A DNA stretch of 64,000 bases from a virus. The translations under genes were made by a program, and so were the position numbers. The DNA lies in IMG/VR virus record IMGVR_UViG_3300005573_000052. One strand, given 5' to 3'. The notes under the pieces are model-generated. The model saw only the letters and a list, made by a program, of their open reading frames with translations. It was not told the DNA's origin and did not search any database. Shown piece by piece: positions 1 to 64,000 of the stretch; positions within the stretch are counted from its first letter, which is position 1, and each line of letters starts with the position of its first letter.

Positions 1-407
1 TCGGCGCAGTTGCGCGAACAGGGGTATTGCGGCGTGGCGAGTTGGTCCAAGATGGATAAAGCCATTGCGACCAATTCACCCACGGCGGAGGGTCTCTCCG
101 ACAAGCTCACCTAAGAACCATTCTTAGCCAAACTTTTCAAGACCCGCCCAAAGCCTAGCAGCCAAAGCGGGTTTTTTCTTTGACATATCACATAACTCGG
201 GTAGGCACTCCCCGAGACTAAAGAACTAGAGTCACCGCAGCCGGGCGAGAGCTATGTCCTTGAATCTCGCTTTACCCCACGGGAGGGCGCTATCCCGCGA
301 CTTTTGCCTGCTTTCCACTACGAGAGCAAGGGTTTCAGAGTAAACGATACGATTGCAGGGGAGAGTGGTTTGGTAAGCAAAACCCAAAGACCTCCCCTTT
401 ATTTTCT

Positions 408-479
408 GGCCCATTCGATAATCAGCTATGTCGGCGTGTTTTCACCACGCAGTAGGGAGGGCGGCACTCCCATGGGCTA
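408..479 (+). tRNA. tRNA-Glu(TTC)
   Basis: GGCCCAT/ATGGGCT acceptor; GCGTG-TT TTC AC-CACGC; T-loop GGCGGCA. Confidence 0.8.
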
Positions 480-480
480 A

Positions 481-555
481 GCCTCAGAGATGTTGACAGA
501 TGCATGTCAGTCCGCCAGACTGAATGACCCGGAGCGTTGCCGGGCTGGGGCACCA
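481..555 (+). tRNA. tRNA-Gly(GCC)
   Basis: GCCTCAG/CTGGGGC ACCA; TCAGT-CC GCC AG-ACTGA. Confidence 0.85.
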
Positions 556-561
556 ATTTAT

Positions 562-641
562 CCCTCGTTAGCTCAGTCGGGTTAAGAGCAGCCCGCTTTT
601 AACGGGTAGGTCGCGTTGTTCCCAACACGCACGGGGGACCA
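562..641 (+). tRNA. tRNA-Lys(TTT)
   Basis: GCTC/GAGC D stem; CCCG-CT TTT AA-CGGG; ACCA end. Confidence 0.85.
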
Positions 642-709
642 TTCCTGTTAGACAGATTTCGGACCAGCGGTCCATAAACCTCTAACGACTGGGTGTATAT
701 TACGGCGAC

Positions 710-1708
710 ATGTCCAACAAACGTCGCACAAGCGCCATATGGCAAATGCCATCAGATCAGTTCAAGACCATCGTTGCTCAGAGTTTTACTCTGACAGAGG
801 TTCTTTCGCATTTCTCAATGCGCAACGTAGGTAGTAACAATCTCACCCTCAAGCGTCGCATCAAGGAGGAAGGAGTAGACATCTCTCATTTTAGACGAAA
901 GGGTGGTGGTCGAAAGGGTCCGCGAGGCATGACACTCGAAGAGTGTATGTCCACCGTATTTATCGAAGGAAAGGTGGGATGTAAAAGCTCCGTGAGGCGT
1001 TACCTGAGAAGGTTCAAGTTGGTAGAAGAAAAATGTGCCATATGCTCACTGGGGCTAGAATGGAACGGCCAACCTCTTACACTTCAATTGGATCATATTA
1101 GTGGAGATTCTACGGACGACAGAGTGGAAAACTTGCGTTGGATATGTCCCAACTGCCACAGCCAGACAGATACCTACACCGGTAAGGCGAACAAAGGCCG
1201 GGTAGGGGCTAAAATCTTTTCACTTCCTAAAAGGACCGTTCCCACTGCCAACGAAACTTTGGTTATTACCGACAACGGAGAGACAAACATAGTCAAACGG
1301 GCTTCAATGACACGGGCCGAGATTAACGCCAAACACCGTAGCCATTGGCCATCCAAGGAGACATTGAGTGCCAAGGTATGGGAGAAGCCTCTCACTCACC
1401 TGAAAGACGAGTTTGGGTTCAAATCTATTACCTCGTTAAAGCAAATGATCAAGTTGTATCAAATACAAGCACCTCCTGTCGGATTCTGGGCTCGTTTGAA
1501 AGCCGGTTGGTCACGCGACCAAGCTATCAACCCTCCCACGCAGGCTCCGAAAAGATGCCTTCGTAAATTCACTGACGATCAAGTGCGTGAAATTCGCTCT
1601 CGCCTCGATAAAGGAGACAAACCGGCGGCTCTGGCTAGGGCCTATGGATGTAGCCACAAGACGATGCGAGATATACGAGACCGTCAACGATACGTTTCCG
1701 TCGTCTAA
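710..1708 (+). CDS. HNH homing endonuclease with C-terminal HTH
   Basis: CAIC...LQLDHISG...NLRWICPNCHSQT motif; inserted in tRNA array; GGTGTATA upstream. Confidence 0.85.
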   Translation: MSNKRRTSAIWQMPSDQFKTIVAQSFTLTEVLSHFSMRNVGSNNLTLKRRIKEEGVDISHFRRKGGGRKGPRGMTLEECMSTVFIEGKVGCKSSVRRYLRRFKLVEEKCAICSLGLEWNGQPLTLQLDHISGDSTDDRVENLRWICPNCHSQTDTYTGKANKGRVGAKIFSLPKRTVPTANETLVITDNGETNIVKRASMTRAEINAKHRSHWPSKETLSAKVWEKPLTHLKDEFGFKSITSLKQMIKLYQIQAPPVGFWARLKAGWSRDQAINPPTQAPKRCLRKFTDDQVREIRSRLDKGDKPAALARAYGCSHKTMRDIRDRQRYVSVV

Positions 1709-1772
1709 TCTTTCCAGTCCCGGAGGCCATTCCTAGCGCGACCTTTCCAAGGCGTGATGAATCCCGAGTTTT

Positions 1773-1846
1773 GACGGATTAGCCAAGCGGCGAGGCCACC
1801 CTCTGCAAAAGGGTTCAGACCAGTTCGACTCTGGTATCCGTCTCCA
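1773..1846 (+). tRNA. tRNA-Cys(GCA)
   Basis: GACGGAT/ATCCGTC TCCA; CT GCA AA loop; TTCGACT T-loop. Confidence 0.95.
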
Positions 1847-1938
1847 CCTTTCCCCCTCCGTAAGATGTCCCTTAGCAGGGTTTAAGATACGGCGTGCGTG
1901 CTGACAAGGCAAAGCGCAAGGGATGCGAGGAAAATTTT

Positions 1939-2018
1939 GGGGCACGGGGCTGCTTGGCGTGGCCACCTCTTTTGCACAGAGGTTAATCAGCAGGTTTCGA
2001 TCATCTGGTGCTCCACCA
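1939..2018 (+). tRNA. tRNA-Ala(TGC)
   Basis: GGGGCAC/GTGCTCC ACCA with G3:U70; CCTCT-TT TGC AC-AGAGG. Confidence 0.9.
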
Positions 2019-2024
2019 ATTTAT

Positions 2025-2135
2025 GCGGCCTCGGATAAACGGGGTTCCATGGTAGCTTGAAGCGGGGGTGCACTCCTGCCATTGGCCATGAGAGCCGTTA
2101 CGTCCGGCATGGGTGAAAATCCTTGAGTCCGCCCA
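2025..2135 (+). ncRNA. Atypical tRNA-like RNA with long internal stem
   Basis: GCGGCCTC/GAGTCCGC ends plus CCA, T-like loop TGAAAAT, internal CATGG/CCATG stem; no clear anticodon arm. Confidence 0.4.
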
Positions 2136-2140
2136 ATTTA

Positions 2141-2215
2141 GCCTCAGAGATGTTGATGGACACATGCGAGTTTTCCAAACTTGACTACTCGGATCGTTAC
2201 CGGGCTGGGGCACCA
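2141..2215 (+). tRNA. tRNA-Gly(TCC)
   Basis: Paralogue of 481-555; CGAGT-TT TCC AA-ACTTG. Confidence 0.9.
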
Positions 2216-2216
2216 T

Positions 2217-2302
2217 CGTGTATTAGACCGTTAAAGACGCGGGGCAGATTGTAAACCTGTCGCCTTCGGGCCGACTCAGAGCGTTACTGAGATACACGAC
2301 CA
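2217..2302 (+). tRNA. tRNA-Tyr(GTA)
   Basis: CGTGTAT/ATACACG ACCA; TT GTA AA loop; long variable arm. Confidence 0.85.
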
Positions 2303-2308
2303 TTTCAC

Positions 2309-2381
2309 TGGCAGATAGCTTAAGTAGTGAAGCCCGCGATTGATAATCGCGAGAGTATCAGTGCAAATCTGATTCTGCCAA
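2309..2381 (+). tRNA. tRNA-Ile(GAT)
   Basis: TGGCAGA/TCTGCCA; CGCGA-TT GAT AA-TCGCG; CCA not encoded. Confidence 0.9.
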
Positions 2382-2390
2382 ATTTTCCAC

Positions 2391-2464
2391 AGGACCGACA
2401 GGTATGTTATCGGCGAGCACTCCAAACGCTACGCGAGTTAGTTAAATTCTAACCGGTCCTGCCA
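2391..2464 (+). tRNA. tRNA-Trp(CCA)
   Basis: AGGACCG/CGGTCCT GCCA; CT CCA AA loop. Confidence 0.75.
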
Positions 2465-2465
2465 T

Positions 2466-2537
2466 GGAGTCCGGTCTAGTGGCCAGTTTCCCCTGAAGAG
2501 GGAGACGGACGCGATGCGATCTCGCGGGGCTCCACCA
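2466..2537 (+). tRNA. tRNA-Phe(GAA)
   Basis: GGAGTCC/GGGCTCC ACCA; TTCCC-CT GAA GA-GGGAG. Confidence 0.8.
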
Positions 2538-2545
2538 TTTTACGT

Positions 2546-2628
2546 TGCAGTCACAAGCCGAATGACGCTGAGGGTCTTCATACGTCCCGCGAAAGCTATG
2601 CCGAGTGAAACTCTCGGGGCTGCATCCA
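2546..2628 (+). tRNA. tRNA-Met/Ile2(CAT) with extended variable arm
   Basis: TGCAGTC/GGCTGCA TCCA; GGGTC-TT CAT AC-GTCCC. Confidence 0.7.
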
Positions 2629-2633
2629 ACTTT

Positions 2634-2708
2634 CACTCCGTGGGACATTGGTTGTCCGCCAGTTTTGGGAACTGGATCAAGTGTGTCCGATTCACACCGG
2701 GGTGACCA
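2634..2708 (+). tRNA. tRNA-Pro(TGG), 8-nt anticodon loop
   Basis: C1:G72 and A73 (Pro identity); CCAGT-TTTTGGGA-ACTGG. Confidence 0.7.
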
Positions 2709-2786
2709 TCTTGAGGGAAACGCGGGTTCAACCCCCGCCGGGGCCACGGGGCCTCGTCGTCTAGACAGGTTAAGAAACCCTCTAAC
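2709..2786 (+). ncRNA. Circularly permuted tRNA mimic (3' half precedes 5' half)
   Basis: GAGGG, AAAC, T-arm GCGGG-TTCAACC-CCCGC, acceptor hairpin CGGGGCC-ACGG-GGCCTCG, D-arm, CCCTC. Confidence 0.75.
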
Positions 2787-2792
2787 TTTTTT

Positions 2793-2870
2793 GGCGCGTT
2801 AGCTCAGTCCATTCAGAGCAGCCCGTTGTCTGCGGGAAGGCCATGGGAGAGAAGCCCATACGCGCCGCCA
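2793..2870 (+). tRNA. tRNA-Asp(GTC)
   Basis: GGCGCGT/ACGCGCC GCCA; CCCG-TT GTC TG-CGGG. Confidence 0.9.
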
Positions 2871-2874
2871 TTTT

Positions 2875-3032
2875 CTCCTGTGTCCGTCTGATTATCCCGT
2901 GCGTAGGGACTCAGCGCTAGTTGACAGCAACGCCACCGCTTTGTGGCTTAGGCTTAGCTAAACCCAATGCGTCCCGTAGTAGGTGAAAATTAGCTCTCAT
3001 CGCCCGGGCTACGCGATTGGTAGACACAGGAG
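2875..3032 (+). ncRNA. Unknown structured RNA of about 158 nt
   Basis: Perfect 10-bp terminal stem CTCCTGTGTC/GACACAGGAG; inner GCGTAG/CTACGC and GGGAC/GTCCC pairings. Confidence 0.55.
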
Positions 3033-3046
3033 GATTCATTTCGTTT

Positions 3047-3135
3047 GGGGGATTAGCTCAGTTGATTAGAGCGCTTCGTTTACACCGAAGAGGCCGAATA
3101 GGTTCACGCGGGTTTGAATCCTGCATCCCTCACCA
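3047..3135 (+). tRNA. tRNA-Val(TAC), long variable arm
   Basis: CTTCG-TT TAC AC-CGAAG; ACCA. Confidence 0.9.
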
Positions 3136-3141
3136 TTTTAT

Positions 3142-3238
3142 TGCTCAGACCCAGATGGCATGTTAGCTGGCTTCGACTGTTAATCGAATGCGGGGAGATA
3201 GTCTCAAACCAACGGTGGGGCGGCACCACCCTGAGCAG
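3142..3238 (+). tRNA. tRNA-Asn(GTT), long variable arm
   Basis: TGCTCAG/CTGAGCA; TTCGA-CT GTT AA-TCGAA. Confidence 0.85.
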
Positions 3239-3239
3239 C

Positions 3240-3315
3240 GGGAGACGAATCGTCTAGTGACGATGTTTGCACGACACGCAAAATCAGTAGGGTGCAATCC
3301 CCTAGTCTCCCACCA
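3240..3315 (+). tRNA. tRNA-Val(GAC)
   Basis: GGGAGAC/GTCTCCC ACCA; TTTGC-AC GAC AC-GCAAA. Confidence 0.85.
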
Positions 3316-3321
3316 TTTTAC

Positions 3322-3400
3322 CGGTCTGTAGGGTAGCCTGCCTTATCCCGCTTGCATGGGGTGCAAGAAATCGCCAGTTGAAATCTGGCCAGACCGACCA
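3322..3400 (+). tRNA. tRNA-Pro(GGG)
   Basis: CGGTCTG/CAGACCG ACCA; CTTGC-AT GGG GT-GCAAG. Confidence 0.9.
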
Positions 3401-3406
3401 TTTTAT

Positions 3407-3483
3407 CAGCACGTAGCTCAGCCTAGCAGAGCGATTGCCTCGGGTGCAATAGGTCGGGGATGCGATTTCCTCCGTGCTGACCA
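3407..3483 (+). tRNA. tRNA-Pro(CGG)
   Basis: CAGCACG/CGTGCTG ACCA; ATTGC-CT CGG GT-GCAAT. Confidence 0.92.
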
Positions 3484-3644
3484 TTTCCGGGCTCGCAAGG
3501 GTCCGTTGTCATTCCACCTACGATGCAGCTTTACCGCTGACGCAACCGGAGGCAACAACGGAATGCACTTCCAGTGTCGTCCAAGCCTCGATAGGCGGCA
3601 CTCGAACAGGCAGGATACTACTGCGGGAGTCGTAGACATTTTTT

Positions 3645-3890
3645 GGGCCGTCAGTCGGCGCGCAACGGGGACAAACCCACCGGTAATCAACCCGGTCGCG
3701 ACCGGCACTAGCGAGCCGTGCGATTGCCTACGGGAGCGCGCGGAGAGGATGCGATTTCCTCGCGGTCCACTTTTGTTTTACCGTGCTGAAGTTCAGCGTA
3801 AGGCCCGGGTTGATCACCGGGAGATAACGCGAGGAGAACACTCCCCGGAAGGAGAAGGTAGGAGGTGAAATACCTCTCGGCACGACCAAT
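3645..3890 (+). ncRNA. Pair of tRNA-like RNAs with mutually complementary internal segments
   Basis: Unit A GGGCCGT/GCGGTCC plus T-arm GAGGA-TGCGATT-TCCTC; unit B CGTGCTG/CGGCACG ACCA plus T-arm GGAGG-TGAAATA-CCTCT; CCGGTAATCAACCCGG in A is complementary to CCGGGTTGATCACCGG in B. Confidence 0.55.
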
Positions 3891-3949
3891 TCCGCGCTCA
3901 TTCTGGAAAGTCTGTAAAGCCGACGCGGGCAAAGTATCGGCGCTTTCAT

Positions 3950-4026
3950 GGTCCTCTGATGTAAATGGATAAGCATACCGCCCTTTGAAGGCGAGAGTCA
4001 CGTTTGCCAAGCGTGGGGGACTGCCA
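3950..4026 (+). tRNA. tRNA-Gln(TTG)
   Basis: GGTCCTC/GGGGACT GCCA; CT TTG AA loop. Confidence 0.85.
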
Positions 4027-4033
4027 ATTTTAC

Positions 4034-4109
4034 TGCTCCGTGGGATAACATCTAGTCCACACCCCTCTGAAGGGTCGAGGCGTCCGTGAGACTCGGGCCG
4101 GGGCAGCCA
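4034..4109 (+). tRNA. tRNA-Gln(CTG)
   Basis: TGCTCCG/CGGGGCA GCCA; CT CTG AA loop. Confidence 0.88.
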
Positions 4110-4113
4110 TTTT

Positions 4114-4189
4114 GGGCCGTTAGCTCATTCAGCAGAGTATCGCTATGGCATAGCGGAGGTGGGGAGAGCAAAGCTCCCACGGTCCACCA
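4114..4189 (+). tRNA. tRNA-Ala(GGC)
   Basis: GGGCCGT/ACGGTCC ACCA, G3:U70; TCGCT-AT GGC AT-AGCGG. Confidence 0.88.
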
Positions 4190-4451
4190 ATTTCAAGCAG
4201 GAGAGCGTTCGCGGCAGAGATTGCTACGGCCATCTGTCGAGGAAGTTCGCGCCAGAAAAGAAGCCGACTGGGAGGGTGGCTTGGCTTGACCGCCGTCATT
4301 CTTACCGATGACCACCACCCGCCAACACCACATGGTATCTGCAACCCGAAAGCGCCCGAGGGTAGTTCTTCCCGCCAGCAGGGCATGGTTGGGGCTCAGA
4401 CAAATGAACGCATGAAACAGAAGCGCGGCTACGTCCACTTGAAAATTTTAC

Positions 4452-4538
4452 GGATCGGTCCCTATAGCAGCGATTAGCCCTGACTCTTAATCAGGTTGGC
4501 GAAAGCCTACGACGTGGGTGCGAGTCCCACCCGGTCCA
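4452..4538 (+). tRNA. tRNA-Lys(CTT), long variable arm
   Basis: GGATCGG/CCGGTCC; CTGA-CT CTT AA-TCAG. Confidence 0.85.
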
Positions 4539-4539
4539 C

Positions 4540-4613
4540 GGTAGAGACAGCAAGAGCTGAGGACGGTTTCATAAGCCGTGCCGAGTAGGTTGCAATTACC
4601 TCCTCTACCACCA
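4540..4613 (+). tRNA. tRNA-Met/Ile2(CAT)
   Basis: GGTAGAG/CTCTACC ACCA; ACGGT-TT CAT AA-GCCGT. Confidence 0.8.
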
Positions 4614-4617
4614 TTTT

Positions 4618-4693
4618 GCTGACCAAGCATAGACAGCGATGCACCACATTGGTAATGTGGATATGATGGGCGCACATCCCATGGTCAGCTCCA
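4618..4693 (+). tRNA. tRNA-Thr(GGT)
   Basis: GCTGACC/GGTCAGC TCCA; CCACA-TT GGT AA-TGTGG. Confidence 0.92.
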
Positions 4694-4699
4694 TTTTTG

Positions 4700-4785
4700 G
4701 GGTTGTGGCGTAACTGGATAGCCGTGCGAGGTCGAGAGCCTCGTGGTCGTGAGACCGTAGGGGTCCGAGTCCCCTCTTCCCCACC
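4700..4785 (+). tRNA. tRNA-Leu(GAG)
   Basis: CGAGG-TC GAG AG-CCTCG; variable arm; ACCA. Confidence 0.8.
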
Positions 4786-4791
4786 ATTTTC

Positions 4792-4866
4792 GGGCGTATG
4801 ACGTAACTGGATAACCGTGCTGAGTTTAGACCTCAGATTTTGCAGGTCCGAGTCCTGCTACGCCTA
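4792..4866 (+). tRNA. tRNA-Leu(TAG), short variable region
   Basis: GGGCGTA/TACGCCT; CTGAG-TT TAG AC-CTCAG. Confidence 0.85.
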
Positions 4867-4867
4867 C

Positions 4868-4942
4868 GGGGTCATCGAATAAGAGTAGTTCACCAGATTC
4901 TCAATCTGGAAATCGGAGTGCGTTGGCTCCGTGGCCCCACCA
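4868..4942 (+). tRNA. tRNA-Glu(CTC)
   Basis: GGGGTCA/TGGCCCC ACCA; CCAGA-TT CTC AA-TCTGG. Confidence 0.9.
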
Positions 4943-4947
4943 ATTTA

Positions 4948-5030
4948 CGGCTAGTGGATAAGGGAAACTGGTTACAACCGCGAAACTTAAAATTTCGTAT
5001 CCGCTGTGGGTCCGAATCCCACCTAGCCGA
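4948..5030 (+). tRNA. tRNA-Leu(TAA)
   Basis: CGGCTAG/CTAGCCG; CGAAA-CT TAA AA-TTTCG. Confidence 0.85.
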
Positions 5031-5035
5031 CTTTC

Positions 5036-5127
5036 GGGCGTATGGTGTAACAGAAACACGGAGGTCTCAAAAGCCTCTTTTGGGGCTCGCCCCCATATTT
5101 ACGGAGCATTGCCGTATACGCCCACCA
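5036..5127 (+). tRNA. tRNA-Leu(CAA)
   Basis: GGGCGTA/TACGCCC ACCA; GAGGT-CT CAA AA-GCCTC. Confidence 0.9.
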
Positions 5128-5132
5128 TCTTT

Positions 5133-5269
5133 CAGCGGTAGCATATCGGTCAATGCTGTCCTCGCAACATGGGACTAGTCTGCCCAGCCTCCAAAGGCCA
5201 CGGATTAAGGTTGGGCAGAGAGACGCCCGCAAAGAGCGTTGAAGTGGGGTTCAAATCCCCTCACGCTGA
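5133..5269 (+). ncRNA. tRNA-like RNA with two extra hairpins in the variable region
   Basis: CAGCG/CGCTG ends, D-arm AGCAT/ATGCT, TTCAAAT T-arm, long CTGCCCAGCC/GGTTGGGCAG hairpin; anticodon ambiguous. Confidence 0.5.
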
Positions 5270-5350
5270 ATTCACCTATAGGGTTGACGGGCGGTAGCGC
5301 AGTTTGGCGACACCGGGTCGCTCGCAAACTGCTCCGATACCCTCCTTTTC

Positions 5351-5425
5351 GCGCATGTAGCTCAAAGGAAGAGCAGAGGACTCATAATCCTTTGGTTGAG
5401 ATGTCGGAATTCTCCGTGCGCACCA
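5351..5425 (+). tRNA. tRNA-Met/Ile2(CAT)
   Basis: GCGCATG/CGTGCGC ACCA; GAGGA-CT CAT AA-TCCTT. Confidence 0.9.
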
Positions 5426-5429
5426 TTTT

Positions 5430-5507
5430 GGTTCCTACTCCTAGATCAGCGAGGACCTCGACTCGTAATCGAGAACTGAGGCGGCTGCGATGCCGCAGGA
5501 ACCTCCA
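5430..5507 (+). tRNA. tRNA-Thr(CGT)
   Basis: GGTTCCT/AGGAACC TCCA; CTCGA-CT CGT AA-TCGAG. Confidence 0.82.
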
Positions 5508-5526
5508 TCTTTTTTTACTTTTTCAC

Positions 5527-5556
5527 TTGACACCGGCCACCCAATCGGGCTATGGT
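5527..5556 (+). promoter_or_regulatory. Sigma70-type promoter for the Y RNA-Ro60 unit
   Basis: TTGACA-N18-TATGGT, 28 nt before the first Y RNA. Confidence 0.7.
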
Positions 5557-5583
5557 ATCCGTGTTCATTCTCACTTTCCCTTT

Positions 5584-5662
5584 TGCCGTGGTGCCAGACG
5601 ACCAGTTCCTCGCTGTAATCGACCGGACGAAAGTCCACTCTGGTCGTCGCCTGTTCCCGGCA
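5584..5662 (+). ncRNA. Y RNA 1 (minimal)
   Basis: TGCCG/CGGCA terminal stem; shared motif TGGTGCCAGA / TCGCCTGTTCC; GACGACCA/TGGTCGTC stem; next to Ro60. Confidence 0.75.
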
Positions 5663-5670
5663 GTTATTTT

Positions 5671-5758
5671 TCTGCGATGGCGTCAGATGACGGTTACTTC
5701 TTCAATCCATAACTGAATCGCCCGCAAGGGCTAACCGTTCTCGCTTGTTCCTCGCAGA
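5671..5758 (+). ncRNA. Y RNA 2
   Basis: TCTGCGA/TCGCAGA; TGGCGTCAGA / TCGCTTGTTCC; ACGGTTA/TAACCGT. Confidence 0.78.
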
Positions 5759-5772
5759 TTCTCTTTCTCACT

Positions 5773-5922
5773 TTTGGAGTGGCGTAGAGCTAACCAGTTC
5801 CTCGAATACGGATCGAGAGGTCGGGGTTCAAATCCCCGGTGTCGCTTCGGCGACACTAGTGTAACGGTAGCACGCTTAGTGGTCGCAAGGCCACGCTCTG
5901 GTGCTCGCTTGTTCCCTCCAAA
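5773..5922 (+). ncRNA. yrlA: Y RNA 3, YrlA-like with permuted tRNA domain
   Basis: TTTGGAG/CTCCAAA; TGGCGTAGA / TCGCTTGTTCC; T-arm CGGGG-TTCAAAT-CCCCG, then closed acceptor GTGTCGC-TTCG-GCGACAC, then D-arm GTGT-AACGGTA-GCAC. Confidence 0.85.
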
Positions 5923-5973
5923 TTCATTTCCTCGTTGCGCAGCAATTACGCCGCCGACGATGGCACTAGACCC

Positions 5974-7293
5974 ATGAAGACCAATACAAAATCCCCCCGC
6001 GCCAAAGTGTTTACCCACGAAGGTGCTCCCGCTGCCCACGCCACCGCCAAGCAGCAACTCCGCCGCTCCGTCATGTCCTGCATGCTCTGGGAGTCGGAAT
6101 TCCATGAAAGCGGCGAAGATATCGCCCAGCGAATCGCCTCGCTCGTTGCCAAGTGCAAACCTGAGGACGTGGCACTGATCGCTCGCGAAGCCCGCGAACA
6201 GATGAAACTGCGACATGTCCCGCTGCTCCTCGTGCGTGAAATGGCCCGCCTGCCTTCTCACCGCCCTTACGTGGCCGACACGCTTAACGCCGTCATCCAG
6301 CGCGCCGACGAACTCTCCGAGTTTCTGGCTATCTACTGGAAGTCGGGCAAAGACCAGCCTCTCGCCGCTCAGGTCAAAAAGGGACTGGCTCGGGCCTTCA
6401 CCCGATTCGATGAGTATGCCCTGAGCAAATATGACCGCGCCGGTGATGTCAAACTGCGGGATGCTCTCTTCCTCTGTCATGCCAAGCCGCAGGACAAGAA
6501 GCAAGAACGCCTGTGGAAACGACTCGTCAATGGCGAATTGAAGCCTGCCGGAACTTGGGAAGAGCAGCTTTCCGCCGGTAAGGACAAAAAGGCAGTGTTC
6601 ACCAAGTTGATCAAAGACGGTGAACTGGGCGCTCTCGCCCTGCTCCGCAACCTGCGCGGCATGACCGAGGCGGGAGTTAGCCACGAAATCATCACCCAAG
6701 CATTGGCTGGCATGAAAACCGAGCGGGTTCTCCCGTTTCGCTTCATCTCTGCCGCACGCTACGCCCCCCAGTTCGAGGCCGAATTGGAACAGGCGATGTT
6801 CAAGTGTCTTGAGGGAGTGGACAAGCTGAAGGGCTACACCATTCTGCTTGTGGACGTGTCGGGCTCCATGGATTCACCGATCAGCGCCAAGTCTGACCTG
6901 ACGCGTATCGACGCTGCTTGCGGACTCGCCATCCTATTGCGCGAAATCTGCGAACGGGTGGATATCTGCACGTTCTCCAGCGGGATAGTCGGAGTCCCTC
7001 CTCGCCGAGGATTCGCGCTGCGGGATGCCATCAAGAACTCGCAGCCCCATGCAAGCACCGATCTAGGTAGAGCACTCGATACCCTCAAGTATGGAACGGG
7101 TAAAGATCGCATCGTCGTCATCACGGACGAACAGTCCCATACGGCGGTTAATTCCCCCAAGACCACGGGTTACATGCTCAACGTCGCTTCAGCGGCAAAC
7201 GGAGTGGGTTACGGGGCCTGGAACCATATCGACGGTTGGAGTGAGAGTTGTGTGAAATTCGTGGCCGAGCTGGAGAAGCAAAGCGCCGATTGA
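5974..7293 (+). CDS. rsr: Ro60/TROVE domain RNA-binding protein
   Basis: LRRSVMSCMLWE, RHVPLLL, LALLRNLR, vWA MIDAS DVSGSM and VVITDEQS; start moved to MKTNTK. Confidence 0.95.
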   Translation: MKTNTKSPRAKVFTHEGAPAAHATAKQQLRRSVMSCMLWESEFHESGEDIAQRIASLVAKCKPEDVALIAREAREQMKLRHVPLLLVREMARLPSHRPYVADTLNAVIQRADELSEFLAIYWKSGKDQPLAAQVKKGLARAFTRFDEYALSKYDRAGDVKLRDALFLCHAKPQDKKQERLWKRLVNGELKPAGTWEEQLSAGKDKKAVFTKLIKDGELGALALLRNLRGMTEAGVSHEIITQALAGMKTERVLPFRFISAARYAPQFEAELEQAMFKCLEGVDKLKGYTILLVDVSGSMDSPISAKSDLTRIDAACGLAILLREICERVDICTFSSGIVGVPPRRGFALRDAIKNSQPHASTDLGRALDTLKYGTGKDRIVVITDEQSHTAVNSPKTTGYMLNVASAANGVGYGAWNHIDGWSESCVKFVAELEKQSAD

Positions 7294-7316
7294 CCGGGCT
7301 GAAAGGTCAAGTTTAC

Positions 7317-7349
7317 AGAGGGGGCGAACAAGCCTCCTCTTTCTTTTTT
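7317..7349 (+). terminator. Intrinsic terminator after Ro60
   Basis: AGAGGGGGC...GCCTCCTCT hairpin followed by a T-run. Confidence 0.65.
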
Positions 7350-7351
7350 AC

Positions 7352-7427
7352 GGCTCGTTGCCTCAGTGTTCACAGGAGTGCCTTTGTAGCGCACCATTCG
7401 GCGGTTAAAATCCGCCACGAGCCTCCA
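7352..7427 (+). tRNA. tRNA-Thr(TGT)
   Basis: GGCTCGT/ACGAGCC TCCA; TT TGT AG loop. Confidence 0.8.
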
Positions 7428-7434
7428 TTTTCAC

Positions 7435-7596
7435 GCCCTAGTAGCTCAGGCCCTACCAAATATCGGGTATCAGAAGAGCGCGCTCATTAGTTGGTCACCC
7501 AAGCGAACGGCACTTAGTGAACTCATCAATTGAGGGTTTGCGATGCTGCCGTTCGACAAGCGAGGTCGTCGGTGCCAAATCCGACCTAGGGCTCCA
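7435..7596 (+). tRNA. tRNA (Thr-type acceptor) with a large anticodon-arm insertion and D-loop hairpin
   Basis: GCCCTAG/CTAGGGC TCCA, GCTC/GAGC D stem, AGGTC variable loop, GTCGG/CCGAC T stem; insertion contains CGAACGGCA/TGCCGTTCG stem. Confidence 0.65.
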
Positions 7597-7602
7597 TTTC
7601 AT

Positions 7603-7681
7603 GGTGACAAAGGCAGAAGTAACTCAAAGCGCGGCCCTGTGAAGGCCGTTTAAGCGGGTGTGAGACCCGTTTGTCACCCCA
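7603..7681 (+). tRNA. tRNA-His(GTG)
   Basis: G-1:C73 8-bp acceptor; CGGCC-CT GTG AA-GGCCG. Confidence 0.92.
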
Positions 7682-7687
7682 ATTCAC

Positions 7688-7764
7688 GCGACACTCGGCA
7701 ACCGAATAGTCACCCTGCTTGCGGAGCAGAATCAGTCCCAGTTTGAATCTGGGGTGTCGCACCA
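7688..7764 (+). tRNA. tRNA-Arg(GCG)
   Basis: GCGACAC/GTGTCGC ACCA; CTGC-TT GCG GA-GCAG. Confidence 0.82.
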
Positions 7765-7772
7765 TTTTTCAT

Positions 7773-7855
7773 GCGAGCGTAGCCGAAGGGAGCTTCTATC
7801 TCCTTCCCCGTAACCGGAGCTGCAAATGGAGGTTCGACTCCTCTCGCTCGTGCCA
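7773..7855 (+). tRNA. tRNA-Arg(TCT), no D-arm at the normal position
   Basis: GCGAGCG/CGCTCGT GCCA; GGGAG-CT TCT AT-CTCCT; TTCGACT T-loop. Confidence 0.75.
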
Positions 7856-7859
7856 TTTC

Positions 7860-7935
7860 GCGCTGGTCGGCAATGTATAGTCAACCTCGTTTCGACCGAG
7901 AATCAGTGTGGGTTAGAGTCTCACCCGGCGCACCA
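7860..7935 (+). tRNA. tRNA-Arg(TCG)
   Basis: GCGCTGG/CCGGCGC ACCA; CTCG-TT TCG AC-CGAG. Confidence 0.85.
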
Positions 7936-7941
7936 TTTCAC

Positions 7942-8022
7942 GCGAACGTATCCCCTCGGTTTCCTAAACCGGCGAAAGGGTAATCGGAATCCATGGAGGA
8001 TCGTCCCCTCTCGTTCGCACCA
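7942..8022 (+). tRNA. tRNA-Arg(CCT), no D-arm at the normal position
   Basis: GCGAACG/CGTTCGC ACCA; TCGGT-TT CCT AA-ACCGG. Confidence 0.78.
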
Positions 8023-8099
8023 CTTGAACCCCATGAAGGTTCCACCCGGCGAGCCTCGGACAGAGCGGTTACAGGCCGAATCACAGCGTTAATTTTTAC

Positions 8100-8189
8100 G
8101 GAGAGGTGGCAGAGTGGCCTATTGCACTGAGCTTGAAACTCAGAACAGAGTAATATCTGTCGCGAGTCCGAATCTCGCTCTCTCCTCCA
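8100..8189 (+). tRNA. tRNA-Ser(TGA)
   Basis: GGAGAGG/TCTCTCC; CTGAG-CT TGA AA-CTCAG; long variable arm. Confidence 0.92.
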
Positions 8190-8193
8190 TCTT

Positions 8194-8283
8194 AGAGAGC
8201 CAACTGAACGAGGTTCAGGACTGCTTGGAAAGCAGCTCGGGCCGCGCAAGCGACCTACGGGGCAGCACCGTGACTCTCTGCCA
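8194..8283 (+). tRNA. tRNA-Ser(GGA)
   Basis: AGAGAG/CTCTCT GCCA; CTGC-TT GGA AA-GCAG; long variable arm. Confidence 0.85.
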
Positions 8284-9409
8284 TTTTCACCGGTCGTCCA
8301 CGTCTCCCTCGAAAAGTCGAAGACAACAATCCAAATCGTATCATCGCGTCACGTGTTACCTCGTGATTAAATCCAATGGCTAATCCAGCCTGTCGAAGAG
8401 ACCCTTTCGTTTTAAACACTTCGTAAGCTAATTGTGCCTGCTCGGCTGTTGGACGATGAAGTGGTTTACGAATGCGTTTTTGGCTCACGAGAGCCTGTTC
8501 ATGAGTATATCCCGCATGGCGTCGAACCCAATAACCTATAGGAGGTAACGCAACTCCGTATCGCTTGGCCCAACGACGAACCGAGTTACCGTTTACGCCA
8601 TAATCCTTGGCTATGTTCTCTATGGACTTACTCCACACAAGGATGGTCAACTCTTCCTTGGAAGGCCACACTACCTTACGGGAGGCCACTGCGGCAGCAG
8701 CTCGATTGCCATATATGGGCTTGTCCAGAGAACGCAAATATTCTTTCGCCTCGGGAGTCATAGCCCTAACGGATCGTTCTTTGGGGGATATCCGTATGTG
8801 CACGTCACCGAGGTCTCGCGACGTATCCGGTTCGTCTGTAGACCGAAAAACCAACCCCTCTTTGGCCATGATTCCATGAATGGTGTCGTAATTACGACCC
8901 TTAGGGGCCAAACCCAATCGCCGACACACATCACTCGGACTAGTGCATTGGGGGATTGCCTCAATATACATCTGGCGAGATACCTTGACTGTTCGTTTAC
9001 GCGTGGCGGCCCCCTTGTGATTAGGGGCTAATCCATGACAATTTCGACAAAGAACCTGAAGATTCTTTAACTCGTTATTATTATGGTTACCGTCTACGTG
9101 ATGTAACTCTATCGGTATCGGCTCTCCCTGCCATCTGTCATTACCGCATCTCTCACAGACAGGACTTTTAAGACCCTCTCGAAAAAGACGCTTCTTCAAA
9201 TTATCGCTCGCGAGAGGATACTGATTAGATAGGTAAACCTCGATAGGGCGTCCACTGTAAGGGGGCCAGTGAGACGTGTCAATCTGATTCTCGGCAAGGA
9301 GTCGTCTAATACGTTTTTTGTCTCCTCCTCCAAGAAGACGCAAAAGCATATTGCAGGAGGTTGATTCGGCGGCAAGTTGACGTAGTTGGTCGATATTAAG
9401 GGTAGTCAT
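8255..9409 (-). CDS. HNH homing endonuclease (antisense to the tRNA array)
   Basis: CERC...IELHHVDGNHNNNELKNLQVLCRNCH; start MTTLNI; GGTGTATC motif at 9420-9427 on the minus strand. Confidence 0.85.
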   Translation of the reverse strand: MTTLNIDQLRQLAAESTSCNMLLRLLGGGDKKRIRRLLAENQIDTSHWPPYSGRPIEVYLSNQYPLASDNLKKRLFREGLKSPVCERCGNDRWQGEPIPIELHHVDGNHNNNELKNLQVLCRNCHGLAPNHKGAATRKRTVKVSRQMYIEAIPQCTSPSDVCRRLGLAPKGRNYDTIHGIMAKEGLVFRSTDEPDTSRDLGDVHIRISPKERSVRAMTPEAKEYLRSLDKPIYGNRAAAAVASRKVVWPSKEELTILVWSKSIENIAKDYGVNGNSVRRWAKRYGVALPPIGYWVRRHAGYTHEQALVSQKRIRKPLHRPTAEQAQLAYEVFKTKGSLRQAGLAIGFNHEVTRDAMIRFGLLSSTFRGRRGRPVKMAESHGAAP

Positions 9410-9475
9410 GTTCACCCTAGATACACCGCTGAAGACCCGGTTTGTGTGCAATTCTCCACTTTCCGCCATTTTTAC

Positions 9476-9565
9476 GGTAGGTGAATCCGTGCAGGTCACG
9501 GAGCGGCCCTCGAAAAGCCTGCGCGCCCGCAAGGACGTTTTCTGCGACTGAAACGCCTACCGCCA
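9476..9565 (+). tRNA. tRNA-Ser(CGA)
   Basis: GGTAGG/CCTACC GCCA; CT CGA AA loop; long variable arm. Confidence 0.78.
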
Positions 9566-9566
9566 C

Positions 9567-9654
9567 GGTAGATAAACTCGGGAAGCCCGGGCGCGCATTG
9601 CTAATGCGATGGACGGCGAAAGCCGTTGAGGACCATGACCTCTGTCTACCGCCA
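9567..9654 (+). tRNA. tRNA-Ser(GCT)
   Basis: GGTAGA/TCTACC GCCA; CGCA-TT GCT AA-TGCG; long variable arm. Confidence 0.85.
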
Positions 9655-9741
9655 TTTTGCCCTTGACATTCGCTCCCCTATCACACGAAATCCTACTCCT
9701 GTTCCTCTCCCCATATCCACTTCACCCCCCTATCACCAATC

Positions 9742-10365
9742 ATGAGCACCATCCTCGACAAGCAGATTTGCCTCAAGCTAAACAAGAACTGGCAAGGCGT
9801 AGGCTTTGTCACGATAAAACAAGCTGTCACCTTCCTCTGCTCGGAGCAGGACGGCGAGCATCCCGGTTTCGCGCTCGATATCGAGATGGTCACAAATGAG
9901 AACGGCGAATCGGTCCTGTCCTACGCCAACCCGACCAAGTGGGAGGACTGGCTGAAGCTTCCCGTGCGCGAGTCCGACCTTGCTATCACGACTGGTCGCG
10001 GGCAAATTCGCGCTCCGCTGGTAGTTGTCTGTGCCAACTATGCCAAGGTTCCGACCCGCACCACGCGCTGGTCCACGGGCAATGTCCATCGCCGCGACAA
10101 TTACACCTGCGCCTACACGGGCGAGAAGCTCAGTCACGCAACCGCCACGGTTGACCATATCCAGCCCCGTTCACGCGGCGGCAAGGACGCGTGGGAAAAT
10201 ACCGTGTCGTGTCACAAGCGCGTCAACCTGCTCAAGGCCGACCGCACGCCCGAGGAAGCCGGACTGAAACTGCTCGTCAAGCCCAAGGCTCCGCCCATCA
10301 TGCCCGTGGTCATCACGGCGGATGAGGCGCGGCACGAGGCGCAGCGACACTTCCTGATTAACTAG
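9742..10365 (+). CDS. HNH endonuclease (McrA-like)
   Basis: RDNYTCAYTG...TVDHIQPRSRGG...N..KA. Confidence 0.85.
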   Translation: MSTILDKQICLKLNKNWQGVGFVTIKQAVTFLCSEQDGEHPGFALDIEMVTNENGESVLSYANPTKWEDWLKLPVRESDLAITTGRGQIRAPLVVVCANYAKVPTRTTRWSTGNVHRRDNYTCAYTGEKLSHATATVDHIQPRSRGGKDAWENTVSCHKRVNLLKADRTPEEAGLKLLVKPKAPPIMPVVITADEARHEAQRHFLIN

Positions 10366-10379
10366 CCCAGCCCATCAAT

Positions 10380-10412
10380 CCCTCTGACCTTAACCGGCGG
10401 AGGGATTTTTTT
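10380..10412 (+). terminator. Putative intrinsic terminator
   Basis: CCCTC...GAGGG hairpin followed by a T-run. Confidence 0.55.
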
Positions 10413-10452
10413 GTTGACATCGTATGACCAATTTGTCTATCATGAAGTAAAC

Positions 10453-11004
10453 GTGACCCAACTGACCTTCAACCAAGTTCTTCATCGAGAGTATTTGGGC
10501 TCGCCCGTCTGGAAAGCAAAACGAGAAGAGGCCATAAATCATTATGGGCCAGTCTGTTCTCGATGCAAAGAATACGGAACAGACGTTCATCATAAAACTT
10601 ACATTCGGTGGGGTGGCAATGAATTAATGGAAGACCTTGAAATCATGTGTCGTGAGTGCCACGACGCGCATCATCGGGTAGAAAAGGCAACCCGACAAAA
10701 GAAAATCAAGAAAAAAGGTCTACGCAGAGAAGCTATCTACCGATACCTGTCTCCAAGCCAAAAGAAAATCCTAATTGACAGGTTCTCTCTGTCTGGAGAT
10801 AAGGACCTCTACGGAAGAATTGTTTTAAGTAACTCCTTGCCAATAATTAACGAAGCGTTGAAAATTCTTGGTTGTGATTACGCCTATGGACCAAAACAAA
10901 TTTTCAGACCTCCTGTAAGCAAAAAAGAAAGAGAAAAAAATCTTCAACGGGTAAAAAGACAAGAGGAGGCTTACAAACTCGCAATCTCAGGTAAATTACC
11001 GTAA
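10453..11004 (+). CDS. HNH endonuclease
   Basis: CSRC...VHHKTY...CRECHDAHH; promoter TTGACA-N18-TATCAT at 10414-10443. Confidence 0.75.
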   Translation: MTQLTFNQVLHREYLGSPVWKAKREEAINHYGPVCSRCKEYGTDVHHKTYIRWGGNELMEDLEIMCRECHDAHHRVEKATRQKKIKKKGLRREAIYRYLSPSQKKILIDRFSLSGDKDLYGRIVLSNSLPIINEALKILGCDYAYGPKQIFRPPVSKKEREKNLQRVKRQEEAYKLAISGKLP

Positions 11005-11039
11005 CAATCTACAATCTCAATTTAACCACGAGTGTATCT

Positions 11040-11515
11040 CGTGATCCTACAGTCACTGGCCCGGGTTTAATGGGCGGCACTGGCGACGGGTGTCAAAGTA
11101 AGCCGTCGTAGTTTCATGGATAGGTTCCGCTTGCCGCTGCTGAGTTTGCCACTTCTAAGCAGGAAAGTCGGTTGCAACACCGATGGGGATGAAACATGTC
11201 ACTCTTACCTCGTTCGCGGGAGTCATCCGCCGCGACGTTCCGGGCAACCGGGGCCGGAAGAGTGTTCTATGGGATAGGGACGGGGAGAAACCGTATTGAA
11301 ACAGCGCCGCGCTTTAACCGCCCGGTTCTGGCTCTCCGAGACCATCAGGGTCGAATTGGAACCGAGACGTTGGTAAAAGACCCGCGAAGCTCTCGCGCGA
11401 CTTCCATAGGCTTTCTGCTTCCCTTTTCGCCCGGCGATAGGGAAAGTGGTTACCCATGAACAGGTTTCCACTTTCGTTGCTGTCGCAACGAGGCACTCCG
11501 CTGCGCTCCGTGCCA
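11040..11515 (+). ncRNA. Candidate large structured ncRNA
   Basis: No credible ORF; many hairpins and long-range pairings (11113-11119 with 11454-11460; 11157-11167 with 11411-11420); GAGTGTATC motif just upstream. Confidence 0.55.
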
Positions 11516-11869
11516 AATGACGAGAATTACTATCTTTCGCTTCTCCTCTCCACCTTTCTCCTTCGCCCGGTTCACGGGTGCTCCTTGAAGCCCTCTCTCT
11601 TACGTCTCACCCCTAAAGCTGAACACCTATAACTAATGGGGCTTAACGTTGAGCCCATTTCGCCGGAAACCCGGTTCATCTGAAAAATTACTCATGGTTC
11701 AGTGAATAGTATAATACTAGTGATGGTTCAGTATCTGTAGGCCAAGTTCCTGCTACCCAAAGAAATGCGCGAAAAAGGTTGACACTTGGAGGGAAACCGG
11801 GCTACAATAGCCGTGTCAGAGTTCCCGGTTGCACCGTTACGCACCCCAATCTCACCGCTTTACCCCTTC

Positions 11870-12361
11870 ATGCTCACCATCGCCTACGTCAAGAACCTTC
11901 TGTTCTCGCATTTCCTGTCCCAAACGACCTTTGACCTGAAAAGCGACCTAGCCTCCATCAAATTCCCGGCATCCAAGGGCAAGGGGGTGGAGTTGGATTC
12001 AAATCTAGCCGATAAGCATTCCGCCCTTGTGCGCGCCGCGCTGGATGACTTTGTCAAGGACGACATGTTGGTGGAGTTGGAACCCAAGGGGAGTGGTCTC
12101 TACATCCTACGCCTTCCGCTTGACAGCTTTACCCAGACCGTGGAAATCTCGCCCGGATTGGCGGAGATGATTGCCGACCTCATCAATGGGTTCGGTGAGG
12201 CCCAAGACCGGGCCTTGGGTTCAGAGGATGAGGAGGAAGATTTTGAGGGAGAGGCGCGGCAGCACTATCAGTGCGACCGGATGAACCTGAGCGAACGGGA
12301 CATCGCCATCATTGTGCATATCTGCCATTCGCTCATCAACGACATAGGTGACGGGAAGTAA
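11870..12361 (+). CDS. Hypothetical acidic protein
   Basis: Phage-like codon usage; promoter TTGACA-N18-TACAAT at 11779-11808. Confidence 0.75.
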   Translation: MLTIAYVKNLLFSHFLSQTTFDLKSDLASIKFPASKGKGVELDSNLADKHSALVRAALDDFVKDDMLVELEPKGSGLYILRLPLDSFTQTVEISPGLAEMIADLINGFGEAQDRALGSEDEEEDFEGEARQHYQCDRMNLSERDIAIIVHICHSLINDIGDGK

Positions 12362-12379
12362 TAAGGGGAGACATTCCAC

Positions 12380-13264
12380 ATGGACACTCTTGCCTTTCTC
12401 GTCGTCTACGTCCTGTCCGCCGCATTCCTGTTCCATGTGTGGGCAAGGTCCGATTTGACCAAGGTGCCGCGCGAATGGGTCATGCGCGTTTCGCCGGGCT
12501 GGGTGAAATACATGATGCAGTGTCCATTATGTCTGGCGTTTCATGCTGGATGGTTGGGCACGGTGGGATATTGGCTGGCCACGGGCGTAGTGCTGTTCGC
12601 GCCGGTCATCCTGTTTGCCGCGCCGATGGCGGTGCTGATGGTTGACTTGGCCCTGCGCGCTCTAATTCGCGCGAACGAGCCTCCGCTACTTGAGGTGAGC
12701 TGTGGGTCTCAGGAGTCGGTTCTAAACCTTTTCTCGTCATGGGCGAACGACAAAAAAGAAAGAGAGAGGCTGATCAATGACGCTGTGACCGCACAACTAG
12801 TCAGAACGACATTGGCAGGTCCAAGCACGATTTTGTCTTCAGGTCTTCCACGGGCAGTTTTAACCCCTGAGGGTGAAGTGCGGACGGGTTGGGATAGCTC
12901 CATTCTGCCCGGTCAATTTCATACTCCGCCACCCCCCTTGTGGAAGGGACCCATCCCAGAGGGGTGGGAAGTGACAGATTCAGGAACTCTTTACGGATTA
13001 TCGTTCTCGTGTCCCGGGTTGCACGGGCGCAAGGTTCGGACTTCGTATTTTCAAGGTAAGACCGGGGTTATCGTTAATGGATTCCGTAACGGCGATGATT
13101 GCTCGGACGCATGGGGAGAATTGATGTATACACTACGATGGGAACCAAACCAGATATGGTTTGATCAACCCCTAATAGGCGAAAGCTCTGTGCCCGTCAA
13201 GAGTTGTGTATTTCTGGACGATGGGGAGCCGTTTAACCCCGTCGCCCACGAGCAGACCAAGTAA
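12380..13264 (+). CDS. Hypothetical membrane protein (CPxC motif in N-terminal TM region)
   Basis: Hydrophobic N-terminal segments, CPLCLAFH. Confidence 0.7.
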   Translation: MDTLAFLVVYVLSAAFLFHVWARSDLTKVPREWVMRVSPGWVKYMMQCPLCLAFHAGWLGTVGYWLATGVVLFAPVILFAAPMAVLMVDLALRALIRANEPPLLEVSCGSQESVLNLFSSWANDKKERERLINDAVTAQLVRTTLAGPSTILSSGLPRAVLTPEGEVRTGWDSSILPGQFHTPPPPLWKGPIPEGWEVTDSGTLYGLSFSCPGLHGRKVRTSYFQGKTGVIVNGFRNGDDCSDAWGELMYTLRWEPNQIWFDQPLIGESSVPVKSCVFLDDGEPFNPVAHEQTK

Positions 13265-13273
13265 CGCCGCCCC

Positions 13274-13912
13274 ATGACCGAATACGAACTCATCGAGCGG
13301 GTTAAGACCTCCCAAGACAGTCAGGCCCTCGTGGACCTCGTCAACCAGCACACCGGGGCCTATTTCGCGGTGGTCAACCGCTACGCCTCGGCCTACCCCG
13401 GCGTCATCCGCGCCGAAGACATGGGCGATGACAAGCTGCTCAACTTCTATACCTTCATCTGTGCCTACGACCCGACCAAGGGGACCAAGCTAAGCACGTT
13501 TATCACCCAGCGCACCGACTACCTGTGCAAAGTCATGCTGAAGAAGGGGAAACACAACCCGCTGGATGGGTGTGGATATGGCTCATCCGGCATCATGCCC
13601 ATCACCGAAATGGGCGAATTGGGGGAGAGCGGCTCGACCAGCACATTGCGCCCGCTCAATCTGACCGACACCAGCCGGGAAGCTCAGGTGTCCGAGGAGG
13701 CCGGGCTGCACTTGGATGGCGATGCAGTCATGCAGGCGGCGGAAGAGGTATGTCCCGACAAACGGTTCGGGCGCGTGTTTGCTCTGCGTCACCATGAGGG
13801 GCTGAGTTGGCGCGAGATTGGGCGGAAGATGAAGCTGAGCCACGAGCGCGTGCGCAGACTCTACTTGGAGCACGTCGGGGCGGTGGTGGAAGGGATGAAG
13901 GAGACGGTATGA
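13274..13912 (+). CDS. Phage RNA polymerase sigma factor (sigma70 family)
   Basis: Region 2-like YDPTKGTKLSTFITQR and region 4 HTH GLSWREIGRKMKLSHERVRRL. Confidence 0.85.
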   Translation: MTEYELIERVKTSQDSQALVDLVNQHTGAYFAVVNRYASAYPGVIRAEDMGDDKLLNFYTFICAYDPTKGTKLSTFITQRTDYLCKVMLKKGKHNPLDGCGYGSSGIMPITEMGELGESGSTSTLRPLNLTDTSREAQVSEEAGLHLDGDAVMQAAEEVCPDKRFGRVFALRHHEGLSWREIGRKMKLSHERVRRLYLEHVGAVVEGMKETV

Positions 13913-14172
13913 ACCTCCTCCGCCAAACCCTCAACTGGTTCAACCTCCAGTCCGCCGCCAAGAAACGGCGCGAAAAGGTTGTAGCCCAGTCCTACCAGAC
14001 CGATGTCACCCATTCGCTCTGGATGCCGACCCCCAACCGGTATATCGAACACGACATCGGGTTCAAGCTAATCAAGATGCCAGACGGGTCCAAGCAACGG
14101 GTCAGGACGCGCAAGGTCGCTGATACCGGCGGAGTAGCGTTTTACGTGTTTGACGAGTCGTTTCGGTTTTGA
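13909..14172 (+). CDS. Hypothetical protein
   Basis: ATGA overlap with the sigma factor stop. Confidence 0.65.
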   Translation: MNLLRQTLNWFNLQSAAKKRREKVVAQSYQTDVTHSLWMPTPNRYIEHDIGFKLIKMPDGSKQRVRTRKVADTGGVAFYVFDESFRF

Positions 14173-14211
14173 GTTTTTCACTGTTACCAATTACCCCACT
14201 TCCTTCCCCCT

Positions 14212-15291
14212 ATGTCCAATCAGTTTGTTTTTAACGCGCCCCTCAACAACGTGAGTTTTGGTCAAACCTCAATCGCCATCCTCCGCGAGATGTATAAGCG
14301 CGGATTGATGCCTCAGATCATGCCCATCGGGCAAGTAGACCTATCGTCTCAAAAGCCGGATCAAGGGTTCAATGTCTGGCTCCAAAACTGCATCAATAGC
14401 GCGCCCCTGAAGCACTCGCGCAAGAACACGGCTTACAAGCTCTGGCACGTAATGCAATCAAACGAGACATACTCATCCCAAGACAGTCGCCTCATCACAT
14501 TCCAAGAAACGGGGCAGCTTACCCCGGTTGAAGTGAACCTGCTTAAGCAACAGGACAAGGTCTATGTGACCAACCGATATGCCCAAACGTTTTTCAGGAT
14601 GTATGGGATTGAAACGACGTATATGCCGCTCGGGTTTGACTCTCACAACTTCACCTCACTCCCGGTCCGTCCAAAAATTGAAGGAGTGACATCTTGGCTC
14701 TTGACATCAAAAGCGGAGCACCGCAAGCATACCTATCGTCAACTCGGGCTTTGGGCAAAGAAATATGGGAACAGGAAGGAACATAGGCTGAATGCGGCGA
14801 TGACCAATCCATTCCTGAAACCGGAAGACCAGCAAGCGTTGATTTCGCGGGCGTTGGACGGGAAGGCTTATTGGAACATCAATTGGCTGGATTTTGCGCC
14901 GACCAACGCGGAGTATTCGTGCACCCTCCAGTCGTCCGACATTATCCTGTGCTGTAGTGGAAGCGAGGGGTTTGGATTGCCAGAGTTCCATGCGACAGCA
15001 CTGGGCGCGTGGCCAGTGGCTCTCAAGGCTCACTCGTATCTCGATTTCTTCACCGACGAGAACGCAGTGCTGGTCAACCCCAACGGGATGGTTCCCGTCT
15101 ATGACGGAATCTTCTTCCGGGAAGACTCCCCAATTAACAAGGGTAACATTTTTTCGTTCGCTGATGAAGATTGGTATGCGGCGTGTGAGGAGGCGGAAAG
15201 ACGAGTTAAGTTGTTGGGAGTCAATAAGAAGGGTCTTGAACTTAAAAATTGGACATACGCTAAAGCTGTCGATATTTTGATGGAGAAATAA
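14212..15291 (+). CDS. Glycosyltransferase (GT-B, GT4-like)
   Basis: SFGQTS, MPLGFD, SGSEGFGLPEFHATALG motif. Confidence 0.85.
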   Translation: MSNQFVFNAPLNNVSFGQTSIAILREMYKRGLMPQIMPIGQVDLSSQKPDQGFNVWLQNCINSAPLKHSRKNTAYKLWHVMQSNETYSSQDSRLITFQETGQLTPVEVNLLKQQDKVYVTNRYAQTFFRMYGIETTYMPLGFDSHNFTSLPVRPKIEGVTSWLLTSKAEHRKHTYRQLGLWAKKYGNRKEHRLNAAMTNPFLKPEDQQALISRALDGKAYWNINWLDFAPTNAEYSCTLQSSDIILCCSGSEGFGLPEFHATALGAWPVALKAHSYLDFFTDENAVLVNPNGMVPVYDGIFFREDSPINKGNIFSFADEDWYAACEEAERRVKLLGVNKKGLELKNWTYAKAVDILMEK

Positions 15292-15335
15292 AACCCATTG
15301 AGAATGGGTGTATATAGGTGAAACCCCACCTCTCC

Positions 15336-16388
15336 ATGAAAAGGAAAATACAAAAAGAATGGCATGAAGAAATCTGCCAAAAACGGCGAAGCGGCCAGAC
15401 CGTAAAGTCTTTGGCAAAAGAATATAATGTTAGCGAAACAGCCATCGGAAGAACGCTTAGGGCGAATGGGGTAAAAATAGCACCGCGATATTTTCGCAAA
15501 CATTGGTTTGATTTCCGTTTTTTTGATGAGATCGACTCCGAAGAAAAATCTTACATTTTGGGCTTTTTATATGCAGACGGCTCCAATTGTCCTAAAAATG
15601 GTAAGGTTACTTTAGAACTTCAGGATGCTGATAAGGAAATTTTAGAAAAAATTGCAACGGCAATAGGTTTCAGCGGAAAGTTATTTCCTTTAACCCCAAG
15701 ATGCAAAGGGAAGGTTTATCCTTCATGCCGACTTTCACTAAATAGTCGAATATTTTCAGATCGTTGTTCTGAACTCGGAGTTGTTTATGACAAATCCTTT
15801 AAGATTCAGATGCCTTCAGAAACAATTGTTCCTCCCTCTCTTCTTCCCCATTTTATCCGGGGCTATTTTGACGGAGATGGGAGCTTTTCTTTTCGACCAG
15901 AAAAGAGTCGCTTTGCAACGATAAATTTTATTGGGAACCCCTTGTTTATCGACCAATTACAACAATATTTTGTATCTGCTCTCAGCATCAAAGGGTCCAC
16001 CCATCCTCATAAAAACCAAAAATCGAAATATCTAGGTATCTCTGGTAACCTTCAGATAGAAAGGGTTTTGGAACATTTGTATCAAAATGCCACCATTTAT
16101 CTTAAACGGAAACACGATAAGTATATTATCTTTAAGGGGTTGCGTAGAACTTTCTCTCGTAAGGCCGGATGCTCATCTCGGTTTTTTGGTGTTTCTAAAA
16201 CTGAAGACAAAACATGGAAAGCTGGGGTAAATTTTGGAGGCAAACAGCACTATCTGGGAGCCTTTAAGACAGAGGAGGAGGCGGCACGGGTTTACGATAA
16301 ATGGTGTAGAGAACGAGGTCACAATCTTCAGTTGTTGAATTTTCCTAAGTCCGAGGCGGTAGACATACTGCTTGCTGGGGTAGGGTAA
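15336..16388 (+). CDS. LAGLIDADG homing endonuclease with AP2 domain
   Basis: YILGFLYADGS, FIRGYFDGDGS; C-terminal YLGAFKTEEEAARVYD; AT-rich; GGTGTATA at 15307. Confidence 0.9.
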   Translation: MKRKIQKEWHEEICQKRRSGQTVKSLAKEYNVSETAIGRTLRANGVKIAPRYFRKHWFDFRFFDEIDSEEKSYILGFLYADGSNCPKNGKVTLELQDADKEILEKIATAIGFSGKLFPLTPRCKGKVYPSCRLSLNSRIFSDRCSELGVVYDKSFKIQMPSETIVPPSLLPHFIRGYFDGDGSFSFRPEKSRFATINFIGNPLFIDQLQQYFVSALSIKGSTHPHKNQKSKYLGISGNLQIERVLEHLYQNATIYLKRKHDKYIIFKGLRRTFSRKAGCSSRFFGVSKTEDKTWKAGVNFGGKQHYLGAFKTEEEAARVYDKWCRERGHNLQLLNFPKSEAVDILLAGVG

Positions 16389-16415
16389 AAATGGCCCGAT
16401 TATCGCCCCAAAAAC

Positions 16416-16457
<42 letters not shown>

Positions 16458-16534
16458 AGTAGAGGAGACGTGTGTTTGTTGGTGTATCAGGTGATGATAT
16501 CACCTCAAGCCTTCCTCCTTAACCCACTCCCATC

Positions 16535-16918
16535 ATGGCCATTATCAACCCCGTCGCCCAGACGCCCTTCGGTGCGGCCCTCACCAATGTTGCGCTTTCC
16601 TCCCTCAGTGTCCAATACATGCAGGACAACTGCGTGGTCCAGACCCTCGGGGCTACGGGGGTCGATGATGGGTATGCTGGCATTTACACGTTCTCCGGGG
16701 CCTGTGCGGTTGCGGCGGACGGGTTCAACGTGCTGGTTACACCGACCACGGGCCGGTGGATTAACTGTGCGACGCGCACCCCGGCAAGCGTCAATTTGAC
16801 TGGGGACGTAACGGGCGCAGGAGGCACTACGGTTATCGTGGCTCCGAACGGGTTGCCCGTGACAGCCATATCTAAGAAAGCCACTGATGCCACGGCCTGC
16901 CCATCACCCTCTACGTGA
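16535..16918 (+). CDS. Tailspike head-binding-like small structural protein (N part)
   Basis: DDGYAGIYTF...ADGFNVLV...GRW resembles tailspike N-terminal motifs. Confidence 0.5.
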   Translation: MAIINPVAQTPFGAALTNVALSSLSVQYMQDNCVVQTLGATGVDDGYAGIYTFSGACAVAADGFNVLVTPTTGRWINCATRTPASVNLTGDVTGAGGTTVIVAPNGLPVTAISKKATDATACPSPST

Positions 16919-17298
16919 AAGACGTGCCCGTGCTGACGAGCGGTGCGCCTGCGGACATTGCGACGATTGCGGTGCCTGCGGGGATTACGCGGTGGATGAT
17001 TCAAAGCTCTTTTGATATTGCATCAAACCCAAGGGCCATTGGATGTTCTGCCGTAGTAGAAAGCGCAGTAGGCACGCTGGCCTCCGGGATTTTCCGGGTG
17101 AACACAGCGGATGCTGGAGGGGGGATGACCCTCATTATCATAGAAAATCGGCTGACCACGGCGGGGAGCATAGCTGTTTTCGAGATGGGAGACGAAGTAG
17201 ATATGTCAACGAACACGACTCTTTACCTCCATCAATCAACAGCCTCCGCCAACGCAGGCACCGTTTCATTCTACTTGACAATATATCCCCTCCCTTAA
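16915..17298 (+). CDS. Beta-rich hypothetical protein (possibly the frameshifted continuation of the previous ORF)
   Basis: Frame stays open upstream as GLPITLYV. Confidence 0.55.
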   Translation: MKDVPVLTSGAPADIATIAVPAGITRWMIQSSFDIASNPRAIGCSAVVESAVGTLASGIFRVNTADAGGGMTLIIIENRLTTAGSIAVFEMGDEVDMSTNTTLYLHQSTASANAGTVSFYLTIYPLP

Positions 17299-17816
17299 AT
17301 GTGTTTCCAGTGATTCCTTAGGACGATATCTCTGACACATCCACACCCAACCCCGAACTGTCGGGATATAGCCGGTCGGGAGACTCCAGACGAGCGAAGC
17401 CTCCTAATCTCTAAAACGTCAGAATCGGTCAGCTTCGCGTTGTGGTGGCTCATCCCCTTCCTTCCCGTCTTCAGTCCAGTCCTGAACGCGTGATTATGGT
17501 TTTCACTGACCGAAACCCACTCAAGATTTTCACTTCGATTGTCCGATTTTATGCCGTTTTTATGGTTAACCTGAGGTTTGTTGTCGGGGTTAGGAACGAA
17601 CGCTATAGCCACTAGTCTATGGACGAGAAAACTTTTCGCGACTCCATCTCGTTGAAGGGTCGTCCCGGGATATAGGCCCGGGAGAACGGCAATTCTCATT
17701 ATGTGAATTTTCGGCTTGGTTCTCCGAGAATTCATCAAGGAACGCACTCGTCCTAGATTACTGATCTCGTAGAGGTTCTCAAAGCCTAGAATTGGTTTCC
17801 ATTGTTCATTGTCCAT
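17295..17816 (-). CDS. NUMOD4-HNH homing endonuclease
   Basis: EQWKPILGFENLYEISNLGRVRS; VHRLVA...VNHKNGIKSDNRSENLEW. Confidence 0.92.
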   Translation of the reverse strand: MDNEQWKPILGFENLYEISNLGRVRSLMNSRRTKPKIHIMRIAVLPGLYPGTTLQRDGVAKSFLVHRLVAIAFVPNPDNKPQVNHKNGIKSDNRSENLEWVSVSENHNHAFRTGLKTGRKGMSHHNAKLTDSDVLEIRRLRSSGVSRPAISRQFGVGCGCVRDIVLRNHWKHI

Positions 17817-17944
17817 ACCTTCTTATAGCCATAAGAGATAAAAGTGTCAAGTCCATTCTATTTACCCGCTGCCTTAAGCCGTGGGAGCGAGACAGGTAAT
17901 CCAACAATCGGTTCGGGTGTATAGAAGAGACACGCAGTCCACCC

Positions 17945-18541
17945 ATGCCCTCACCGTCCTCCCTATCACTCCCGTCCAGCTCGACCAAGTGCCCATGGTG
18001 CGGGCTGCTCACCGCCGGGCGAGACGCAGCGCGAAAGGACAACTGGTGTGATAACGGGCATCATTATTCAGACCTATCGGCGCTGATAGCCTCGATTAGC
18101 ACCGTTGACTCCTCCGCTCCCACCTCCGCGAAGGAACCCCGTGACTCAACCATCAAGGAGAGGAATAAAACAGCTAGCAATCCGCCCGCTGACCAGTATC
18201 CCAACCCGAGTGGGGGTGGGCCAGCTAGCTCGCCCAATCCTGACAACCCGACTGTCCAGAACATCCCCATCGACACGACGTATGTCGGTAGTCCACCCGA
18301 TTACTCAACCCAGCAGTGGTTCATGGGCAAGCGTTCTGATACCACGGCATGGGTGCTGGATTGCGACGAGAAGACTGGGTTTGCCAAATGGCCGCTCTCG
18401 TTCAAGGTCATCGAGCACGATTTCACCCGTCCGAACAAGCCATTGAACCGGGGGCAGGAGTCCAAGACTACGCCCAATGCCGCGCCGGACAAAGGTGGTG
18501 AGACCTCTCCTCCGTCCATCGGCCCGGTTGGTGCTGCCTAG
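17945..18541 (+). CDS. Hypothetical Pro/Ser-rich protein
   Basis: GGTGTATA at 17916; CPWC motif. Confidence 0.55.
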   Translation: MPSPSSLSLPSSSTKCPWCGLLTAGRDAARKDNWCDNGHHYSDLSALIASISTVDSSAPTSAKEPRDSTIKERNKTASNPPADQYPNPSGGGPASSPNPDNPTVQNIPIDTTYVGSPPDYSTQQWFMGKRSDTTAWVLDCDEKTGFAKWPLSFKVIEHDFTRPNKPLNRGQESKTTPNAAPDKGGETSPPSIGPVGAA

Positions 18542-18608
18542 CCGCCCGCCGCCCGGTTCGCGCGGACGAGTTGACAGATCATCCTCACGTAGCCTACAAT
18601 ACCCTATC

Positions 18609-19016
18609 ATGCCCCTTTACGCCTTTGAACATGCCAAGACCGGCGAAGTGCGAGAAATCGTATTTCACATGAACGAGGACAAGACTTACAATGGGGAGGA
18701 TGGAAAGGAGAAGGGGCTATGGAAGCGGGTGTGGTTGAAGCCGCAGATGGCGGTGGACGCAAAACCGGTGGACCCGTTCTCGCCCAAGGATTTCGTCAAG
18801 GCCACCAACAAGAAGGGTTCGCTAGGAGACCTCTGGGACCGTTCAGCCGAGCTGTCGGCCCAACGCGAGGAGAAACTGGGTGAAGACCCGGTGAAAAAGA
18901 AGTTCTACAAGCAATACTCAGCGAAGCGCAAAGGGACAAAGCACCCGCAGGAGGCGCGCGAGAACGTGACCAAAAAAATGAAGGGGATTGGGCTGACTGC
19001 CAAGTGGGACGACTAG
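18609..19016 (+). CDS. FmdB-like small regulatory protein
   Basis: MPLYAF start typical of FmdB-like ribbons (Cys ligands not evident); promoter TTGACA-N18-TACAAT at 18571. Confidence 0.6.
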   Translation: MPLYAFEHAKTGEVREIVFHMNEDKTYNGEDGKEKGLWKRVWLKPQMAVDAKPVDPFSPKDFVKATNKKGSLGDLWDRSAELSAQREEKLGEDPVKKKFYKQYSAKRKGTKHPQEARENVTKKMKGIGLTAKWDD

Positions 19017-19231
19017 AATCCATCCGCCCCGCTCGCCCGCATTCCGGCAATCCAGTTAGCCCGTTCCGTGGTCAGCCAGACCCACTTGGCCCGCGCATAA
19101 CCCACATCATAACCCACTTTCTCTGATTCCAGCCACTTAACCCGCGCAATCTGTTCCTGCTCAGCTAGATGCCGAGAAAATAGTGAGGAATGCTCGATGG
19201 GAAAAGCGCCGGTTAGAGAGGTATCGCTCAT
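19013..19231 (-). CDS. Small protein with KWLESEKxGxDxG motif
   Basis: VKWLESEKVGYDVGYARAKWVW resembles, from recall, a small-protein family in Verrucomicrobia. Confidence 0.55.
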   Translation of the reverse strand: MSDTSLTGAFPIEHSSLFSRHLAEQEQIARVKWLESEKVGYDVGYARAKWVWLTTERANWIAGMRASGADGF

Positions 19232-19321
19232 TTGGGAGTTGACAGTTGGACCCCAACTGGGCTATCATACACCTGTCAGTCACTTCACCCATACCCAACA
19301 ACACCCAACCCATACATCACC

Positions 19322-19996
19322 ATGGCATTCGGCAAAGGCTCAGGCTCCAACTTCCCTCCGGGAACCAAAGTATATTACGTCAAGATTCGCTCCAAGGACC
19401 TCCCGGCTCCCATTTTTGAAGTCGCTCAAAAGGGCGAAGATGGCAAACCGGTTATTGTTGACCCCGCCGCGACCCGTGTCAGCGGTAACATCATCGGTGT
19501 CAACCACAAGGAATTCACCAACCCGAAGAATAAGGAGGTCATCAAGTCTGTCACCGTGATGATTCAAGATGGCAACGAGGCCTACTACGTAGGCGTGCCC
19601 TACTCGTATCTTGGTCGCGGGATCATGAATAGCATTCTGGCCTTGACCAAATTTGGTGGGGTAGAAATGTCGCTCTACCAGAGCAAGCCGAAACCCGATT
19701 CCGTCAACAAGACGGGCTTCGCCTCCTGTGCGCTCCGCCAAAACGGTGAGTTGGTCTATGGCCGATTCAAGAAGGAAGACTTGCCCGAGATCAAGAAGGT
19801 TAAGGTTGGCGATAAGACCTTCTCGGACGATGCGGAAATCAACGCCTTCTTCAAGGCCCACATCGAGGAACTGAACAAGGTTATCAAGGCCAAAACGCCC
19901 GAGGTTAGTGGCGAGCTGACGCATACCGAACCCGTTTCGGGCGGCGCAACCAATTTTGTTACGGGGGAGGACCTTGACAGCGATGTTCCTTTTTGA
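19322..19996 (+). CDS. Putative single-stranded DNA-binding protein
   Basis: Acidic C-terminal tail ending DLDSDVPF. Confidence 0.6.
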   Translation: MAFGKGSGSNFPPGTKVYYVKIRSKDLPAPIFEVAQKGEDGKPVIVDPAATRVSGNIIGVNHKEFTNPKNKEVIKSVTVMIQDGNEAYYVGVPYSYLGRGIMNSILALTKFGGVEMSLYQSKPKPDSVNKTGFASCALRQNGELVYGRFKKEDLPEIKKVKVGDKTFSDDAEINAFFKAHIEELNKVIKAKTPEVSGELTHTEPVSGGATNFVTGEDLDSDVPF

Positions 19997-20430
19997 TGTC
20001 CGAGAGTAAGATTTGCAGGCGTTGTGCTCAGTCAAAGTCTTTGAGTGAGTTCTATCCTCACTCAAAGATGAAGGATGGACATCTAAATATCTGCAAGTCC
20101 TGCACAAAAGCAAGGGTTTCTGCTCATAGAGCAGCTAACGTAGACAAGATAAGAAATTATGATAGAAAAAGATATCAAGAGTCTGCGCGAAAAGAAAAAG
20201 CTGCCACAAGAGCCAAACAGTTTAGGGTTGATTTCCCTCAGAAATATAAAGCTCACATGGCAGTGGGAAACGCAGTCCGAGACGGAAGGTTAGAAAAGAA
20301 ACCCTGCGAACGGTGTGGAAGAGAAGATTCTCACGGTCATCATCATGATTACGGTCGTCCTTTAGACGTGGTTTGGCTTTGCCCCGTTTGTCACGCCAAG
20401 GAGCACAAACGAATAAAAGACTCCCACTAG
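19993..20430 (+). CDS. Zn-finger HNH-like endonuclease
   Basis: CRRC...SEFY...CKSC; CERC...HHHDYGRPLDVVWLCPVCH. Confidence 0.75.
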   Translation: MMSESKICRRCAQSKSLSEFYPHSKMKDGHLNICKSCTKARVSAHRAANVDKIRNYDRKRYQESARKEKAATRAKQFRVDFPQKYKAHMAVGNAVRDGRLEKKPCERCGREDSHGHHHDYGRPLDVVWLCPVCHAKEHKRIKDSH

Positions 20431-20528
20431 GCACTTACCCCAAGGGGCCGGAGCAATCCGGTCCCTTTTTTGTGCGCGCGAGTTGACAGTGAGGGGCTTG
20501 GGTGGATATGATAGGGGATATCCCATCC

Positions 20529-22511
20529 ATGTCTCGCCATCGTATCCTGCTCCAGACCAACCCTTGCTTTTTGCGCACAGGTTTAGCCGAGAACGCCAAG
20601 ACCCTCCTCCGTTACCTCTACTCCCGGCCCGATCTCTACGAGATAGCTCACTACTGCACGCAGGGCACCGTAACCAACGACCCACGCCTAAACCTCACCC
20701 CGTGGAAATCGTTTGGATGCATTCCGCCCGACCAAGAAATCATCAACCGTATCAACTCGGACCCCGGGTTTGCGCGCAACGCCACGTATGGCTCGGTCAA
20801 CATTGACAACGTGGTCAAGGAGTGGAAGCCGACCATCTGGATTGGGTCGGACGACGTGTGGAGTCATCCGCTTTCCGATTACGCCGAGAAGCCATGGTTC
20901 CAGCGCATCAACTCCATCCACCATTCCACGATTGATTCTGTTCCAGTGCTGGATCAAGCCTTTGAACAGGCCAAGAAGTCCAAGGTCTATCTGACGTGGG
21001 CCAAGTTCGCGGCGAAAGAGATGCGCCGGGTGGGCGGCGCGACGATGAACCACGTCTCGTCCATCTACGGCGCGATGGATACCAAGCTGTTCAGTCCGGT
21101 CTCCGAACAGGAGCGGCAAGCCTTTCGCGCGCGCTTCAATATCAGCCCCGATACCTTCGTCTTCCTATTCGTGTCCCGCAACCAGTTGCGCAAGCAGTTC
21201 CCGCGCTGTCTGGAGGCGTTCGCCATGTTCAAGCGCGACAACCCCGGCGTCAAGGCCAAGCTGCACTTTCACACCTCGTTCTCCGAGAAGGGCATGGGCT
21301 GGGACATCGAAAAGCTGGCGAAGTATCACGGTATCAAGACAGAGGACATCCTGTGCACCTACGTGTGCAAGGCGTGCGGTGCGTGGCTTATCGCCCCCTA
21401 TACCGGCGAAGATATCAACTGCCCGGTATGTCACGCCGAAAAAAGCATGGTGACCGCCAGCATCGTCCACGGCGTGCCGGGCGACCAGATGAGACTCGTC
21501 TATGGGGTTGCGGATGCGTGCCTGAGCATCTTCACCTCGGGCGGACAGGAATACCATAACGTCCAGTCGCTGCTCTGCGGCAAGCCCGTCGCTATCACCA
21601 ACTATTCATGTGGCGAGGATTTCTGCACCGACGAAACCGGCCCCTTCGTCTACCCCATCCGGTGGAAACCGTATGACGAGGCGGGGACGAATTTCACCAA
21701 GGCCGCGAGCGATGCGACTGAAATCGCCCGTTTCATGCGCAAGGTGGTCAATACGTCGAAGCGTGACTTGGCAGCATCGGCGGAAAAGGGGCGCGACTGG
21801 GCGGTGCGTAATTTCAGTATCGAGACCATCGGGGCGCAGTGGGATAAGCTGTTTGCGTCGTTGCCCTCCAATCTGGACTGGAGCACCGTGGACCTGACCA
21901 AGGCCGCGCCCAAGAACCCGGATTATCGCCCCGCAGCGGAAATCACGGACGACGGGAGCTGGCTGAAGGACATCTATCAGGGCATTCTGAATATGGCGGT
22001 GTCGGACCGGGATGAGGGATTATTGCACTGGCTGGAGCGACGACGGGCGGGTATCACCCGGGAGCAGATTCTCGCGTTTTTCGTCCAGACGGCCCAGCAG
22101 GAGAACCAGAAGAATGGGCATAGCACGGCGGGCGCGCCGACTGACTTTGGCGCGTTGCTGGACAATACGGGCAGGAAGCGAGGGCTAATCGTCATCAAGG
22201 AGAGCGTGGGCGACATCTGCATGGTCACATCCCTGTTCCCCTCATTCCACCGCCAGCATCCTGACACGGACCTGTATGTCATGGTGGGCCCCAAATATGC
22301 CGAGTTGCTGGCGGGCAATGAGCATGTCCACAAGGTGCTGCCCTACATCCCGGCGGGCGAATTGGAGTTGGCGATGATTGGACAGGGGACGGGGCGGGCT
22401 CTGTTCGATTGTTTTTATCACCCGGCTATCACCGCTCAACGCCACCTTGGCTACCTCAGTTCGCCCGAGCCCGAGTTCGACGTGAAAGACAAGACGGAGA
22501 CCCAATCATGA
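20529..22511 (+). CDS. Glycosyltransferase, GT4-like with C-terminal GT9-like domain
   Basis: FLFVSRNQLRK, TSGGQEY, SLLCGKP; C-terminal SVGDICMVTSL...NEHVHKV; promoter at 20483-20512. Confidence 0.85.
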   Translation: MSRHRILLQTNPCFLRTGLAENAKTLLRYLYSRPDLYEIAHYCTQGTVTNDPRLNLTPWKSFGCIPPDQEIINRINSDPGFARNATYGSVNIDNVVKEWKPTIWIGSDDVWSHPLSDYAEKPWFQRINSIHHSTIDSVPVLDQAFEQAKKSKVYLTWAKFAAKEMRRVGGATMNHVSSIYGAMDTKLFSPVSEQERQAFRARFNISPDTFVFLFVSRNQLRKQFPRCLEAFAMFKRDNPGVKAKLHFHTSFSEKGMGWDIEKLAKYHGIKTEDILCTYVCKACGAWLIAPYTGEDINCPVCHAEKSMVTASIVHGVPGDQMRLVYGVADACLSIFTSGGQEYHNVQSLLCGKPVAITNYSCGEDFCTDETGPFVYPIRWKPYDEAGTNFTKAASDATEIARFMRKVVNTSKRDLAASAEKGRDWAVRNFSIETIGAQWDKLFASLPSNLDWSTVDLTKAAPKNPDYRPAAEITDDGSWLKDIYQGILNMAVSDRDEGLLHWLERRRAGITREQILAFFVQTAQQENQKNGHSTAGAPTDFGALLDNTGRKRGLIVIKESVGDICMVTSLFPSFHRQHPDTDLYVMVGPKYAELLAGNEHVHKVLPYIPAGELELAMIGQGTGRALFDCFYHPAITAQRHLGYLSSPEPEFDVKDKTETQS

Positions 22512-23782
22512 CCAAGCTAGTATCCCAATATGCCAAGGCTACAGGCCTGACGGTGTCGAAGCCAAACATCAAGGAGCAGTTCTATCCCATAGCGTTTGAC
22601 CGGTATGTCACGTTGCAGACGGGCGCGGGTCAGGACCCCAAAAAATACAGCTACTATCAGGAAGTTATCGCGCTGGTCAAGCCCATCCTCGACGCCAACC
22701 ATATCATCATCCTGCATCTCGGCGGCAAGGACGACCCGCAGGTCAACGGCGTGCATGATTTGCGCGGCAAGACCACCTTCCTGCAAGCCAACTATCTCAT
22801 CAAGCGCGCGGTCGCCCATATGGGCAACGATAGCTGGCTGATGCACTGCGCGGGCTGGCACTTCAAGCCACTGATAGGCCTGTTCGGCTCCACCCACCCG
22901 GATCAACACGGCCCCTATTGGTGCGACCCGGCCAACACGGTGCTGCTTCAGTCCCACCGCTGGGGTGGAAAACCGACTTACAGTGCGGGCGAGAATCCGA
23001 AGAGCATCGACACCATTCCGCCCGAACAGGTGGCTAACGCCCTCCTGCGCCTCCTCGGCATTAAGGACCAGTTTGCCTACCAGACCCGGTTCATCGGCCT
23101 GCTCTACACTGCCACGGTCATTGACCTCATCCCCGACTCCTTCCCGAACGCCGAGTTCTTGCCGGGCGCGCCGCTCAACGTCCGCATGGACTATTTGCAC
23201 AACGAGCAGGTGCTGGCTGACCTGCTGGCAACGGGCCGTAGGGTTAACATCTTCACCAAGGCCCCGATGGACATCAACTTGCTGAACAACCATCGGGGTC
23301 AGGTGCTGTCCTACAACCATGAGCTGGACGCGGGCACAGACGAGGCCAAGCTGCCCACCCTGCAATACGTGGACTTGATTCGCGCTGTGTGCCCGCACTA
23401 CGCCTTCTTCACGCGCGAGCAGGACGCGGCGAAGGTCAGTGCCCTGCGCTTCCGCTACTTTGACCACGTCACGGTCGAGCAGGTCAAGGACTTGACCAAG
23501 GAGGAATATCTGGGAGCGGCGATGGCCTATCTGAACTGGAAGGGCGAAGAGAAAAGGCTTGACTTGGGTAGGGAAGTGGCGCAGACTGGCGGGGTGCTCC
23601 GGTTCAAGACCAACAAGTTCATTTTAGCGGGTGGTTCGGCCTACCTCTCATACGCTCATCTCGCCGCCAAACAACCCACTCAGTCGCTTCAGGCGAACGA
23701 GGGGGAGGTAATTGACACTCCAGACCTGTGGAGAGATATCAATCACATGATGGTAACTTGGACTCCGGGCACACCCTCTTAA
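22508..23782 (+). CDS. GT9/heptosyltransferase-like glycosyltransferase
   Basis: DLRGKTTFLQANYLIKRAVAHMGNDSWLMHCA...PLIGLFG. Confidence 0.8.
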   Translation: MTKLVSQYAKATGLTVSKPNIKEQFYPIAFDRYVTLQTGAGQDPKKYSYYQEVIALVKPILDANHIIILHLGGKDDPQVNGVHDLRGKTTFLQANYLIKRAVAHMGNDSWLMHCAGWHFKPLIGLFGSTHPDQHGPYWCDPANTVLLQSHRWGGKPTYSAGENPKSIDTIPPEQVANALLRLLGIKDQFAYQTRFIGLLYTATVIDLIPDSFPNAEFLPGAPLNVRMDYLHNEQVLADLLATGRRVNIFTKAPMDINLLNNHRGQVLSYNHELDAGTDEAKLPTLQYVDLIRAVCPHYAFFTREQDAAKVSALRFRYFDHVTVEQVKDLTKEEYLGAAMAYLNWKGEEKRLDLGREVAQTGGVLRFKTNKFILAGGSAYLSYAHLAAKQPTQSLQANEGEVIDTPDLWRDINHMMVTWTPGTPS

Positions 23783-23788
23783 CTTCCT

Positions 23789-24616
23789 ATGTCAACCCCT
23801 CCTGACTCCCCCGCTCCTCTCTCCCGCGCCTTTGAGCGCGACGCCCGCGGCCTCATCAAGGGCGTGGATTACTTCTATACCCCCGAAGGTCTGGTGGACT
23901 ATCGCCGTATGGTCTCGCCACGCTTCCTCTATGTCGCCCGTGAACACGAGGCCAAGGTGATTCAGCAGCAAAACAAGCCGTTGGCTGAGATTGACCTGCT
24001 GGCTGTGCGCGACGAATGGCTGCGCATCAGGATCGGCGGTATCAACCAACTCGCCCAACTGCGCGGGTATACGGACCTGAATTACTCCCAGTTCCAGACT
24101 CGCGAGGGATTCGCGGCGGTCGTGTGCTCGATGACGTTCATCGGCAACTACGAGACCAGCCATCAACCATTCACCTGCTCAGCCATCGCCAGCGCCACGA
24201 TGCGTTCCGTGGACCGCAATTTCACCCCCTATCTTGAGACGTTTGCCGAAAACCGGGCGTTCAGTCGATGCGTGAAGCGGGCACTCCAACTCAACATCCT
24301 CGCCGATATTGAGATTGGTGGAGATGGGCGGGATGCGGCCAAGGATAACGGTTCGGACGCTGAGGTTCATGAGGCAGTCATTGGCACGGCCCCGGGCGGC
24401 TTTGAGCCCAAGGACGAGCTGGCTCGCCTCTGCGCGGCGCAGAAGACCCCCATCACGTTTGAGGCCCTGAAGACCGGCGCGCTGAAATACGTGGCGGAAC
24501 TGAAGTCCAACCCGGCGGAATGGACGGGGTTTGATTCCATCCAGCCCATTGATGCCTACGTGCTCATCAACAAGATTCGTGACGGGGCGAACAAGGTCAA
24601 GGCAGGGCAACGGTAA
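23789..24616 (+). CDS. Conserved phage protein (possibly ssDNA-annealing)
   Basis: GGINQLAQLRG...AENRAFSRCVKRAL; function is a guess. Confidence 0.6.
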   Translation: MSTPPDSPAPLSRAFERDARGLIKGVDYFYTPEGLVDYRRMVSPRFLYVAREHEAKVIQQQNKPLAEIDLLAVRDEWLRIRIGGINQLAQLRGYTDLNYSQFQTREGFAAVVCSMTFIGNYETSHQPFTCSAIASATMRSVDRNFTPYLETFAENRAFSRCVKRALQLNILADIEIGGDGRDAAKDNGSDAEVHEAVIGTAPGGFEPKDELARLCAAQKTPITFEALKTGALKYVAELKSNPAEWTGFDSIQPIDAYVLINKIRDGANKVKAGQR

Positions 24617-24706
24617 CGAAAAAGGTTAGCCATGACGGGCTCTCCCTCAACTCCCGCCGATTCAACGGCCCCGTGTGCCGGCCTCGGCTCTGAGCGATTG
24701 TTAGCC
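24611..24706. mobile_element. attC-like site a
   Basis: CGGTAAC...GTTAGCC imperfect palindrome that includes the upstream stop codon. Confidence 0.55.
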
Positions 24707-24905
24707 GTTTCCTCTGTGAGCAGGCATGGCACGTTACACGAGTGGGAGCTGTGTGCTGATGGAATCTACTATTCCCGTTGCGGGCGCACATGGGAGAAAC
24801 CGGAAAACCTACAGAATACCACGGAGGCGATAAAGCGGTGCCGCTTTTGCTTTCCGGCTAATATTGACAGTCAGACGCAGCCACCATCACCAATCAGCCT
24901 TAACC

Positions 24906-25130
24906 ATGCCAACCTTGACGCCTGAAAACAAAAACGTGAGTGCCAGCCGGACAAATAAGGTCGTTATTCGTGGTGTCCTTGTCAGGGGTCTCCTGAAATC
25001 GTGGGCATGGTTCTGGTGCATAATCGCCGCGCCATTTGGATACATAACCGTGCTCTGCTCCTTAATCGGACTTGGCCCGAAGAAGGCTAAAAATTGGGCA
25101 AAACACTGCGGACTTCCGTGGTTTCCCTAA
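24906..25130 (+). CDS. Small cassette-like ORF (membrane protein)
   Basis: Stop codon TAA lies within the CCCTAAC core of attC c. Confidence 0.6.
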   Translation: MPTLTPENKNVSASRTNKVVIRGVLVRGLLKSWAWFWCIIAAPFGYITVLCSLIGLGPKKAKNWAKHCGLPWFP

Positions 25131-25184
25131 CAAACGCACTTCAGACACGAGCGAAGCGAGTCGTCTGTAAAGCAATAGTTAGAC
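25125..25184. mobile_element. attC-like site c
   Basis: CCCTAAC-AAACGCA-CTTCAGAC...GTCTGTAAAG-CAATA-GTTAGAC. Confidence 0.75.
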
Positions 25185-25193
25185 TTTCACTTT

Positions 25194-25430
25194 ATGATTA
25201 AAGGACGAAAATTTTACGAAAAAAACTGGAGACGGCTAGAGCAAAACGAGATTCCAGCTTACGGAGACGTTTGGTTCCCCGGCGGCCCATGTTCAGGATG
25301 GAAGCCAAGAGTCTTAAAAGAAGGCGAGGACTGTTTAGACCCCGTTGGTGCTCAGGATGGGGCTATTTACCGGAAACGTAATGGAAAGAAGCCGGAATTT
25401 TGGACGCCTAACGAAAAAGGCCAAACATGA
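25194..25430 (+). CDS. Small hypothetical protein
   Basis: Starts 10 nt after attC c. Confidence 0.55.
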   Translation: MIKGRKFYEKNWRRLEQNEIPAYGDVWFPGGPCSGWKPRVLKEGEDCLDPVGAQDGAIYRKRNGKKPEFWTPNEKGQT

Positions 25431-25687
25431 CGCACTCTCATTCATCTCTAACAAATTATCCGGCAACGTGTGCGGCATTGCCTGTGCCGCCGGATTCGGC
25501 GGAGGACGCTTTATTACCAGAAACAGAAGTTCGGGCGGAGTATGACCGCCTGTGCAAGCAACTCGACACAACCAAATGGACCGCCGCCGATTACGGAACT
25601 TTTTTCTGTTTCTTTTCCCACGGGTGGTATGGTCGCGCTTCTGAAGCGGCCTATCAACAGAAGCCGAACGGTCCCGATGACGCATGA
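25427..25687 (+). CDS. Small hypothetical protein
   Basis: ATGA-coupled to its neighbours. Confidence 0.55.
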   Translation: MTHSHSSLTNYPATCAALPVPPDSAEDALLPETEVRAEYDRLCKQLDTTKWTAADYGTFFCFFSHGWYGRASEAAYQQKPNGPDDA

Positions 25688-25917
25688 TGAAACCGGCCAA
25701 AACACTCTCAAAGACGCAGCGAAATTCGCTGTGTCTGACAGGTGATTGGGCGCAGGAGATGCGAAAGCACCAAGAGCGCGCCGCAGTAGCGCGTGATATG
25801 ATGTATCGCTCCGATACGCTCATTGAGCATAAAAGGTGGAAGGCTTTCTGCGAAAGCCGCGAGCGAATGGCCGAGACATGCGTCCCTCTAGCACCCAACA
25901 CCAAAATTGTGCCATAA
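25684..25917 (+). CDS. Small hypothetical protein
   Basis: Stop lies in CCATAAC, a degenerate attC-like half-site. Confidence 0.5.
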   Translation: MMKPAKTLSKTQRNSLCLTGDWAQEMRKHQERAAVARDMMYRSDTLIEHKRWKAFCESRERMAETCVPLAPNTKIVP

Positions 25918-25978
25918 CAGGACGCAGCCTTGAGAAAATGCTTGACAAGCTGGTCAAAGTATGAATAATGGAGAGAAT

Positions 25979-26185
25979 ATGAAAAAACTTACGAAAGAAT
26001 TGGTTGGCAAAACGCTCAAATGCGGGGAAGAATGGTATGGTGGTTTTGTTTTTTACGTTGGCGTATACCAAAGTCCTAAGGGCGACTTTTTGGCTGAACG
26101 AAAAGTGTATGTAAATTCATACACGAACAAGATTGAAAGGGAGAAAAAAATGCGGAAGTGTTTGTGCCTTTTGGGTTTGAGATAG
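25979..26185 (+). CDS. Small AT-rich hypothetical protein
   Basis: Local AT-rich segment, TTGACA upstream. Confidence 0.5.
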   Translation: MKKLTKELVGKTLKCGEEWYGGFVFYVGVYQSPKGDFLAERKVYVNSYTNKIEREKKMRKCLCLLGLR

Positions 26186-26215
26186 CCAGCGAATCTGACT
26201 TGCCAAACTCTAAAG

Positions 26216-26539
26216 ATGAACCAGATGGCCAATCTACCTGACATGAAAACCACCAAAAAACATGCGCGCGTGCATCTTGGCTTTGGCGATTTGTTCGGCG
26301 AGGGCGCTTGGCCGCTCCCGAAACGCTTCGATTTTCCGGACGGATCAACGCTGCGGCGCTTTGCCCGCAAGACTCCCCGAGATGGTGGAACTACCGACTG
26401 CGTGGACTGCGGCACCGCAATCTCACAGGGTGCACTCTGCGCCTCGTGCTGGGCAAAATGCGCTTTTCCATCTTCGCTGAACGTGGAGATGAGCCACGGC
26501 GCTCGCGAGGACGGAGCTAAGCACAACCCAAAACCATGA
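26216..26539 (+). CDS. Small Zn-ribbon hypothetical protein
   Basis: CVDC...CASC; 3' end runs into attC f. Confidence 0.5.
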   Translation: MNQMANLPDMKTTKKHARVHLGFGDLFGEGAWPLPKRFDFPDGSTLRRFARKTPRDGGTTDCVDCGTAISQGALCASCWAKCAFPSSLNVEMSHGAREDGAKHNPKP

Positions 26540-26575
26540 CGCGAGCGACGTTGGTTCTCTATCGACTGGTTAGCC
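26476..26575. mobile_element. attC-like site f
   Basis: GCTGAAC-GTGGA-GATGAGCC ACG GCGCTCGCG...CGCGAGCGA CGT TGGTTC...GACTG-GTTAGCC. Confidence 0.7.
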
Positions 26576-26582
26576 ACTTTTT

Positions 26583-26858
26583 ATGGACGCAATACAAAAC
26601 CCAATAATCCCCGACGCCTACGCGAACTTCGCGAGGGCTTGCGCTGCGCTCGCCGAGAGCCACGGCATCTCAACCTTCCAACTCAAGATCACGCCGAAGT
26701 GGCGCGACCCGATGCCGCCGAACGTCCAAATTCACGGCGACGTGCAGATCAACTATGCGGCCACGGACGGACGCGGACGCCCATGCACAAACCTCAGCGT
26801 GTATCTGACGACCAACACGCAACTGGGCGTCGTCCGCACACCGGAGTCTTGTGGCTAA
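26583..26858 (+). CDS. Cassette-like ORF
   Basis: Starts 8 nt after attC f; stop lies in GGCTAAC of attC g. Confidence 0.65.
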   Translation: MDAIQNPIIPDAYANFARACAALAESHGISTFQLKITPKWRDPMPPNVQIHGDVQINYAATDGRGRPCTNLSVYLTTNTQLGVVRTPESCG

Positions 26859-26983
26859 CAAACAGGTGAGCAACGCCCCGCAGAGCGTGCCGCCGACCCT
26901 TTGAAAACCATGAACTCTCCGAGCGTAGAACAAACTCACGAGCAACCCCCGATGCGGGGCGTTGGCTCTAGCGACAGTTCGGC
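26853..26983. mobile_element. attC-like site g
   Basis: GGCTAAC...GAGCAACGCCCCGCA...TGCGGGGCGTTGGCTC...GTTCGGC. Confidence 0.7.
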
Positions 26984-26993
26984 AATTCGCGAG

Positions 26994-27167
26994 ATGCACC
27001 TCGGAACAATGACCGACGCCGAGCAGCGCCGCTGCCTCGAAATCGGGAAGCGCATCCCATCGCTGCGCTGGTGGTATTCGATGCACGCAAAACTCGGCTG
27101 CTCTCCCCGTGACGCGGTGGACGCCGGACGTTTCGCCGACGTGGAAGCCCTCTTGCCGAACATTTAG
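26994..27167 (+). CDS. Cassette-like ORF
   Basis: Lies between attC g and attC h. Confidence 0.5.
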   Translation: MHLGTMTDAEQRRCLEIGKRIPSLRWWYSMHAKLGCSPRDAVDAGRFADVEALLPNI

Positions 27168-27210
27168 CTCAGCCACGGCGCAAGCCGTTGGCTGGGGCGT
27201 CTGGTTGGGC
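27155..27210. mobile_element. attC-like site h
   Basis: GCCGAAC-ATTTA-GCTCAGCC ACGGC GCAA GCCGT T GGCTG G GGC-GTCTG-GTTGGGC, with extrahelical T and G. Confidence 0.8.
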
Positions 27211-27237
27211 GCTTCCCGACCGAAAACCAAAACATCA

Positions 27238-27480
27238 ATGCACTACAGAAACGGCCGAGAGGCCAAAAACGGTGACAAAATCGTCCGCCTGAACGGCGGC
27301 AAAATCGAAGCCTTCGGCGTGCTGCACAGCGCCACTCCGGGTAACGACTACTGCAACGGCAATATCGCCGTGGTCCAGTCCGCGCAGGAATACGCCTGCA
27401 TGTGCGACTGCATCCACGTCGATGACCTCGCGGCGATCCTCGCCGAAAAGGGCCTAGATAAACGTCCCGCTGGCAAGTGA
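27238..27480 (+). CDS. Small phage protein (MHYRNGREAKNGD)
   Basis: Follows attC h; strong codon bias. Confidence 0.7.
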   Translation: MHYRNGREAKNGDKIVRLNGGKIEAFGVLHSATPGNDYCNGNIAVVQSAQEYACMCDCIHVDDLAAILAEKGLDKRPAGK

Positions 27481-27513
27481 TGCCTGACAGCCGGGAAAGA
27501 CCGGCACCAATCT

Positions 27514-27867
27514 ATGAACACTCGAAATCTCAACTGGGCGCAGGTGAAACCGCTGGAAGACAAGCAACTCTTCATCGGGTGCGCGTGCTGCTCGACCGCG
27601 TGCCGAATCGCTCACGCTGACCTGCCAATCGCGGTCGGCTTCGGCTCCGCTGTGCTCACGAAAGACGACGAGCTGATCTACTCCGAGACGCAGGACGGGC
27701 CGGTCTGGACCGTGGCAGACGCCGAAAAGCTCGCCGCAGCCGACCCGGATCACGACTGGCGTATCCAGAAGGACGGGCCGCTGCACGGTGAAACCTTCCA
27801 GCGCCACGCGAAAGGCAAATATGCCGGCCAGTGGGTCTGCATCGAGAGCAACCAAGGCTTCGCATGA
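27514..27867 (+). CDS. Hypothetical protein
   Basis: Strong codon bias; followed by a weak attC-like element at 27872-27962. Confidence 0.7.
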   Translation: MNTRNLNWAQVKPLEDKQLFIGCACCSTACRIAHADLPIAVGFGSAVLTKDDELIYSETQDGPVWTVADAEKLAAADPDHDWRIQKDGPLHGETFQRHAKGKYAGQWVCIESNQGFA

Positions 27868-28045
27868 TTTCGCCCAACAAAGGAATATGACGACTAGCAC
27901 CTCATAATCGCCTCTAATTAAACAAGCAAACAAATCCGTATCAATGTGTTGCGGCGTTAGCGAGACAACCGCAGGCATTATCAGCTTTGTTTTACTCCGT
28001 CCTAAGTTAAGAGCATAGAGCGGTGTATAGAAGGGGAACCGCTCC

Positions 28046-28495
28046 ATGTCCTCCCTGTTCACCCCCACCCAGTTAACCAGCTATGACGCCGCGCTGGACA
28101 ACGTGTTCGACACGTTCAAGCGCCCCATCATGGCGTATGTCGAGGCGCAGGCTATAACCCTGTCGTCTTCAATGACTTACAGCCGGTTCGGCCAGCATGA
28201 CCAGAATGTGCTGAACCCTCCGGTCACCCCCCAAGGCACCCAGATTTACGCGTGTATCAGGTATGGCAACGGTCAAGCTTACGATTTCATGGCCCCGGGC
28301 AGTGATGTGCAGTTAAAACTGCGCGAATCGGAAGGACTGGTTCGCATCAAGGTAGACGCGACTGGCTACGAAATCATGAAGAATGCCAAAACGGTGGTCT
28401 TGGATGGTTTCACTTTCACCATTGACTCGACGCCGCGCCCGCATGGGCTGGTCACTCCGCACCGTTGGACATTCATGATGCGGAAAACGGATTAA
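28046..28495 (+). CDS. Virion neck/head-closure-like protein
   Basis: First gene of the tail operon, late motif at 28022; assigned by position. Confidence 0.5.
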   Translation: MSSLFTPTQLTSYDAALDNVFDTFKRPIMAYVEAQAITLSSSMTYSRFGQHDQNVLNPPVTPQGTQIYACIRYGNGQAYDFMAPGSDVQLKLRESEGLVRIKVDATGYEIMKNAKTVVLDGFTFTIDSTPRPHGLVTPHRWTFMMRKTD

Positions 28496-28499
28496 GGCC

Positions 28500-29159
28500 A
28501 TGGCCATCTACATCGACATCCCGTTGCGGACACGCCAAGCCATCATTGAGGAGGCGGGATTGACTGTCCGGCGCGAAGCCGAGCGGGTCATCAAACGGGA
28601 GTATTTCGACCCGGCGGTGGAGCAGATGAAGCAGGATTTTCTGAGCCATCCAGTGACGGAGGAACTGAAGCTGGGAGCGCAAAATGCCGCCAAGACGCCC
28701 AATATCAGTGGGACACTGGAAGGCGATTTCAAGCTGGATGGCGAGGACACAACCACGCCTAACCTGTTCTCGTTCATTGGGTTCAATGAGGGAGAAGACC
28801 CCACGGTGCCCATTGAGGAAGCTCTGAACTCGCGCCAACCGGGCATCGGCCCCACCCTTGAGTTTAAAGAGAAACAGAAGAATGACAAAGGGGTGAGATT
28901 CGTGTTTCAGGTGTCTGCGCCAGACGAGAACGTCATCTACAATGACACTCCCATGCCGGGGTGGGATGACATGTCGTGGGCTTACCGCATCGAGCACGGC
29001 ATCCCGGGCATCGGGTTCTTTCTCAATGCCGAGCGCAAGAACAGCTTGTCGGGTGGAGGTATTCAGGTTCGCAATAAACTGCGGGGAGGGCGTTTTCGCC
29101 CGGTTAGCTACCTCACCACCATCTTCAAGGACTTCCTGCGGCGCGCGACGCCGAAGTGA
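28500..29159 (+). CDS. Neck/tail-completion-like protein
   Basis: Position; SWAYRIEHGIPG motif. Confidence 0.5.
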   Translation: MAIYIDIPLRTRQAIIEEAGLTVRREAERVIKREYFDPAVEQMKQDFLSHPVTEELKLGAQNAAKTPNISGTLEGDFKLDGEDTTTPNLFSFIGFNEGEDPTVPIEEALNSRQPGIGPTLEFKEKQKNDKGVRFVFQVSAPDENVIYNDTPMPGWDDMSWAYRIEHGIPGIGFFLNAERKNSLSGGGIQVRNKLRGGRFRPVSYLTTIFKDFLRRATPK

Positions 29160-29220
29160 TGGGTAGAGCGGGTGTATAGGAGGGGAAAGGTGTGCCTAGG
29201 CAGGCCACCGACACTCCCTC

Positions 29221-30090
29221 ATGGTCCCCCAGTTCTCCAATAACCTATACGCGAGCACCTTCCTCTGGCTTGAACATCAGTTCGCCCAGAAGGCGGTCGC
29301 GTATCAGACCCTGACGACCCCACTCTACTACGTGCCCGACACCCAGTTGCCAGTGGGTTACGTGCGCTACAGTTCGCCTCTAAAAGGCTGGGTTTATGAT
29401 TCGGGTGTCAGTGGAGCAGTGGTGATTCAAACGGTCAGCGGGGCAAGCGGCATTTTGCTCCAACGGTCGAGCGGGATGAAGATCGACTACAACAACGGTG
29501 GCATCATCCTACCCTCTTCTTATGGCACAGGTCTCACGCTGACTGGCACTTACAGCTTCCGTGAGGTCAATATGTATCAGGCCAATGAGACTCAAGAGGC
29601 CCTGATTACGCAGGGAAAGTTCTTCCGCAACCCCCGGTTCGTTTATCAAGCCACCTCAGGTATAGCTCCCTATACCTATGTCACGCCCGCCGTGTTTCTT
29701 GACATCCTCAGTTCCAAAACCGATGCATTCCAGTTTGGCGGGTTGATAGAAAGCACCGTGACCTTCACGGCGACCATTTTGGCTGAATCCACCTTCCAGC
29801 TCAACGCGTTGCTGTCCATTTCCAGTGACCAGAAATATCAGTATCTGCCCGTCTTCAACGCCATTGATGACGTGGTGGACGAATGGGGCGATACCAAAAG
29901 CGGGCTCTACAATTACAATGCGCTGGTTGAGATGTGGGGCACGCCCGGCAATCTCGCCTACGTCAAAAACGTGAGAACGGCCAAAATGTCGGACCGGGTC
30001 AAGGCCAACCCTCTGCTGTTCATCGGAGTGGCTGATTTCGAGATAAGCTATGTCCGGCAAGCACCGATTTCGACTAATGTGTTCGTTTGA
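29221..30090 (+). CDS. Virion structural protein (tail terminator-like)
   Basis: Precedes the tail tube genes; late motif at 29171. Confidence 0.5.
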   Translation: MVPQFSNNLYASTFLWLEHQFAQKAVAYQTLTTPLYYVPDTQLPVGYVRYSSPLKGWVYDSGVSGAVVIQTVSGASGILLQRSSGMKIDYNNGGIILPSSYGTGLTLTGTYSFREVNMYQANETQEALITQGKFFRNPRFVYQATSGIAPYTYVTPAVFLDILSSKTDAFQFGGLIESTVTFTATILAESTFQLNALLSISSDQKYQYLPVFNAIDDVVDEWGDTKSGLYNYNALVEMWGTPGNLAYVKNVRTAKMSDRVKANPLLFIGVADFEISYVRQAPISTNVFV

Positions 30091-30269
30091 TGACTGTTTC
30101 ACTCCGCTACCCCAAGTGTATCTCCTGCTCTCAACCCCTTTTTCCAGTCCAGCTAGCCCAAGGTCCAAGGTAACGTAACCCACCCCGCCCATGCCCAACG
30201 CACGTTAGCTCGGGTAAAAATAACAAGAGAATCTGTCGAATCTTGTTCTGGCGGGTGTATAGTAGGCCG

Positions 30270-31508
30270 ATGCACAAAGGTTACAGTTTCCGCCTTTACC
30301 CGACAGAGACCCAAAAGGCTCTGCTTGAAAAGCATTTTGGTTGCGCTAGATGGGTCTATAATTGGGCTCTGGAACAGAAAATCGCCTATTACCAGAAAGA
30401 AAAAAAGGGAGTGTCAATGTATGAGGTGGCAAGGGAATTGACCAAGCTAAAGCGTGAAGAGGGGAAAGAATGGCTTCAAGAAGTGTCGAGTCAGTCTCTC
30501 GGCTATTCCATGATGCATTTGGATAGAGCTTTTACTAATTTTTTCAAGCACAAAAAGGGATTTCCTAAGTTCAAAAGCAAGAAAAAGAGCCGAGCGAGTT
30601 TCACTCACAATTTGAGTAACGATCTCAACGAAGAGAAGGGGCTTGTTTACGCAACCAATTTTAGAGAGGGGATAAGATGTGTTTTCACTCGTCCTGTCGA
30701 AGGGAAGATTAAGCGGATGACGTTTTCCCGGACCAAGACGGGAAAATACTATGTCGGGATATTAGTCGAGACCCCGGAGGAGTTCCCCACACCCCCGCCT
30801 CCAAGGGAAGAACTCTCCGTAGGAATAGACTTAGGGCTGAAGACGTTTGCAACATTAGACGACGGAACCAAGATTGATACCCCGAAATTCCTTCAAGGTT
30901 CCCTCCAAAGGCTCAGGCGAGCGCAAAAGCATTTAAGTCGCTGCCAATATGGGTCCAAAAATTGGGAAAAGGCGCGTGACAAGGTGGCCAGACTGCATGA
31001 GCACGTAGCTAACTCCCGAAAAGATTTTCTGCACAAGGTCAGTCATAAACTAGTATGCGATAATCAAGCTACTACGTTATGCATTGAAAACTTGGACATA
31101 ACAGAAATGATAGAAAAGGCCCCTTCGCGGCGTAAAAGGTCGATTTACGACGCGGGGTGGAGGATGTTTAGGGGTATGCTAGAATACAAGTGCGAGTGGC
31201 ACGGCAAAAATTTAATGATGATAGGCCAGTTCGAGCCTTCAAGCAAGATATGCTCGTGCTGTGGGGAGATGAACAAAGACCTCGGCAAAAAACGAGAATG
31301 GACGTGTAAAAAATGTGAGACACACCACGACCGAGACATCAATGCCGCCAAAAACATAAAAAAAATAGCCTTTTGCAAGCAGAACACTGTGTCTGCCAAG
31401 ATTTTACCGCCGGACAGGCGGGATGTTAAGCCTGTGGAGAGTTCCGTTTTGGAATTCAACGAAGCAGGAACGGAAAAGGATCGCCTAACTCCCTCACGGG
31501 GTGTATAG
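30270..31508 (+). mobile_element. tnpB: TnpB RNA-guided endonuclease (IS200/IS605 family), no TnpA
   Basis: YSFRLYPT, FGCARWVYN, GIDLGLK, IENL, SSKICSCCG, CKKC..HDRDINAAKNI. Confidence 0.95.
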
Positions 31509-31552
31509 ACGTAAACCGACTCTGGTGTCAATTTTCTTTCAAGGAGCCCACA

Positions 31553-32515
31553 ATGCCTAACACATTTTTCCAAGGTGCCGAACTGGCCATGTCCAGCGGC
31601 GTAACGCCCGGAGTAATGGCCAACATCCAGCGTCTTCAGGATGTCCGCATTGACTACCAGATTCCCCGCACCGAGGTCCGAACCTTGGGCCGTTTCAAAC
31701 CCCTGAACGACCGCCCAGTAATCAATTATACCCCGGTTAACATGTCGGTCAGCTACGTCAAGTCTAACAAGGACGTAGAACGTAATTTAGGCATCCTGAA
31801 CAGCACGGGTGTGGCTGTGCAAATCGGTCAGAATGTGGAACTTACAAGCTGGGGCTGTCGGAACTACACGCTTTACAACGCTCCGGTCACATCGCCCAAC
31901 TACGCCAATGAGTGGGACGTTGTCTCAGGCGTCCTCAAGTCGTTCGCGCTCAATGGGTCGGTTGGCCAGCCGGTCAACGGGTCGTTCAGTGTGGAAGCCC
32001 TTGATTTACAACAGGCTGCAAACAACACGGCTCGCACCATTCCCTCCTACTCGGGCAATGTCATCAAGCCGGAAAACACAATCATCACCGGCATCAATTT
32101 CACCGGACTTGGCTTTTCGGGCCTGATTGTCCAGTCGTTCAACCTCCAAACCGCCTTCAATTACGCCCAAACCTTCCGTATCGGCACCCAGTTCCCCGAG
32201 CGACGCATGACGGACGCCATGGCGAGTCTTCAAATCAGCGCGTTTATGGAGGGGACGACCAATACGGTTACCAGCCTGAACCAATATGCCTGTGGGACCT
32301 TCATTACCGGGCTTTACGTGCTGACCATGCAGCCGAGTTGCACGACCGATGTTCCCACCACCGTAACCATGTCCTATCCCTATCTGGAAAGCCAGTCGCT
32401 GGGTGCGCAGGTGGGCAATTATATCGCGGTGGAGCTGAGTTTTGTGACGCCCCTGAGCGTCGTGGCCTTTGAAGCAACCGGTGCGAATCAAGGGTCCAAT
32501 CTGACTATTACCTAA
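31553..32515 (+). CDS. Tail tube-like protein 1
   Basis: Beta-rich; RLQDVRIDYQIPRTEV resembles the paralogues at 32585 and 52392. Confidence 0.65.
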   Translation: MPNTFFQGAELAMSSGVTPGVMANIQRLQDVRIDYQIPRTEVRTLGRFKPLNDRPVINYTPVNMSVSYVKSNKDVERNLGILNSTGVAVQIGQNVELTSWGCRNYTLYNAPVTSPNYANEWDVVSGVLKSFALNGSVGQPVNGSFSVEALDLQQAANNTARTIPSYSGNVIKPENTIITGINFTGLGFSGLIVQSFNLQTAFNYAQTFRIGTQFPERRMTDAMASLQISAFMEGTTNTVTSLNQYACGTFITGLYVLTMQPSCTTDVPTTVTMSYPYLESQSLGAQVGNYIAVELSFVTPLSVVAFEATGANQGSNLTIT

Positions 32516-32584
32516 ACCCTCCCGCGCTAGGTGTATAAGGGGTGAGCCTTACCATCCCAAGTTTTCCCTTAACCCGCTCCCCAC

Positions 32585-33730
32585 ATGCCTGTTGATATCA
32601 TTCGTCAAATCTACAACGTCCTCGGCGTTTTCGTCGGCCCCTCTCCTGCCACTGGTTTCATGACCAGCTCGGGCACGGTTGCGTCGCCCATTTCGGGGGT
32701 TAACCTTCTCAATCCGATCCCTCGCGTTCAGTCCGCTTCTATCGACCTGAGCATTCCCCGTCAGGATGTCAACCAGTTTGGTCAGCTTACCCGTTTGTCA
32801 AACGTAATTGTTGACAACCCCGAAGTCTCCCTCAACCTCGAATACTTGCTCCTCGATGGCTACGCAGAAAGTATCCTTGGTTTTGCTGCCTCAGGACAGC
32901 AATCGTTTGTTTCGGGCTTTATAGATGGAACGCAGTCCGAGAAAAATTACTTCCTCGGCATCGCTCCGCAGGGAACTGACCTGATTAATTATTCCAGCCC
33001 TAATTCGATTAATGTCGCAGCTATCGGTAACGGCACCGTGTCAAACTACTCGCTGAATCTTGCCGTTGGTCAGATTCCCCGCGCAACCGTCACGATTCAA
33101 GGTAACAACTTCCAGACCTACACGGGTTCGGCAAATAAGGCCTCTCCGGCCATCAACCCTTACACGGCTCTGCCAATTGTTGGTCCGCAATTTAGTCTGC
33201 CTACCATGTCGGGTTATACTGGGGTTAATCTACCGGCCTGTCTTCGCCCGGGCGACATTTCGCTTGCGCTAGGAATTTCGGGCTCGCCTTTTGATTATAC
33301 CAGTGGGGTCGGCACAATTCGTGTGCAAGGTCTTTCGATGTCAGTTCCAATCGCGCTCGACCCAATCAAACAACTCGGCAATCCTTATCCGATTGCTCGC
33401 CCGATTCGTTTCCCTGTCAATTGCACCTTGAGCATTGATGCGACCGTGGGTGATGTGCTCCAACAGAATGTGGCGAACTTGTTTTGTTCTGATTTGCCGG
33501 TCAATCTTGCCTTCACTTTGAACAACCCGAACTGCGCCCGTTCGCCGGACAACGCTATCACGGTGTGGTTCAATCAAGCCAAGCTTGAGAACCGCAACTA
33601 CGCGGCATCCATCGGTCAAAATAGCACGGTGCGACTGAATTTTTCTAACCAACTTGGCGGTATCACTTCAAATTATCTCGGTCAAGGGGTCATTTTTAGC
33701 GGAAGCTATGGCGATACCCCTGTAGCCTAA
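32585..33730 (+). CDS. Major tail tube-like protein 2
   Basis: RVQSASIDLSIPRQDVNQFGQL; internal two-domain duplication. Confidence 0.7.
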   Translation: MPVDIIRQIYNVLGVFVGPSPATGFMTSSGTVASPISGVNLLNPIPRVQSASIDLSIPRQDVNQFGQLTRLSNVIVDNPEVSLNLEYLLLDGYAESILGFAASGQQSFVSGFIDGTQSEKNYFLGIAPQGTDLINYSSPNSINVAAIGNGTVSNYSLNLAVGQIPRATVTIQGNNFQTYTGSANKASPAINPYTALPIVGPQFSLPTMSGYTGVNLPACLRPGDISLALGISGSPFDYTSGVGTIRVQGLSMSVPIALDPIKQLGNPYPIARPIRFPVNCTLSIDATVGDVLQQNVANLFCSDLPVNLAFTLNNPNCARSPDNAITVWFNQAKLENRNYAASIGQNSTVRLNFSNQLGGITSNYLGQGVIFSGSYGDTPVA

Positions 33731-33747
33731 TCGTCCAAATCTCGAAG

Positions 33748-33778
33748 AACCGGTTGACGCAAGTCGCCGGTTTTTTGT
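33748..33778 (+). terminator. Intrinsic terminator
   Basis: ACCGG TTGAC GCAA GTC GCCGGT followed by a T-run. Confidence 0.65.
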
Positions 33779-33819
33779 TGACATCTTCACCATAATCTTG
33801 CTAAACAATACCCACTTTT

Positions 33820-35061
33820 ATGTTAACTCCTCATTATCGAATCGCGCCAGTTAAACCCGAAAACTCCGAAACAGAGAAACTGATTAGGCTATACTACGTG
33901 GAACAAAAACTTGGCCTTGAGAAAGCCGCAAGCAAGATGGGCCATACGGCAGGATGGATGATTGCCAGACTGAAGGGTCTTGGAATCCCGATAAGGGGGA
34001 GACTTGAGTGTCACAAGAAATATAAGGTTAATGAAAATTATTTTGAACGGATAGACTCCCACGAAAAGGCTCTCGTTCTTGGATTTATCTACGCAGACGG
34101 CTGCGTTCATCTCATGGACGGCAAGACATTCAGAATGCAAATAGCGCTCCAACATCGGGACATCGACTACCTTGAATATATCAAAGGGTGTCTTGATTAC
34201 GAAGGTCCAGTGAGAACACACCTATTAAAAAGGAACGGAAGGTATTACTCCTATCTGAACATTGGTAGTGACAAGATGTGTCGGGACCTGATAAAGTTGG
34301 GGTGTCACGAAAGAAAATCTCTCGTATCCAAGTTCCCCACTGAGGAGCAAGTGCCCCGAGAGTTCCTGTCGTCGTTCATTTGTGGATTTTTCGACGGAGA
34401 TGGAGGATATGGTCTAAGCAAGAAACCTTACGTGGATGCACTCTCCCTCAGTTTTGCCATATCTTATGACATGGCCCTCGTCTTTCAGGATTACCTAAAA
34501 GACCAATTGAGGGTTCATGCCCATATGAGTAAAGAGCCAAGGGATGAAGGTAAGGACCCAAGGACCCACATTTGGAAACTACGCACCGGAGGAAACCCAC
34601 AGACCCTGAGACTTGCTGATTGGATGTATTCCCATGCGCCGTTTAAGATGAAACGGAAATACGACATCTACCTGAGCGTTCGTCAGCATTACGACGAAAA
34701 CCTCGTTTGGATCAAGCCTGCCCATTGGTTGCAAGAAGTAACCGAAAAAGCCAGAATCAATTCTACCGGACGGGTTTGCTCTGAAGAGACAAAACGAAGA
34801 ATGAAAGCTTCGGCTTTGAGCAACAAGAATCGAAATAAATGGCATCCTCTCTCCATCAAGTCCCCTTCTGGTCAGGTCTACCACTCCAACTGTTGCTTCA
34901 AGCTTTACAAGGAAATTTTGAAGGACTTAGGGCTGCACAACACCTACCTCTCCAAGATGGCCTCCGGCAAGATCACTTGCTACAAAGGCTACACCATAGC
35001 CACCCCCGCCGAGGTTGCCGCCGCCCGCGAAAACGGCACGTTGGTTGAGAAAATCTACTAA
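33820..35061 (+). CDS. LAGLIDADG homing endonuclease (NUMOD3-like tail)
   Basis: VLGFIYADGC; FICGFFDGDG. Confidence 0.9.
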   Translation: MLTPHYRIAPVKPENSETEKLIRLYYVEQKLGLEKAASKMGHTAGWMIARLKGLGIPIRGRLECHKKYKVNENYFERIDSHEKALVLGFIYADGCVHLMDGKTFRMQIALQHRDIDYLEYIKGCLDYEGPVRTHLLKRNGRYYSYLNIGSDKMCRDLIKLGCHERKSLVSKFPTEEQVPREFLSSFICGFFDGDGGYGLSKKPYVDALSLSFAISYDMALVFQDYLKDQLRVHAHMSKEPRDEGKDPRTHIWKLRTGGNPQTLRLADWMYSHAPFKMKRKYDIYLSVRQHYDENLVWIKPAHWLQEVTEKARINSTGRVCSEETKRRMKASALSNKNRNKWHPLSIKSPSGQVYHSNCCFKLYKEILKDLGLHNTYLSKMASGKITCYKGYTIATPAEVAAARENGTLVEKIY

Positions 35062-35193
35062 ACCTCTCCTCCCCGGGTGTATCTCCCCGTGACCCCGCCC
35101 AATGCGCCCGGTCAAGGTTTAAGGTTTCCGTTTCGTCTGTCAGGTCTCCAGTTCAGTCATCCCATTCCACCCCGGCACAAGGTTCCATTCCCC

Positions 35194-35532
35194 ATGTCTC
35201 TCCCCCCCGGCCAGTCTTCCCCGCTCTCTCTTGACCTCAATCAGTCAGTCCAATACGCGGTATCGCGCCAAGTCATCACGTTGATGAAGGAATATCTGGC
35301 TATCATGGAACAACTTGCGGAGGAGCACGATGAGGCTCTCGACAAACTCTGCGCCGCGCTGCCGCCCGAATATCACGCCTACGTCAACCTCGCCGACCAT
35401 TTCACGGAGGAAAAGGAAGGACGGATTCGCAAGGCGGTCCTTGGGCGCGGCAACGACTGCAAGCGCGCCATATTGGAGGAACTGGACAAGTATGACTTGG
35501 AGTTCCGACACGCGCGCGACGCAGGCGACTGA
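35194..35532 (+). CDS. Hypothetical protein
   Basis: Late motif at 35076; AAGGT-rich leader. Confidence 0.7.
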   Translation: MSLPPGQSSPLSLDLNQSVQYAVSRQVITLMKEYLAIMEQLAEEHDEALDKLCAALPPEYHAYVNLADHFTEEKEGRIRKAVLGRGNDCKRAILEELDKYDLEFRHARDAGD

Positions 35533-35591
35533 GCCTATTTTTACTTCACCTCATAGAATCTAACCCGGCATAAGGATACAGACACACCATC

Positions 35592-36539
35592 ATGGCTACC
35601 AAGCAACTCCACTCGTTCGTCATCACCCTCCCCAAAGAGGTCGAAGAAGTCACTGTGACCGAGGAAAACGGTCAGAAAGTCACGCGCTCCGGCAAGGTGA
35701 CAAAACAGGTGGATCACACCATCATTCTCAAGGAGCCCTCGCGCCGCGAAAAGTCCGAGCTGGGGCTGTTCCAGAACGTGACCTACAGTCGCGCCATTAC
35801 CAATGGGTTGCTGCCCAAGTTGGTCATGCAGCAGAAGATTGCCAAGGCCGACCCAACATCGTCCCTGTCAGAGGATGAGGACAAGAACCTTGATGCTGTC
35901 AATGCCCGGTTGCGCGAGATTGGGGCGGAGTATGTCCGAATCAACATTGCGGCCAAGGACGAGAAGGACGAGTCGGAGGAGACGAGGCTGCGGCGCGAAC
36001 GGCTCGCCACCGAGTATCTAGTCTTGCAGAAAAAGGCGATTGAAATCAACGCGGCTTATCAGACCGTGTTTGCGCACACCGCCGAGAACCACACTCAGTC
36101 CGAGACCCTCAAATGGCTCACACTATTCCTGACGTATGTCAAGGTCGGCGAAGAACAACGGCCCTTGTTCACGGGGGCGGATTTCGCAGCCAAGGAAAAT
36201 CACTCCATTGACATGGAAGAGGCGGGCGATCCCCTGTATACCAAGTTGCTGGAACCAGACCCCCGCACCGGACTACCCCGCTTGTCAGCCTATTGGATGC
36301 TCTACCTGTTCAACCGGGCCAGCTCGGCTGCCGATTTCGCCAAGATTGAGGAGGAGTGGACCAAGCAGCACGAGGCTGAACGCAAAATGAGGGAGGAAGC
36401 TGAGAAGGCGGCTTTGGAGGATAAGGCGGAAGGTAAACCCGCAGAACCCTCTATCGAGGCTGTGGCTACCCCCCAAAACGCCCCTAGCGCGCCCGCTGCG
36501 GTAGTAGACCCGGCCCCCGAGCCCTCAGCGACGGTCTAA
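35592..36539 (+). CDS. Tail assembly chaperone-like protein
   Basis: Helical/acidic; lies between tube and tape measure genes. Confidence 0.5.
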   Translation: MATKQLHSFVITLPKEVEEVTVTEENGQKVTRSGKVTKQVDHTIILKEPSRREKSELGLFQNVTYSRAITNGLLPKLVMQQKIAKADPTSSLSEDEDKNLDAVNARLREIGAEYVRINIAAKDEKDESEETRLRRERLATEYLVLQKKAIEINAAYQTVFAHTAENHTQSETLKWLTLFLTYVKVGEEQRPLFTGADFAAKENHSIDMEEAGDPLYTKLLEPDPRTGLPRLSAYWMLYLFNRASSAADFAKIEEEWTKQHEAERKMREEAEKAALEDKAEGKPAEPSIEAVATPQNAPSAPAAVVDPAPEPSATV

Positions 36540-36561
36540 GGGAGGGGTTTAGACCCTTCCT

Positions 36562-37554
36562 ATGCCCGCTCAACCCGCCCTTCCAGCCGCGCCCGTGGGG
36601 TTATCCACCCTGCGTCGCGCCTTCGTAGACATCTGCCGGGGTTATTCGGTCGGGTCTTACCGGGGGACACCAATCTACATCAAGCACCTAAACCACGTCA
36701 GTCATCTTGGGTTGGACGAGATACAGGACAGATTTGAGCGCGAGGCCATAGCCAAGGGGGCAAAAACCGAGGCTCAGAGGCTAGAGGAGCTGAGGGCAGA
36801 AGGCAAATGGTCAGATGCCAAGGACCTAGACATAGAACGCCAGCGTGACGCCGTTTGGCGATTTGAGGAGGGCCGGAAGAGCATTGTCGCACCGCCTAGT
36901 GTTCTACGTTCGCATGACACCCAGATTGAGGGTGAGAAGAAGAAGCTGCTGGCGATGATGAACGAGAAGGCACAGTTGATAGGGTTGACAGCGGAGAACT
37001 ACGCCCAGCGGCTGGTCAGCGACCATTACATCATCGTCAACCTGTTCGCGGACAAGGAGTTAGCCAGCCCCATGTTTCGCGCCGAGGACTACGACGAGTT
37101 CCCCGATTCGGACGTAGAGGAAATCATGGAGGCTTACGCGGCGGCGGTGGAACCGTGTGCCGAGGCTAACATCCGCAGATTGGCGGTGGCCGACTTCTTC
37201 ACCTCCTACTACCACCTGTGTAATGACGACCTGTCGTCCTTTTTTGGCAAGCCCGTCTGCGAACTGACCTACCACCAAGTGCGGCTTGGCAACGTAGCGC
37301 GGTATTTCAAGTCGTTGATGGAGAATGTAGATACGACAACGCTAGACCCCAAGACACGCAACGACCCAGATGCGCTTGAGCGGGCGTTCAGTGCTAGCAA
37401 GGCCAAGAGCAAGATGGAGGAGAGCGGGCAGGTTCCAGTCGGTATGAGTGCGAGCGATATCAAGGAAATGGGATTGGAAAACCGGTTGTCACAGGTCCGG
37501 GGAGAAGAGTCCGGGTTAGACATCATCAAGCGACTGCGCGGACAGGCGCGTTAG
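36562..37554 (+). CDS. Tail assembly chaperone-like protein 2
   Basis: Immediately precedes the tape measure gene. Confidence 0.5.
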   Translation: MPAQPALPAAPVGLSTLRRAFVDICRGYSVGSYRGTPIYIKHLNHVSHLGLDEIQDRFEREAIAKGAKTEAQRLEELRAEGKWSDAKDLDIERQRDAVWRFEEGRKSIVAPPSVLRSHDTQIEGEKKKLLAMMNEKAQLIGLTAENYAQRLVSDHYIIVNLFADKELASPMFRAEDYDEFPDSDVEEIMEAYAAAVEPCAEANIRRLAVADFFTSYYHLCNDDLSSFFGKPVCELTYHQVRLGNVARYFKSLMENVDTTTLDPKTRNDPDALERAFSASKAKSKMEESGQVPVGMSASDIKEMGLENRLSQVRGEESGLDIIKRLRGQAR

Positions 37555-37666
37555 CCTCGTCAATCCCCCCATCAGCACAGGTGTATAGGGATGCGCAAGC
37601 GATGTCCGCCCGGACGCGCGCGGCACAAGGTCAGGTTCTCTTCTAGTTTCTCTCCCCCAAGGTCAC

Positions 37667-40600
37667 ATGGCCATACCTCCAGTCCAACTCCCCGTTGATG
37701 TCTATCTCACCGATAAGAGCCTCAACAACCTGCGCCGGTCGCTCAGCAACGTGCGCGGATTGGACGTGTTTGCGCAGGCCTCTCAGGGTGTCCGACAGTT
37801 CGAGGGGGCACTAGACCGCGCTAATCAGCGCGTAGTGCTGTTCGGTGCGTCCACCGCCATCCTGTATTCCGCCCTGCGCGGGTTTCAGGAACTGGGTCGC
37901 GCGACCCTGACGGTCGAGAAGAACCTCATCGCCATCAACAGCATCTTCAAGCTGACTAATACCCAGTTGAGTCAGTTCTCCAAGGACCTGTTTAACGTGG
38001 CGGTCGGCACCAGTCAAGCGTTTGAGAAGGTCGCGGACGCGGCACAGGAATTCGCGCGTCAAGGCCTAAGCGTGACCGAAACCACCAAGCGGACCAAAGA
38101 CGCCATGATTTTGACCCGGTTGGCAGCGGTGGATACAGCCACGGCAGTCAATACCCTGACCGCGTCGATCAACGGGTTCCAGCGCGAAGCCTTGGACTCC
38201 ACCACCATTGTCAACAAGCTGGCCAACGCCGACGCCGCATTCGCCGTGTCGGCCAAGGACCTGTCGGATTCGTTGGTGCGTGTGGGTTCCGCCGCTTCAG
38301 ACGTAGGTGTCAGTTTTGACCAACTCATCTCGCTCGTCACTGCCACGAAGCAGATAACTGGGCGCGACGGCGCGGTTATCGCCCAAGCCCTTAACACCAT
38401 TTTCACCCGTGTTGGGCGCAAGGACACGCAGGAGGCACTGGAGGGACTTGGCGTCCAGATGCGCGACTTGGCGACCAACAAGGCTTTGCCAACCATTCAG
38501 GTTTTGGCTAACTTCGCTCGCGTCTACGACAGCCTGACCGGCTCAACGCGCACTTGGGCGGCAGAACTGGTGGGTGGCGTGCGAAACCTCAATACCCTCA
38601 AGGCTGTGCTGGCGGATTTGAGCAAGGAGAACAGCGTCTATGGGCAGGTTATGGGTGTGCTGGGCGACAAGACCAACGCCGCCTACATCCGCAATGAGGA
38701 GTTGAACAAGTCACTCGAAGCTACCATCGAGCGGATGAGTGTTGTCACCAAGCAAATCTACTCCAATATCGGCAATGTTGGGTTCAGTGGGCCGGTCAAG
38801 AGTCTGCTAAACGGTTTGACCAACAACGTTGTCACCGACGCCTTGCGCGATGCAGATGGCACCGCCGAGACGATGGGTGGGCAAATTGCTCAGGGGTTTA
38901 TCAAGGGATTTGGTAATGCGGTCGTGTTCGGGCTTGGCCCCGTGCTTCTCAAGGCCCTGCTGTCCATCTCGACACGCACCTTCCGAAACCTGATTGATGA
39001 CGTTAAGCTGGCCAGCGGTCTGACCAAACAACAACAGATTCAGGCTGAGACCCAAGCTCAGATTGTGGGCCTGTATAACAGCGGCAATCAGGCTTTGATG
39101 CAGCAGTTGGCTAATGCTACGTCGCTGACCGAGCGATATCTGATATTGGAGCGAACCCTCCAGTCTATCCGGGCGTCCAACGCGGCCTTTGCATCTGAAG
39201 TAGCAGGGGCGACCTCCTTCTTGATTGGGCGCGGTTACAACCCCAAAGTTCCTCGACGCGCGGCAGGCGGATATCTACCCAGTGCCATTTCAGCGGAAAG
39301 TGCAGCGATTAGCATGGGTATTGGCGGGGCTCCAGCGGGGGCACGACCGGTTACCGTGCCAAATTTCAAGTTTGGGGGCGGGGTAATCGGACCTCTGGTG
39401 GCGAACACCAGCGAGTTCATCGTGCCAAATATGGCGGGCGGAGGCTCGGCGGTTTACAACCGCGAGATGATTCAGAAATTCGGTTTGCCACCCGGAGCCA
39501 CCCCAGTTGCGGCAGGAGGGTATGTGCCGAATGCGGCGGGAGGAATGGATAGTTACGATTACTCATCTGAGATAGCGGCATTTGAGGCGCAGCAAAACCG
39601 TTCCCGTTACAATCCAAGACAGTATTCATCTCCTGCTGGTCCGCCTTTTCCCACTTCGGCTCAATGGAAAAAATTGGACCCCGTTGGATATCAGCGGTCT
39701 GCGGATTTTGAGCGAGCGCAAAAGGAACTTGAAAAGGTGGCGAAAGAAGAAGCTCGTCTCGCCAAGATGAAATTGGCCCAAATGGAAGCTGACTGGCAGC
39801 AAGAAGAAAGCTCCAGAGCTGTTAAGCGGGGTTTGACAAAAACCGAGATAGCTTTGTCCGAAAAACAACTCAGAAGTCATCGTGAAGAGGTGGCCCTTCG
39901 TCAGGAAGAACTCAGAGCGGCATTTCTGAAAAGAAAGAGTGTGAAAGAGGCTCCTTACGTGACTGCCCCGCCCTCGGGCAATTGGGAGGCTTATATCGCC
40001 TCTCTTCGGGCGAGACAGGTAGGTGGATCGTTTTTGGCCGGAGACATCCAAAGGATGATGGAGATAGAGGGGGTAATTCCTGCCAACGAAGCTCTCATGG
40101 GTTTGGGGAAAATTCAGATTCCTCTTCGTCCTCCGGGAGGAGGGACCGGAATTATTGGGGCACCGTCTGCCCCTTCATGGATTTCTCGTGCCCGAGCACA
40201 ACTAACTTCTCCCATCGGCAGAGTGGGGCTAGGTATTGGTGCTTCGTTTCTTGGTGGAACCGTTCCCGAGGGAAAAGGCGGCACAGCAAGTGGTATCGCC
40301 GGGGGAGCCTTATCCAATGCTTTGACCTATGGGGGGGCGGCATTATCTTTCACTGGTAATCCCTATATTGGACTTGGAGCTGCCATAATAGGCGGAGCTG
40401 TTGGAGCAATATCAAAGTTCAATAAATCATTGGACGAGTTAGCGGAAGAAGTGGATCAGTTTAAGAAAAAACTCGCACAGGGAACTGAAGCGGGGGTTAA
40501 CGTCCTGCGTTTACAGGAGGAAAAATTGGAGGCTTTGCGTCAAGGCAACACAGCTCGGGTTCAAGAAATTATCCGTCAAGTTGCAGTTGAAATGCGACAG

Positions 40601-43531
40601 GTGCGGCCAGAATATCTTGGATTGGTCAAAGAAAATCTGAATAATCCCAACGGGATTCAGAACTACATTCAGGCTACCTCTCCTGTCAACCGTCGTCTAA
40701 TTGGGGGGCAGAACTTAATTCAGGAACTGGGTGCGAACAGGTCGTCACTGATTAGTGAAACCCTTGCGATATTTGGCAACGGAGTCAGTAATAAAAACAT
40801 CGCAGCAGGAACGGAGGCATTCGCCTCTGCTCTTGAACAAGTTCCCACTGAAAAACTTAATGCTCTGAGTCGGCTGCTAACTCAAAACCCCCAAGCGGCA
40901 CTAAAAGAAGTGGGAAATATCGTTGGAGCAGCAAGTAACCCTGATTTCCAGAAATCGCTGGCGAGAGTATCTTCTCGACCGTATTCGGGAGATTTTGGCG
41001 ACAACAGCGAAACTCAACTGGTTCGATTCGCCTTGCGTCAGGCACTGTTCGATTTGACCCGGGGGCGTGCTCAAGGGGCCAGCCAATCGACCCAAGATCG
41101 CAATTTCGTGGCACGAGAACTGGAACTCCGCGACTTGGCCTTTGATTATGATCGGGGGGCTCGGTATACTCAACTTTCCGGGGCAGCACAACAGCGGCTA
41201 AATCAGAACAGACAAAGGCTGCTTCTCACCACGGGAGGAGCTGGAGAACTGGGATCGTTGATTCAACAGGGCGGCTTCGACATTGAAAATATACGAAGCC
41301 AGTCTTCTGTCGAGAAAAGCGTGCTGTTGCAAACCGGACAGAGGGACTTGGTCCGGCTGTTGAAGGCCTCGGGAGCCGATTCGCCAGAATATCGCAAACG
41401 AATCGCCGAATTAACCAGCCTTGGTTCAGTCCAGTCCCTGAAGGGGTTTTTGGACACCCCAGAAGGAAAGCGAGCCGCGCCGAACGCAAACATGTCCCAA
41501 TTTCTGGACGCCTTGGGGCAACTCGCTGACCAGCTTGGAGCCTTGGACGAGACAGAAAGACAGAACATCCGGGTGACAGAAGACGCCACTCAGACCAACA
41601 TCCGGCTTTATCAGTTCTCCCGTTCGCGAGGAGGGGCACTGGCAGAATCCCGCACCGGGTTAAACGCCGCCTTGGAGGAAGAAAGTGCCGCACGTCGTCG
41701 AGGCGAAGTCCCCAGTATCCTTAATGAACGTCGATTGGCAAGAGAAGAAGCTCAAGATTTGCTTTATACTCGTTGGAATCCGAATACTGCTGCCGAAAGT
41801 GGATTCAATGCGCGCCAATATATTAGAAATTTGGAAAGGAGTGTCAATTCCTCGGCCGCCATGGATCAAGCCTATGTTCAGTCTGATCGTGGGCAACGGC
41901 TTAGCCTACTTATGACTCAGGCTCGGGCCTCAGGGCGACGTGGTCAACAACAACGTTTGGATGAGTTGGAGATAACTCGCGCAAATCCTTATGCCACGGG
42001 TTCGGATTTGTCCGGGGCTGCATTCAGCGTGGCGCGTGATAAGGGCACAAACGGCGAGTTTTTCGGGTCTCTCAAAACAGGTTTTGGTTCCGTTTTCGCT
42101 GGACTTAAGGCTGACATCAAAGACCTTTCCCAACTCGGCGCTCAGCTCGGCCAGTCTCTCGAACAGAACCTCGGCAATGCGTTCGGCAATTTTGTCACTG
42201 GCACTCAAACTGCCTCACAAGCCTTCCGTTCGTTCACTATTAGCGTGCTTAATGATGCTGCCCGGGCGTTTGCCTCCAAAGCTGTGCAGGGATTGTTGGG
42301 GATGCTGTTGGGGAACATTGGATTTGGGGGGTTGCTGGGTGGAACAGGGGCAACTGCTGGATCGGGAGGACTATCTTCCGATATCATTGCCGAGGCATCA
42401 ACCCGGGGCAAAGCCAATGGCGGTTTCGTGTTCGCCAACGGTGGCTCTGTTCCAGCCCTGCTCACTGGCGGCGAATATGTGTTTACGCCCCAGCAAGTGA
42501 AACGCCTTGGTCCACAGGCTATGCAGGCCTTGAATACCGGCGCGACCCATGCGGGCGGCGGGATGGTTAACGGAGGCTCTGGCATCCGGGACGACGTGGC
42601 TGCACGACTCCAGCCCGGCTCCTACGTCATCAAGAAGAGCATGGTGCAGAAATATGGAGCCGACTATCTGGACCACTTGGCCAGTGGGGGAGCGGTGCAG
42701 CGGCGCTTTTGGGGCGGCTTCATCCTTCCGGGCGCGCTTCTGGGTGGTATCATCGGCGGGATTTCGGGAGGTAAGAAGGGCGCGCTGATGGGTCTCGTTG
42801 CGGGCGCAGCCTTGGGCGGACTTGGCAATGTGGCTGGGGGCGGTTCCTTCTTTGGGGGCACGGCTGCTACACAGGCCGCAACAGGGATTGGGGCATTGAG
42901 CAAGGTCCCACTTACCATGGCTCAAAAGCTTATCTTTATGGGCGGCGGGGCAGCTATTCTTGGTGTAGCGGCGGGCATGGCTGCTCCCCGTAATAACCGC
43001 CTGATGTCGCAAGCCCAAATTATCGGCTATCAGGGCGAATTGGAGCGCAATCAGCAGGCCGAGATTGACGCCATGCGCGCAAACGGGGGGTTACCCTATG
43101 TCCGCGACGGCGTGCTTATGGGCAGTATTGGGGGGTCCAACGCGGGCAACTATGCTCCGGGCATCAGCCGAGTCTATACCGCCTCAACCCGTCAGTTTTT
43201 CGGCAATGGCAGCACTCGGTTTGCCGATGGTGGGGCCAGCGGGTCCATGACCGCGTCGTCCGGTATGGCCTCCGTCATCAACACTCCTACTCCTGTGTTC
43301 ACGGCAGGAAATCCGCGCGGTGGCGGTTCCAACGTCGGTATCAATGTCACCATCAACGACAACGGTAGTTCAACGTCTTCAACCAAGAGTAGCGGGGGAG
43401 GCATGGACCAGCAGTTTGGCGAGGTGCTTGGTCGCCGCATCAAGGAAGTCACCATGCAGACCATTCAAGAACAACAGCGTGTTGGCGGTATTCTGCGCCC
43501 GCAGAGCCAGATGCGCCCGGCTTACTCCTAA
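37667..43531 (+). CDS. Tail tape measure protein
   Basis: 1954 aa; TP901-type core (AAQEFARQG...DAMILTRLA), helical, Gly-rich ANGG/AAGG repeats. Confidence 0.93.
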   Translation: MAIPPVQLPVDVYLTDKSLNNLRRSLSNVRGLDVFAQASQGVRQFEGALDRANQRVVLFGASTAILYSALRGFQELGRATLTVEKNLIAINSIFKLTNTQLSQFSKDLFNVAVGTSQAFEKVADAAQEFARQGLSVTETTKRTKDAMILTRLAAVDTATAVNTLTASINGFQREALDSTTIVNKLANADAAFAVSAKDLSDSLVRVGSAASDVGVSFDQLISLVTATKQITGRDGAVIAQALNTIFTRVGRKDTQEALEGLGVQMRDLATNKALPTIQVLANFARVYDSLTGSTRTWAAELVGGVRNLNTLKAVLADLSKENSVYGQVMGVLGDKTNAAYIRNEELNKSLEATIERMSVVTKQIYSNIGNVGFSGPVKSLLNGLTNNVVTDALRDADGTAETMGGQIAQGFIKGFGNAVVFGLGPVLLKALLSISTRTFRNLIDDVKLASGLTKQQQIQAETQAQIVGLYNSGNQALMQQLANATSLTERYLILERTLQSIRASNAAFASEVAGATSFLIGRGYNPKVPRRAAGGYLPSAISAESAAISMGIGGAPAGARPVTVPNFKFGGGVIGPLVANTSEFIVPNMAGGGSAVYNREMIQKFGLPPGATPVAAGGYVPNAAGGMDSYDYSSEIAAFEAQQNRSRYNPRQYSSPAGPPFPTSAQWKKLDPVGYQRSADFERAQKELEKVAKEEARLAKMKLAQMEADWQQEESSRAVKRGLTKTEIALSEKQLRSHREEVALRQEELRAAFLKRKSVKEAPYVTAPPSGNWEAYIASLRARQVGGSFLAGDIQRMMEIEGVIPANEALMGLGKIQIPLRPPGGGTGIIGAPSAPSWISRARAQLTSPIGRVGLGIGASFLGGTVPEGKGGTASGIAGGALSNALTYGGAALSFTGNPYIGLGAAIIGGAVGAISKFNKSLDELAEEVDQFKKKLAQGTEAGVNVLRLQEEKLEALRQGNTARVQEIIRQVAVEMRQVRPEYLGLVKENLNNPNGIQNYIQATSPVNRRLIGGQNLIQELGANRSSLISETLAIFGNGVSNKNIAAGTEAFASALEQVPTEKLNALSRLLTQNPQAALKEVGNIVGAASNPDFQKSLARVSSRPYSGDFGDNSETQLVRFALRQALFDLTRGRAQGASQSTQDRNFVARELELRDLAFDYDRGARYTQLSGAAQQRLNQNRQRLLLTTGGAGELGSLIQQGGFDIENIRSQSSVEKSVLLQTGQRDLVRLLKASGADSPEYRKRIAELTSLGSVQSLKGFLDTPEGKRAAPNANMSQFLDALGQLADQLGALDETERQNIRVTEDATQTNIRLYQFSRSRGGALAESRTGLNAALEEESAARRRGEVPSILNERRLAREEAQDLLYTRWNPNTAAESGFNARQYIRNLERSVNSSAAMDQAYVQSDRGQRLSLLMTQARASGRRGQQQRLDELEITRANPYATGSDLSGAAFSVARDKGTNGEFFGSLKTGFGSVFAGLKADIKDLSQLGAQLGQSLEQNLGNAFGNFVTGTQTASQAFRSFTISVLNDAARAFASKAVQGLLGMLLGNIGFGGLLGGTGATAGSGGLSSDIIAEASTRGKANGGFVFANGGSVPALLTGGEYVFTPQQVKRLGPQAMQALNTGATHAGGGMVNGGSGIRDDVAARLQPGSYVIKKSMVQKYGADYLDHLASGGAVQRRFWGGFILPGALLGGIIGGISGGKKGALMGLVAGAALGGLGNVAGGGSFFGGTAATQAATGIGALSKVPLTMAQKLIFMGGGAAILGVAAGMAAPRNNRLMSQAQIIGYQGELERNQQAEIDAMRANGGLPYVRDGVLMGSIGGSNAGNYAPGISRVYTASTRQFFGNGSTRFADGGASGSMTASSGMASVINTPTPVFTAGNPRGGGSNVGINVTINDNGSSTSSTKSSGGGMDQQFGEVLGRRIKEVTMQTIQEQQRVGGILRPQSQMRPAYS

Positions 43532-43543
43532 ACCCATCTTCTC

Positions 43544-44299
43544 ATGCCCGCAGTCACGAACTACTCTTTTCAGACATGGTCCGCCTCCCGGTCCTACCAG
43601 AAATGGGATGTAGTTTATGGGGCCAGCGCGACCGATACCCGCTACTTCTACGCCACGGTGGACAACAGCGCCGAAAATCCCACGGGCCGATTCTGGTATA
43701 ACCCGGCTTCGTTTTCGCGCCAAGACAACGTCACGAGGATGACGTTCACGCAAACGGGGACCCGATTCTTCCAGCCCGGAAGCATTGTGGTGATTTCCGG
43801 GGTAACGGCAGACACCACGGTGCAGTATACGGGGACGGTGCTCGCGGCGGGCAGTGGTTATGTGGACTACTTGAACCCCGGATATAATACGTCAAGCAAC
43901 CTGTTCGCGGGGGGTGTCATGGCCCCGATTCATCCGTATTGGACCACCGGATTCTACTGGTTGCCGAGCTGGCAAACCACGGTAGACCTGTCCCAAAACG
44001 TGGTCAAGACACAGCTTGGCGAGGGCTACAGCCAACAGTTCAACCCGGTCATCAATGCCAACATGTTGGCGTGGAACATGGTGTTTGCCGAGCGCACGGA
44101 CAAGGAAACCACGGCTCTGCTTAACTTCGTGGAGAACTACGGCGGTGCGACGCCGTTCAAGGTAGGATTTCCCGTGGGCAAGCTCTATCCCCTGAAACCG
44201 GCGGTCCAGTATATCACCATTGGTCAACCGAAGCACGAGATGACCTCGTATGGACTGAACAACGTGACCCTGCAAATAGCCCAGAATTTCAACGTGTAG
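43544..44299 (+). CDS. Minor tail protein, lambda gpM-like C-terminus
   Basis: TQLGEGYSQ...WNMVFAERT...FVENYGGATPF. Confidence 0.75.
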   Translation: MPAVTNYSFQTWSASRSYQKWDVVYGASATDTRYFYATVDNSAENPTGRFWYNPASFSRQDNVTRMTFTQTGTRFFQPGSIVVISGVTADTTVQYTGTVLAAGSGYVDYLNPGYNTSSNLFAGGVMAPIHPYWTTGFYWLPSWQTTVDLSQNVVKTQLGEGYSQQFNPVINANMLAWNMVFAERTDKETTALLNFVENYGGATPFKVGFPVGKLYPLKPAVQYITIGQPKHEMTSYGLNNVTLQIAQNFNV

Positions 44300-44378
44300 C
44301 GGGCTGGCGCAGGTGTATAGGATAGTGCTAGGTAAAGGTTAGGTCAAGTCAACGGAACAAGGTAAACACACATAAGTC

Positions 44379-45302
44379 ATGGCACAACAACAGGTTAATG
44401 CGGAAGCAACACTGGGCAACCCCAGTGCCTTAATCAGTTTGTATGAACTGGACGCGCGCTACATTAGTGCCGCAGGTCAACAATTCTTTTTCCATCCCGG
44501 AGTAAACGGGCTCCTGCAACCGGTCACGTATAATGGAATCACGTATACCCCTTATCCAGTCGAAATTACACAAATGGAAATGCCGGGTAATGGCAGTTTG
44601 CCTCGGCCCAAGGTTCGCGCCGCAAATATCAATGGTTTCTTGAGCCAGTTTCTGCTTACCGAAGGGGACCTTGTGGGAGCCAAGTTCATCCGTCGTCGCG
44701 TCTATGCACGCTTTTTGGACAATTCTAACTTCCCCAACAACGTCAATCCCTTCGGCACCCCGGACCCCACCGCCGCTTACGACGACGAAATTTTCTACAT
44801 CAATCGTAAGGTGACCGAGAATCAGGAACTAGTCGAGTTTGAATGTGTGACTCCACTCGAACTGGATAACGTTCAAATCCCCTATCGTAAGGTCCTCGGC
44901 ACGGTGTGTCCGTTCCGTTTTCGTGACGCCGAGACCTGTGGATATACGTCGTTCAACGCCGTGTGTGACCGGTTTGGCAAGACCTTCAGCGGGGCGGGAA
45001 CCTCAGGCTACGGATTTACCGGCATGGTTTATACCGGGGCGTGGAACAGTGGGGTGAACTACGGATCAGGCACGGTGGTAAGCATCGTGAGCCAGAATGA
45101 TTTCACGTATGGGCAGACATTCGTGTATGTGTGCCGGGTGGACAATACCAGCGGAATCAGCAATAACCCGCAGTTCAACACGACTAACTGGATTCCCGAT
45201 GCGTGCCCGCATAATCTGCTGGGGTGCGGACTGCATTATCCGAATGGACAGTTACCAGCGGGATTTTTTCCAGCGGTTGCAAGGCTTGCTTACGAGTCGT
45301 AA
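44379..45302 (+). CDS. Minor tail protein L
   Basis: ISLYELD, YTPYPVE, ARFLD..NFP, conserved Cys cluster. Confidence 0.9.
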   Translation: MAQQQVNAEATLGNPSALISLYELDARYISAAGQQFFFHPGVNGLLQPVTYNGITYTPYPVEITQMEMPGNGSLPRPKVRAANINGFLSQFLLTEGDLVGAKFIRRRVYARFLDNSNFPNNVNPFGTPDPTAAYDDEIFYINRKVTENQELVEFECVTPLELDNVQIPYRKVLGTVCPFRFRDAETCGYTSFNAVCDRFGKTFSGAGTSGYGFTGMVYTGAWNSGVNYGSGTVVSIVSQNDFTYGQTFVYVCRVDNTSGISNNPQFNTTNWIPDACPHNLLGCGLHYPNGQLPAGFFPAVARLAYES

Positions 45303-45346
45303 TACTGATTATTAACGCTTTACGATATGATCGCGCAGCAACACCC

Positions 45347-46078
45347 ATGAACACCCGCCTCAAGCACTCCATCATCGACCTCGCCCGCGCCACGCCGGAC
45401 TTAGAGGTGTGCGGGTTCATCTACCAGACTCTGGAGGGTCGCCCCGAAATCGCACCGTGTGTCAACGTGGCTGCAAATTCCGCCGAGGAGTTTGAAATCA
45501 GCCCGGACGATTACGTGCGCGTGAGCACCGAACTAGGCCATATCATTGGGGTATATCACAGCCATCCCAAGGGGCGCGGCGCGTTCAGCGAGGCGGACAT
45601 TGAGGCGGCTGGTGAATTCGCGCTGCCCCTGTATCTCTACGCAGTCGAGACCGGCGAATGGCTGGATTATATCCCGTCCACCTATCGGGTAGAACTGGAG
45701 GGGCGCACGTTCAGCGCCGGATTTGACGATTGTTATGGCACCGTCAGAACCTATTTCAGGCAGGAGTTGGGAGTGTATCTCAGTGACTATGATCGAGATG
45801 AGACCAGTGAAGATCGCAATGGCACCCAAATCCTCGAACGTTTTGCGGCGGAGGGCTTTGTGGAAGTGTCGGGAGGTCAACCCATCATGCTGAATGATGC
45901 GCTGTTGTTCAAAGCTCCCGGTTATACGACGCCCCAACACATGGGTGTTGTGCTGCCCGGAAATAGAATGCTCCACCACCAGATTGCGCGGCTGTCGCGG
46001 CTGGATGACTTGGAGGCGCGCTGGATGAGGCGGCTTGTCAAGGTGCTACGCTATCAAGGAAAAACTGTCACACCATGA
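45347..46078 (+). CDS. Tail tip protein K (JAB/MPN + NlpC/P60)
   Basis: EVCG, YHSHP...FSEAD, DCYG..R.YF, HMGV. Confidence 0.92.
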   Translation: MNTRLKHSIIDLARATPDLEVCGFIYQTLEGRPEIAPCVNVAANSAEEFEISPDDYVRVSTELGHIIGVYHSHPKGRGAFSEADIEAAGEFALPLYLYAVETGEWLDYIPSTYRVELEGRTFSAGFDDCYGTVRTYFRQELGVYLSDYDRDETSEDRNGTQILERFAAEGFVEVSGGQPIMLNDALLFKAPGYTTPQHMGVVLPGNRMLHHQIARLSRLDDLEARWMRRLVKVLRYQGKTVTP

Positions 46079-46878
46079 GTTCCACAGTTATCACTGCCGA
46101 CACTCAACCAGTCAACCCGAACCTGACGACCATCCATCTGGAAGGGGCGCTCGGGGCCAAGTTCGGGCGCATTTGGAGGTTGGATGTCAAGTCCACTGCC
46201 GAAGCCATCCGAGCCATCGACATCAATCTGCGCGGAGCGCTTCAACAATATCTAGCCGGTCCAGCTCGGAACAAATGGTATAAGATTGCGCTGCAAAAAA
46301 AGACGAACGTGATTGACCCGAAGGAGATTCAGCACCGGAGCGGTCGGTCGGACATCTGGATTATTCCCACCGTGCGCGGCGCGGGCAAGGGACTGGGCAA
46401 GATATTGGCTGGCATAGCTTTGTTGGCGCTCGTTTATTTCACAGGCGGTTTTGCGGCGGGTGTGGCCGGTTGGGGCAGCACCGCAGCGGGCTCTCTTACT
46501 TTTTTGGGACAATTGGCCGTAGGATTCGGCATTTCTCTCATCCTCGGAGGCATAGTTCAAGCCCTTACGCCAACTCCAGCCGAACCGCCCGACAACAAAA
46601 ACTCTTTCGTTTTTCCGGGTAGCACGGCTCCTACTGTTCAAGGCGTATGCGTGCCTGTGATTTATGGGCGTGCACTGGTGGCCCCGGTAGTGGTAGGAGT
46701 AGGACTAGATAATGACGACTTATCTACCGCTTCTTCGACTTCTCTCGGGGGAAGAGGAGAGGCTGATGTTATCACGATTAATAATGGAAATTCACAAGGG
46801 GGGGTTTATCAATATGTCGTAACCATTGAAAATCTTTACCAATATCCCGACCCAACCAAGCCCCCGGTCCCGGGTTAA
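46075..46878 (+). CDS. Tail assembly protein I
   Basis: LEGALGAKFGR...AEAIRAI; QGVCVPVIYG. Confidence 0.9.
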   Translation: MSSTVITADTQPVNPNLTTIHLEGALGAKFGRIWRLDVKSTAEAIRAIDINLRGALQQYLAGPARNKWYKIALQKKTNVIDPKEIQHRSGRSDIWIIPTVRGAGKGLGKILAGIALLALVYFTGGFAAGVAGWGSTAAGSLTFLGQLAVGFGISLILGGIVQALTPTPAEPPDNKNSFVFPGSTAPTVQGVCVPVIYGRALVAPVVVGVGLDNDDLSTASSTSLGGRGEADVITINNGNSQGGVYQYVVTIENLYQYPDPTKPPVPG

Positions 46879-46898
46879 CCATTTGACCATATTATCCC

Positions 46899-49800
46899 AT
46901 GGGTAACCCTGTTGAAGCCCCCAATAACCTTGTTTCCAACACCCGGTTGACTTTCCTCGACTTGTTGAGCGAAGGGACCATTGGCGGATTTTGGCCAGTG
47001 AGTGGCGTTTCCGGCAACAGCCCCCTGTGTTCGGTTTACTTTGACGGCGTGCCGTTGATGAATGGCGACGGCTCGACTAACTACAATCTGTCCGGTCAGG
47101 GTTTCCAGTTCGATTATCGGTCAGGCACGAGTGGACAGTTCGCCATTTCGGGATTTGATAAGCCGGAAACTTTTATCCCATTGCCTTCTAACACCCGGAC
47201 TTACAATCCGCCGACTGGTGCGGGTTACTACCGCCCCGTAGTTGCGGCATTTAACTCCACTCAGTATCCCGATGCAGAAGCGGTCAAGGTCACGGTAAGA
47301 GTTCCCGCCTTGTATGCCATAGACGACGATCAGAACACCAATACATTTAACATCTCTTATGGCATTGATGTGTCGCTTAATGGGGGGGAATGGCAGCCCG
47401 TGATGGGAGACACCATCTACGGCAAATGCACCAGCGATTATTTTCGCACCACTCTCTGTCCGTTACCCAAGACACCACCGCAAAACACCAATTCATGGAA
47501 GGTTCGTGTCCGCCGAACGAGTCAGAATATCCTATCCAGCCGGGTAGCTAATGAACTGTTCGTGCATGCCATCGCAGTAGTCTCCTCCAGCACCTACCGC
47601 TACCCCATGTCCGCACTGGCGGGCATTCAGATAACTGCCGACCAATTTGGAAGTATTCCGTCGCGAGCCTATGATATCAAGGGTATCAAGGTCGCGATTC
47701 CACAGGGCTATACTCCTACTCAGTATAATGTAACCGGCTCGTCGCCCATCACACCCGCCGTTTATCCGGCTGTCTGGGATGGCACGTTTGCGGCAGAAAA
47801 ACAGTGGACCGATAACCCGGCGTGGATATTCTACGACCTTATCACCAACAAGCGTTACGGTTTGGGCAATTACGTCCGCACCGAATGGATGGACAAGTGG
47901 ACTCTCTATCAAATCGCCCAGTTCTGCGACCAGATGGTGGATGACGGCGAAGGCGGATTGGAACCTCAATTTACTTGCAATGTAGCCATCACGCAGGCAC
48001 AGGACGCCTACACGTTGATGAACAATCTCGTGTCAGTGTTCCGAGGCATGCTCTATTGGGCGAACGGGCGCATTATCCCCGTGGGGTCCGAGACACGCTC
48101 GCCAGTTTTCAATTTCACCAATGCCAATGTGGTCAATGGCATGTTCAACTACTCGGACACTCCGCGCAACACGCGCAGCACGGTAGTTACGACCAAGTGG
48201 CTGGACCCACAAAACCAGTTCCGTCCCACCCCCGAACGCATCGAGGACACCGAAGGTATTGCCCGGTTTGGCTACGTGGAGAAACAAGTGGGATCATTTG
48301 CCTGCACCTCGCGCGGGCAGGCCATTCGCGGCGCGAACTGGATTCTCACGGTAGAACAGCAGTTGACCGAGACGGTGCTTCTCCAAACCGATCTTGAAGG
48401 CCTCTACATGCGGCCCGGTGACATCTTCGGGGTTTACGACAACTACCGCACCAACCAGCAGCAAGGCGGGCGCATCCTGTCGTTTGACTCCACGCGCAGC
48501 GGCATGGTATTGGACCGACAGGTTAATCTACAGCCCGGATTGACATATTTCATGTCCACGCTGGTGCCCAAGGCCACCTACACCGCCAGCGGTGACATCA
48601 CTGGGTCGGACCAGATTGACTTGATTCGTAACAGTCAGTTTGAAGTGCGGCGCGTCTATACCCCTGCCGGAAGTGGGTTGTCCACTATCACAGTCAGTGG
48701 GGCGTTTACCACGGGTCTGATGCCCGGCGCGCCCTTCATCCTGTCGGCCAGCGGCACCAACGCGACCATTTTTGACCAAGCCATCCAATACCGCTGCTTG
48801 GCCACTTCCGAACCCTCCAATGGTGTGACCGAGATATTGGGCGTGCGTTACCAGACCGGCATCAACACCTATGTCACGCGGAATTACTCGGCCGTTACCA
48901 CCCCGGTTATCAACGGCGATCTGACTCCGCCCGGCCCCGCGACCGGGTTGTTTGTTACCGGCGTGTCCGGCCTGATGGTAAACAACGCCTTCTACACCTA
49001 TGCCGCGCTGGTGTGGAGCGGGTCCAAGAGCGCCAATCTTGCCTATTACCGGGTGACCGGAATTGATCCCGGTGGAAGTCCCGTCCTGATTGGCCAGCCC
49101 CAAACCACCGGGATGAATTACTCGCTGCCTGTTACGGGCCGCTATGCCTTCCTTGTTGGCGCAGTCAATGCCAATGGAGTGGGGTCCGCGTTTACCTCCG
49201 GGTCGTTTACACTGGGTTCGGCCAATCCGCTGGGCGTCACGGCCCCCCTTTCGGGCATTTACATCATGCCTGAGGATAATGGGCTGGAAGGTGGCCCGGA
49301 TTACTACTACACCAATTCCTCAGGCGCGCCTACGGGCTATATTGGTCTGACCCCGACCTTTGTCTGGAACATCACCCAGACCAATGGGTATGACGAACCC
49401 ACCTCTCAGTTCATCTCGGGCTATCGTATCCGGCTGTTGAAACTCGGCAACGAGTCAACCAGTCTGATGAACAGCGATGTCTACATCAGCGGCAAGGAGA
49501 ACCAGAGCTACCAGATACCGGCGGGTTACCTGTATACTGGGTATACGGTTGCGCCTTTGCGCGGATTCACTTTCAGCGTGGATACGGTGGACAATTTTGG
49601 CAATACCCGGTCCGGGGCTCGCCTTGCGGTGAACAATGTCATTCCGCTGCCTCCTACGATTGAGCGTTTTCTGGGTTTCAACGGCGGCTTCAATTACACC
49701 ATCAACCCAACCGCCAACTCGGATGCAAGTGGTCTTGCTTTCTGGTGGAACAATAGCAGCGGCTTTACCCCCACATATGGCAACTACAATCTGGTTACCA

Positions 49801-50921
49801 ACAACATTGTCGGGACAGCAAATACGGACAAGACCAATCCGTATTATGTGTGGTATAGCATCTTGGATAATTTTGGAACCGGTGGCTCGTTGGCGACAAG
49901 CAACGATTACACTCCGACCATTCGCGGTCCCATTGCGATCAATCCCAATTCTGTCATCAGCGGGGTGACCAATTATGGATATACGCTGACTCCAGATGGA
50001 CGCATCAGTGGAATGGCGTCGATTGCGCCAACGGGCGGCGGGACGACCACACCATACGGGCGGTTTGACAAGTTGATTTTCGCGGGGTGCGATTTGCAGT
50101 CGGATAACTATGTGGCGGGGTTGTCGGGGTGGCTGTTGACGAGGAATGGTGTGTTTGAGGCGAACAGCGGACTGTTTCGTACGACGTTGGAGATTGGAAC
50201 CGGAGGAAACCGAATTCATATTGATACAAATGGATTGGTAGGTGGATATGGGGATACCGACGGATTAGATGTAAGAATTGGAAATCAAAATGGAATAGAT
50301 TCAGCCGCATCATTTACAGCTAATGTTTCGGGCAATTTTATGGGGCTATGGCAACCGTATCTCATTGGAGCGGTAAAAGGTTCATATCTATTCTTACAGA
50401 CGATAGGAAGTGGATATTCTACTTCAATGACTTACTTTGGAGGATTGTTTTTGGATAAGGCTCCACTAAACATTTCAACGGCTGATGTGACGGTGTCGAA
50501 TGGCAATATATATACATTTAATGGAAATGTGGCTTCTATTTATGGATATGTTTCTGGTCAATCCGGTCTCTTTTACAACGGCCTCTTCACCTCGGGCAAC
50601 TCCACCATCGGCGGAAACAGGCTCGAAAAACAGGGCATCACCCTCGGTTATAACCTTGACGACGTGTATGAGCCATACCTCAGGTTTCAGTCTGAACCGA
50701 GTCCGTTCAACGGCCTCTACAACGCCCGGATTTACCGGGAAGAGGGCAATGTTGGCAACCTGATTATGGAAAACGTGACGGGTGATATCTACCTGTCAAC
50801 AAGCAATTCGTCCTACTATGCCGCGTTTGGCACCTACGTGGGCACACCCGTGACCTCGGCGGGTTACATCACCATCAGGGATCAGGCGGGTAACCTGCGC
50901 AAGCTGATGGTGGGAACGTGA
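46899..50921 (+). CDS. Central tail fibre / host-specificity protein J
   Basis: DLLSEGTIGG, WTDNPAWIFYDL, EPQFTCN, SRGQAIR, FN3-like region. Confidence 0.93.
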   Translation: MGNPVEAPNNLVSNTRLTFLDLLSEGTIGGFWPVSGVSGNSPLCSVYFDGVPLMNGDGSTNYNLSGQGFQFDYRSGTSGQFAISGFDKPETFIPLPSNTRTYNPPTGAGYYRPVVAAFNSTQYPDAEAVKVTVRVPALYAIDDDQNTNTFNISYGIDVSLNGGEWQPVMGDTIYGKCTSDYFRTTLCPLPKTPPQNTNSWKVRVRRTSQNILSSRVANELFVHAIAVVSSSTYRYPMSALAGIQITADQFGSIPSRAYDIKGIKVAIPQGYTPTQYNVTGSSPITPAVYPAVWDGTFAAEKQWTDNPAWIFYDLITNKRYGLGNYVRTEWMDKWTLYQIAQFCDQMVDDGEGGLEPQFTCNVAITQAQDAYTLMNNLVSVFRGMLYWANGRIIPVGSETRSPVFNFTNANVVNGMFNYSDTPRNTRSTVVTTKWLDPQNQFRPTPERIEDTEGIARFGYVEKQVGSFACTSRGQAIRGANWILTVEQQLTETVLLQTDLEGLYMRPGDIFGVYDNYRTNQQQGGRILSFDSTRSGMVLDRQVNLQPGLTYFMSTLVPKATYTASGDITGSDQIDLIRNSQFEVRRVYTPAGSGLSTITVSGAFTTGLMPGAPFILSASGTNATIFDQAIQYRCLATSEPSNGVTEILGVRYQTGINTYVTRNYSAVTTPVINGDLTPPGPATGLFVTGVSGLMVNNAFYTYAALVWSGSKSANLAYYRVTGIDPGGSPVLIGQPQTTGMNYSLPVTGRYAFLVGAVNANGVGSAFTSGSFTLGSANPLGVTAPLSGIYIMPEDNGLEGGPDYYYTNSSGAPTGYIGLTPTFVWNITQTNGYDEPTSQFISGYRIRLLKLGNESTSLMNSDVYISGKENQSYQIPAGYLYTGYTVAPLRGFTFSVDTVDNFGNTRSGARLAVNNVIPLPPTIERFLGFNGGFNYTINPTANSDASGLAFWWNNSSGFTPTYGNYNLVTNNIVGTANTDKTNPYYVWYSILDNFGTGGSLATSNDYTPTIRGPIAINPNSVISGVTNYGYTLTPDGRISGMASIAPTGGGTTTPYGRFDKLIFAGCDLQSDNYVAGLSGWLLTRNGVFEANSGLFRTTLEIGTGGNRIHIDTNGLVGGYGDTDGLDVRIGNQNGIDSAASFTANVSGNFMGLWQPYLIGAVKGSYLFLQTIGSGYSTSMTYFGGLFLDKAPLNISTADVTVSNGNIYTFNGNVASIYGYVSGQSGLFYNGLFTSGNSTIGGNRLEKQGITLGYNLDDVYEPYLRFQSEPSPFNGLYNARIYREEGNVGNLIMENVTGDIYLSTSNSSYYAAFGTYVGTPVTSAGYITIRDQAGNLRKLMVGT

Positions 50922-50998
50922 CCGGATTTTGGTCTAGACACCTGATTCGCGCCGCCGGTTGACACGTTCACCCCAACTGATCTATAATTGACGTTGCC

Positions 50999-51292
50999 AT
51001 GACCGAGCAACCCCCCTCAGCCCCTCCTCTCACCCTCCTCTCCGCCTTCGCATCCCAGTTCAACAAGGACTTGGCGGGATTCGATGCCAAGACGAAGGAG
51101 GCCGAGGAGCGCATTACCCAGCTTCGTGCCCAAATCGCCGAACTGGAGAAGCAACTGGTCGCGCTGGCGGGTGGACGGACCTATTGTGAGTATTGCTTAG
51201 CCGAAACGCGCCGGTTGGAGGCAGAGGCGAAGACAGGTCAAGTTGCTGCTTCCGATTCGCGCGGGCCGGGCGAAACTGGCACAATCGCCTAA
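50999..51292 (+). CDS. Small coiled-coil protein
   Basis: Promoter TTGACA-N18-TATAAT at 50959-50988. Confidence 0.65.
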   Translation: MTEQPPSAPPLTLLSAFASQFNKDLAGFDAKTKEAEERITQLRAQIAELEKQLVALAGGRTYCEYCLAETRRLEAEAKTGQVAASDSRGPGETGTIA

Positions 51293-52392
51293 CTGGCCGC
51301 GCCGCCGGAAAAGATGAACCCGTTGGGCGAGCCGATAAGTCCGCGCCACGTAAACCGGACGCTGTCCATGGGACCGATAGAGCTGCTAAAGGATTGATTG
51401 GCTAGGCGCAGTTGGTCGGTGTAAAACCCGAACAGTGTGGTTCCCGCGCATGGCTTGCGCACGATGAGGTTGACCTGCATACCACTACCCAGACAGTCGA
51501 TGCGCTGGAGCTGGTCGGCCTGATAGCGCGAAACCACGGCCTCAGCAGTCAGCTCTACCGTCAATGGCCAGATAGTCGTGCGATTGGGCGGATAGACGAA
51601 GCCTAGCGGGCGCAATTCCTGCCGGTTCGCCGTGACACTCAGATTGCAAGACTGGAGATAGCACGCCTGTTCACCCGAGAAGACGGTGGCGAAGGCGGTG
51701 GTGGGGGTGTTGAGCGGTGTGCCGGGCGGAAGAGGGAACTGAAGCAACAGGTCCTTGGCCCCGACCGCCGCGACCAGCTCGTTGTCTGGGTCGTATTGGG
51801 GGGTGGCGGGGGGAAGAAGGAATATCCCGGTGGACTGCGCTCCATCCTGAGCATTGACGGTAGGGACGAGATTGCCTCCGGTGGGCATTCCGGTGTAGAG
51901 AAATGCGGATAGACAGGTAAGCGATGCGGCTGACTGGACAATGCTGCCGACCTGCGCGGACAGATTGTAGGTGTTGAACAGGCCTTGGGAGAATGCCACG
52001 ACCGTTCGTTCTGTTCCGGTCACCCCAATCAAATCCGCCCCCTGCTCGTTGTTGATTCCGACGTAGTAGTTCTGCTCCACGTCCACGTTGGTCAGCCCCG
52101 TGTAGTAGGGGTTGGTAAGGACGCCGAGCCCCACCGCCGCTTCATTAGCCCCGTCCGTATCATACCATGCGATGTTGAGGCTGACCGGGGTATAGGTATT
52201 GAGAGATGATTCGGTCCCAGCGTCCAGATAGGCCACCTGTTCCAGCGGGTAGTCGAGGGACCAAGAGGCCTCCTGCACGCGCGCGAGCTGAAGAAAGTTG
52301 CCCGAGTAAGACTGGTCGGATGCGGCCCCGCTGATGGAACAGTAGACGGCCTTGCTGGAGTAGCGTTCGTAGCCGGGGGAGGAGAAGGACAT
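51289..52392 (-). CDS. Tail tube-like paralogue 3
   Basis: LARVQEASWSLDYP; LSVTANRQELRPLG...WPLTVEL parallels the 32585 protein. Confidence 0.65.
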   Translation of the reverse strand: MSFSSPGYERYSSKAVYCSISGAASDQSYSGNFLQLARVQEASWSLDYPLEQVAYLDAGTESSLNTYTPVSLNIAWYDTDGANEAAVGLGVLTNPYYTGLTNVDVEQNYYVGINNEQGADLIGVTGTERTVVAFSQGLFNTYNLSAQVGSIVQSAASLTCLSAFLYTGMPTGGNLVPTVNAQDGAQSTGIFLLPPATPQYDPDNELVAAVGAKDLLLQFPLPPGTPLNTPTTAFATVFSGEQACYLQSCNLSVTANRQELRPLGFVYPPNRTTIWPLTVELTAEAVVSRYQADQLQRIDCLGSGMQVNLIVRKPCAGTTLFGFYTDQLRLANQSFSSSIGPMDSVRFTWRGLIGSPNGFIFSGGAAS

Positions 52393-52433
52393 GGTGGCGT
52401 GGGCTTAGTCGCGCGAAACGGGCGCGTCCCCGG

Positions 52434-52955
52434 TTAAGGCCAAATATAAGCCTGTGACCAAATGGGTCCCAAAATTGAGTAATAGGACACGTCGCGCGGC
52501 ACGTTGGAATTTTGCACATTTTCCACGTATTGGTTAACCAATTGACGCAACACCCTATTGGCTTCGACGGACATGTCCATATAGACCTTGCCGATGGAGG
52601 CGGCGTTGACCTGTGTGACCACACCGTCGCCTTCCCGCACGCTCTGCCACGGGATGGTGCTTCCACCTACACCCATGGTGGCCTGACTAAGTGACGAGTA
52701 ATACGAGGTTACAAACATAGCCCCAACAATTGCCATCTCGGCAGCAAAGAGCTGTGGGGTCACATCATAGTTGACTGAACCAGCTCCGGTATAGCCCGAG
52801 CCAGAGTAACAGGTCGAGATATAGGTGTTCAGACGCCCGATGGTGTTGGGCTGGCAAGCATAACCGGAGATGGTCAGAGCCGAGAGATTGGCGGGGCTAC
52901 CAAGGTCAATCCAGAGACCAGTTGACCAGAGTCCGATGAAATCGCTGCTTAGCAT
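52434..52955 (-). CDS. Head-tail adaptor-like protein
   Basis: Downstream of the capsid gene; late motif at 53026; assigned by position. Confidence 0.5.
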   Translation of the reverse strand: MLSSDFIGLWSTGLWIDLGSPANLSALTISGYACQPNTIGRLNTYISTCYSGSGYTGAGSVNYDVTPQLFAAEMAIVGAMFVTSYYSSLSQATMGVGGSTIPWQSVREGDGVVTQVNAASIGKVYMDMSVEANRVLRQLVNQYVENVQNSNVPRDVSYYSILGPIWSQAYIWP

Positions 52956-53084
52956 GATGGGAATGGGGCTGAAGAAGGGGAAAGGAAAAAGGGTGGGAAT
53001 CGACCCATGAGTCAATCCACCCCTCTATACACCCCTCCCGTCCGCGCGAAAGGGCAAATCAGGCACTACCTAGGGGATGTGTGC

Positions 53085-53321
53085 CTAGCTCTTGAACCAG
53101 ATAGCGGCGTCACCCAATGCCCGGACAAGCCAGTTATCCGGTTTGGACAACCAGCTAACCACCTGAAACGGAATGAGCACGGGTGCGGCGGCGACCCAGA
53201 ATAGGCCCTGTTTCCACCAGCGCGCGAACGGTTGGGGTAGTTGCTCGATGGCGAGGTAGAGGGCGGAGGCGACCCCAATCCAGATGAGAACGGCGAGGAC
53301 GAAGAGAATGGTGGAAATCAT
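53085..53321 (-). CDS. Small membrane protein
   Basis: Two hydrophobic segments. Confidence 0.55.
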   Translation of the reverse strand: MISTILFVLAVLIWIGVASALYLAIEQLPQPFARWWKQGLFWVAAAPVLIPFQVVSWLSKPDNWLVRALGDAAIWFKS

Positions 53322-53334
53322 GGGTGAAAACGGG

Positions 53335-53865
53335 TTAACGGTTGAGAAGTTGGCGGCGAATGGCATTCTGTGCGTCAATCTGCTCCTGTGTGAATCGGGA
53401 GGAACGGGGGACGACCACCCGGGCGGTCGCAGTCCACTCGGTCTGCAACCGCTTAATCAGGCGCTCCTTGTCGTCAATGGGGACTAGCTTGGCTTCCTCG
53501 ACAGCGTGGCGATGAAGCTCGGAGGTGCTGAGCCCGCGCAGATAGGCGGTGTAGTCGGCCATGGTGGTATAGTGAGACATCGAGGCCTTGGAGACCGATT
53601 GGGCCGAGCGGGTGAGCTGGGCCACGTTGGTGATGGGGCCGTTGCCAAGGATGGTGACGGCACCGTGAGCTTGATGGGCGGGCTGTTTGGCTCCGGTGGA
53701 AGATTGGGTGGACGGGGTAGCTGCACCATCGACGGAAGAGGCGGACGCTACGGTTTCGGCAACGGAGGGTGACGGAGCCGTGGTCAGCGCGCCATTTGAT
53801 TCGATAGGGGTGGAACGGGCCTTGTTCGCGCGGACGCGACGGGGAGCGGGGGAGGAGTTAGCCAT
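53335..53865 (-). CDS. Hypothetical late protein
   Basis: Helical C-terminal domain; AAGGT leader. Confidence 0.6.
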   Translation of the reverse strand: MANSSPAPRRVRANKARSTPIESNGALTTAPSPSVAETVASASSVDGAATPSTQSSTGAKQPAHQAHGAVTILGNGPITNVAQLTRSAQSVSKASMSHYTTMADYTAYLRGLSTSELHRHAVEEAKLVPIDDKERLIKRLQTEWTATARVVVPRSSRFTQEQIDAQNAIRRQLLNR

Positions 53866-53952
53866 GGGATGAGGATTGATGATGGATGTTAACCTTGACC
53901 TGCCGGGAAACCTAGAGCCGGGAATGGCTATAAGTGGCAGGATAGGATACAC

Positions 53953-55755
53953 CTAGGGCGACGTGGTTTGTGGGGAGGAAGAGATGGGTTCGGTGTAAGT
54001 AGTTGGGGATGACCCGTTTAGGATAGACGTAAAAAAGGATTCGGGGGGCCAGATGTCAGTTCGCGCCTTCCAAAAGTCAACAATAGCCAAAATGGCAGGA
54101 TTGTCCCATTTGCGGGACAGGTTGGGAGTGGGGAGGCGGCGGAGGAGGGTGAAGAGGACGGCGGCTTGGAGACCACGGACCGTGAAGTAGTAGCAGGTTT
54201 CGTCATCACCTTGGCGGACAAGGGATTCGCGCCCTCGATCAATACGGGGGAGATTGAGGTCGTCTATCGCGCGCTTGATGCCAGCGATTATCTCGCGGTT
54301 CACCCCGCAGACCATAATGGTCATGGAGCCGGGCTGGTTGGAGCGGGTGACACAGCCGTCGCCGTCAATGAAGCCGCGAAGGAAGCTGAGTTTGGAAATG
54401 ATGTCGGGGAAGGTGGGAAGCTCGCAACGAAGAGTCTTGTTGACCGTGATGTTGAAATTGCGTTCTAGGTCAGCGTGCCATTCGGTGGCGCTCTCGATGG
54501 AAATACGGCACTGAGGAGTGGGACCGGCCTTAGCTCCCGGAAGATTGCATTCGGCCATGAAGTTGACAATGGGCTGTTCTAACTTGGTCTCAGCCTTGAA
54601 CCACTCAAGCAGACACCGGTCTTTTTCGGCTACTGACCAGCGAACAGCCTTGGAATTCCGGTTGATAAACAGACACCCATCAGTGCAAATCAGGCCCGCC
54701 CAGTAAGATGTGCGCGGGGTGATGGTGGAGAAAAAGGAGCGGTCGTAGTCATACTTGGGGTAGCTGCCGTATTCGCGGGTGCGAAGGGCGGTCATCGACT
54801 CAATGTGAGCTATTGCGCTCGTCAGCCCAAATGTTGCGGCGATTTCGGGTAACGGGTGGGTTTCGCGTAGGGCAGACAGGGCAATTGGGGATACGTTGGC
54901 TGACTCGACCATTTCCACATAGCGGCGCAACTTGCTCCATTTGCGTTCCAAACGGATGATGTCAAGTGACAGGAATATCTTGGCCAGCCAATAGACCTTG
55001 GCTCCGCCCACCGAGTAATTGAAGGTGCTGTCGGCCTCCTTGAAGCGCACGATTGCCGCGTCGGACTCGGGCGCCCATTGGTCAAAATGGGCCTTGACCC
55101 AAGTAAGCATCGTCTCCTTCCCGCCCAGCGAAATGTTATACTTGGTTGTGTCGGTTTCGGACACATATTCGACAATCCATCCGTTGCCGTCAATCAGTCC
55201 CGAGATGAACGCGGCGACGAGGCGCGGGTCTGAGATATTGGGTGGACGCAGGGTCTCGGTCTTGCGCGGAAAGATATTCCAGTGCTCGCCGAGCTTGGCA
55301 CAGATTTCCCCGCCGGTTATCTGCATTCGGGACAGCGAGTAGGTCTTCTTGTTACCGTCAGCGTCGGGCTTTACGAACTCGTCAAACGCGTGGTTCTCGG
55401 AGTCAAGGATGTTGGCTGTGGAGTCAAGTGCGGCGCGCACTGCCTCAAGATGAGCCCGGTCCTTGCTGGACATGTTGAAGACGAGGCGGGGCTCTCCAGA
55501 CGTGACACTGCCGTTTCCTGCGATGAACCCGGCTACAGCGCAGTTTTGCTCGGTCGGAGTGTCAAAGTAGTGCCGGTTGTGGACGGGCAGCACCTTGATG
55601 GCTATTTCCAGCTTCTGCGCCCGAGAGCGGATGGAGTCGTAAGTGCGCCCCGGGAGAAATGCCATCACCTCTCTGATGGTCTTGCAGGTGGCGAATTTTT
55701 CGCGGAGGAGGGCGTCTTCGGTGGAAGACCAAGGGGTAGAGACAGAGATAGACAT
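53953..55755 (-). CDS. Multi-LAGLIDADG homing endonuclease with Myb-like N-terminus
   Basis: WSSTED..L; AGFIAGNGS, SGLIDGNGW, AGLICTDGC, RGFIDGDGC (four motifs). Confidence 0.9.
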   Translation of the reverse strand: MSISVSTPWSSTEDALLREKFATCKTIREVMAFLPGRTYDSIRSRAQKLEIAIKVLPVHNRHYFDTPTEQNCAVAGFIAGNGSVTSGEPRLVFNMSSKDRAHLEAVRAALDSTANILDSENHAFDEFVKPDADGNKKTYSLSRMQITGGEICAKLGEHWNIFPRKTETLRPPNISDPRLVAAFISGLIDGNGWIVEYVSETDTTKYNISLGGKETMLTWVKAHFDQWAPESDAAIVRFKEADSTFNYSVGGAKVYWLAKIFLSLDIIRLERKWSKLRRYVEMVESANVSPIALSALRETHPLPEIAATFGLTSAIAHIESMTALRTREYGSYPKYDYDRSFFSTITPRTSYWAGLICTDGCLFINRNSKAVRWSVAEKDRCLLEWFKAETKLEQPIVNFMAECNLPGAKAGPTPQCRISIESATEWHADLERNFNITVNKTLRCELPTFPDIISKLSFLRGFIDGDGCVTRSNQPGSMTIMVCGVNREIIAGIKRAIDDLNLPRIDRGRESLVRQGDDETCYYFTVRGLQAAVLFTLLRRLPTPNLSRKWDNPAILAIVDFWKARTDIWPPESFFTSILNGSSPTTYTEPISSSPQTTSP

Positions 55756-55875
55756 AAGGTGTCAGTGTTGGGGTATAATGGAGTAGGTAGTGTTGATGGG
55801 TGGTATGTCATTATACACCTGTGATAGGCTCTCTGTCAACCCAACTCGATAAAATAAGTAACCGCCTGAAATGGG

Positions 55876-55908
55876 CACAAAAAAAGACCCGCCAGTGAAG
55901 CGGGTCTC
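55876..55908 (-). terminator. Terminator after the capsid gene
   Basis: GAGACCCGC...GCGGGTCTT plus T-run on the minus strand. Confidence 0.75.
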
Positions 55909-55937
55909 GTTGTGTAAGTCGTTGGACTAGAGGGAGA

Positions 55938-57113
55938 TCAGAAGCTGCATCCAAACTTGGCGCGCCCCTCTACTGAGACGAAACCTTCGCGCTTGGACCC
56001 CGTCATCCCGAGTTTCTCTGACCGCACAGTAAACGTGTCGTCGTTGACAAGCGAGAATTCTGATCCCTCGTCACTTGCACTCAACCGTGCCAGATCGAAC
56101 ATCTCGCTGTTGAGACCAACAACAATTTGCTCGCTCGCCGGGTCGAATACCGACGTGGAACCACCACCAAAACCGGTGCCGAAGCCCGGGAGCTGAACTG
56201 AACCCATGGCCGTGGCGAAGGTCTGGTTGTAGGGGCGGGAAACACCCATTTCATAGACCTTGTGGAGGATGACATCAAACAGCGTGGGGATGCCACCACC
56301 GTTGAAGATTTGCTCGCGGACGGACTCGGGAGCCGCGATGGACGAGCCGCCCTGAGTGGCAACTGCGCCCTGCACGGTGTTGGAAGGCTGATACGCGATG
56401 GCGCGAATCTGGCCCATCCACTCGGGCGAACCGAGCATGTCGGTCAGTGCGCGGCGGTCGAGGACCGGGGTGCCACCCACCCACGAAGCGGTGGTGCGGT
56501 CGTAACCGATCATCATGGTGTTGAAGTCGTCCAACTGGAAGCGACCGGCGGTGTTAGCACGGGCCAACGTCAAGTTGTTGGTCGCGGTGTTGGAGGCATT
56601 GCCGTCAATGCGGGCACCGGCCAGCGAGTTGAAGAGGATGAACGACGCGTTGGTCTCGGAGACCAGCAGCACTTCCTGCACCAGACGGGTCAGACCGTTG
56701 GCGAGGTGGTCGATGTTACCGGCGCGCAAGTAGTTCTTGTTGAACGAGATGGCGCTGTCCACGGGATAGGTCTGAACGAAGAGTTCAGTTGCACCCTGCT
56801 GGAAGTTGGTGGCGGTGCCGCCCGGCTGGCTGTTGGTCCAAACGTTCAGCATGTTGCGCTGACGGACATCGAAGTAGTCGTCCAGCGGGATGGTGGACGG
56901 AGTATTGATGTCGTAAACCAGCGTGGTGAACAGGTTCGAGATGACCGGAGCCTGCTCGATGACCTGACGAATCGGACGGGTCATGACCGCCGCGAGAGCC
57001 TCGGTGGCAGCAAGGGACTCCGTCTTGTTCTTGGAGCCCATGCGCTTGACGAGGTCAAGGGAGGCAGGGGTGCGGTCCAATTGGACCCGAAGATTGCGCT
57101 TTTTGATATTCAT
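55938..57113 (-). CDS. Major capsid protein
   Basis: 391 aa, follows scaffold and decoration genes, strongest codon bias, followed by a terminator. Confidence 0.8.
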   Translation of the reverse strand: MNIKKRNLRVQLDRTPASLDLVKRMGSKNKTESLAATEALAAVMTRPIRQVIEQAPVISNLFTTLVYDINTPSTIPLDDYFDVRQRNMLNVWTNSQPGGTATNFQQGATELFVQTYPVDSAISFNKNYLRAGNIDHLANGLTRLVQEVLLVSETNASFILFNSLAGARIDGNASNTATNNLTLARANTAGRFQLDDFNTMMIGYDRTTASWVGGTPVLDRRALTDMLGSPEWMGQIRAIAYQPSNTVQGAVATQGGSSIAAPESVREQIFNGGGIPTLFDVILHKVYEMGVSRPYNQTFATAMGSVQLPGFGTGFGGGSTSVFDPASEQIVVGLNSEMFDLARLSASDEGSEFSLVNDDTFTVRSEKLGMTGSKREGFVSVEGRAKFGCSF

Positions 57114-57162
57114 GATAAGGGTAAGTAGATTGGGATACCGAGGTGGTGGTTGGGGTTACTGG

Positions 57163-57786
57163 TTAGAGTTCCAGCTTGAGCTGGGCATAACCACCGAAAG
57201 CGGAACCGGAGTAGCTGAGCCACTTGCCGACGATTTGGGAGCCAGTGTAGGTGTAGCCGCCAGTAGCGAGCTGACCAGCGATGGCTCCGGCGGGATTGAC
57301 CGCCTCGACCTTGCCCGCGCCGCCCGTCGAAACCACGGCGACGTAGCCCGGGAAGGGCGTGCCGATGATCTGGCTGAGCTTGAGGGTCACAATGCCGCGC
57401 GACAGAATCGGGGTGGCGAAACCGGTCTGGACAAAGCCACGGTCGAGGGTCTTGTCATAGGGCTGGTTGGCCAGCAAGTTGCCGTTTTCATCGGTAAGAG
57501 CCGTGGTATGCAGGGTGATGCCGAGAGTGTTGTAGCGGGTGTCGCCAGCCTGCGTCGGGCGAACACGACGGGGCGTGTTGTAGCGATAGGAGGTGACGTT
57601 GGTGAAAGCCGCAGCGACCGCTTGGGTCGTGTATTGGCCAGCGGACAGAGCAGGGTCCTGATTGCCGGTCTGGAGAGCGACCAGTTGGCCGTTCAGACCC
57701 GTGCCATCAAGAGCATACCAGTTGATCACTTCAGCCGGGTCATATTGGCGGAAGGGGAGGAGATTGCCATCAGTGAGGATACTCAT
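57163..57786 (-). CDS. Capsid decoration/cement-like protein
   Basis: Lies between scaffold and capsid genes; late motif at 57827. Confidence 0.55.
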   Translation of the reverse strand: MSILTDGNLLPFRQYDPAEVINWYALDGTGLNGQLVALQTGNQDPALSAGQYTTQAVAAAFTNVTSYRYNTPRRVRPTQAGDTRYNTLGITLHTTALTDENGNLLANQPYDKTLDRGFVQTGFATPILSRGIVTLKLSQIIGTPFPGYVAVVSTGGAGKVEAVNPAGAIAGQLATGGYTYTGSQIVGKWLSYSGSAFGGYAQLKLEL

Positions 57787-57868
57787 ATTGGGTGGGGATT
57801 AATCGCTAGAGGGAGAGTTGGAAGTCTATACACCGAGCAGTCGGTGGTTTATAGAATTGGGGTGAAAA

Positions 57869-60460
57869 TTAACGCGTTTTGCGGGTGGACTTTTTGGCGG
57901 CTTCGGCGAGGTCGGCGACCTTGGTGCCACCGATGGAGGCGACTTGAGCGAAGGCTTCCATGTATTTGTCCTTCAGGCTTTGACCGCGAGCGGCGTCGCC
58001 GAGGTCATTGACCACGGGAGCATCAGTCGGATTGGCTTGGGCAGAAGCGAGAGCCTGTTGAGCAGCAGCCTTGCAAGCTTTGTCATCAGCGTCATCATCC
58101 GGCTCCTTGTCGTTCTTCTTATCGCCGAGCTTTTCACCGCCCTTGTCGGGGAAAGCGGCCTTGGACCAGCCCTTATAGAGCTTCTTGGCGCGGGCAAGCC
58201 ACTTGGCGAACGCGGCGTCATCGGCGCAGGCCTTGATCTCGTCAATCACTTCGGCGCGAGTCTCGTCGTCAAAGGCGAAATTCGCCTCGACCGTGGCCAT
58301 GCGCTCGTTGAACTGGGCCTCGGCGGCAGCGGCCTGCTGCGCGGCGACAGCCTCGTCATGGGATTTCTTGAGAGCAGCAAACTGGCGCTGCATGTCTTCA
58401 AGGGCGGCTTGTGTGGTGGCCTGAGCGGCAACGGCGTCGGCGCGCTCCTTGGCGAACTTCTCGCTGGCCTTGGCGATTTCCTCGGTAAAGAGGGCTACGT
58501 TAGCCATGGCGGTAGGAAGCTCTTCCACGGTTTTGACAGACGCAATGGTCTGCTTGATGTCATCGAGATTCATGGTAGGTGATACGGTGGGGTTGGGAGT
58601 GGAAACTGATACACCTGCGGTGGCGGTGTTTGTGAGAGTCGGCATGAGAGCGCGCCCGGCGGCGGAGGCAAAAATGGCGGCGAGACGGGCGAAAACGTCA
58701 TCCAGCGCGGCCTTGATGGCATTGTCCGTGTAAGGCGCGTTGCGACCCTTGTCGTTCAGTGCGTTGTTGGCATCCTGCTTCAGCGCGGCCTCGGGGCGCA
58801 CGGTCGGATATTGGTCGCCGATGCGAGGGTGAACGAGCTTGGTGTCGTCAGTTTGTGGCGGCATACCGGGCGTCATGGAGGTGATGGTGACATGCGGGGG
58901 CATGGCCAGCTCTTTTTCCAGTTGTAGCGTCGCGCCGTCGAAAATCTTGACATTGGTTAGCTTGGTGCCGTCCGACAGCGTAACATCCACGCCGTTGACC
59001 AGCGGCGCGCTTCCGTTGTTGGGCAATTGGATGTTGGCGAGGGCATTCTGCCACTCGGGGGTAAGCTTGAGGAAACAGGAGGAAGTCGTGGACATAGGAA
59101 TGTCGGCTGTGGGGGTATACACCTGCTCGGCAGAGGTTTGACGGAGAGGGATTTCCACCGGGTCGCCGGTATGGGGGCGGAACGAGAGGGAATTGAAGGT
59201 CATGGCGTGGCCCATAAACCGCTTGTCGCCAACGTATTGCGCGGCGCGGCCCTTCTTGGTATAGCACAGGGTTAGGTGGGGTTGAAAATCGAGCCACGCA
59301 TAGTCGTTATCCGTGGAGGTGCGAAGTAGGTGATGGAGGGTGTGGATGTCCTGTCCCTCGACCGTGACCTTGAGGACATCATAAGGGGCATCGTCGCGCT
59401 CGAAAGCGGAAACTTCGCCCATCGTGATGGTAGCCGGACCCATGTCAGCCAGTGCGGTTTGGATAGGCGCGGCATCGGCGGTTTTGATGCCGTATAGCAC
59501 GGTGGCATGGCTTTCCGTCTCCCGCCCATATTTGCCCGCCCCCTCGCCCTCCCCATAATACAAATCGTCCTCCGGGATACTCGCCGCAAACTCCAGATAG
59601 CGCGCCGCGTCGGCGGACGAGAGAGTGAACTGAGTGGAACTGCGACTATAAAGCCCGGCATCCAGCACGTCGGCCAACGGGTGGACGAAATTGGGGTTGG
59701 ACAGCACTGGAGCAATGCCCTTGACGGCTGCGGCGGGCACCGCGACAATCCCGGCCCCGAGCGGCACAATCTCGCCCCTCAGCACCCGCGCGACACGCTC
59801 GCCAGTCGATGCAATCGCCCCCTTGCCGCCATTGCACCTGAGGGTCTTGTCCCACTTCTCCCAGTCGCCGGAATCGGGTGTGATGAGTTTGGTCGCCAGA
59901 GCTAAGTCCGACTTCCCCTTGGGCAGCACGACCACATCGTAGTCATCGAACCCGACCTCGAATGACAGGGACAGCCTGCCCTTGTCGCGCGAACCGGGCG
60001 CGGCGGACTGGATGATGAAATTGCACAGGTCCTTGTCGGCGACCTTCCAGATGGCCATGGCGATGGCGATGTTGCATGGCTTGTTGGCTTCCCTCGCCTC
60101 GTCCACGGTGAGTAAGCGGTCGGTACCGATTTCGGACAGCCCAGCCTTGACGATGTAGCCCACAATCACGCCACGGTTGTGTTCGATATCGACCAGTTGG
60201 CCCTCGAACTTGGGGTAGACTCGGAGAGTGTCTTCGAGACTGACTGCGTCATCATTGAGGTTACAGACTCCGCCTACTGCCAGATTGCCAACGACATACA
60301 AAATGGTCGGATGATCCTCCGGGTTGATAGAGGAGGGAAGCAGCCCCTTCAGTCGGTCAATCGACGCGCAAATCTCGTTTCGCTCTGCATCGGAGGGCGG
60401 GTGATAGTGGCCGACTGCCTCGAAGCGGGCCTTGTATTTGGGCGTGTAGAACTCGGGCAT
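57869..60460 (-). CDS. Prohead protease/scaffold with internal 2H phosphoesterase (Acb1/gp57B-like) domain
   Basis: N-terminal DIEHNR...LSLSFEVGF protease-like region; SHATVLYG and PHLTLCY; C-terminal coiled-coil scaffold. Confidence 0.8.
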   Translation of the reverse strand: MPEFYTPKYKARFEAVGHYHPPSDAERNEICASIDRLKGLLPSSINPEDHPTILYVVGNLAVGGVCNLNDDAVSLEDTLRVYPKFEGQLVDIEHNRGVIVGYIVKAGLSEIGTDRLLTVDEAREANKPCNIAIAMAIWKVADKDLCNFIIQSAAPGSRDKGRLSLSFEVGFDDYDVVVLPKGKSDLALATKLITPDSGDWEKWDKTLRCNGGKGAIASTGERVARVLRGEIVPLGAGIVAVPAAAVKGIAPVLSNPNFVHPLADVLDAGLYSRSSTQFTLSSADAARYLEFAASIPEDDLYYGEGEGAGKYGRETESHATVLYGIKTADAAPIQTALADMGPATITMGEVSAFERDDAPYDVLKVTVEGQDIHTLHHLLRTSTDNDYAWLDFQPHLTLCYTKKGRAAQYVGDKRFMGHAMTFNSLSFRPHTGDPVEIPLRQTSAEQVYTPTADIPMSTTSSCFLKLTPEWQNALANIQLPNNGSAPLVNGVDVTLSDGTKLTNVKIFDGATLQLEKELAMPPHVTITSMTPGMPPQTDDTKLVHPRIGDQYPTVRPEAALKQDANNALNDKGRNAPYTDNAIKAALDDVFARLAAIFASAAGRALMPTLTNTATAGVSVSTPNPTVSPTMNLDDIKQTIASVKTVEELPTAMANVALFTEEIAKASEKFAKERADAVAAQATTQAALEDMQRQFAALKKSHDEAVAAQQAAAAEAQFNERMATVEANFAFDDETRAEVIDEIKACADDAAFAKWLARAKKLYKGWSKAAFPDKGGEKLGDKKNDKEPDDDADDKACKAAAQQALASAQANPTDAPVVNDLGDAARGQSLKDKYMEAFAQVASIGGTKVADLAEAAKKSTRKTR

Positions 60461-60506
60461 AGTGGGGAGGTTGACCGTTGAGGGTTAAGAGCCTATACAC
60501 CCGGCC

Positions 60507-62627
60507 TCACTTGCCGTCAAAATCCACCTTGCTCCGCATCAGCACCGAAGCCGTCCACGAGTCAACGGGGTGCTCCGGGGTGTCAAAGGTCGCGCGAATC
60601 TCGGTAATCTCGGCCAACACGTCCTTGGGCAGCTCCTTAGGAGTCTTGATGTAAGACCCCACGGCCTTCTTCCATTTGCCCGCGTCCGGCTCATTGAACA
60701 CAATGGACTGGGCGATGGACGCCGCGACCTGCTGCTGTGCGTCGGTCAGCCCACCCTCCACCTTCCACTTCTTGACCAGCGCCTCCTCCACCCCGGCCTT
60801 CAGCGCGTTCATCTCGGCCAGAGCCTCAGCCACGCGAATCATGCCAAAGTGATACTTGCCGTCGCCGGGGCGCACGATGTCGGGCTCGGTGCCATCCCAA
60901 TTGGCGGTGCGAACTTGTTTCTGCCCGATGGGCGTGGTGACCTTGCGCGGAGCCGGAGTGCCACCCGTGCCAGCGGGACGCCCCTTGCCCACGCTGCCCT
61001 TTCCACCCTCCTCATCCGCGCCGGTTTCGGGCGCAAGTGGAGTATACAACCCCTTGTCCCGCGCCTTCTTATACTCCTCCTGATTGACCAGCGACTCGTC
61101 CTTGGTGGGCAGCACACCGGTCTCGATGGCAGTATTGACCTCGTCCGCCGTAAGCAAACCAAGCTGCCCCATCTGCACATACAGGCGGTTGAGCATGGCT
61201 TCGTCCTGAATCTGGATGGGCTCAAATTCCACCGTGGGCTCGTCGCGGAAATTCATCTGCTGGCAGACCTTCTTGATCTCCGGGATGAGGAAATTTTCCA
61301 GAAAGGCGCGGCGACCCTCCTTGAGCGACTCGATGAAAATCTTGACCTTGATCGACGCGTTGGCAAACTTGGACTCCTCACCGAAGAACATGTATTGCAG
61401 CCCCTCCTTGATGTCCTTGTCCACGCGCTCATACTTGGCGGGGCCGAGTAGCTCCTTGAGGTCGGGGATGACCCATTCAGCTTTGGTGGTGTAGTCGGCC
61501 ACGAGCACGCGCCCGATGGTCTGGGACTGGAAGATGTTTTGCAAGGCCTGCAACTGCTTGGCCGAGGGAACCTGATTCCACTGGTCCGCCGCGCGCCCCG
61601 CCGTGACGAGGAGAACGACCTGTTCCATCGTGCTGGCGAGGGTCATGTCGATGCGGCGAAGCTGGAGCTTGAACTCGATGTCGTTCATGACTGGGAAGGC
61701 CATGGGGATGGCGAGGGGCTCGTAGTCGGCCTTACGGTAGAACACGTAGTAAAGGCGTGTCTGGTCGAGCGGGACGTAGATGTAGCGCCACGCGCCGCCC
61801 TGCTGAATCTGCCGCTGGATGTCCTCGGGGAACGACTCGAAGACCTGCTTGTCCTCCTCGGTCTGCGGGTTTTTCAACCGCTGGATTTCGTAAGTGCTCA
61901 ACATGCGGACGTAACCGTAGGCGTAACTCGCGCCGCGCTGGAGGTAGACCTGCATCGGATTGAGGATGATGTAGCGGATGGGCACCGTTTTGCTCTTGCG
62001 CGACGCAGCGGAGGTCTCATGGCGCATGTCGGACGAGTAGGCCGTCTTCAGCATGTTCATCCCGTCCTCGCTGATCTTACCGGAGAACTTGTAGATGAAG
62101 ACGTTGCCGGAGCGGTAGTATTCGAGGAAGAACCGGGTCATGAACTGGTTGATCTCGATGGATTCCAACCACGTCTTGATGAAGGTACGAACCCGCTTGT
62201 TGGGCGTGTTGATGATGAGGTCGGAGATGGAGAAGTCTACGAGGAGGTTGAGCAGGTTGCGCAGGGGAGCGTAATTATACGAACATTGGTAGACGAGACT
62301 CACGGCTCCGGTGGCCCCGTAATAAGCCCCGTCGCCCGAGATATCGAAAGGCATGATGCCGGTGCGGATGTTCGGGTAGACATTTGGGTCAAGAACCGTG
62401 GGGGCTGCCCCGTCACGATAACCTGTCGGATTGAACGGCCCGCCACCACACGCGGCCTTGGCGGAATAGTGAGGAGCCCCGTCAAACGCCGGTTCCATGT
62501 CAATATGCGCGGCTTGGGCGATTTGGGTGGTAGGCTGACCAGCGGTAGCGGGAGAGGAGGCCGTGACCACGATGGGCTTGCGGGGCGACTGCCAGTAGCT
62601 GGACGACTTGCGATAAGGACGGGGCAT
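60507..62627 (-). CDS. Portal protein
   Basis: 706 aa between terminase and protease; FFLEYYRSGNVF, YEPLAIPMAFPV. Confidence 0.75.
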   Translation of the reverse strand: MPRPYRKSSSYWQSPRKPIVVTASSPATAGQPTTQIAQAAHIDMEPAFDGAPHYSAKAACGGGPFNPTGYRDGAAPTVLDPNVYPNIRTGIMPFDISGDGAYYGATGAVSLVYQCSYNYAPLRNLLNLLVDFSISDLIINTPNKRVRTFIKTWLESIEINQFMTRFFLEYYRSGNVFIYKFSGKISEDGMNMLKTAYSSDMRHETSAASRKSKTVPIRYIILNPMQVYLQRGASYAYGYVRMLSTYEIQRLKNPQTEEDKQVFESFPEDIQRQIQQGGAWRYIYVPLDQTRLYYVFYRKADYEPLAIPMAFPVMNDIEFKLQLRRIDMTLASTMEQVVLLVTAGRAADQWNQVPSAKQLQALQNIFQSQTIGRVLVADYTTKAEWVIPDLKELLGPAKYERVDKDIKEGLQYMFFGEESKFANASIKVKIFIESLKEGRRAFLENFLIPEIKKVCQQMNFRDEPTVEFEPIQIQDEAMLNRLYVQMGQLGLLTADEVNTAIETGVLPTKDESLVNQEEYKKARDKGLYTPLAPETGADEEGGKGSVGKGRPAGTGGTPAPRKVTTPIGQKQVRTANWDGTEPDIVRPGDGKYHFGMIRVAEALAEMNALKAGVEEALVKKWKVEGGLTDAQQQVAASIAQSIVFNEPDAGKWKKAVGSYIKTPKELPKDVLAEITEIRATFDTPEHPVDSWTASVLMRSKVDFDGK

Positions 62628-62696
62628 GGGAGTTGGATGAAAGTGACTTTGGTTCTGACTTTATGCGGGGAGATACACCGTGGGAAGGAGGGCTTA

Positions 62697-63446
62697 TTAG
62701 ATTTGGTAGTCGCTAATCCACAAATCGTCGCCCTTTAATTGGTTGTGTTTCTGCCACATCGGAAAGAGATTACTCCAATGAAAGCATTGTTTTTGCTGTT
62801 CTGGATCGGTCAAATCAAAGTAAGTGCAGGGAAAGTAGTGATCTATGTTCCACTTGTCGGGTCCAAACCCGTAGTTGTCCCACGTCATCCCGTTTTCAAA
62901 ATTTTTTTCTAGCCACTGTTTGAAAAAATCAACGGTGCAGCCTAACAAATCCAACGTCGAAGCACTTTTCTTTTTGCGTCTCAACGCGCAGGAAAGCCTT
63001 CCTCGAAGCCTATTAGTAATTTTATACTGAATGTCGGTTTTTTCTCGTTCTTTTCTTCTCTTGCGATTGTTGGCATTAATTTCTTTTCTTCGACTCTTTT
63101 GGTATGCAGCCAATTTTTCTTTGTGGCGAAAATCGTAACTAGTCTTATTTTCTTTCACAAAGGCCCTCGCTTCTTCTCTTGTTCGGTTTTCCTTTCTAGC
63201 TTTTCGTTTCAATTCAGAAGAGTGCCCCTTGTAATATAACTGGGTGGCTGCGTAATACTCTCTGTTTTCTTCTCGCCATTTATAGACATTAGCCTTGACT
63301 CGTTCCCAATTCTTTTTCCTGTATTCCTTATTTTTGACCCGACTACACGCCCGACAAATAAACTTATAACCACTCTTGGTATACTTATCTTTGACAAAGT
63401 CTACCAATGGCTTCTCTGTCTTGCAGCAATAACACGTCTGATTCAT
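62697..63446 (-). CDS. HNH-like homing endonuclease
   Basis: LGCTVDFFKQWLE...MTWDNYG...WNIDHYFPC...CFHWSNL.PMW. Confidence 0.85.
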   Translation of the reverse strand: MNQTCYCCKTEKPLVDFVKDKYTKSGYKFICRACSRVKNKEYRKKNWERVKANVYKWREENREYYAATQLYYKGHSSELKRKARKENRTREEARAFVKENKTSYDFRHKEKLAAYQKSRRKEINANNRKRRKEREKTDIQYKITNRLRGRLSCALRRKKKSASTLDLLGCTVDFFKQWLEKNFENGMTWDNYGFGPDKWNIDHYFPCTYFDLTDPEQQKQCFHWSNLFPMWQKHNQLKGDDLWISDYQI

Positions 63447-64000
63447 CGTAGAGCAAGCATCACAGGTATAAATTCGTCAACCTCGGGAGAAGGTAACTCT
63501 TGGGAAGCCAAATAAATTTTTAGAGCCCAATTTGCAAGCCAGAGAGCACTGTAACTATCGCGCCGATTACGCTGGACATTCTTCCGGTTCTTGGTCATGT
63601 GGCTGGGCAGGTCGAAACTGATATGGCCCAGTGCCGTGCTGCTCACTTCAATCAGCGCACACTCTTTCTTGGTCTGTTCCATGAGCACGTCCTGATGGTT
63701 GACGAACTCATAGGCATTTCCCATCCCCTCCACGTCCTCGTCGTGAAAGGCGGGGTGGGTTTGATGAATCGACCCAATATCATAGCCCGCCAACTCGGCA
63801 GTCTTACCCACAGAGGCCGCGTGAGAAGCGAAGATAATGGCCCGTTCATTAAGACAGGCACGAAGATAATCGTTGCCCGCCTTGATGATGGATGTGCTAA
63901 AATACTGCTTCTGCACGATGCGCTTGACACTGCTGTCTCGGTTGTAGGACTTGGCGACCTGACCGACAATGGTCTCAAAGTCGGCCCCGGCGAAATCTGC
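63443..64000 (-). CDS. Terminase large subunit (C-terminal part, runs off the window)
   Basis: RRDSYSALWLANW nuclease-end motif; directly upstream of the portal; frame open to the window edge. Confidence 0.7.
   Translation of the reverse strand, partial: ADFAGADFETIVGQVAKSYNRDSSVKRIVQKQYFSTSIIKAGNDYLRACLNERAIIFASHAASVGKTAELAGYDIGSIHQTHPAFHDEDVEGMGNAYEFVNHQDVLMEQTKKECALIEVSSTALGHISFDLPSHMTKNRKNVQRNRRDSYSALWLANWALKIYLASQELPSPEVDEFIPVMLALR

Follow-up and report, generated by a model that had tools for sequence, protein, structure and literature searches.

The window (the whole 64-kb stretch of phage DNA that was analysed) contains a run of small genes from position 24632 onwards, which independent gene calls place on the + strand throughout. 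Its left half comprises six ORFs, and its right half, starting at 26202, carries four attC sites within 1 kb and closes with a half-site (Table 1). No tyrosine recombinase was found among the 47 large ORFs of the window, and a tblastn search of the 64 kb with IntI returned nothing (best E 1.3), confirming the absence of an integrase noted in an earlier sequence-only reading; without one, the array falls in the class of CALINs. We consider it very probable that positions 26202-27878 form a four-cassette, five-gene, integrase-less array of the integron type, set among the accessory genes of a large, uncultured, siphovirus-like phage. The earlier reading had likewise proposed a CALIN-like array with an IntI encoded elsewhere, but had drawn it too long, as 24611-26200 is without intact sites.

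Table 1 Features of the accessory-gene region, with the scores of covariance models R1 and R2.
Feature	Position	Strand	Description	Score
Six small ORFs	24632-26185	+	97, 74, 78, 86, 77 and 68 aa; no intact attC	
Probable decayed attC	25406-25500	+	GCCTAAC ... ATTCGGC	R1 12.7 bits; R2 16.9 bits, E 0.003 (4 kb, filters off)
Possible decayed attC (weak lead)	25663-25751	+	GCCGAAC ... ATTGGGC	R2 10.6 bits, E 0.15
attC site k	26202-26299	+ (bottom strand on +)	Box GCCAAAC 26202-26208	R1 36.3 bits; R2 36.3 bits, E 2e-6
Cassette 1	26208-26481	+	C of AAC in k to AA of c; ORF 26216-26539, 107 aa	
attC site c	26476-26575	+	Box GCTGAAC 26476-26482, box GTTAGCC 26569-26575	R1 63.8 bits; R2 42.4 bits
Cassette 2	26482-26858	+	ORF 26583-26858, 91 aa; homologues with 82-92% identity	
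attC site d	26853-26983	+	Box GGCTAAC 26853-26859, long variable middle	R1 61.5 bits; R2 33.6 bits
Cassette 3	26859-27160	+	ORF 26910 (or 26952)-27167, 85 or 71 aa; stop from site h	
attC site h	27155-27210	+	Shortest, top-scoring	R1 57.1 bits; R2 56.5 bits, E 1e-11; DNA fold z = -2.0
Cassette 4	27161-27877	+	Two genes: 27238-27480 (80 aa), 27514-27867 (117 aa)	
Array end	27872-27898	+	Half-site GCCCAAC 27872-27878, then ~20 nt (AAAGGAATATGACGACTAGC)	

A cassette unit begins at the C of one AAC and ends with the AA of the next; within it, its own attC comes first, and the one or two genes behind it share its strand. With the attC ahead of the gene, the site serves as the gene's 5' leader and sometimes bears the start codon, which for the 107-aa ORF lies at the foot of the inner stem of site k, and for the gene of cassette 3 (called as 71 aa in four identical contigs) in the variable middle of site d. 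The stop codon is frequently provided by the next attC: the 107-aa ORF enters site c by 57 nt, the TAA of the 91-aa ORF lies within the GGCTAAC box of site d, and the TAG of the ORF before site h occupies 27165-27167. The coding strand is corroborated by comparison with the contig L017, where the 117-aa gene shows 22 substitutions, all of them silent and at the third codon position of the + frame; of the eight differences in the 80-aa gene, six are at third positions. The 107-aa gene was independently called in four other contigs (L016, L018, L019 and L020) and gave only a weak zinc-ribbon signal (Pfam DZR_2, E 0.023). None of the cassette proteins of the window was found in 84 sampled bacterial stretches.

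The six left-half ORFs matched no Pfam or PHROG family. The two degenerate matches among them fall at gene junctions (25194-25430/25427-25687 and 25427-25687/25684-25917, respectively), and both have ATT where GTT is expected. It is an evenly balanced question whether these ORFs are older cassettes with decayed sites or ordinary small phage genes.

Architecture and significance of the sites

Two covariance models were used, one built from phage sites (R1) and the other from 150 bacterial sites only (R2). Both matched exactly four places in the window, every one on the + strand, with sites c, d and h scoring 57-64 bits with R1 and 34-57 bits with R2 (E 1e-5 to 1e-11, 232 kb searched). Three of the five palindromes that the sequence-only reading had considered strong (26476-26575, 26853-26983 and 27155-27210) were recovered at their exact coordinates, and site k was absent from its list. 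The other two (24611-24706 and 25125-25184), as well as two of its weaker candidates (24854-24968 and 25912-25960), had no significant match in an exhaustive search of 4-5 kb; the one at 25125-25184 resembles attC in geometry, but its folding was indistinguishable from that of shuffled sequences (z -0.75). The remaining candidate, 27872-27962, proved not to be a site, although its first 7 nt do form a genuine cassette junction. The four gene stops to which attention had been drawn (24616, 25130, 25917 and 26858) are all TAA followed by C, but only the last lies in a supported site.

All four sites carry outer inverted boxes of the form ..AAC / GTT.. (R'' / R'). Sites c, d and h share a common plan on the + strand. 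A 7-nt box with AAC at its end is followed by 8-9 nt of unpaired spacer and then by a stem (GAGCCACG.. / ..CGTTGGCTC); the variable middle measures 4 to ~75 nt, and another 9 nt of spacer lead to the box GTTnGGC. The shortest version, site h, reads GCCGAAC, spacer, CAGCCACGGC, loop GCAA, GCCGT(T)GGCTG, spacer, GTTGGGC, and the middle of site d includes a perfect inverted repeat of 12 nt (26871-26882 / 26953-26964). The inner stem (L'' / L') has one conserved bulged T (G in site d), which is found only in the 3' arm of the + strand. A single conserved extra base was seen rather than two, and a few members of the family (L017 2922 and 5028) lack even that one. The central spacers are unpaired over 8-9 and 9 nt, compared to 5-6 nt in the sites of Tetrasphaera phage TJE1, aadA7 and V. 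anguillarum.

The folding energy of single DNA sequences did not distinguish any site from its shuffles except 27155-27210 (z about -2), with most z-scores between -1.1 and +1.5. The significance of the sites stems from conservation and covariation within the family and not from stability. Across the 150 bacterial sites, pairing holds in 93.5% of cells, 148-149 of 149 distinct rows retain the three AAC/GTT pairs, and the covariation score is 0.156, versus 0.053 when shuffled (0/500) and ~0.02 with slid partners. Neither model matched the attC of TJE1 or of the Vibrio anguillarum phage. An Rfam scan, which includes no attC family, reported tRNAs only, and no promoter-like or terminator-like signal coincided with the + strand of the four sites.

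An attC family of Opitutaceae, and reversed genes in the phage

The attC sites of the window belong to the chromosomal-integron attC family of Verrucomicrobiota, for the most part Opitutaceae, an indication that the host is of that group. A 19-base pattern for the 3' half of the site was detected in >120 stretches of species-representative genomes, nearly all of them from Verrucomicrobiota/Opitutaceae, at a density of up to 16 copies per 8 kb. A cultured Horticoccus sp. has an IntI gene (TIGR02249, 371 bits; cut-off 265) and, starting directly beside it on the IntI coding strand, an array of at least 27 sites that extends to the contig end; Oleiharenicola lentus has an IntI (368 bits) with four sites. 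A viral contig with Mu Gam and MuB-like neighbours (L033) encodes a 346-aa IntI (265 bits) located 3' of two same-strand sites, and its catalytic residues and IntI-specific extra domain align. Arrays in the same orientation beside IntI, with intI on the bottom strand and 3' of the sites, are thus seen in relatives and not in the window.

These relatives fix the strand of the sites. The + strand carries the extra base on its 3' arm, and so do the bottom strands of the aadA7 and TJE1 sites shown by Qi et al. (2023). As the strand with the extra base is also the intI-coding strand, both in bacteria and in the viral contig, it is the canonical attC bottom strand, and the site-to-intI geometry agrees with that of our control, the integron of a Vibrio anguillarum phage. 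The phage + strand is accordingly the attC bottom strand, with a 5' box ..AA|C, an inner stem with an extra base in its 3' arm, and a 3' box GTT... The sequence-only reading had placed an extra T and G of site h on the sense strand; one conserved extra base was seen on that strand. Its statement that the genes are inverted relative to classical cassettes holds, with + strand genes and the extra base on the + strand 3' arm. Genes on the bottom-like strand account for 24 of 32 cassettes in viral contigs, compared to 15 of 71 bacterial cassettes with the same site family (GC3-weighted measure; Fisher p = 4e-7).

We propose that an integron integrase, supplied by the Opitutaceae host or by another phage (related or co-infecting), would bind the folded bottom strand and exchange cassettes at AA|C, by which cassettes would move between phage arrays. 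The array end (27872-27898) is a candidate docking site; its AAAGGAATATGACGACTAGC stretch of ~20 nt also trails the last AAC of the L017 array, and the motif was found only in this phage and L017.

Exchange between arrays and alternative explanations

Two of the four cassettes were also found elsewhere, in arrays where their neighbours differ. Cassette 4 has a counterpart of 95% identity in the array of L017, which is otherwise unrelated (blastn, 27153-27879 vs L017 3925-4651). Its predicted boundaries are 27160|27161 and 27877|27878; homology to L017 and L021 stops at 27879, and the L017 counterpart of site h is identical from the C of AAC on, except for one spacer base. Cassette 2 recurs in L168 and L173, where homology stops at 26859 and 26861, in the AAC of site d (predicted 26858|26859). 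On its left side, the shared sequence reaches back to the AAC of site c and nothing before that AAC is in common; the counterparts of site c keep their ends and have a different, yet self-complementary, middle. The observed breakpoints support cassette junctions at AA|C. Two cassettes in different arrays, both with AA|C junctions, indicate repeated site-specific exchange among arrays of the phage type. No other context was found for cassettes 1 and 3.

The array was identical in five samples, and no recombination was seen among them. Together with the lack of an integrase in the window, this suggests that turnover is rare in this phage. The pair of 80-aa and 117-aa genes is also present in a viral contig without any attC (L022), so the genes of cassette 4 move by other routes too.

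The same two observations, no integrase and no change across five samples, would also be expected if an integron-type fragment had been acquired once and was no longer recombined, with its sites persisting as gene leaders or spacers. The degenerate sites upstream (25406 and 25663) fit such a history, and illegitimate capture of CALINs by phages has been discussed (Qi et al. 2023, PMC9892861). We regard this as improbable, given that all four sites are still intact, with scores similar to those of bacterial sites adjacent to IntI, and that cassettes 2 and 4 occur among different neighbours with junctions at AA|C. The gene polarity is moreover unlike that of bacterial arrays, so the array does not simply represent a segment of a host integron.

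Very unlikely is a purely regulatory origin, in which the hairpins act in RNA to control transcript processing, stability or translation (RNase III sites, or promoter-stem-loop cassettes of the T4 type) and modules are swapped by homologous recombination between the repeats. The sites do lie on the sense strand, with start and stop codons and with G-T pairs that would be G-U in RNA, and repeats at gene borders, such as PeSL elements, can drive modular shuffling. Against this, most genes of bacterial arrays run antisense to sites of the same family, which are linked to IntI in those arrays, the sites of the window lack a promoter-like or terminator-like signal, and every junction seen falls at the first box rather than in the longer and better conserved 3' half that homologous exchange would favour. 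An RNA role may nevertheless exist alongside recombination.

Chance palindromes that share no function and owe their form to TAA-C stop contexts and GTT-rich leaders would fit the unremarkable fold scores, the lack of GCCNAAC enrichment in the whole window (54 matches vs 42 +/- 6 expected) and the earlier candidates at 24611, 24854 and 25912, but for 26202-27210 this origin is refuted by the E-values (1e-5 to 1e-11 for four sites, under a model trained on other genomes), the covariation and the recurrence in hundreds of places.

Relation to known systems

The mobile array that we favour shares with the PeSL cassettes of T4-type phages the stem-loop repeats between small novel ORFs, the plastic phage region and the modular shuffling. 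A PeSL is reportedly an early promoter plus a stem-loop and would act by homologous recombination. The window sites differ in having the geometry of attC and in lacking a promoter signal; their junctions fall at a single fixed dinucleotide, and relatives encode a dedicated integrase.

The closest bacterial counterparts are the sedentary chromosomal integrons of Opitutaceae (Horticoccus sp., Oleiharenicola lentus), which resemble the phage array in their attC family (R2 34-57 bits on the phage sites), site-to-intI geometry and cassette-sized spacing. They have an IntI, an inferred attI and long arrays (at least 27 sites in Horticoccus), and carry 56 of 71 genes on the top strand, whereas the phage array has no IntI and its genes are reversed. 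In a classical integron cassette, the ORF is on the top strand, upstream of its own attC; the ORFs of the window are on the bottom strand, downstream of attC. Integrons of Verrucomicrobia are mentioned in Cury et al. 2016 (PMC4889954), as is an 'inverted integron-integrase group' (Treponema and others), which L033 resembles in having intI and cassette genes co-directed. L033 and the Opitutaceae genomes nevertheless have the ordinary attC-to-intI geometry, in which intI lies on the bottom strand beyond the 3' side of the sites; it is the cassette ORFs alone that are flipped.

For bacteriophage genomes, CALINs and attC sites have been described by Qi, Rajabal, Ghaly, Tetu and Gillings (2023, Front Microbiol; PMC9892861), who screened 10,705 isolate genomes with general models and found that, of six phage attC sites tested, IntI1 could recombine five with attI1. 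The array described here is like theirs in being an integrase-less attC cluster in a phage, with small cassettes of unknown function and a host IntI as a possible actor. The arrays of TJE1 and PH101 were called typical of bacterial arrays in that study, and in TJE1, which we checked, the two tested attC have the classical polarity, each lying on the gene strand at the 3' end of its ORF (orf1 or orf2), whereas every gene of the window is on the bottom strand with attC in front. That study reports no attC family shared between a host clade and phages, no cassette exchange between phage arrays, and no Verrucomicrobiota, and we came across no publication that describes the reversed polarity or the connection to Opitutaceae. 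Cassettes that face the opposite way and carry attC of the Opitutaceae type lead us to view phages of this group as users of the bacterial integron shuffling system, on which they would draw for small accessory genes.

Small genes and a repeat family in the window

The window is phage DNA, with a tRNA island and lambda-like tail genes (Phage_tail_L, GpJ and minor tail proteins), and genes for TROVE/Ro60, homing endonucleases and TnpB are also present. A head-to-tail run of eleven small ORFs occupies 24632-27867 on the + strand, bounded by a conserved glycosyltransferase-like gene triad and by genes starting at 28046. None of the eleven matched a Pfam or PHROG family, and searches of the small proteins against Pfam, PHROGs and the ESM Atlas gave nothing usable. 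The flanking 275-aa protein retrieved only distant phages (30-36% identity), which share the triad and nothing downstream; the 219-aa protein had no relatives in the search, and a megablast of 12 kb against isolate phage genomes gave no match. The triad order is kept in distant marine and freshwater viral contigs (L001-L003, 26-38% identity), and the genes that follow differ in each. The TnpB (IS605 OrfB) gene and a LAGLIDADG homing-endonuclease gene lie a short way downstream of the array, with genes weakly similar to tail-tube genes around them.

Features of the window discussed in the text
Feature	Coordinates	Strand	Score (bits)	Remarks
Gene triad (669, 457, 275 aa)	20502-24616			PHROG glycosyltransferase; Glyco_transf_9; no assignment for third
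Weak degenerate match	25406-25500		16.9	ORF junction; ATT in place of GTT
Weak degenerate match	25663-25751		10.6	ORF junction; ATT in place of GTT
attC site k	26202-26299	+		
attC site c	26476-26575	+		
attC site d	26853-26983	+		
attC site h	27155-27210	+		
Half-site	27872-27878			GCCCAAC
Cassette 1	26208-26481			
Cassette 2	26482-26858			91-aa ORF
Cassette 3	26859-27160			
Cassette 4	27161-27877			80-aa and 117-aa genes
117-aa protein	27514-27867	+		
Array-end motif	27876-27898			
TnpB (IS605 OrfB) gene	30243-31508			
LAGLIDADG homing-endonuclease gene	33820-35061			

The sequence-only reading had listed eight attC-like palindromes in this region. When they were folded as single-stranded DNA on both strands, the energies were no better than those of shuffled controls except at 27155-27210 (z ~ -2), and several of the proposed AAC cores were merely TAA stop codons followed by C; after the folding results, a chance origin of the palindromes looked likely at first pass. 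GTTAGCC is mildly enriched in the window (14 vs 6) and was dropped as a common motif, being just a portion of some outer boxes.

When the 117-aa protein was looked up by exact match, four other assemblies (L016, L018, L019 and L020) turned out to contain the same phage (100% identical), and a further hit was L017, a small-gene array of 7.7 kb that differs from that of the window; exact look-ups with the proteins of cassettes 1 and 2 returned the same phage only. Samples in which this phage occurs include SRR5248875, SRR7540132 and JGI 3300009503. Eight further elements with the architecture of sites c, d and h were read in L017, and these three sites are thus members of a real repeat family. 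The layout is an ..AAC box, 8-10 unpaired nt, a stem GAGCCACG.. / ..CGTTGGCTC whose 3' arm has one extra base, a middle of highly variable length, 9 unpaired nt and GTTnGGC. It is conservation, not hairpin stability, that gives the sites their significance.

Nine such elements were used to build a covariance model (R1), which matched four sites in the window, all on the + strand (36-64 bits). Sites c, d and h have the same coordinates, to the base, as in the sequence-only reading, and site k was absent from its list; its other five proposals (24611-24706, 24854-24968, 25125-25184, 25912-25960 and 27872-27962) were not upheld, giving no model match even with filters off. The palindrome at 25125-25184 has a layout comparable to that of the family, without statistical support. 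The left half of the run would consist of ordinary small genes or of older cassettes with sites lost to decay. TAACGAAAAAGG occurs twice in the window (24613-24624 and 25408-25419), each time shortly before a start codon (24632 and 25427), and may be a leader motif or a remnant of attC 5' halves.

Integrase link and strand of the attC family

The identity of the sites as attC was judged by defining properties: an integrase neighbour, an independent model, the strand and the crossover point. Searches with two short patterns taken from the element's 3' half gave 13 viral contigs, two of which encode IntI homologues beside the element. On one of them (L033), a 346-aa protein scores at the cut-off of the integron-integrase model TIGR02249 (265 bits), with the catalytic residues R, K, H-x-x-R, H and Y in place and the IntI-specific extra domain present; products of the genes adjoining this integrase are similar to Mu Gam and to transposition protein B of Mu. 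At least 120 stretches with the element pattern were found when prokaryotes were scanned at one genome per species; by our own estimate, chance would give roughly 17. Among the stretches listed, nearly all are from Verrucomicrobiota, mostly Opitutaceae, with up to 16 copies per 8 kb. In a cultured Horticoccus sp., at least 27 sites extend from an IntI gene (371 bits) to the contig end, and Oleiharenicola lentus has an IntI (368 bits) with four sites.

A model from 150 bacterial sites only (R2) found the same four sites in the window (33.6-56.5 bits, E 1e-5 to 1e-11) and nothing better than E 0.1 in the rest of the 64 kb. Of the cells in the bacterial-site alignment, 93.5% pair, with a covariation score of 0.156 vs 0.053 for shuffles and ~0.02 for slid partners. 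Neither R1 nor R2 matched the true attC sites of TJE1 and the Vibrio anguillarum phage, and the family models had no match in the first 50 kb of phage H101 (a segment without its two tested attC sites), indicating that the models are family-specific. The spacer is longer in the array sites than in control attC sites, and no more than a single extra base is conserved in them.

This extra base is on the 3' arm of the phage + strand, the same side as in the bottom strands of the aadA7 and TJE1 attC sites printed in Qi et al. (PMC9892861). The strand of the element also encodes intI in Horticoccus, O. lentus and L033, with the sites 5' of intI on that strand; the integron of the V. anguillarum phage, taken as a control, is arranged alike. 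Together, the side of the extra base and the site-intI geometry indicate that the phage + strand is the bottom strand.

RNase III-type processing sites were also considered, as an unlikely rival reading. An Rfam scan of the window returned 8 tRNAs only, with no structured-RNA family at the sites. Hairpins of IS200/IS605 or REP-like type, with a TnpB gene 3 kb away, were rejected given the lack of TnpA, the attC geometry and the tie of the family to IntI.

Two observations were made on related loci. A 300-aa ORF on IMGVR_UViG_3300044612_003464 (L034, 4513-5415, - strand) has its start ATG inside an attC; its first 60 residues contain DLFCGVGGWS, which resembles motif I of C5-cytosine methyltransferases, residues 63-279 are an integron-integrase catalytic domain (271 bits), and the ORF is either a chimera or a truncated IntI. 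Opitutaceae-type attC sites were also found on contigs L041 (16 sites) and L086 (10 sites), binned in a MAG labelled Candidatus Paceibacterota, probably by a binning error or as an integron array of other origin.

Cassette junctions and gene polarity

Exchange on the attC bottom strand takes place between A and C of the 5' box. L017 and the window have only 27153-27879 in common (95% identity), a stretch that covers site h, both genes of cassette 4 (80 and 117 aa) and GCCCAAC with the A that follows, and L021 diverges at the same right-hand point. The few bases by which this homology exceeds the predicted span of cassette 4 are conserved box positions. Through homologues of its 91-aa protein, cassette 2 was also found in L168 and L173, with other genes beside it. 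Its homology ends at 26859 and 26861 vs the predicted 26858|26859, with the sequences differing from the next base, and on the left the similarity begins at the AAC of site c. Between site c and its counterpart in L173 (1522-1619) both ends are kept and the central stem is unrelated yet self-complementary, with the 91-aa gene 87% identical; conserved ends with a replaced central stem are the usual mode of attC evolution. Cassettes 2 and 4 are present in other arrays beside different genes, with junctions at AA|C.

The cassette 4 gene pair is also present in a higher-G+C phage contig (L022, IMGVR_UViG_3300032282_004590, 9184-10625) with no attC, where the small genes around the pair are each preceded by a short GAACGAAA-type spacer.

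Right after the last ..AAC, the window and L017 (6779-6801) have the same 20 nt, AAAG(G/C)AATATGACGACT(A/T)GC. Among 167 loci this motif was found in this phage and L017 only, and no similarity was seen between it and the regions next to intI in Horticoccus, O. lentus and L033. It may serve for docking, as an attI-like or secondary site. Several cassettes lie between cassette 4 and the motif in L017, and the two directly abut in the window, a placement that would fit the insertion of new cassettes at the motif end.

The cassette genes are read from the + strand. All 22 differences between the 117-aa genes of the window and L017 are silent, third-position changes in the + frame, and six of the eight in the 80-aa gene are in third positions; in L021 the 117-aa protein is identical and its DNA 91% identical, and independent gene calls are on the + strand throughout. 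Longest-open-frame counts are noisy in these G+C-rich arrays, and a GC3-weighted measure was added. By this measure the gene is on the bottom-like strand in 24 of 32 viral-contig cassettes vs 15 of 71 cassettes in arrays of this family from bacteria (Fisher p = 4e-7; p = 6e-6 by plain open-frame length). One viral contig (L036) has two attC arrays of opposite orientation (3979-5139, -, and 9157-11249, +), and in each of them the genes are on the strand of the attC sites. The strand evidence indicates that the phage cassettes are mirror images of host-type cassettes, and the substitution pattern, gene calls and cassette counts bear out the earlier proposal that the genes are inverted relative to classical cassettes. 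The attC precedes the gene in phage cassettes, with a start codon inside site k (26216), and the next attC often gives the stop (TAG 27165 in site h, TGA 26537 in site c).

A candidate phage cassette pool and known systems

As had been claimed from the sequence, the window has no integrase: no tyrosine recombinase was found among its 47 large ORFs, and tblastn of the window with IntI returned nothing. The array is therefore a CALIN, and the acting integrase would be that of an Opitutaceae host or of a phage like L033. None of the window's cassette proteins was found in 84 bacterial stretches carrying this attC family. We consider it slightly more likely than not that Verrucomicrobiota phages, and probably many others, keep their own pool of mirror-image cassettes, with the attC before the gene as leader and start and the genes on the bottom strand; host or phage-borne IntI would swap these cassettes between phages at AA|C, and the pool would stay largely apart from that of the host despite the common attC family.

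Integrons are regarded as a bacterial device for gene storage and shuffling, and bacterial cassettes were recently found to be rich in anti-phage defence. Here we see the converse, a phage holding small accessory genes with the attC type of its presumed host clade, in a reversed cassette design that fits phage transcription. With cultured integron-bearing Opitutaceae (Horticoccus and Oleiharenicola), the movement of phage cassettes by host IntI and crossing between phage and host pools become testable, as does a role of the small cassette proteins in counter-defence or host takeover. The attC family also provides a host prediction for an uncultured phage.

In the literature searched, no paper was found to describe reversed phage cassettes or integrons of Verrucomicrobiota phages. 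Cury et al. 2016 (PMC4889954) mentioned integrons in Verrucomicrobia and described an "inverted integrase" group, which is a different inversion from the cassette reversal reported here. Qi et al. 2023 (PMC9892861) screened 10,705 phage genomes, detecting 17 CALINs and 3 complete integrons, and demonstrated IntI1-mediated recombination of phage attC sites with attI1. Phage CALINs were thus already published, which tempers the advance. The TJE1 and PH101 arrays were called typical in that study (PMC9892861), and our analysis confirmed the classical polarity of TJE1 at its two tested sites, whereas the array in the window is reversed.

Follow-up and report, generated by a model that had tools for sequence, protein, structure and literature searches.

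We describe a gene of a large uncultivated phage, P0001, that encodes in one reading frame a prohead protease, a 2H phosphoesterase, a small beta-rich domain and a scaffold, and whose 2H enzyme, a relative of the anti-CBASS protein Acb1, is probably carried in the capsid. Its packaging, retention, ejection and substrate are all matters that we infer. Our preferred reading, to which we give a little less than an even chance, is that P0001 is a head-maturation polyprotein whose 2H domain would be packaged, retained and ejected, and would then hydrolyse immune messengers.

Gene and locus

The gene lies on a stretch of 64,000 nucleotides of viral DNA (IMG/VR record IMGVR_UViG_3300005573_000052), which is referred to below as the window. 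The ORF list and its translation give P0001 as a single frame of 863 aa, with a portal-like gene on one side and a Mu GpT-like major capsid gene on the other, and the 34 full-length homologues share 42-56% identity.

57869 to 60460, minus strand: whole gene P0001, protease / 2H / small domain / scaffold polyprotein (ORF, 34 full-length homologues)
60507 to 62627, minus strand: portal-like protein of 706 aa, upstream neighbour of P0001 (weak phrog_2739 portal match, E 7.6e-4)
55938 to 57113, minus strand: major capsid protein of 391 aa, Mu GpT-like with the HK97 fold, downstream neighbour (ESM Atlas, related loci)

Compared with Mu GpT-like clusters in the ESM Atlas, the capsid neighbour reached a feature score of 0.98 and a structure TM of 0.86, and it is kept in related loci. 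A related 219-kb phage has the same gene order, namely terminase, a portal-sized gene, the P0001 homologue, a small gene and the capsid gene. With its place between portal and major capsid genes and its protease fused to a scaffold, P0001 belongs to the head module. The N-terminus of the capsid protein also holds an A-x-E-A motif, a possible protease cleavage site that may just as well be structural.

Among 50,697 GenBank phages the P0001 locus found no DNA match, and the sole protein match was a weak one to LR756511 over residues 316-446; the capsid neighbour had no match in the same set. No relative turned up in 185,579 species genomes, which therefore give no clue to the host. Searching the PDB with the whole protein sequence returned only noise.

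Domain architecture

59696 to 60460, minus strand: prohead protease domain, residues 1-255 (gp21/assemblin fold by VIA-align of the model)
59138 to 59656, minus strand: 2H phosphoesterase domain, residues 269-441 (Pfam, PHROG, Foldseek against PDB and BFVD, subfamily profile)
59501 to 59509, minus strand: first HxT motif, H318-A-T320, in SHATVLYG (invariant in homologues)
59270 to 59278, minus strand: second HxT motif, H395-L-T397, in PHLTLCY (invariant in homologues)
58868 to 59080, minus strand: small beta-rich domain, residues 461-531 (model pLDDT about 87-94)
57872 to 58573, minus strand: scaffold proper, helix-rich, residues 630-863 from M630 (alignment with short homologues)

No Pfam or PHROG protease family matches P0001, and hhalign of the protease profile against T4 gp21 was insignificant. 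The model of the N-terminal domain (pLDDT 89.7) superimposes in VIA-align on T4 gp21 (5jbl) with Z 10.3 and 144 of 165 residues aligned, followed by the herpesvirus proteases of VZV (Z 8.8), HCMV (Z 6.8) and KSHV (Z 6.2), the next unrelated rows having Z of at most 5.7; Foldseek returned herpesvirus proteases in all its top rows, with weak E-values. H94 and S166, which are invariant in 48 sequences, are candidate catalytic residues of this domain.

The first-pass annotation had placed a 2H phosphodiesterase with two HxT motifs between a protease-like N-terminus and the scaffold, and invariant motifs, the fold of the model and the gp21-like flank all bear this out. The domain is indeed embedded, as the 671-aa homologue P0035, in which the 2H segment is missing, aligns with residues 7-256 and then again with 493-857. 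The span first given, 59170-59645, corresponds to residues 272-431, the domain being slightly wider; the hmmsearch envelope covers residues 269-452. H318, T320, H395 and T397 are invariant in 34 of 34 homologues with 43-54% overall identity, as are several neighbouring residues, and both motifs are invariant also in an alignment of the 35-member subfamily on its own. P0001 matches the Pfam families 2_5_RNA_ligase2 (E 7.7e-5) and Acb1 (E 3.2e-4), and its 2H domain matches PHROG 755 (E 1.3e-7). In Foldseek, which had been suggested as a check against Acb1 and LigT, the AlphaFold model of residues 262-560 (pLDDT 86.5) gave 40 PDB matches with E ≤ 1e-3, and among the matches listed all are 2H enzymes or 2H-like domains, namely Usb1, cGAMP PDE, LigT, CPDase, Acb1 and AKAP18, so that the 2H fold is confirmed with both proposed references present; the top BFVD matches are phage 2H proteins (best E 8.9e-17). 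Judged from the HxT pair, the domain is catalytically intact. A chance pair of motifs is ruled out by the Pfam and PHROG matches, the invariant residues and the 2H fold of the model.

A second small insert (FLKLTPEW...), also noticed at first pass, proves to be a confidently modelled, compact, beta-rich module. The 2H-less P0035 has this module and P0042 does not, and it resembles stand-alone proteins of 66-73 aa (TM 0.61-0.75). The C-terminal scaffold was likewise correctly recognised: it aligns with the C-terminal scaffold of shorter homologues in which neither insert occurs, and its profile matches coiled-coil proteins. Two places qualify as candidate cleavage sites: a conserved (D/E)-A junction that precedes the 2H domain, and a P-E, conserved in part, that follows the small domain. 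Directly behind the 2H domain the homologue alignment shows no conservation, and no acidic cleavage site is conserved there, so that the 2H fragment that would be released is undefined.

Lambda C/Nu3, Mu I/Z and herpesvirus UL26/UL26.5 also join an N-terminal maturation protease to a scaffold in one reading frame, with internal starts that yield shorter 3'-coterminal scaffolds and a shared tail that brings the protease into the procapsid. To our knowledge, none of them has an unrelated enzyme between protease and scaffold. P0001 differs from them also in that it appears to have two internal starts.

Putative nested scaffold products

60494 to 60501, minus strand: GGTGTATA, late-promoter-like motif, 33 nt upstream of the P0001 ATG
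59116 to 59123, minus strand: internal GGTGTATA, encoding Q-V447-Y448-T, 21 nt before the in-frame M456
59093 to 59095, minus strand: ATG of M456, candidate nested start (small domain and scaffold), downstream of the internal GGTGTATA
58608 to 58615, minus strand: internal GGTGTATC, encoding G-V617-S618, about 35 nt before the in-frame M630

The window holds 15 copies of GGTGTATA where 0.65 would be expected, and most of them lie a short way upstream of genes; it also holds 6 copies of GGTGTATC (1.16 expected), of which one precedes the portal gene by 45 nt. At the internal GGTGTATA site 6 lineages retain the GTGTAT core in their DNA, with an in-frame Met after each, and the Val-Tyr pair that it encodes is the sole conserved element of an otherwise variable linker. 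The GGTGTATC site is conserved in the DNA of 12 lineages, in a reading frame different from that of the internal GGTGTATA, and its Val is always the rare GTA codon. This DNA-level comparison excluded P0011, P0018, P0022 and P0038, and a metagenome scan added five loci to it, two of which duplicate IMG/VR contigs. Because the core is conserved in two frames, with a rare codon at the second site and at both sites always an in-frame Met downstream, our data suggest that shorter, nested scaffold products are made from M456 and M630.

Distribution of the 2H module

The 2H module is found in 35 of 48 relatives, and the other 13 are collinear without it. The 2H-less P0035, P0037/39 and P0038 are nested in the carrier clade (support 95/85), P0038 being sister to the carrier P0022 (support 96/87). 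Because close collinear relatives do without it, the module is, on this phylogenetic evidence, accessory and dispensable for head building.

A catalytically irrelevant 2H domain, serving as a spacer or structural module of the scaffold core, would suit its position in the linker of the protease-scaffold fusion, a region in which other inserts also occur (DUF6582, and a Cys-rich segment in P0009). Such a role is nevertheless exceedingly improbable: assembly proceeds in relatives that lack the module, and the HxT motifs and several residues around them have stayed invariant at 43-54% overall identity. We reject the spacer-only reading because of these invariant catalytic residues.

Relatives of the 2H domain

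By subfamily profile the nearest solved structures are 9Q2G (E 2.8e-7) and 7T26 (E 4.1e-5), both of the Acb1 group, whose enzymes stand above YjcG and CPDase by at least four orders of magnitude. The Pfam Acb1 family (PF23474) is touched by all 35 subfamily members, and the relatives P0093 (38.2 bits), P0062 (43.6) and P0059 (28.5) pass its cut-off of 27 bits; whole P0001 (20.9) and its 2H domain alone (24.3) stay below. For the domain alone, Pfam 2_5_RNA_ligase2 scores slightly above Acb1, and in the Foldseek PDB order Usb1 is best, with Usb1, cGAMP PDE and CPDase all ranking above Acb1. The label Acb1-like, under which the domain was first noted, is hence apt for its nearest characterised relatives by profile, but as family membership it is not established, given the 24.3 bits against 27 and the preference of Foldseek for Usb1.

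The Acb1 enzymes (T4 gp57B; FBB1, 7T26) and 2H PDE-9 of Burkholderia phage BCSR5 (9Q2G/9Q2Y) share with P0001 the 2H fold and the HxTxxY-type motif pair. They are stand-alone, ordinary cytoplasmic proteins of 144-165 aa, whereas the 2H domain of P0001 is embedded in a head polyprotein and carries in addition a conserved SSTQ strand and helix at its N-terminus. Of these enzymes, 2H PDE-9 (9Q2G) cleaves cGAMP (10.1101/2025.08.21.671373), and the activities of FBB1 Acb1 (7T26) are given in PMC9117128; among 18 messengers that were tested, certain viral 2H groups cleaved not one (10.1101/2025.08.21.671373). The anti-type III CRISPR activity proposed alongside an anti-CBASS one is narrowed because T4 and FBB1 Acb1 leave cA4 uncut (PMC9117128), and such a role would be open only through other substrates or an activity specific to this subfamily.

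The closest homologues of the 2H domain (37-50% identity) lie within proteins of 1,000-6,400 aa and in a Mu-type portal fusion, and 85 of the 142 new top representatives exceed 1000 aa. A Kinase-PolyVal polyvalent protein and fusions to a helicase and to an RNA polymerase are among the five large proteins that were sampled; the homologue set also contains a Portal_Mu + 2H + LPD3 protein and a fusion of 2H with Tad3 (anti-Thoeris). A word-based search for short relatives returned nothing, and the homologues came from an exhaustive search. By this homology to 2H domains of large multi-domain and portal proteins, and with an unlinked RtcB but no PF09414 match in the related genome, the domain conforms to the polyvalent type. 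The 2H domains of polyvalent proteins and MuF/portal fusions (Iyer, Burroughs, Anand, de Souza, Aravind 2017, PMC5512222) are of the same subfamily by direct homology, and the predicted logic is shared, that of head-packaged effectors against nucleotide signalling or RNA. Fusions of 2H to head proteins were thus already described in 2017; the protease-2H-scaffold architecture is not described there, and the assemblin-like peptidases of polyvalent proteins are only C-terminal, whereas the protease of P0001 is N-terminal (PMC5512222).

Arthrobacter phage Kharcho gp87 (WIC89133.1) was reported as a 2H PDE plus protease (CATH 1at3) by Doherty et al. 2025. Like P0001, it joins a 2H domain to a herpes-protease-like domain in the head module, after the portal; it differs in its length of 379 aa, in the N-terminal place of its 2H domain (about residues 87-224) and in having no scaffold. 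Its 2H domain is distantly related to that of P0001 (hhalign 80%), and hhalign of its other domain with the P0001 protease profile was insignificant. By these comparisons, gp87 is an independent fusion.

Proposed packaging, delivery and substrate

In the reading that we prefer, the scaffold tail would co-assemble full-length P0001 into the procapsid, where it would be a minority beside the shorter scaffold products of two internal promoters (M456, M630). The protease would then cut the variable linkers, one candidate site being the (D/E)-A junction that is conserved ahead of the 2H domain, and the folded 2H domain, of about 20 kDa, would be too large for the capsid pores and so stay as an internal head protein. 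It would enter the next host with the DNA and hydrolyse nucleotide immune messengers before phage gene expression, most likely 3'-5' cyclic di- or trinucleotides of the CBASS type; a late cytoplasmic activity ahead of assembly is also possible. That capsid-loaded 2H, ejected with the DNA, inactivates cyclic-oligonucleotide immunity ahead of all phage gene expression is a more specific claim, which we regard as a genuine possibility well short of probable. Packaging and injection of such 2H domains were predicted by Iyer et al. 2017 (PMC5512222). The T4 internal proteins and Alt, and DarA and DdrB of P1, are precedents for counter-defence or host-modifying proteins that are made in advance, packed in the head, trimmed by the prohead protease and ejected with the DNA (PMC5512222, PMC12810830). 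Those proteins are encoded by separate genes and reach the capsid by way of a short N-terminal targeting peptide or with the help of dedicated assembly partners, whereas P0001 would owe its targeting to its covalent link with the scaffold.

The enzyme might alternatively work only late and in the cytoplasm, as unassembled polyprotein that degrades messengers when and where assembly proteins trigger CBASS-type sensors, and be destroyed or lost at maturation without delivery. Core proteins are often destroyed by gp21-type proteases, and a late-promoter-like motif precedes P0001, both of which agree with this view. So does the finding that mutations allowing escape from type I CBASS lie in the genes for prohead protease, capsid and tail fibre, and that expressing only the scaffold domain of the Bas13 prohead protease is enough to cause CBASS-dependent toxicity (10.1101/2023.05.21.541620). 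We nonetheless think this explanation unlikely. Co-timing needs no covalent insertion between protease and scaffold, and the same 2H subfamily is found on portal fusions and polyvalent proteins, which have their location inside the head in common. Moreover, the internal promoters would make the 2H form a minority, which fits a packaged enzyme better than a bulk activity.

It is less likely still that the 2H domain acts on RNA, be it as a 2',3'-cyclic phosphodiesterase in end healing against host anticodon nucleases or as a Usb1-like RNase on host RNA, delivered by the capsid or active late. The idea draws on Usb1 as the best Foldseek PDB match, with CPDase and LigT also present, on 2_5_RNA_ligase2 as the best Pfam family, and on the RtcB RNA ligase of the related 219-kb phage, which indicates that RNA damage matters to the lineage. 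RtcB, however, is unlinked, about 107 kb away, and joins 2',3'>p ends directly, with no gain from a 2H partner. The tRNA end healing offered in the first-pass annotation is weakened by this and by the lack of PF09414 (Rnl2-type) in the 96%-complete relative that carries this RtcB; PF09511 (T4 Rnl1) is unmatched there too, but also in every control genome, an outcome that leaves its absence unproven. The profile ranking of Acb1 over YjcG and CPDase speaks in the same direction. Iyer et al. raised an RNase function for these domains and also stated that this 2H type is never associated with RNA ligases (PMC5512222).

If 2H is carried and delivered as we propose, a messenger-degrading enzyme would act from the first second of infection. 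The messenger-destroying enzymes that we know of (Acb1, Apyc1 and ring nucleases) are all made after infection begins. Capsid delivery would thus extend the idea of the T4 internal proteins to signalling immunity and would give the first natural example of an enzyme that degrades signals and is delivered by the virion, with the twist that its carrier belongs to a protein class reported to trigger type I CBASS; the link between prohead protease/scaffold as a trigger and the 2H fusion is suggestive. The architecture of P0001, with cargo between maturation protease and scaffold tail, amounts to a natural capsid-targeting design, and the 35 carriers and 13 collinear non-carriers offer a comparison set for packaging and substrate.

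The 2H and protease domains

Translation of the 863-aa ORF placed the paired HxT motifs where the first-pass annotation had put them, and structure searches bore out its two fold assignments, a 2H domain and a protease-like N-terminus. The PDB matches listed at E <= 1e-3 for the AlphaFold model of residues 262-560 (pLDDT 86.5) are all 2H enzymes or 2H-like domains, with Usb1, a poxvirus cGAMP PDE, LigT, CPDase and Acb1 among them, and the top BFVD matches of this model were phage 2H proteins. The model of residues 1-262 (pLDDT 89.7) was closest to T4 gp21 (Z 10.3) and then to three herpesvirus proteases, a likeness with which Foldseek weakly agreed. Pfam 2_5_RNA_ligase2, Pfam Acb1 and PHROG 755 all matched residues 314-409, under their curated cut-offs. 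A search of 5.8 billion proteins yielded 34 full-length homologues (42-56% identity), in whose alignment H318, T320, H395 and T397 are invariant; across 48 sequences of the protease domain, H94 and S166 do not vary and are candidate catalytic residues.

The same annotation had called the domain Acb1-like, which is fair as a description of resemblance and does not establish family membership, the domain scoring 24.3 bits against the Pfam Acb1 cut-off of 27. Compared with solved structures, a subfamily profile built from the window 2H domain and 34 stand-alone relatives ranked 2H PDE-9 (9Q2G, E 2.8e-7) ahead of FBB1 Acb1 (E 4.1e-5) and YjcG (E 0.0085). PDE-9 and T4 Acb1 form one structural group and both cut 3'3'-cGAMP (10.1101/2025.08.21.671373); the substrates of Acb1 are cGAMP, cUA and cAAA, and cA4 is not cut (PMC9117128).

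An exhaustive search with residues 268-445 gave 3,850 relatives, and 85 of the 142 new top representatives exceed 1,000 aa. Fusion partners in the relatives sampled include a Kinase-PolyVal domain, a helicase and a Portal_Mu + 2H + LPD3 arrangement. Another sampled relative, P0054 (1831 aa), is a fusion resembling multisubunit RNA polymerase beta/beta' in which residues 770-935 form this 2H domain; it may be a virion RNA polymerase to which a 2H module has been added. In P0171 (307 aa), a stand-alone form of the subfamily, the 2H domain is fused to Tad3 (Pfam PF25185, E 1.3e-31), which is known to inhibit ThsB, the sensor of type I Thoeris, and the protein looks like a two-headed anti-defence protein. 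The window 2H domain belongs to the type that Iyer et al. (2017, PMC5512222) reported from polyvalent proteins and MuF/portal fusions, and for which they predicted packaging and a role either in breaking down signalling nucleotides or as an RNase.

An accessory insert

By hmmsearch, which counts P0002 as a carrier, the 2H domain is present in 35 of 48 members of the polyprotein family. P0035, the 671-aa protein of a 181-kb relative, aligns only to residues 7-256 and 493-857 and thus is without the 2H part; in P0042 (568 aa) the small domain is absent too. When the protease domains are placed on a tree, P0035, P0037/39 and P0038, all of them 2H-less, nest within a supported carrier clade, P0038 being the sister of carrier P0022. 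The same linkers host other inserts, namely DUF6582 (PF20223) after the small domain in P0006, P0011, P0013 and P0016, and, in P0009, a Cys-rich segment that resembles a zinc ribbon and lies ahead of the 2H domain. Linkers in these polyproteins are hot spots for insertion, and the 2H domain itself counts as a movable insert. The module is thus an accessory to head assembly, with its active site nonetheless kept intact.

Fusions of 2H domains to portal and MuF proteins, and assemblin-like peptidases in polyvalent proteins, have been published (2017, PMC5512222), as has one 2H + protease protein, Kharcho gp87 (Doherty et al. 2025, supplementary table), an independent fusion whose domains stand in a different order from those of the window gene. 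Among the papers searched, no account was found of a 2H enzyme that interrupts the canonical prohead protease-scaffold gene, is kept throughout a lineage and is combined with nested scaffold starts.

Proposed packaging and delivery, and alternative roles

Provided that it behaves like any protease-scaffold fusion, the full-length protein would enter procapsids, and we infer that the 2H fragment would survive maturation, stay in the head and be ejected. Delivery is favored by the recurrence of this 2H type on proteins that have a place inside the head in common, and by the invariant active-site residues, with precedents in the T4 internal proteins and Alt and in the P1 Dar proteins; against it, no clear cleavage site follows the 2H domain. 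Late action in the cytoplasm is a serious rival, as type I CBASS is reportedly set off by prohead protease/scaffold proteins (10.1101/2023.05.21.541620). Late cytoplasmic action and capsid delivery are compatible, not exclusive.

Service in RNA repair is less likely. A full-length RtcB RNA ligase (E 3.1e-84) in the related 219-kb phage (L017, G001:C1:131160-132473) points to a capacity for tRNA or RNA repair in the lineage, but this gene is unlinked to the 2H gene, and RtcB requires no 2H partner. Within the 64-kb window, about one third of a genome, there is one 2H domain and RtcB was not found. The PF09414 ligase had no match in the 96%-complete 219-kb relative; nor had PF09511, in a search that matched no control genome either and so does not establish absence.

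Promoter-like motifs and possible nested products

With 15 copies in the window where 0.65 would be expected, the motif GGTGTATA is strongly over-represented. Most copies precede genes, many of them structural or endonuclease genes that begin a short way downstream, and one copy lies 33 nt upstream of the 863-aa gene start. Its variant GGTGTATC has 6 copies against 1.16 expected.

Examples of the 15 GGTGTATA sites, and one GGTGTATC copy
692, 15307, 28022, 37580, 44312 (+): GGTGTATA
53026, 55812, 57827, 60494 (-): GGTGTATA
62672-62679: GGTGTATC, before the portal gene

Judged from sequence, the two motifs look like a phage-specific late promoter. Inside the 863-aa gene, one GGTGTATA copy codes for V447-Y448, 21 nt before M456, and one GGTGTATC copy codes for V617-S618 and precedes M630. 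Across all related DNA that was readable, the GTGTAT core is kept at the first site in 6 lineages and at the second in 12, and an in-frame Met follows each site, 2H-less forms included; the distant loci L013 and L014 (about 32% identity) have no such motif. The constraint acts on nucleotides, since GTGTAT is kept in two reading frames (VY at the first site, VS at the second), Val at the second site is coded by GTA, which is rare for Val in these GC-rich genes, and VY is the sole conserved element of an otherwise free linker. This pattern fits internal late promoters that would yield two shorter products, one of middle size (small domain + scaffold) and one of scaffold alone, and the 2H-bearing full-length protein would consequently be a minority form, as is the full-length protease-scaffold protein of lambda C/Nu3, Mu I/Z and herpes UL26/UL26.5.

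The leaders between motif and start codons (60461-60493, 57787-57826 and 59096-59115, -) are C-rich, e.g. ...cctccccact ATG, and a purine-rich Shine-Dalgarno is absent from them, a hint that translation in the phage or its host is initiated in an unusual way.

The head module and its surroundings

The window is phage DNA, which encodes a tape measure protein, a lambda J-like tip protein and homing endonucleases. Its head module comprises four genes.

60507-62627 (-): portal-like gene, 706 aa, weak portal match
57869-60460 (-): protease-2H-scaffold gene, 863 aa
between the 863-aa gene and the capsid gene (-): 207-aa gene
55938-57113 (-): major capsid gene, 391 aa, Mu GpT-like HK97 type (Atlas score 0.98, TM 0.86)

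The gene order is the same in the related 219-kb phage, where it follows the terminase. GenBank phages gave no DNA match and nearly no protein match to this lineage, which is uncultivated, and no host was identified, there being no relative among 185,579 species genomes.

Two homing-endonuclease-type genes lie on either side of the module, a LAGLIDADG/HNH-like one (600 aa, 53953-55755, -) after the capsid gene and an endonuclease VII/HNH-like one (249 aa, 62697-63446, -) before the portal; a related phage likewise has a LAGLIDADG gene after its capsid gene (L003 12419-13396). Upstream of the protease-scaffold gene of the 2H-less 181-kb relative (L001 4200-7967) there are five ORFs (521/345/61/229/89 aa), as against the single 706-aa portal-like gene at this position in the window, and the portal of that relative may be interrupted or rearranged. 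At about residues 30-45 the capsid protein carries A-A-x-E-A-(L/V/I)-A-A, kept in ten related loci, one of them with Q for E. The gp21-like protease may cut here during maturation, or the motif may be no more than a structural helix.
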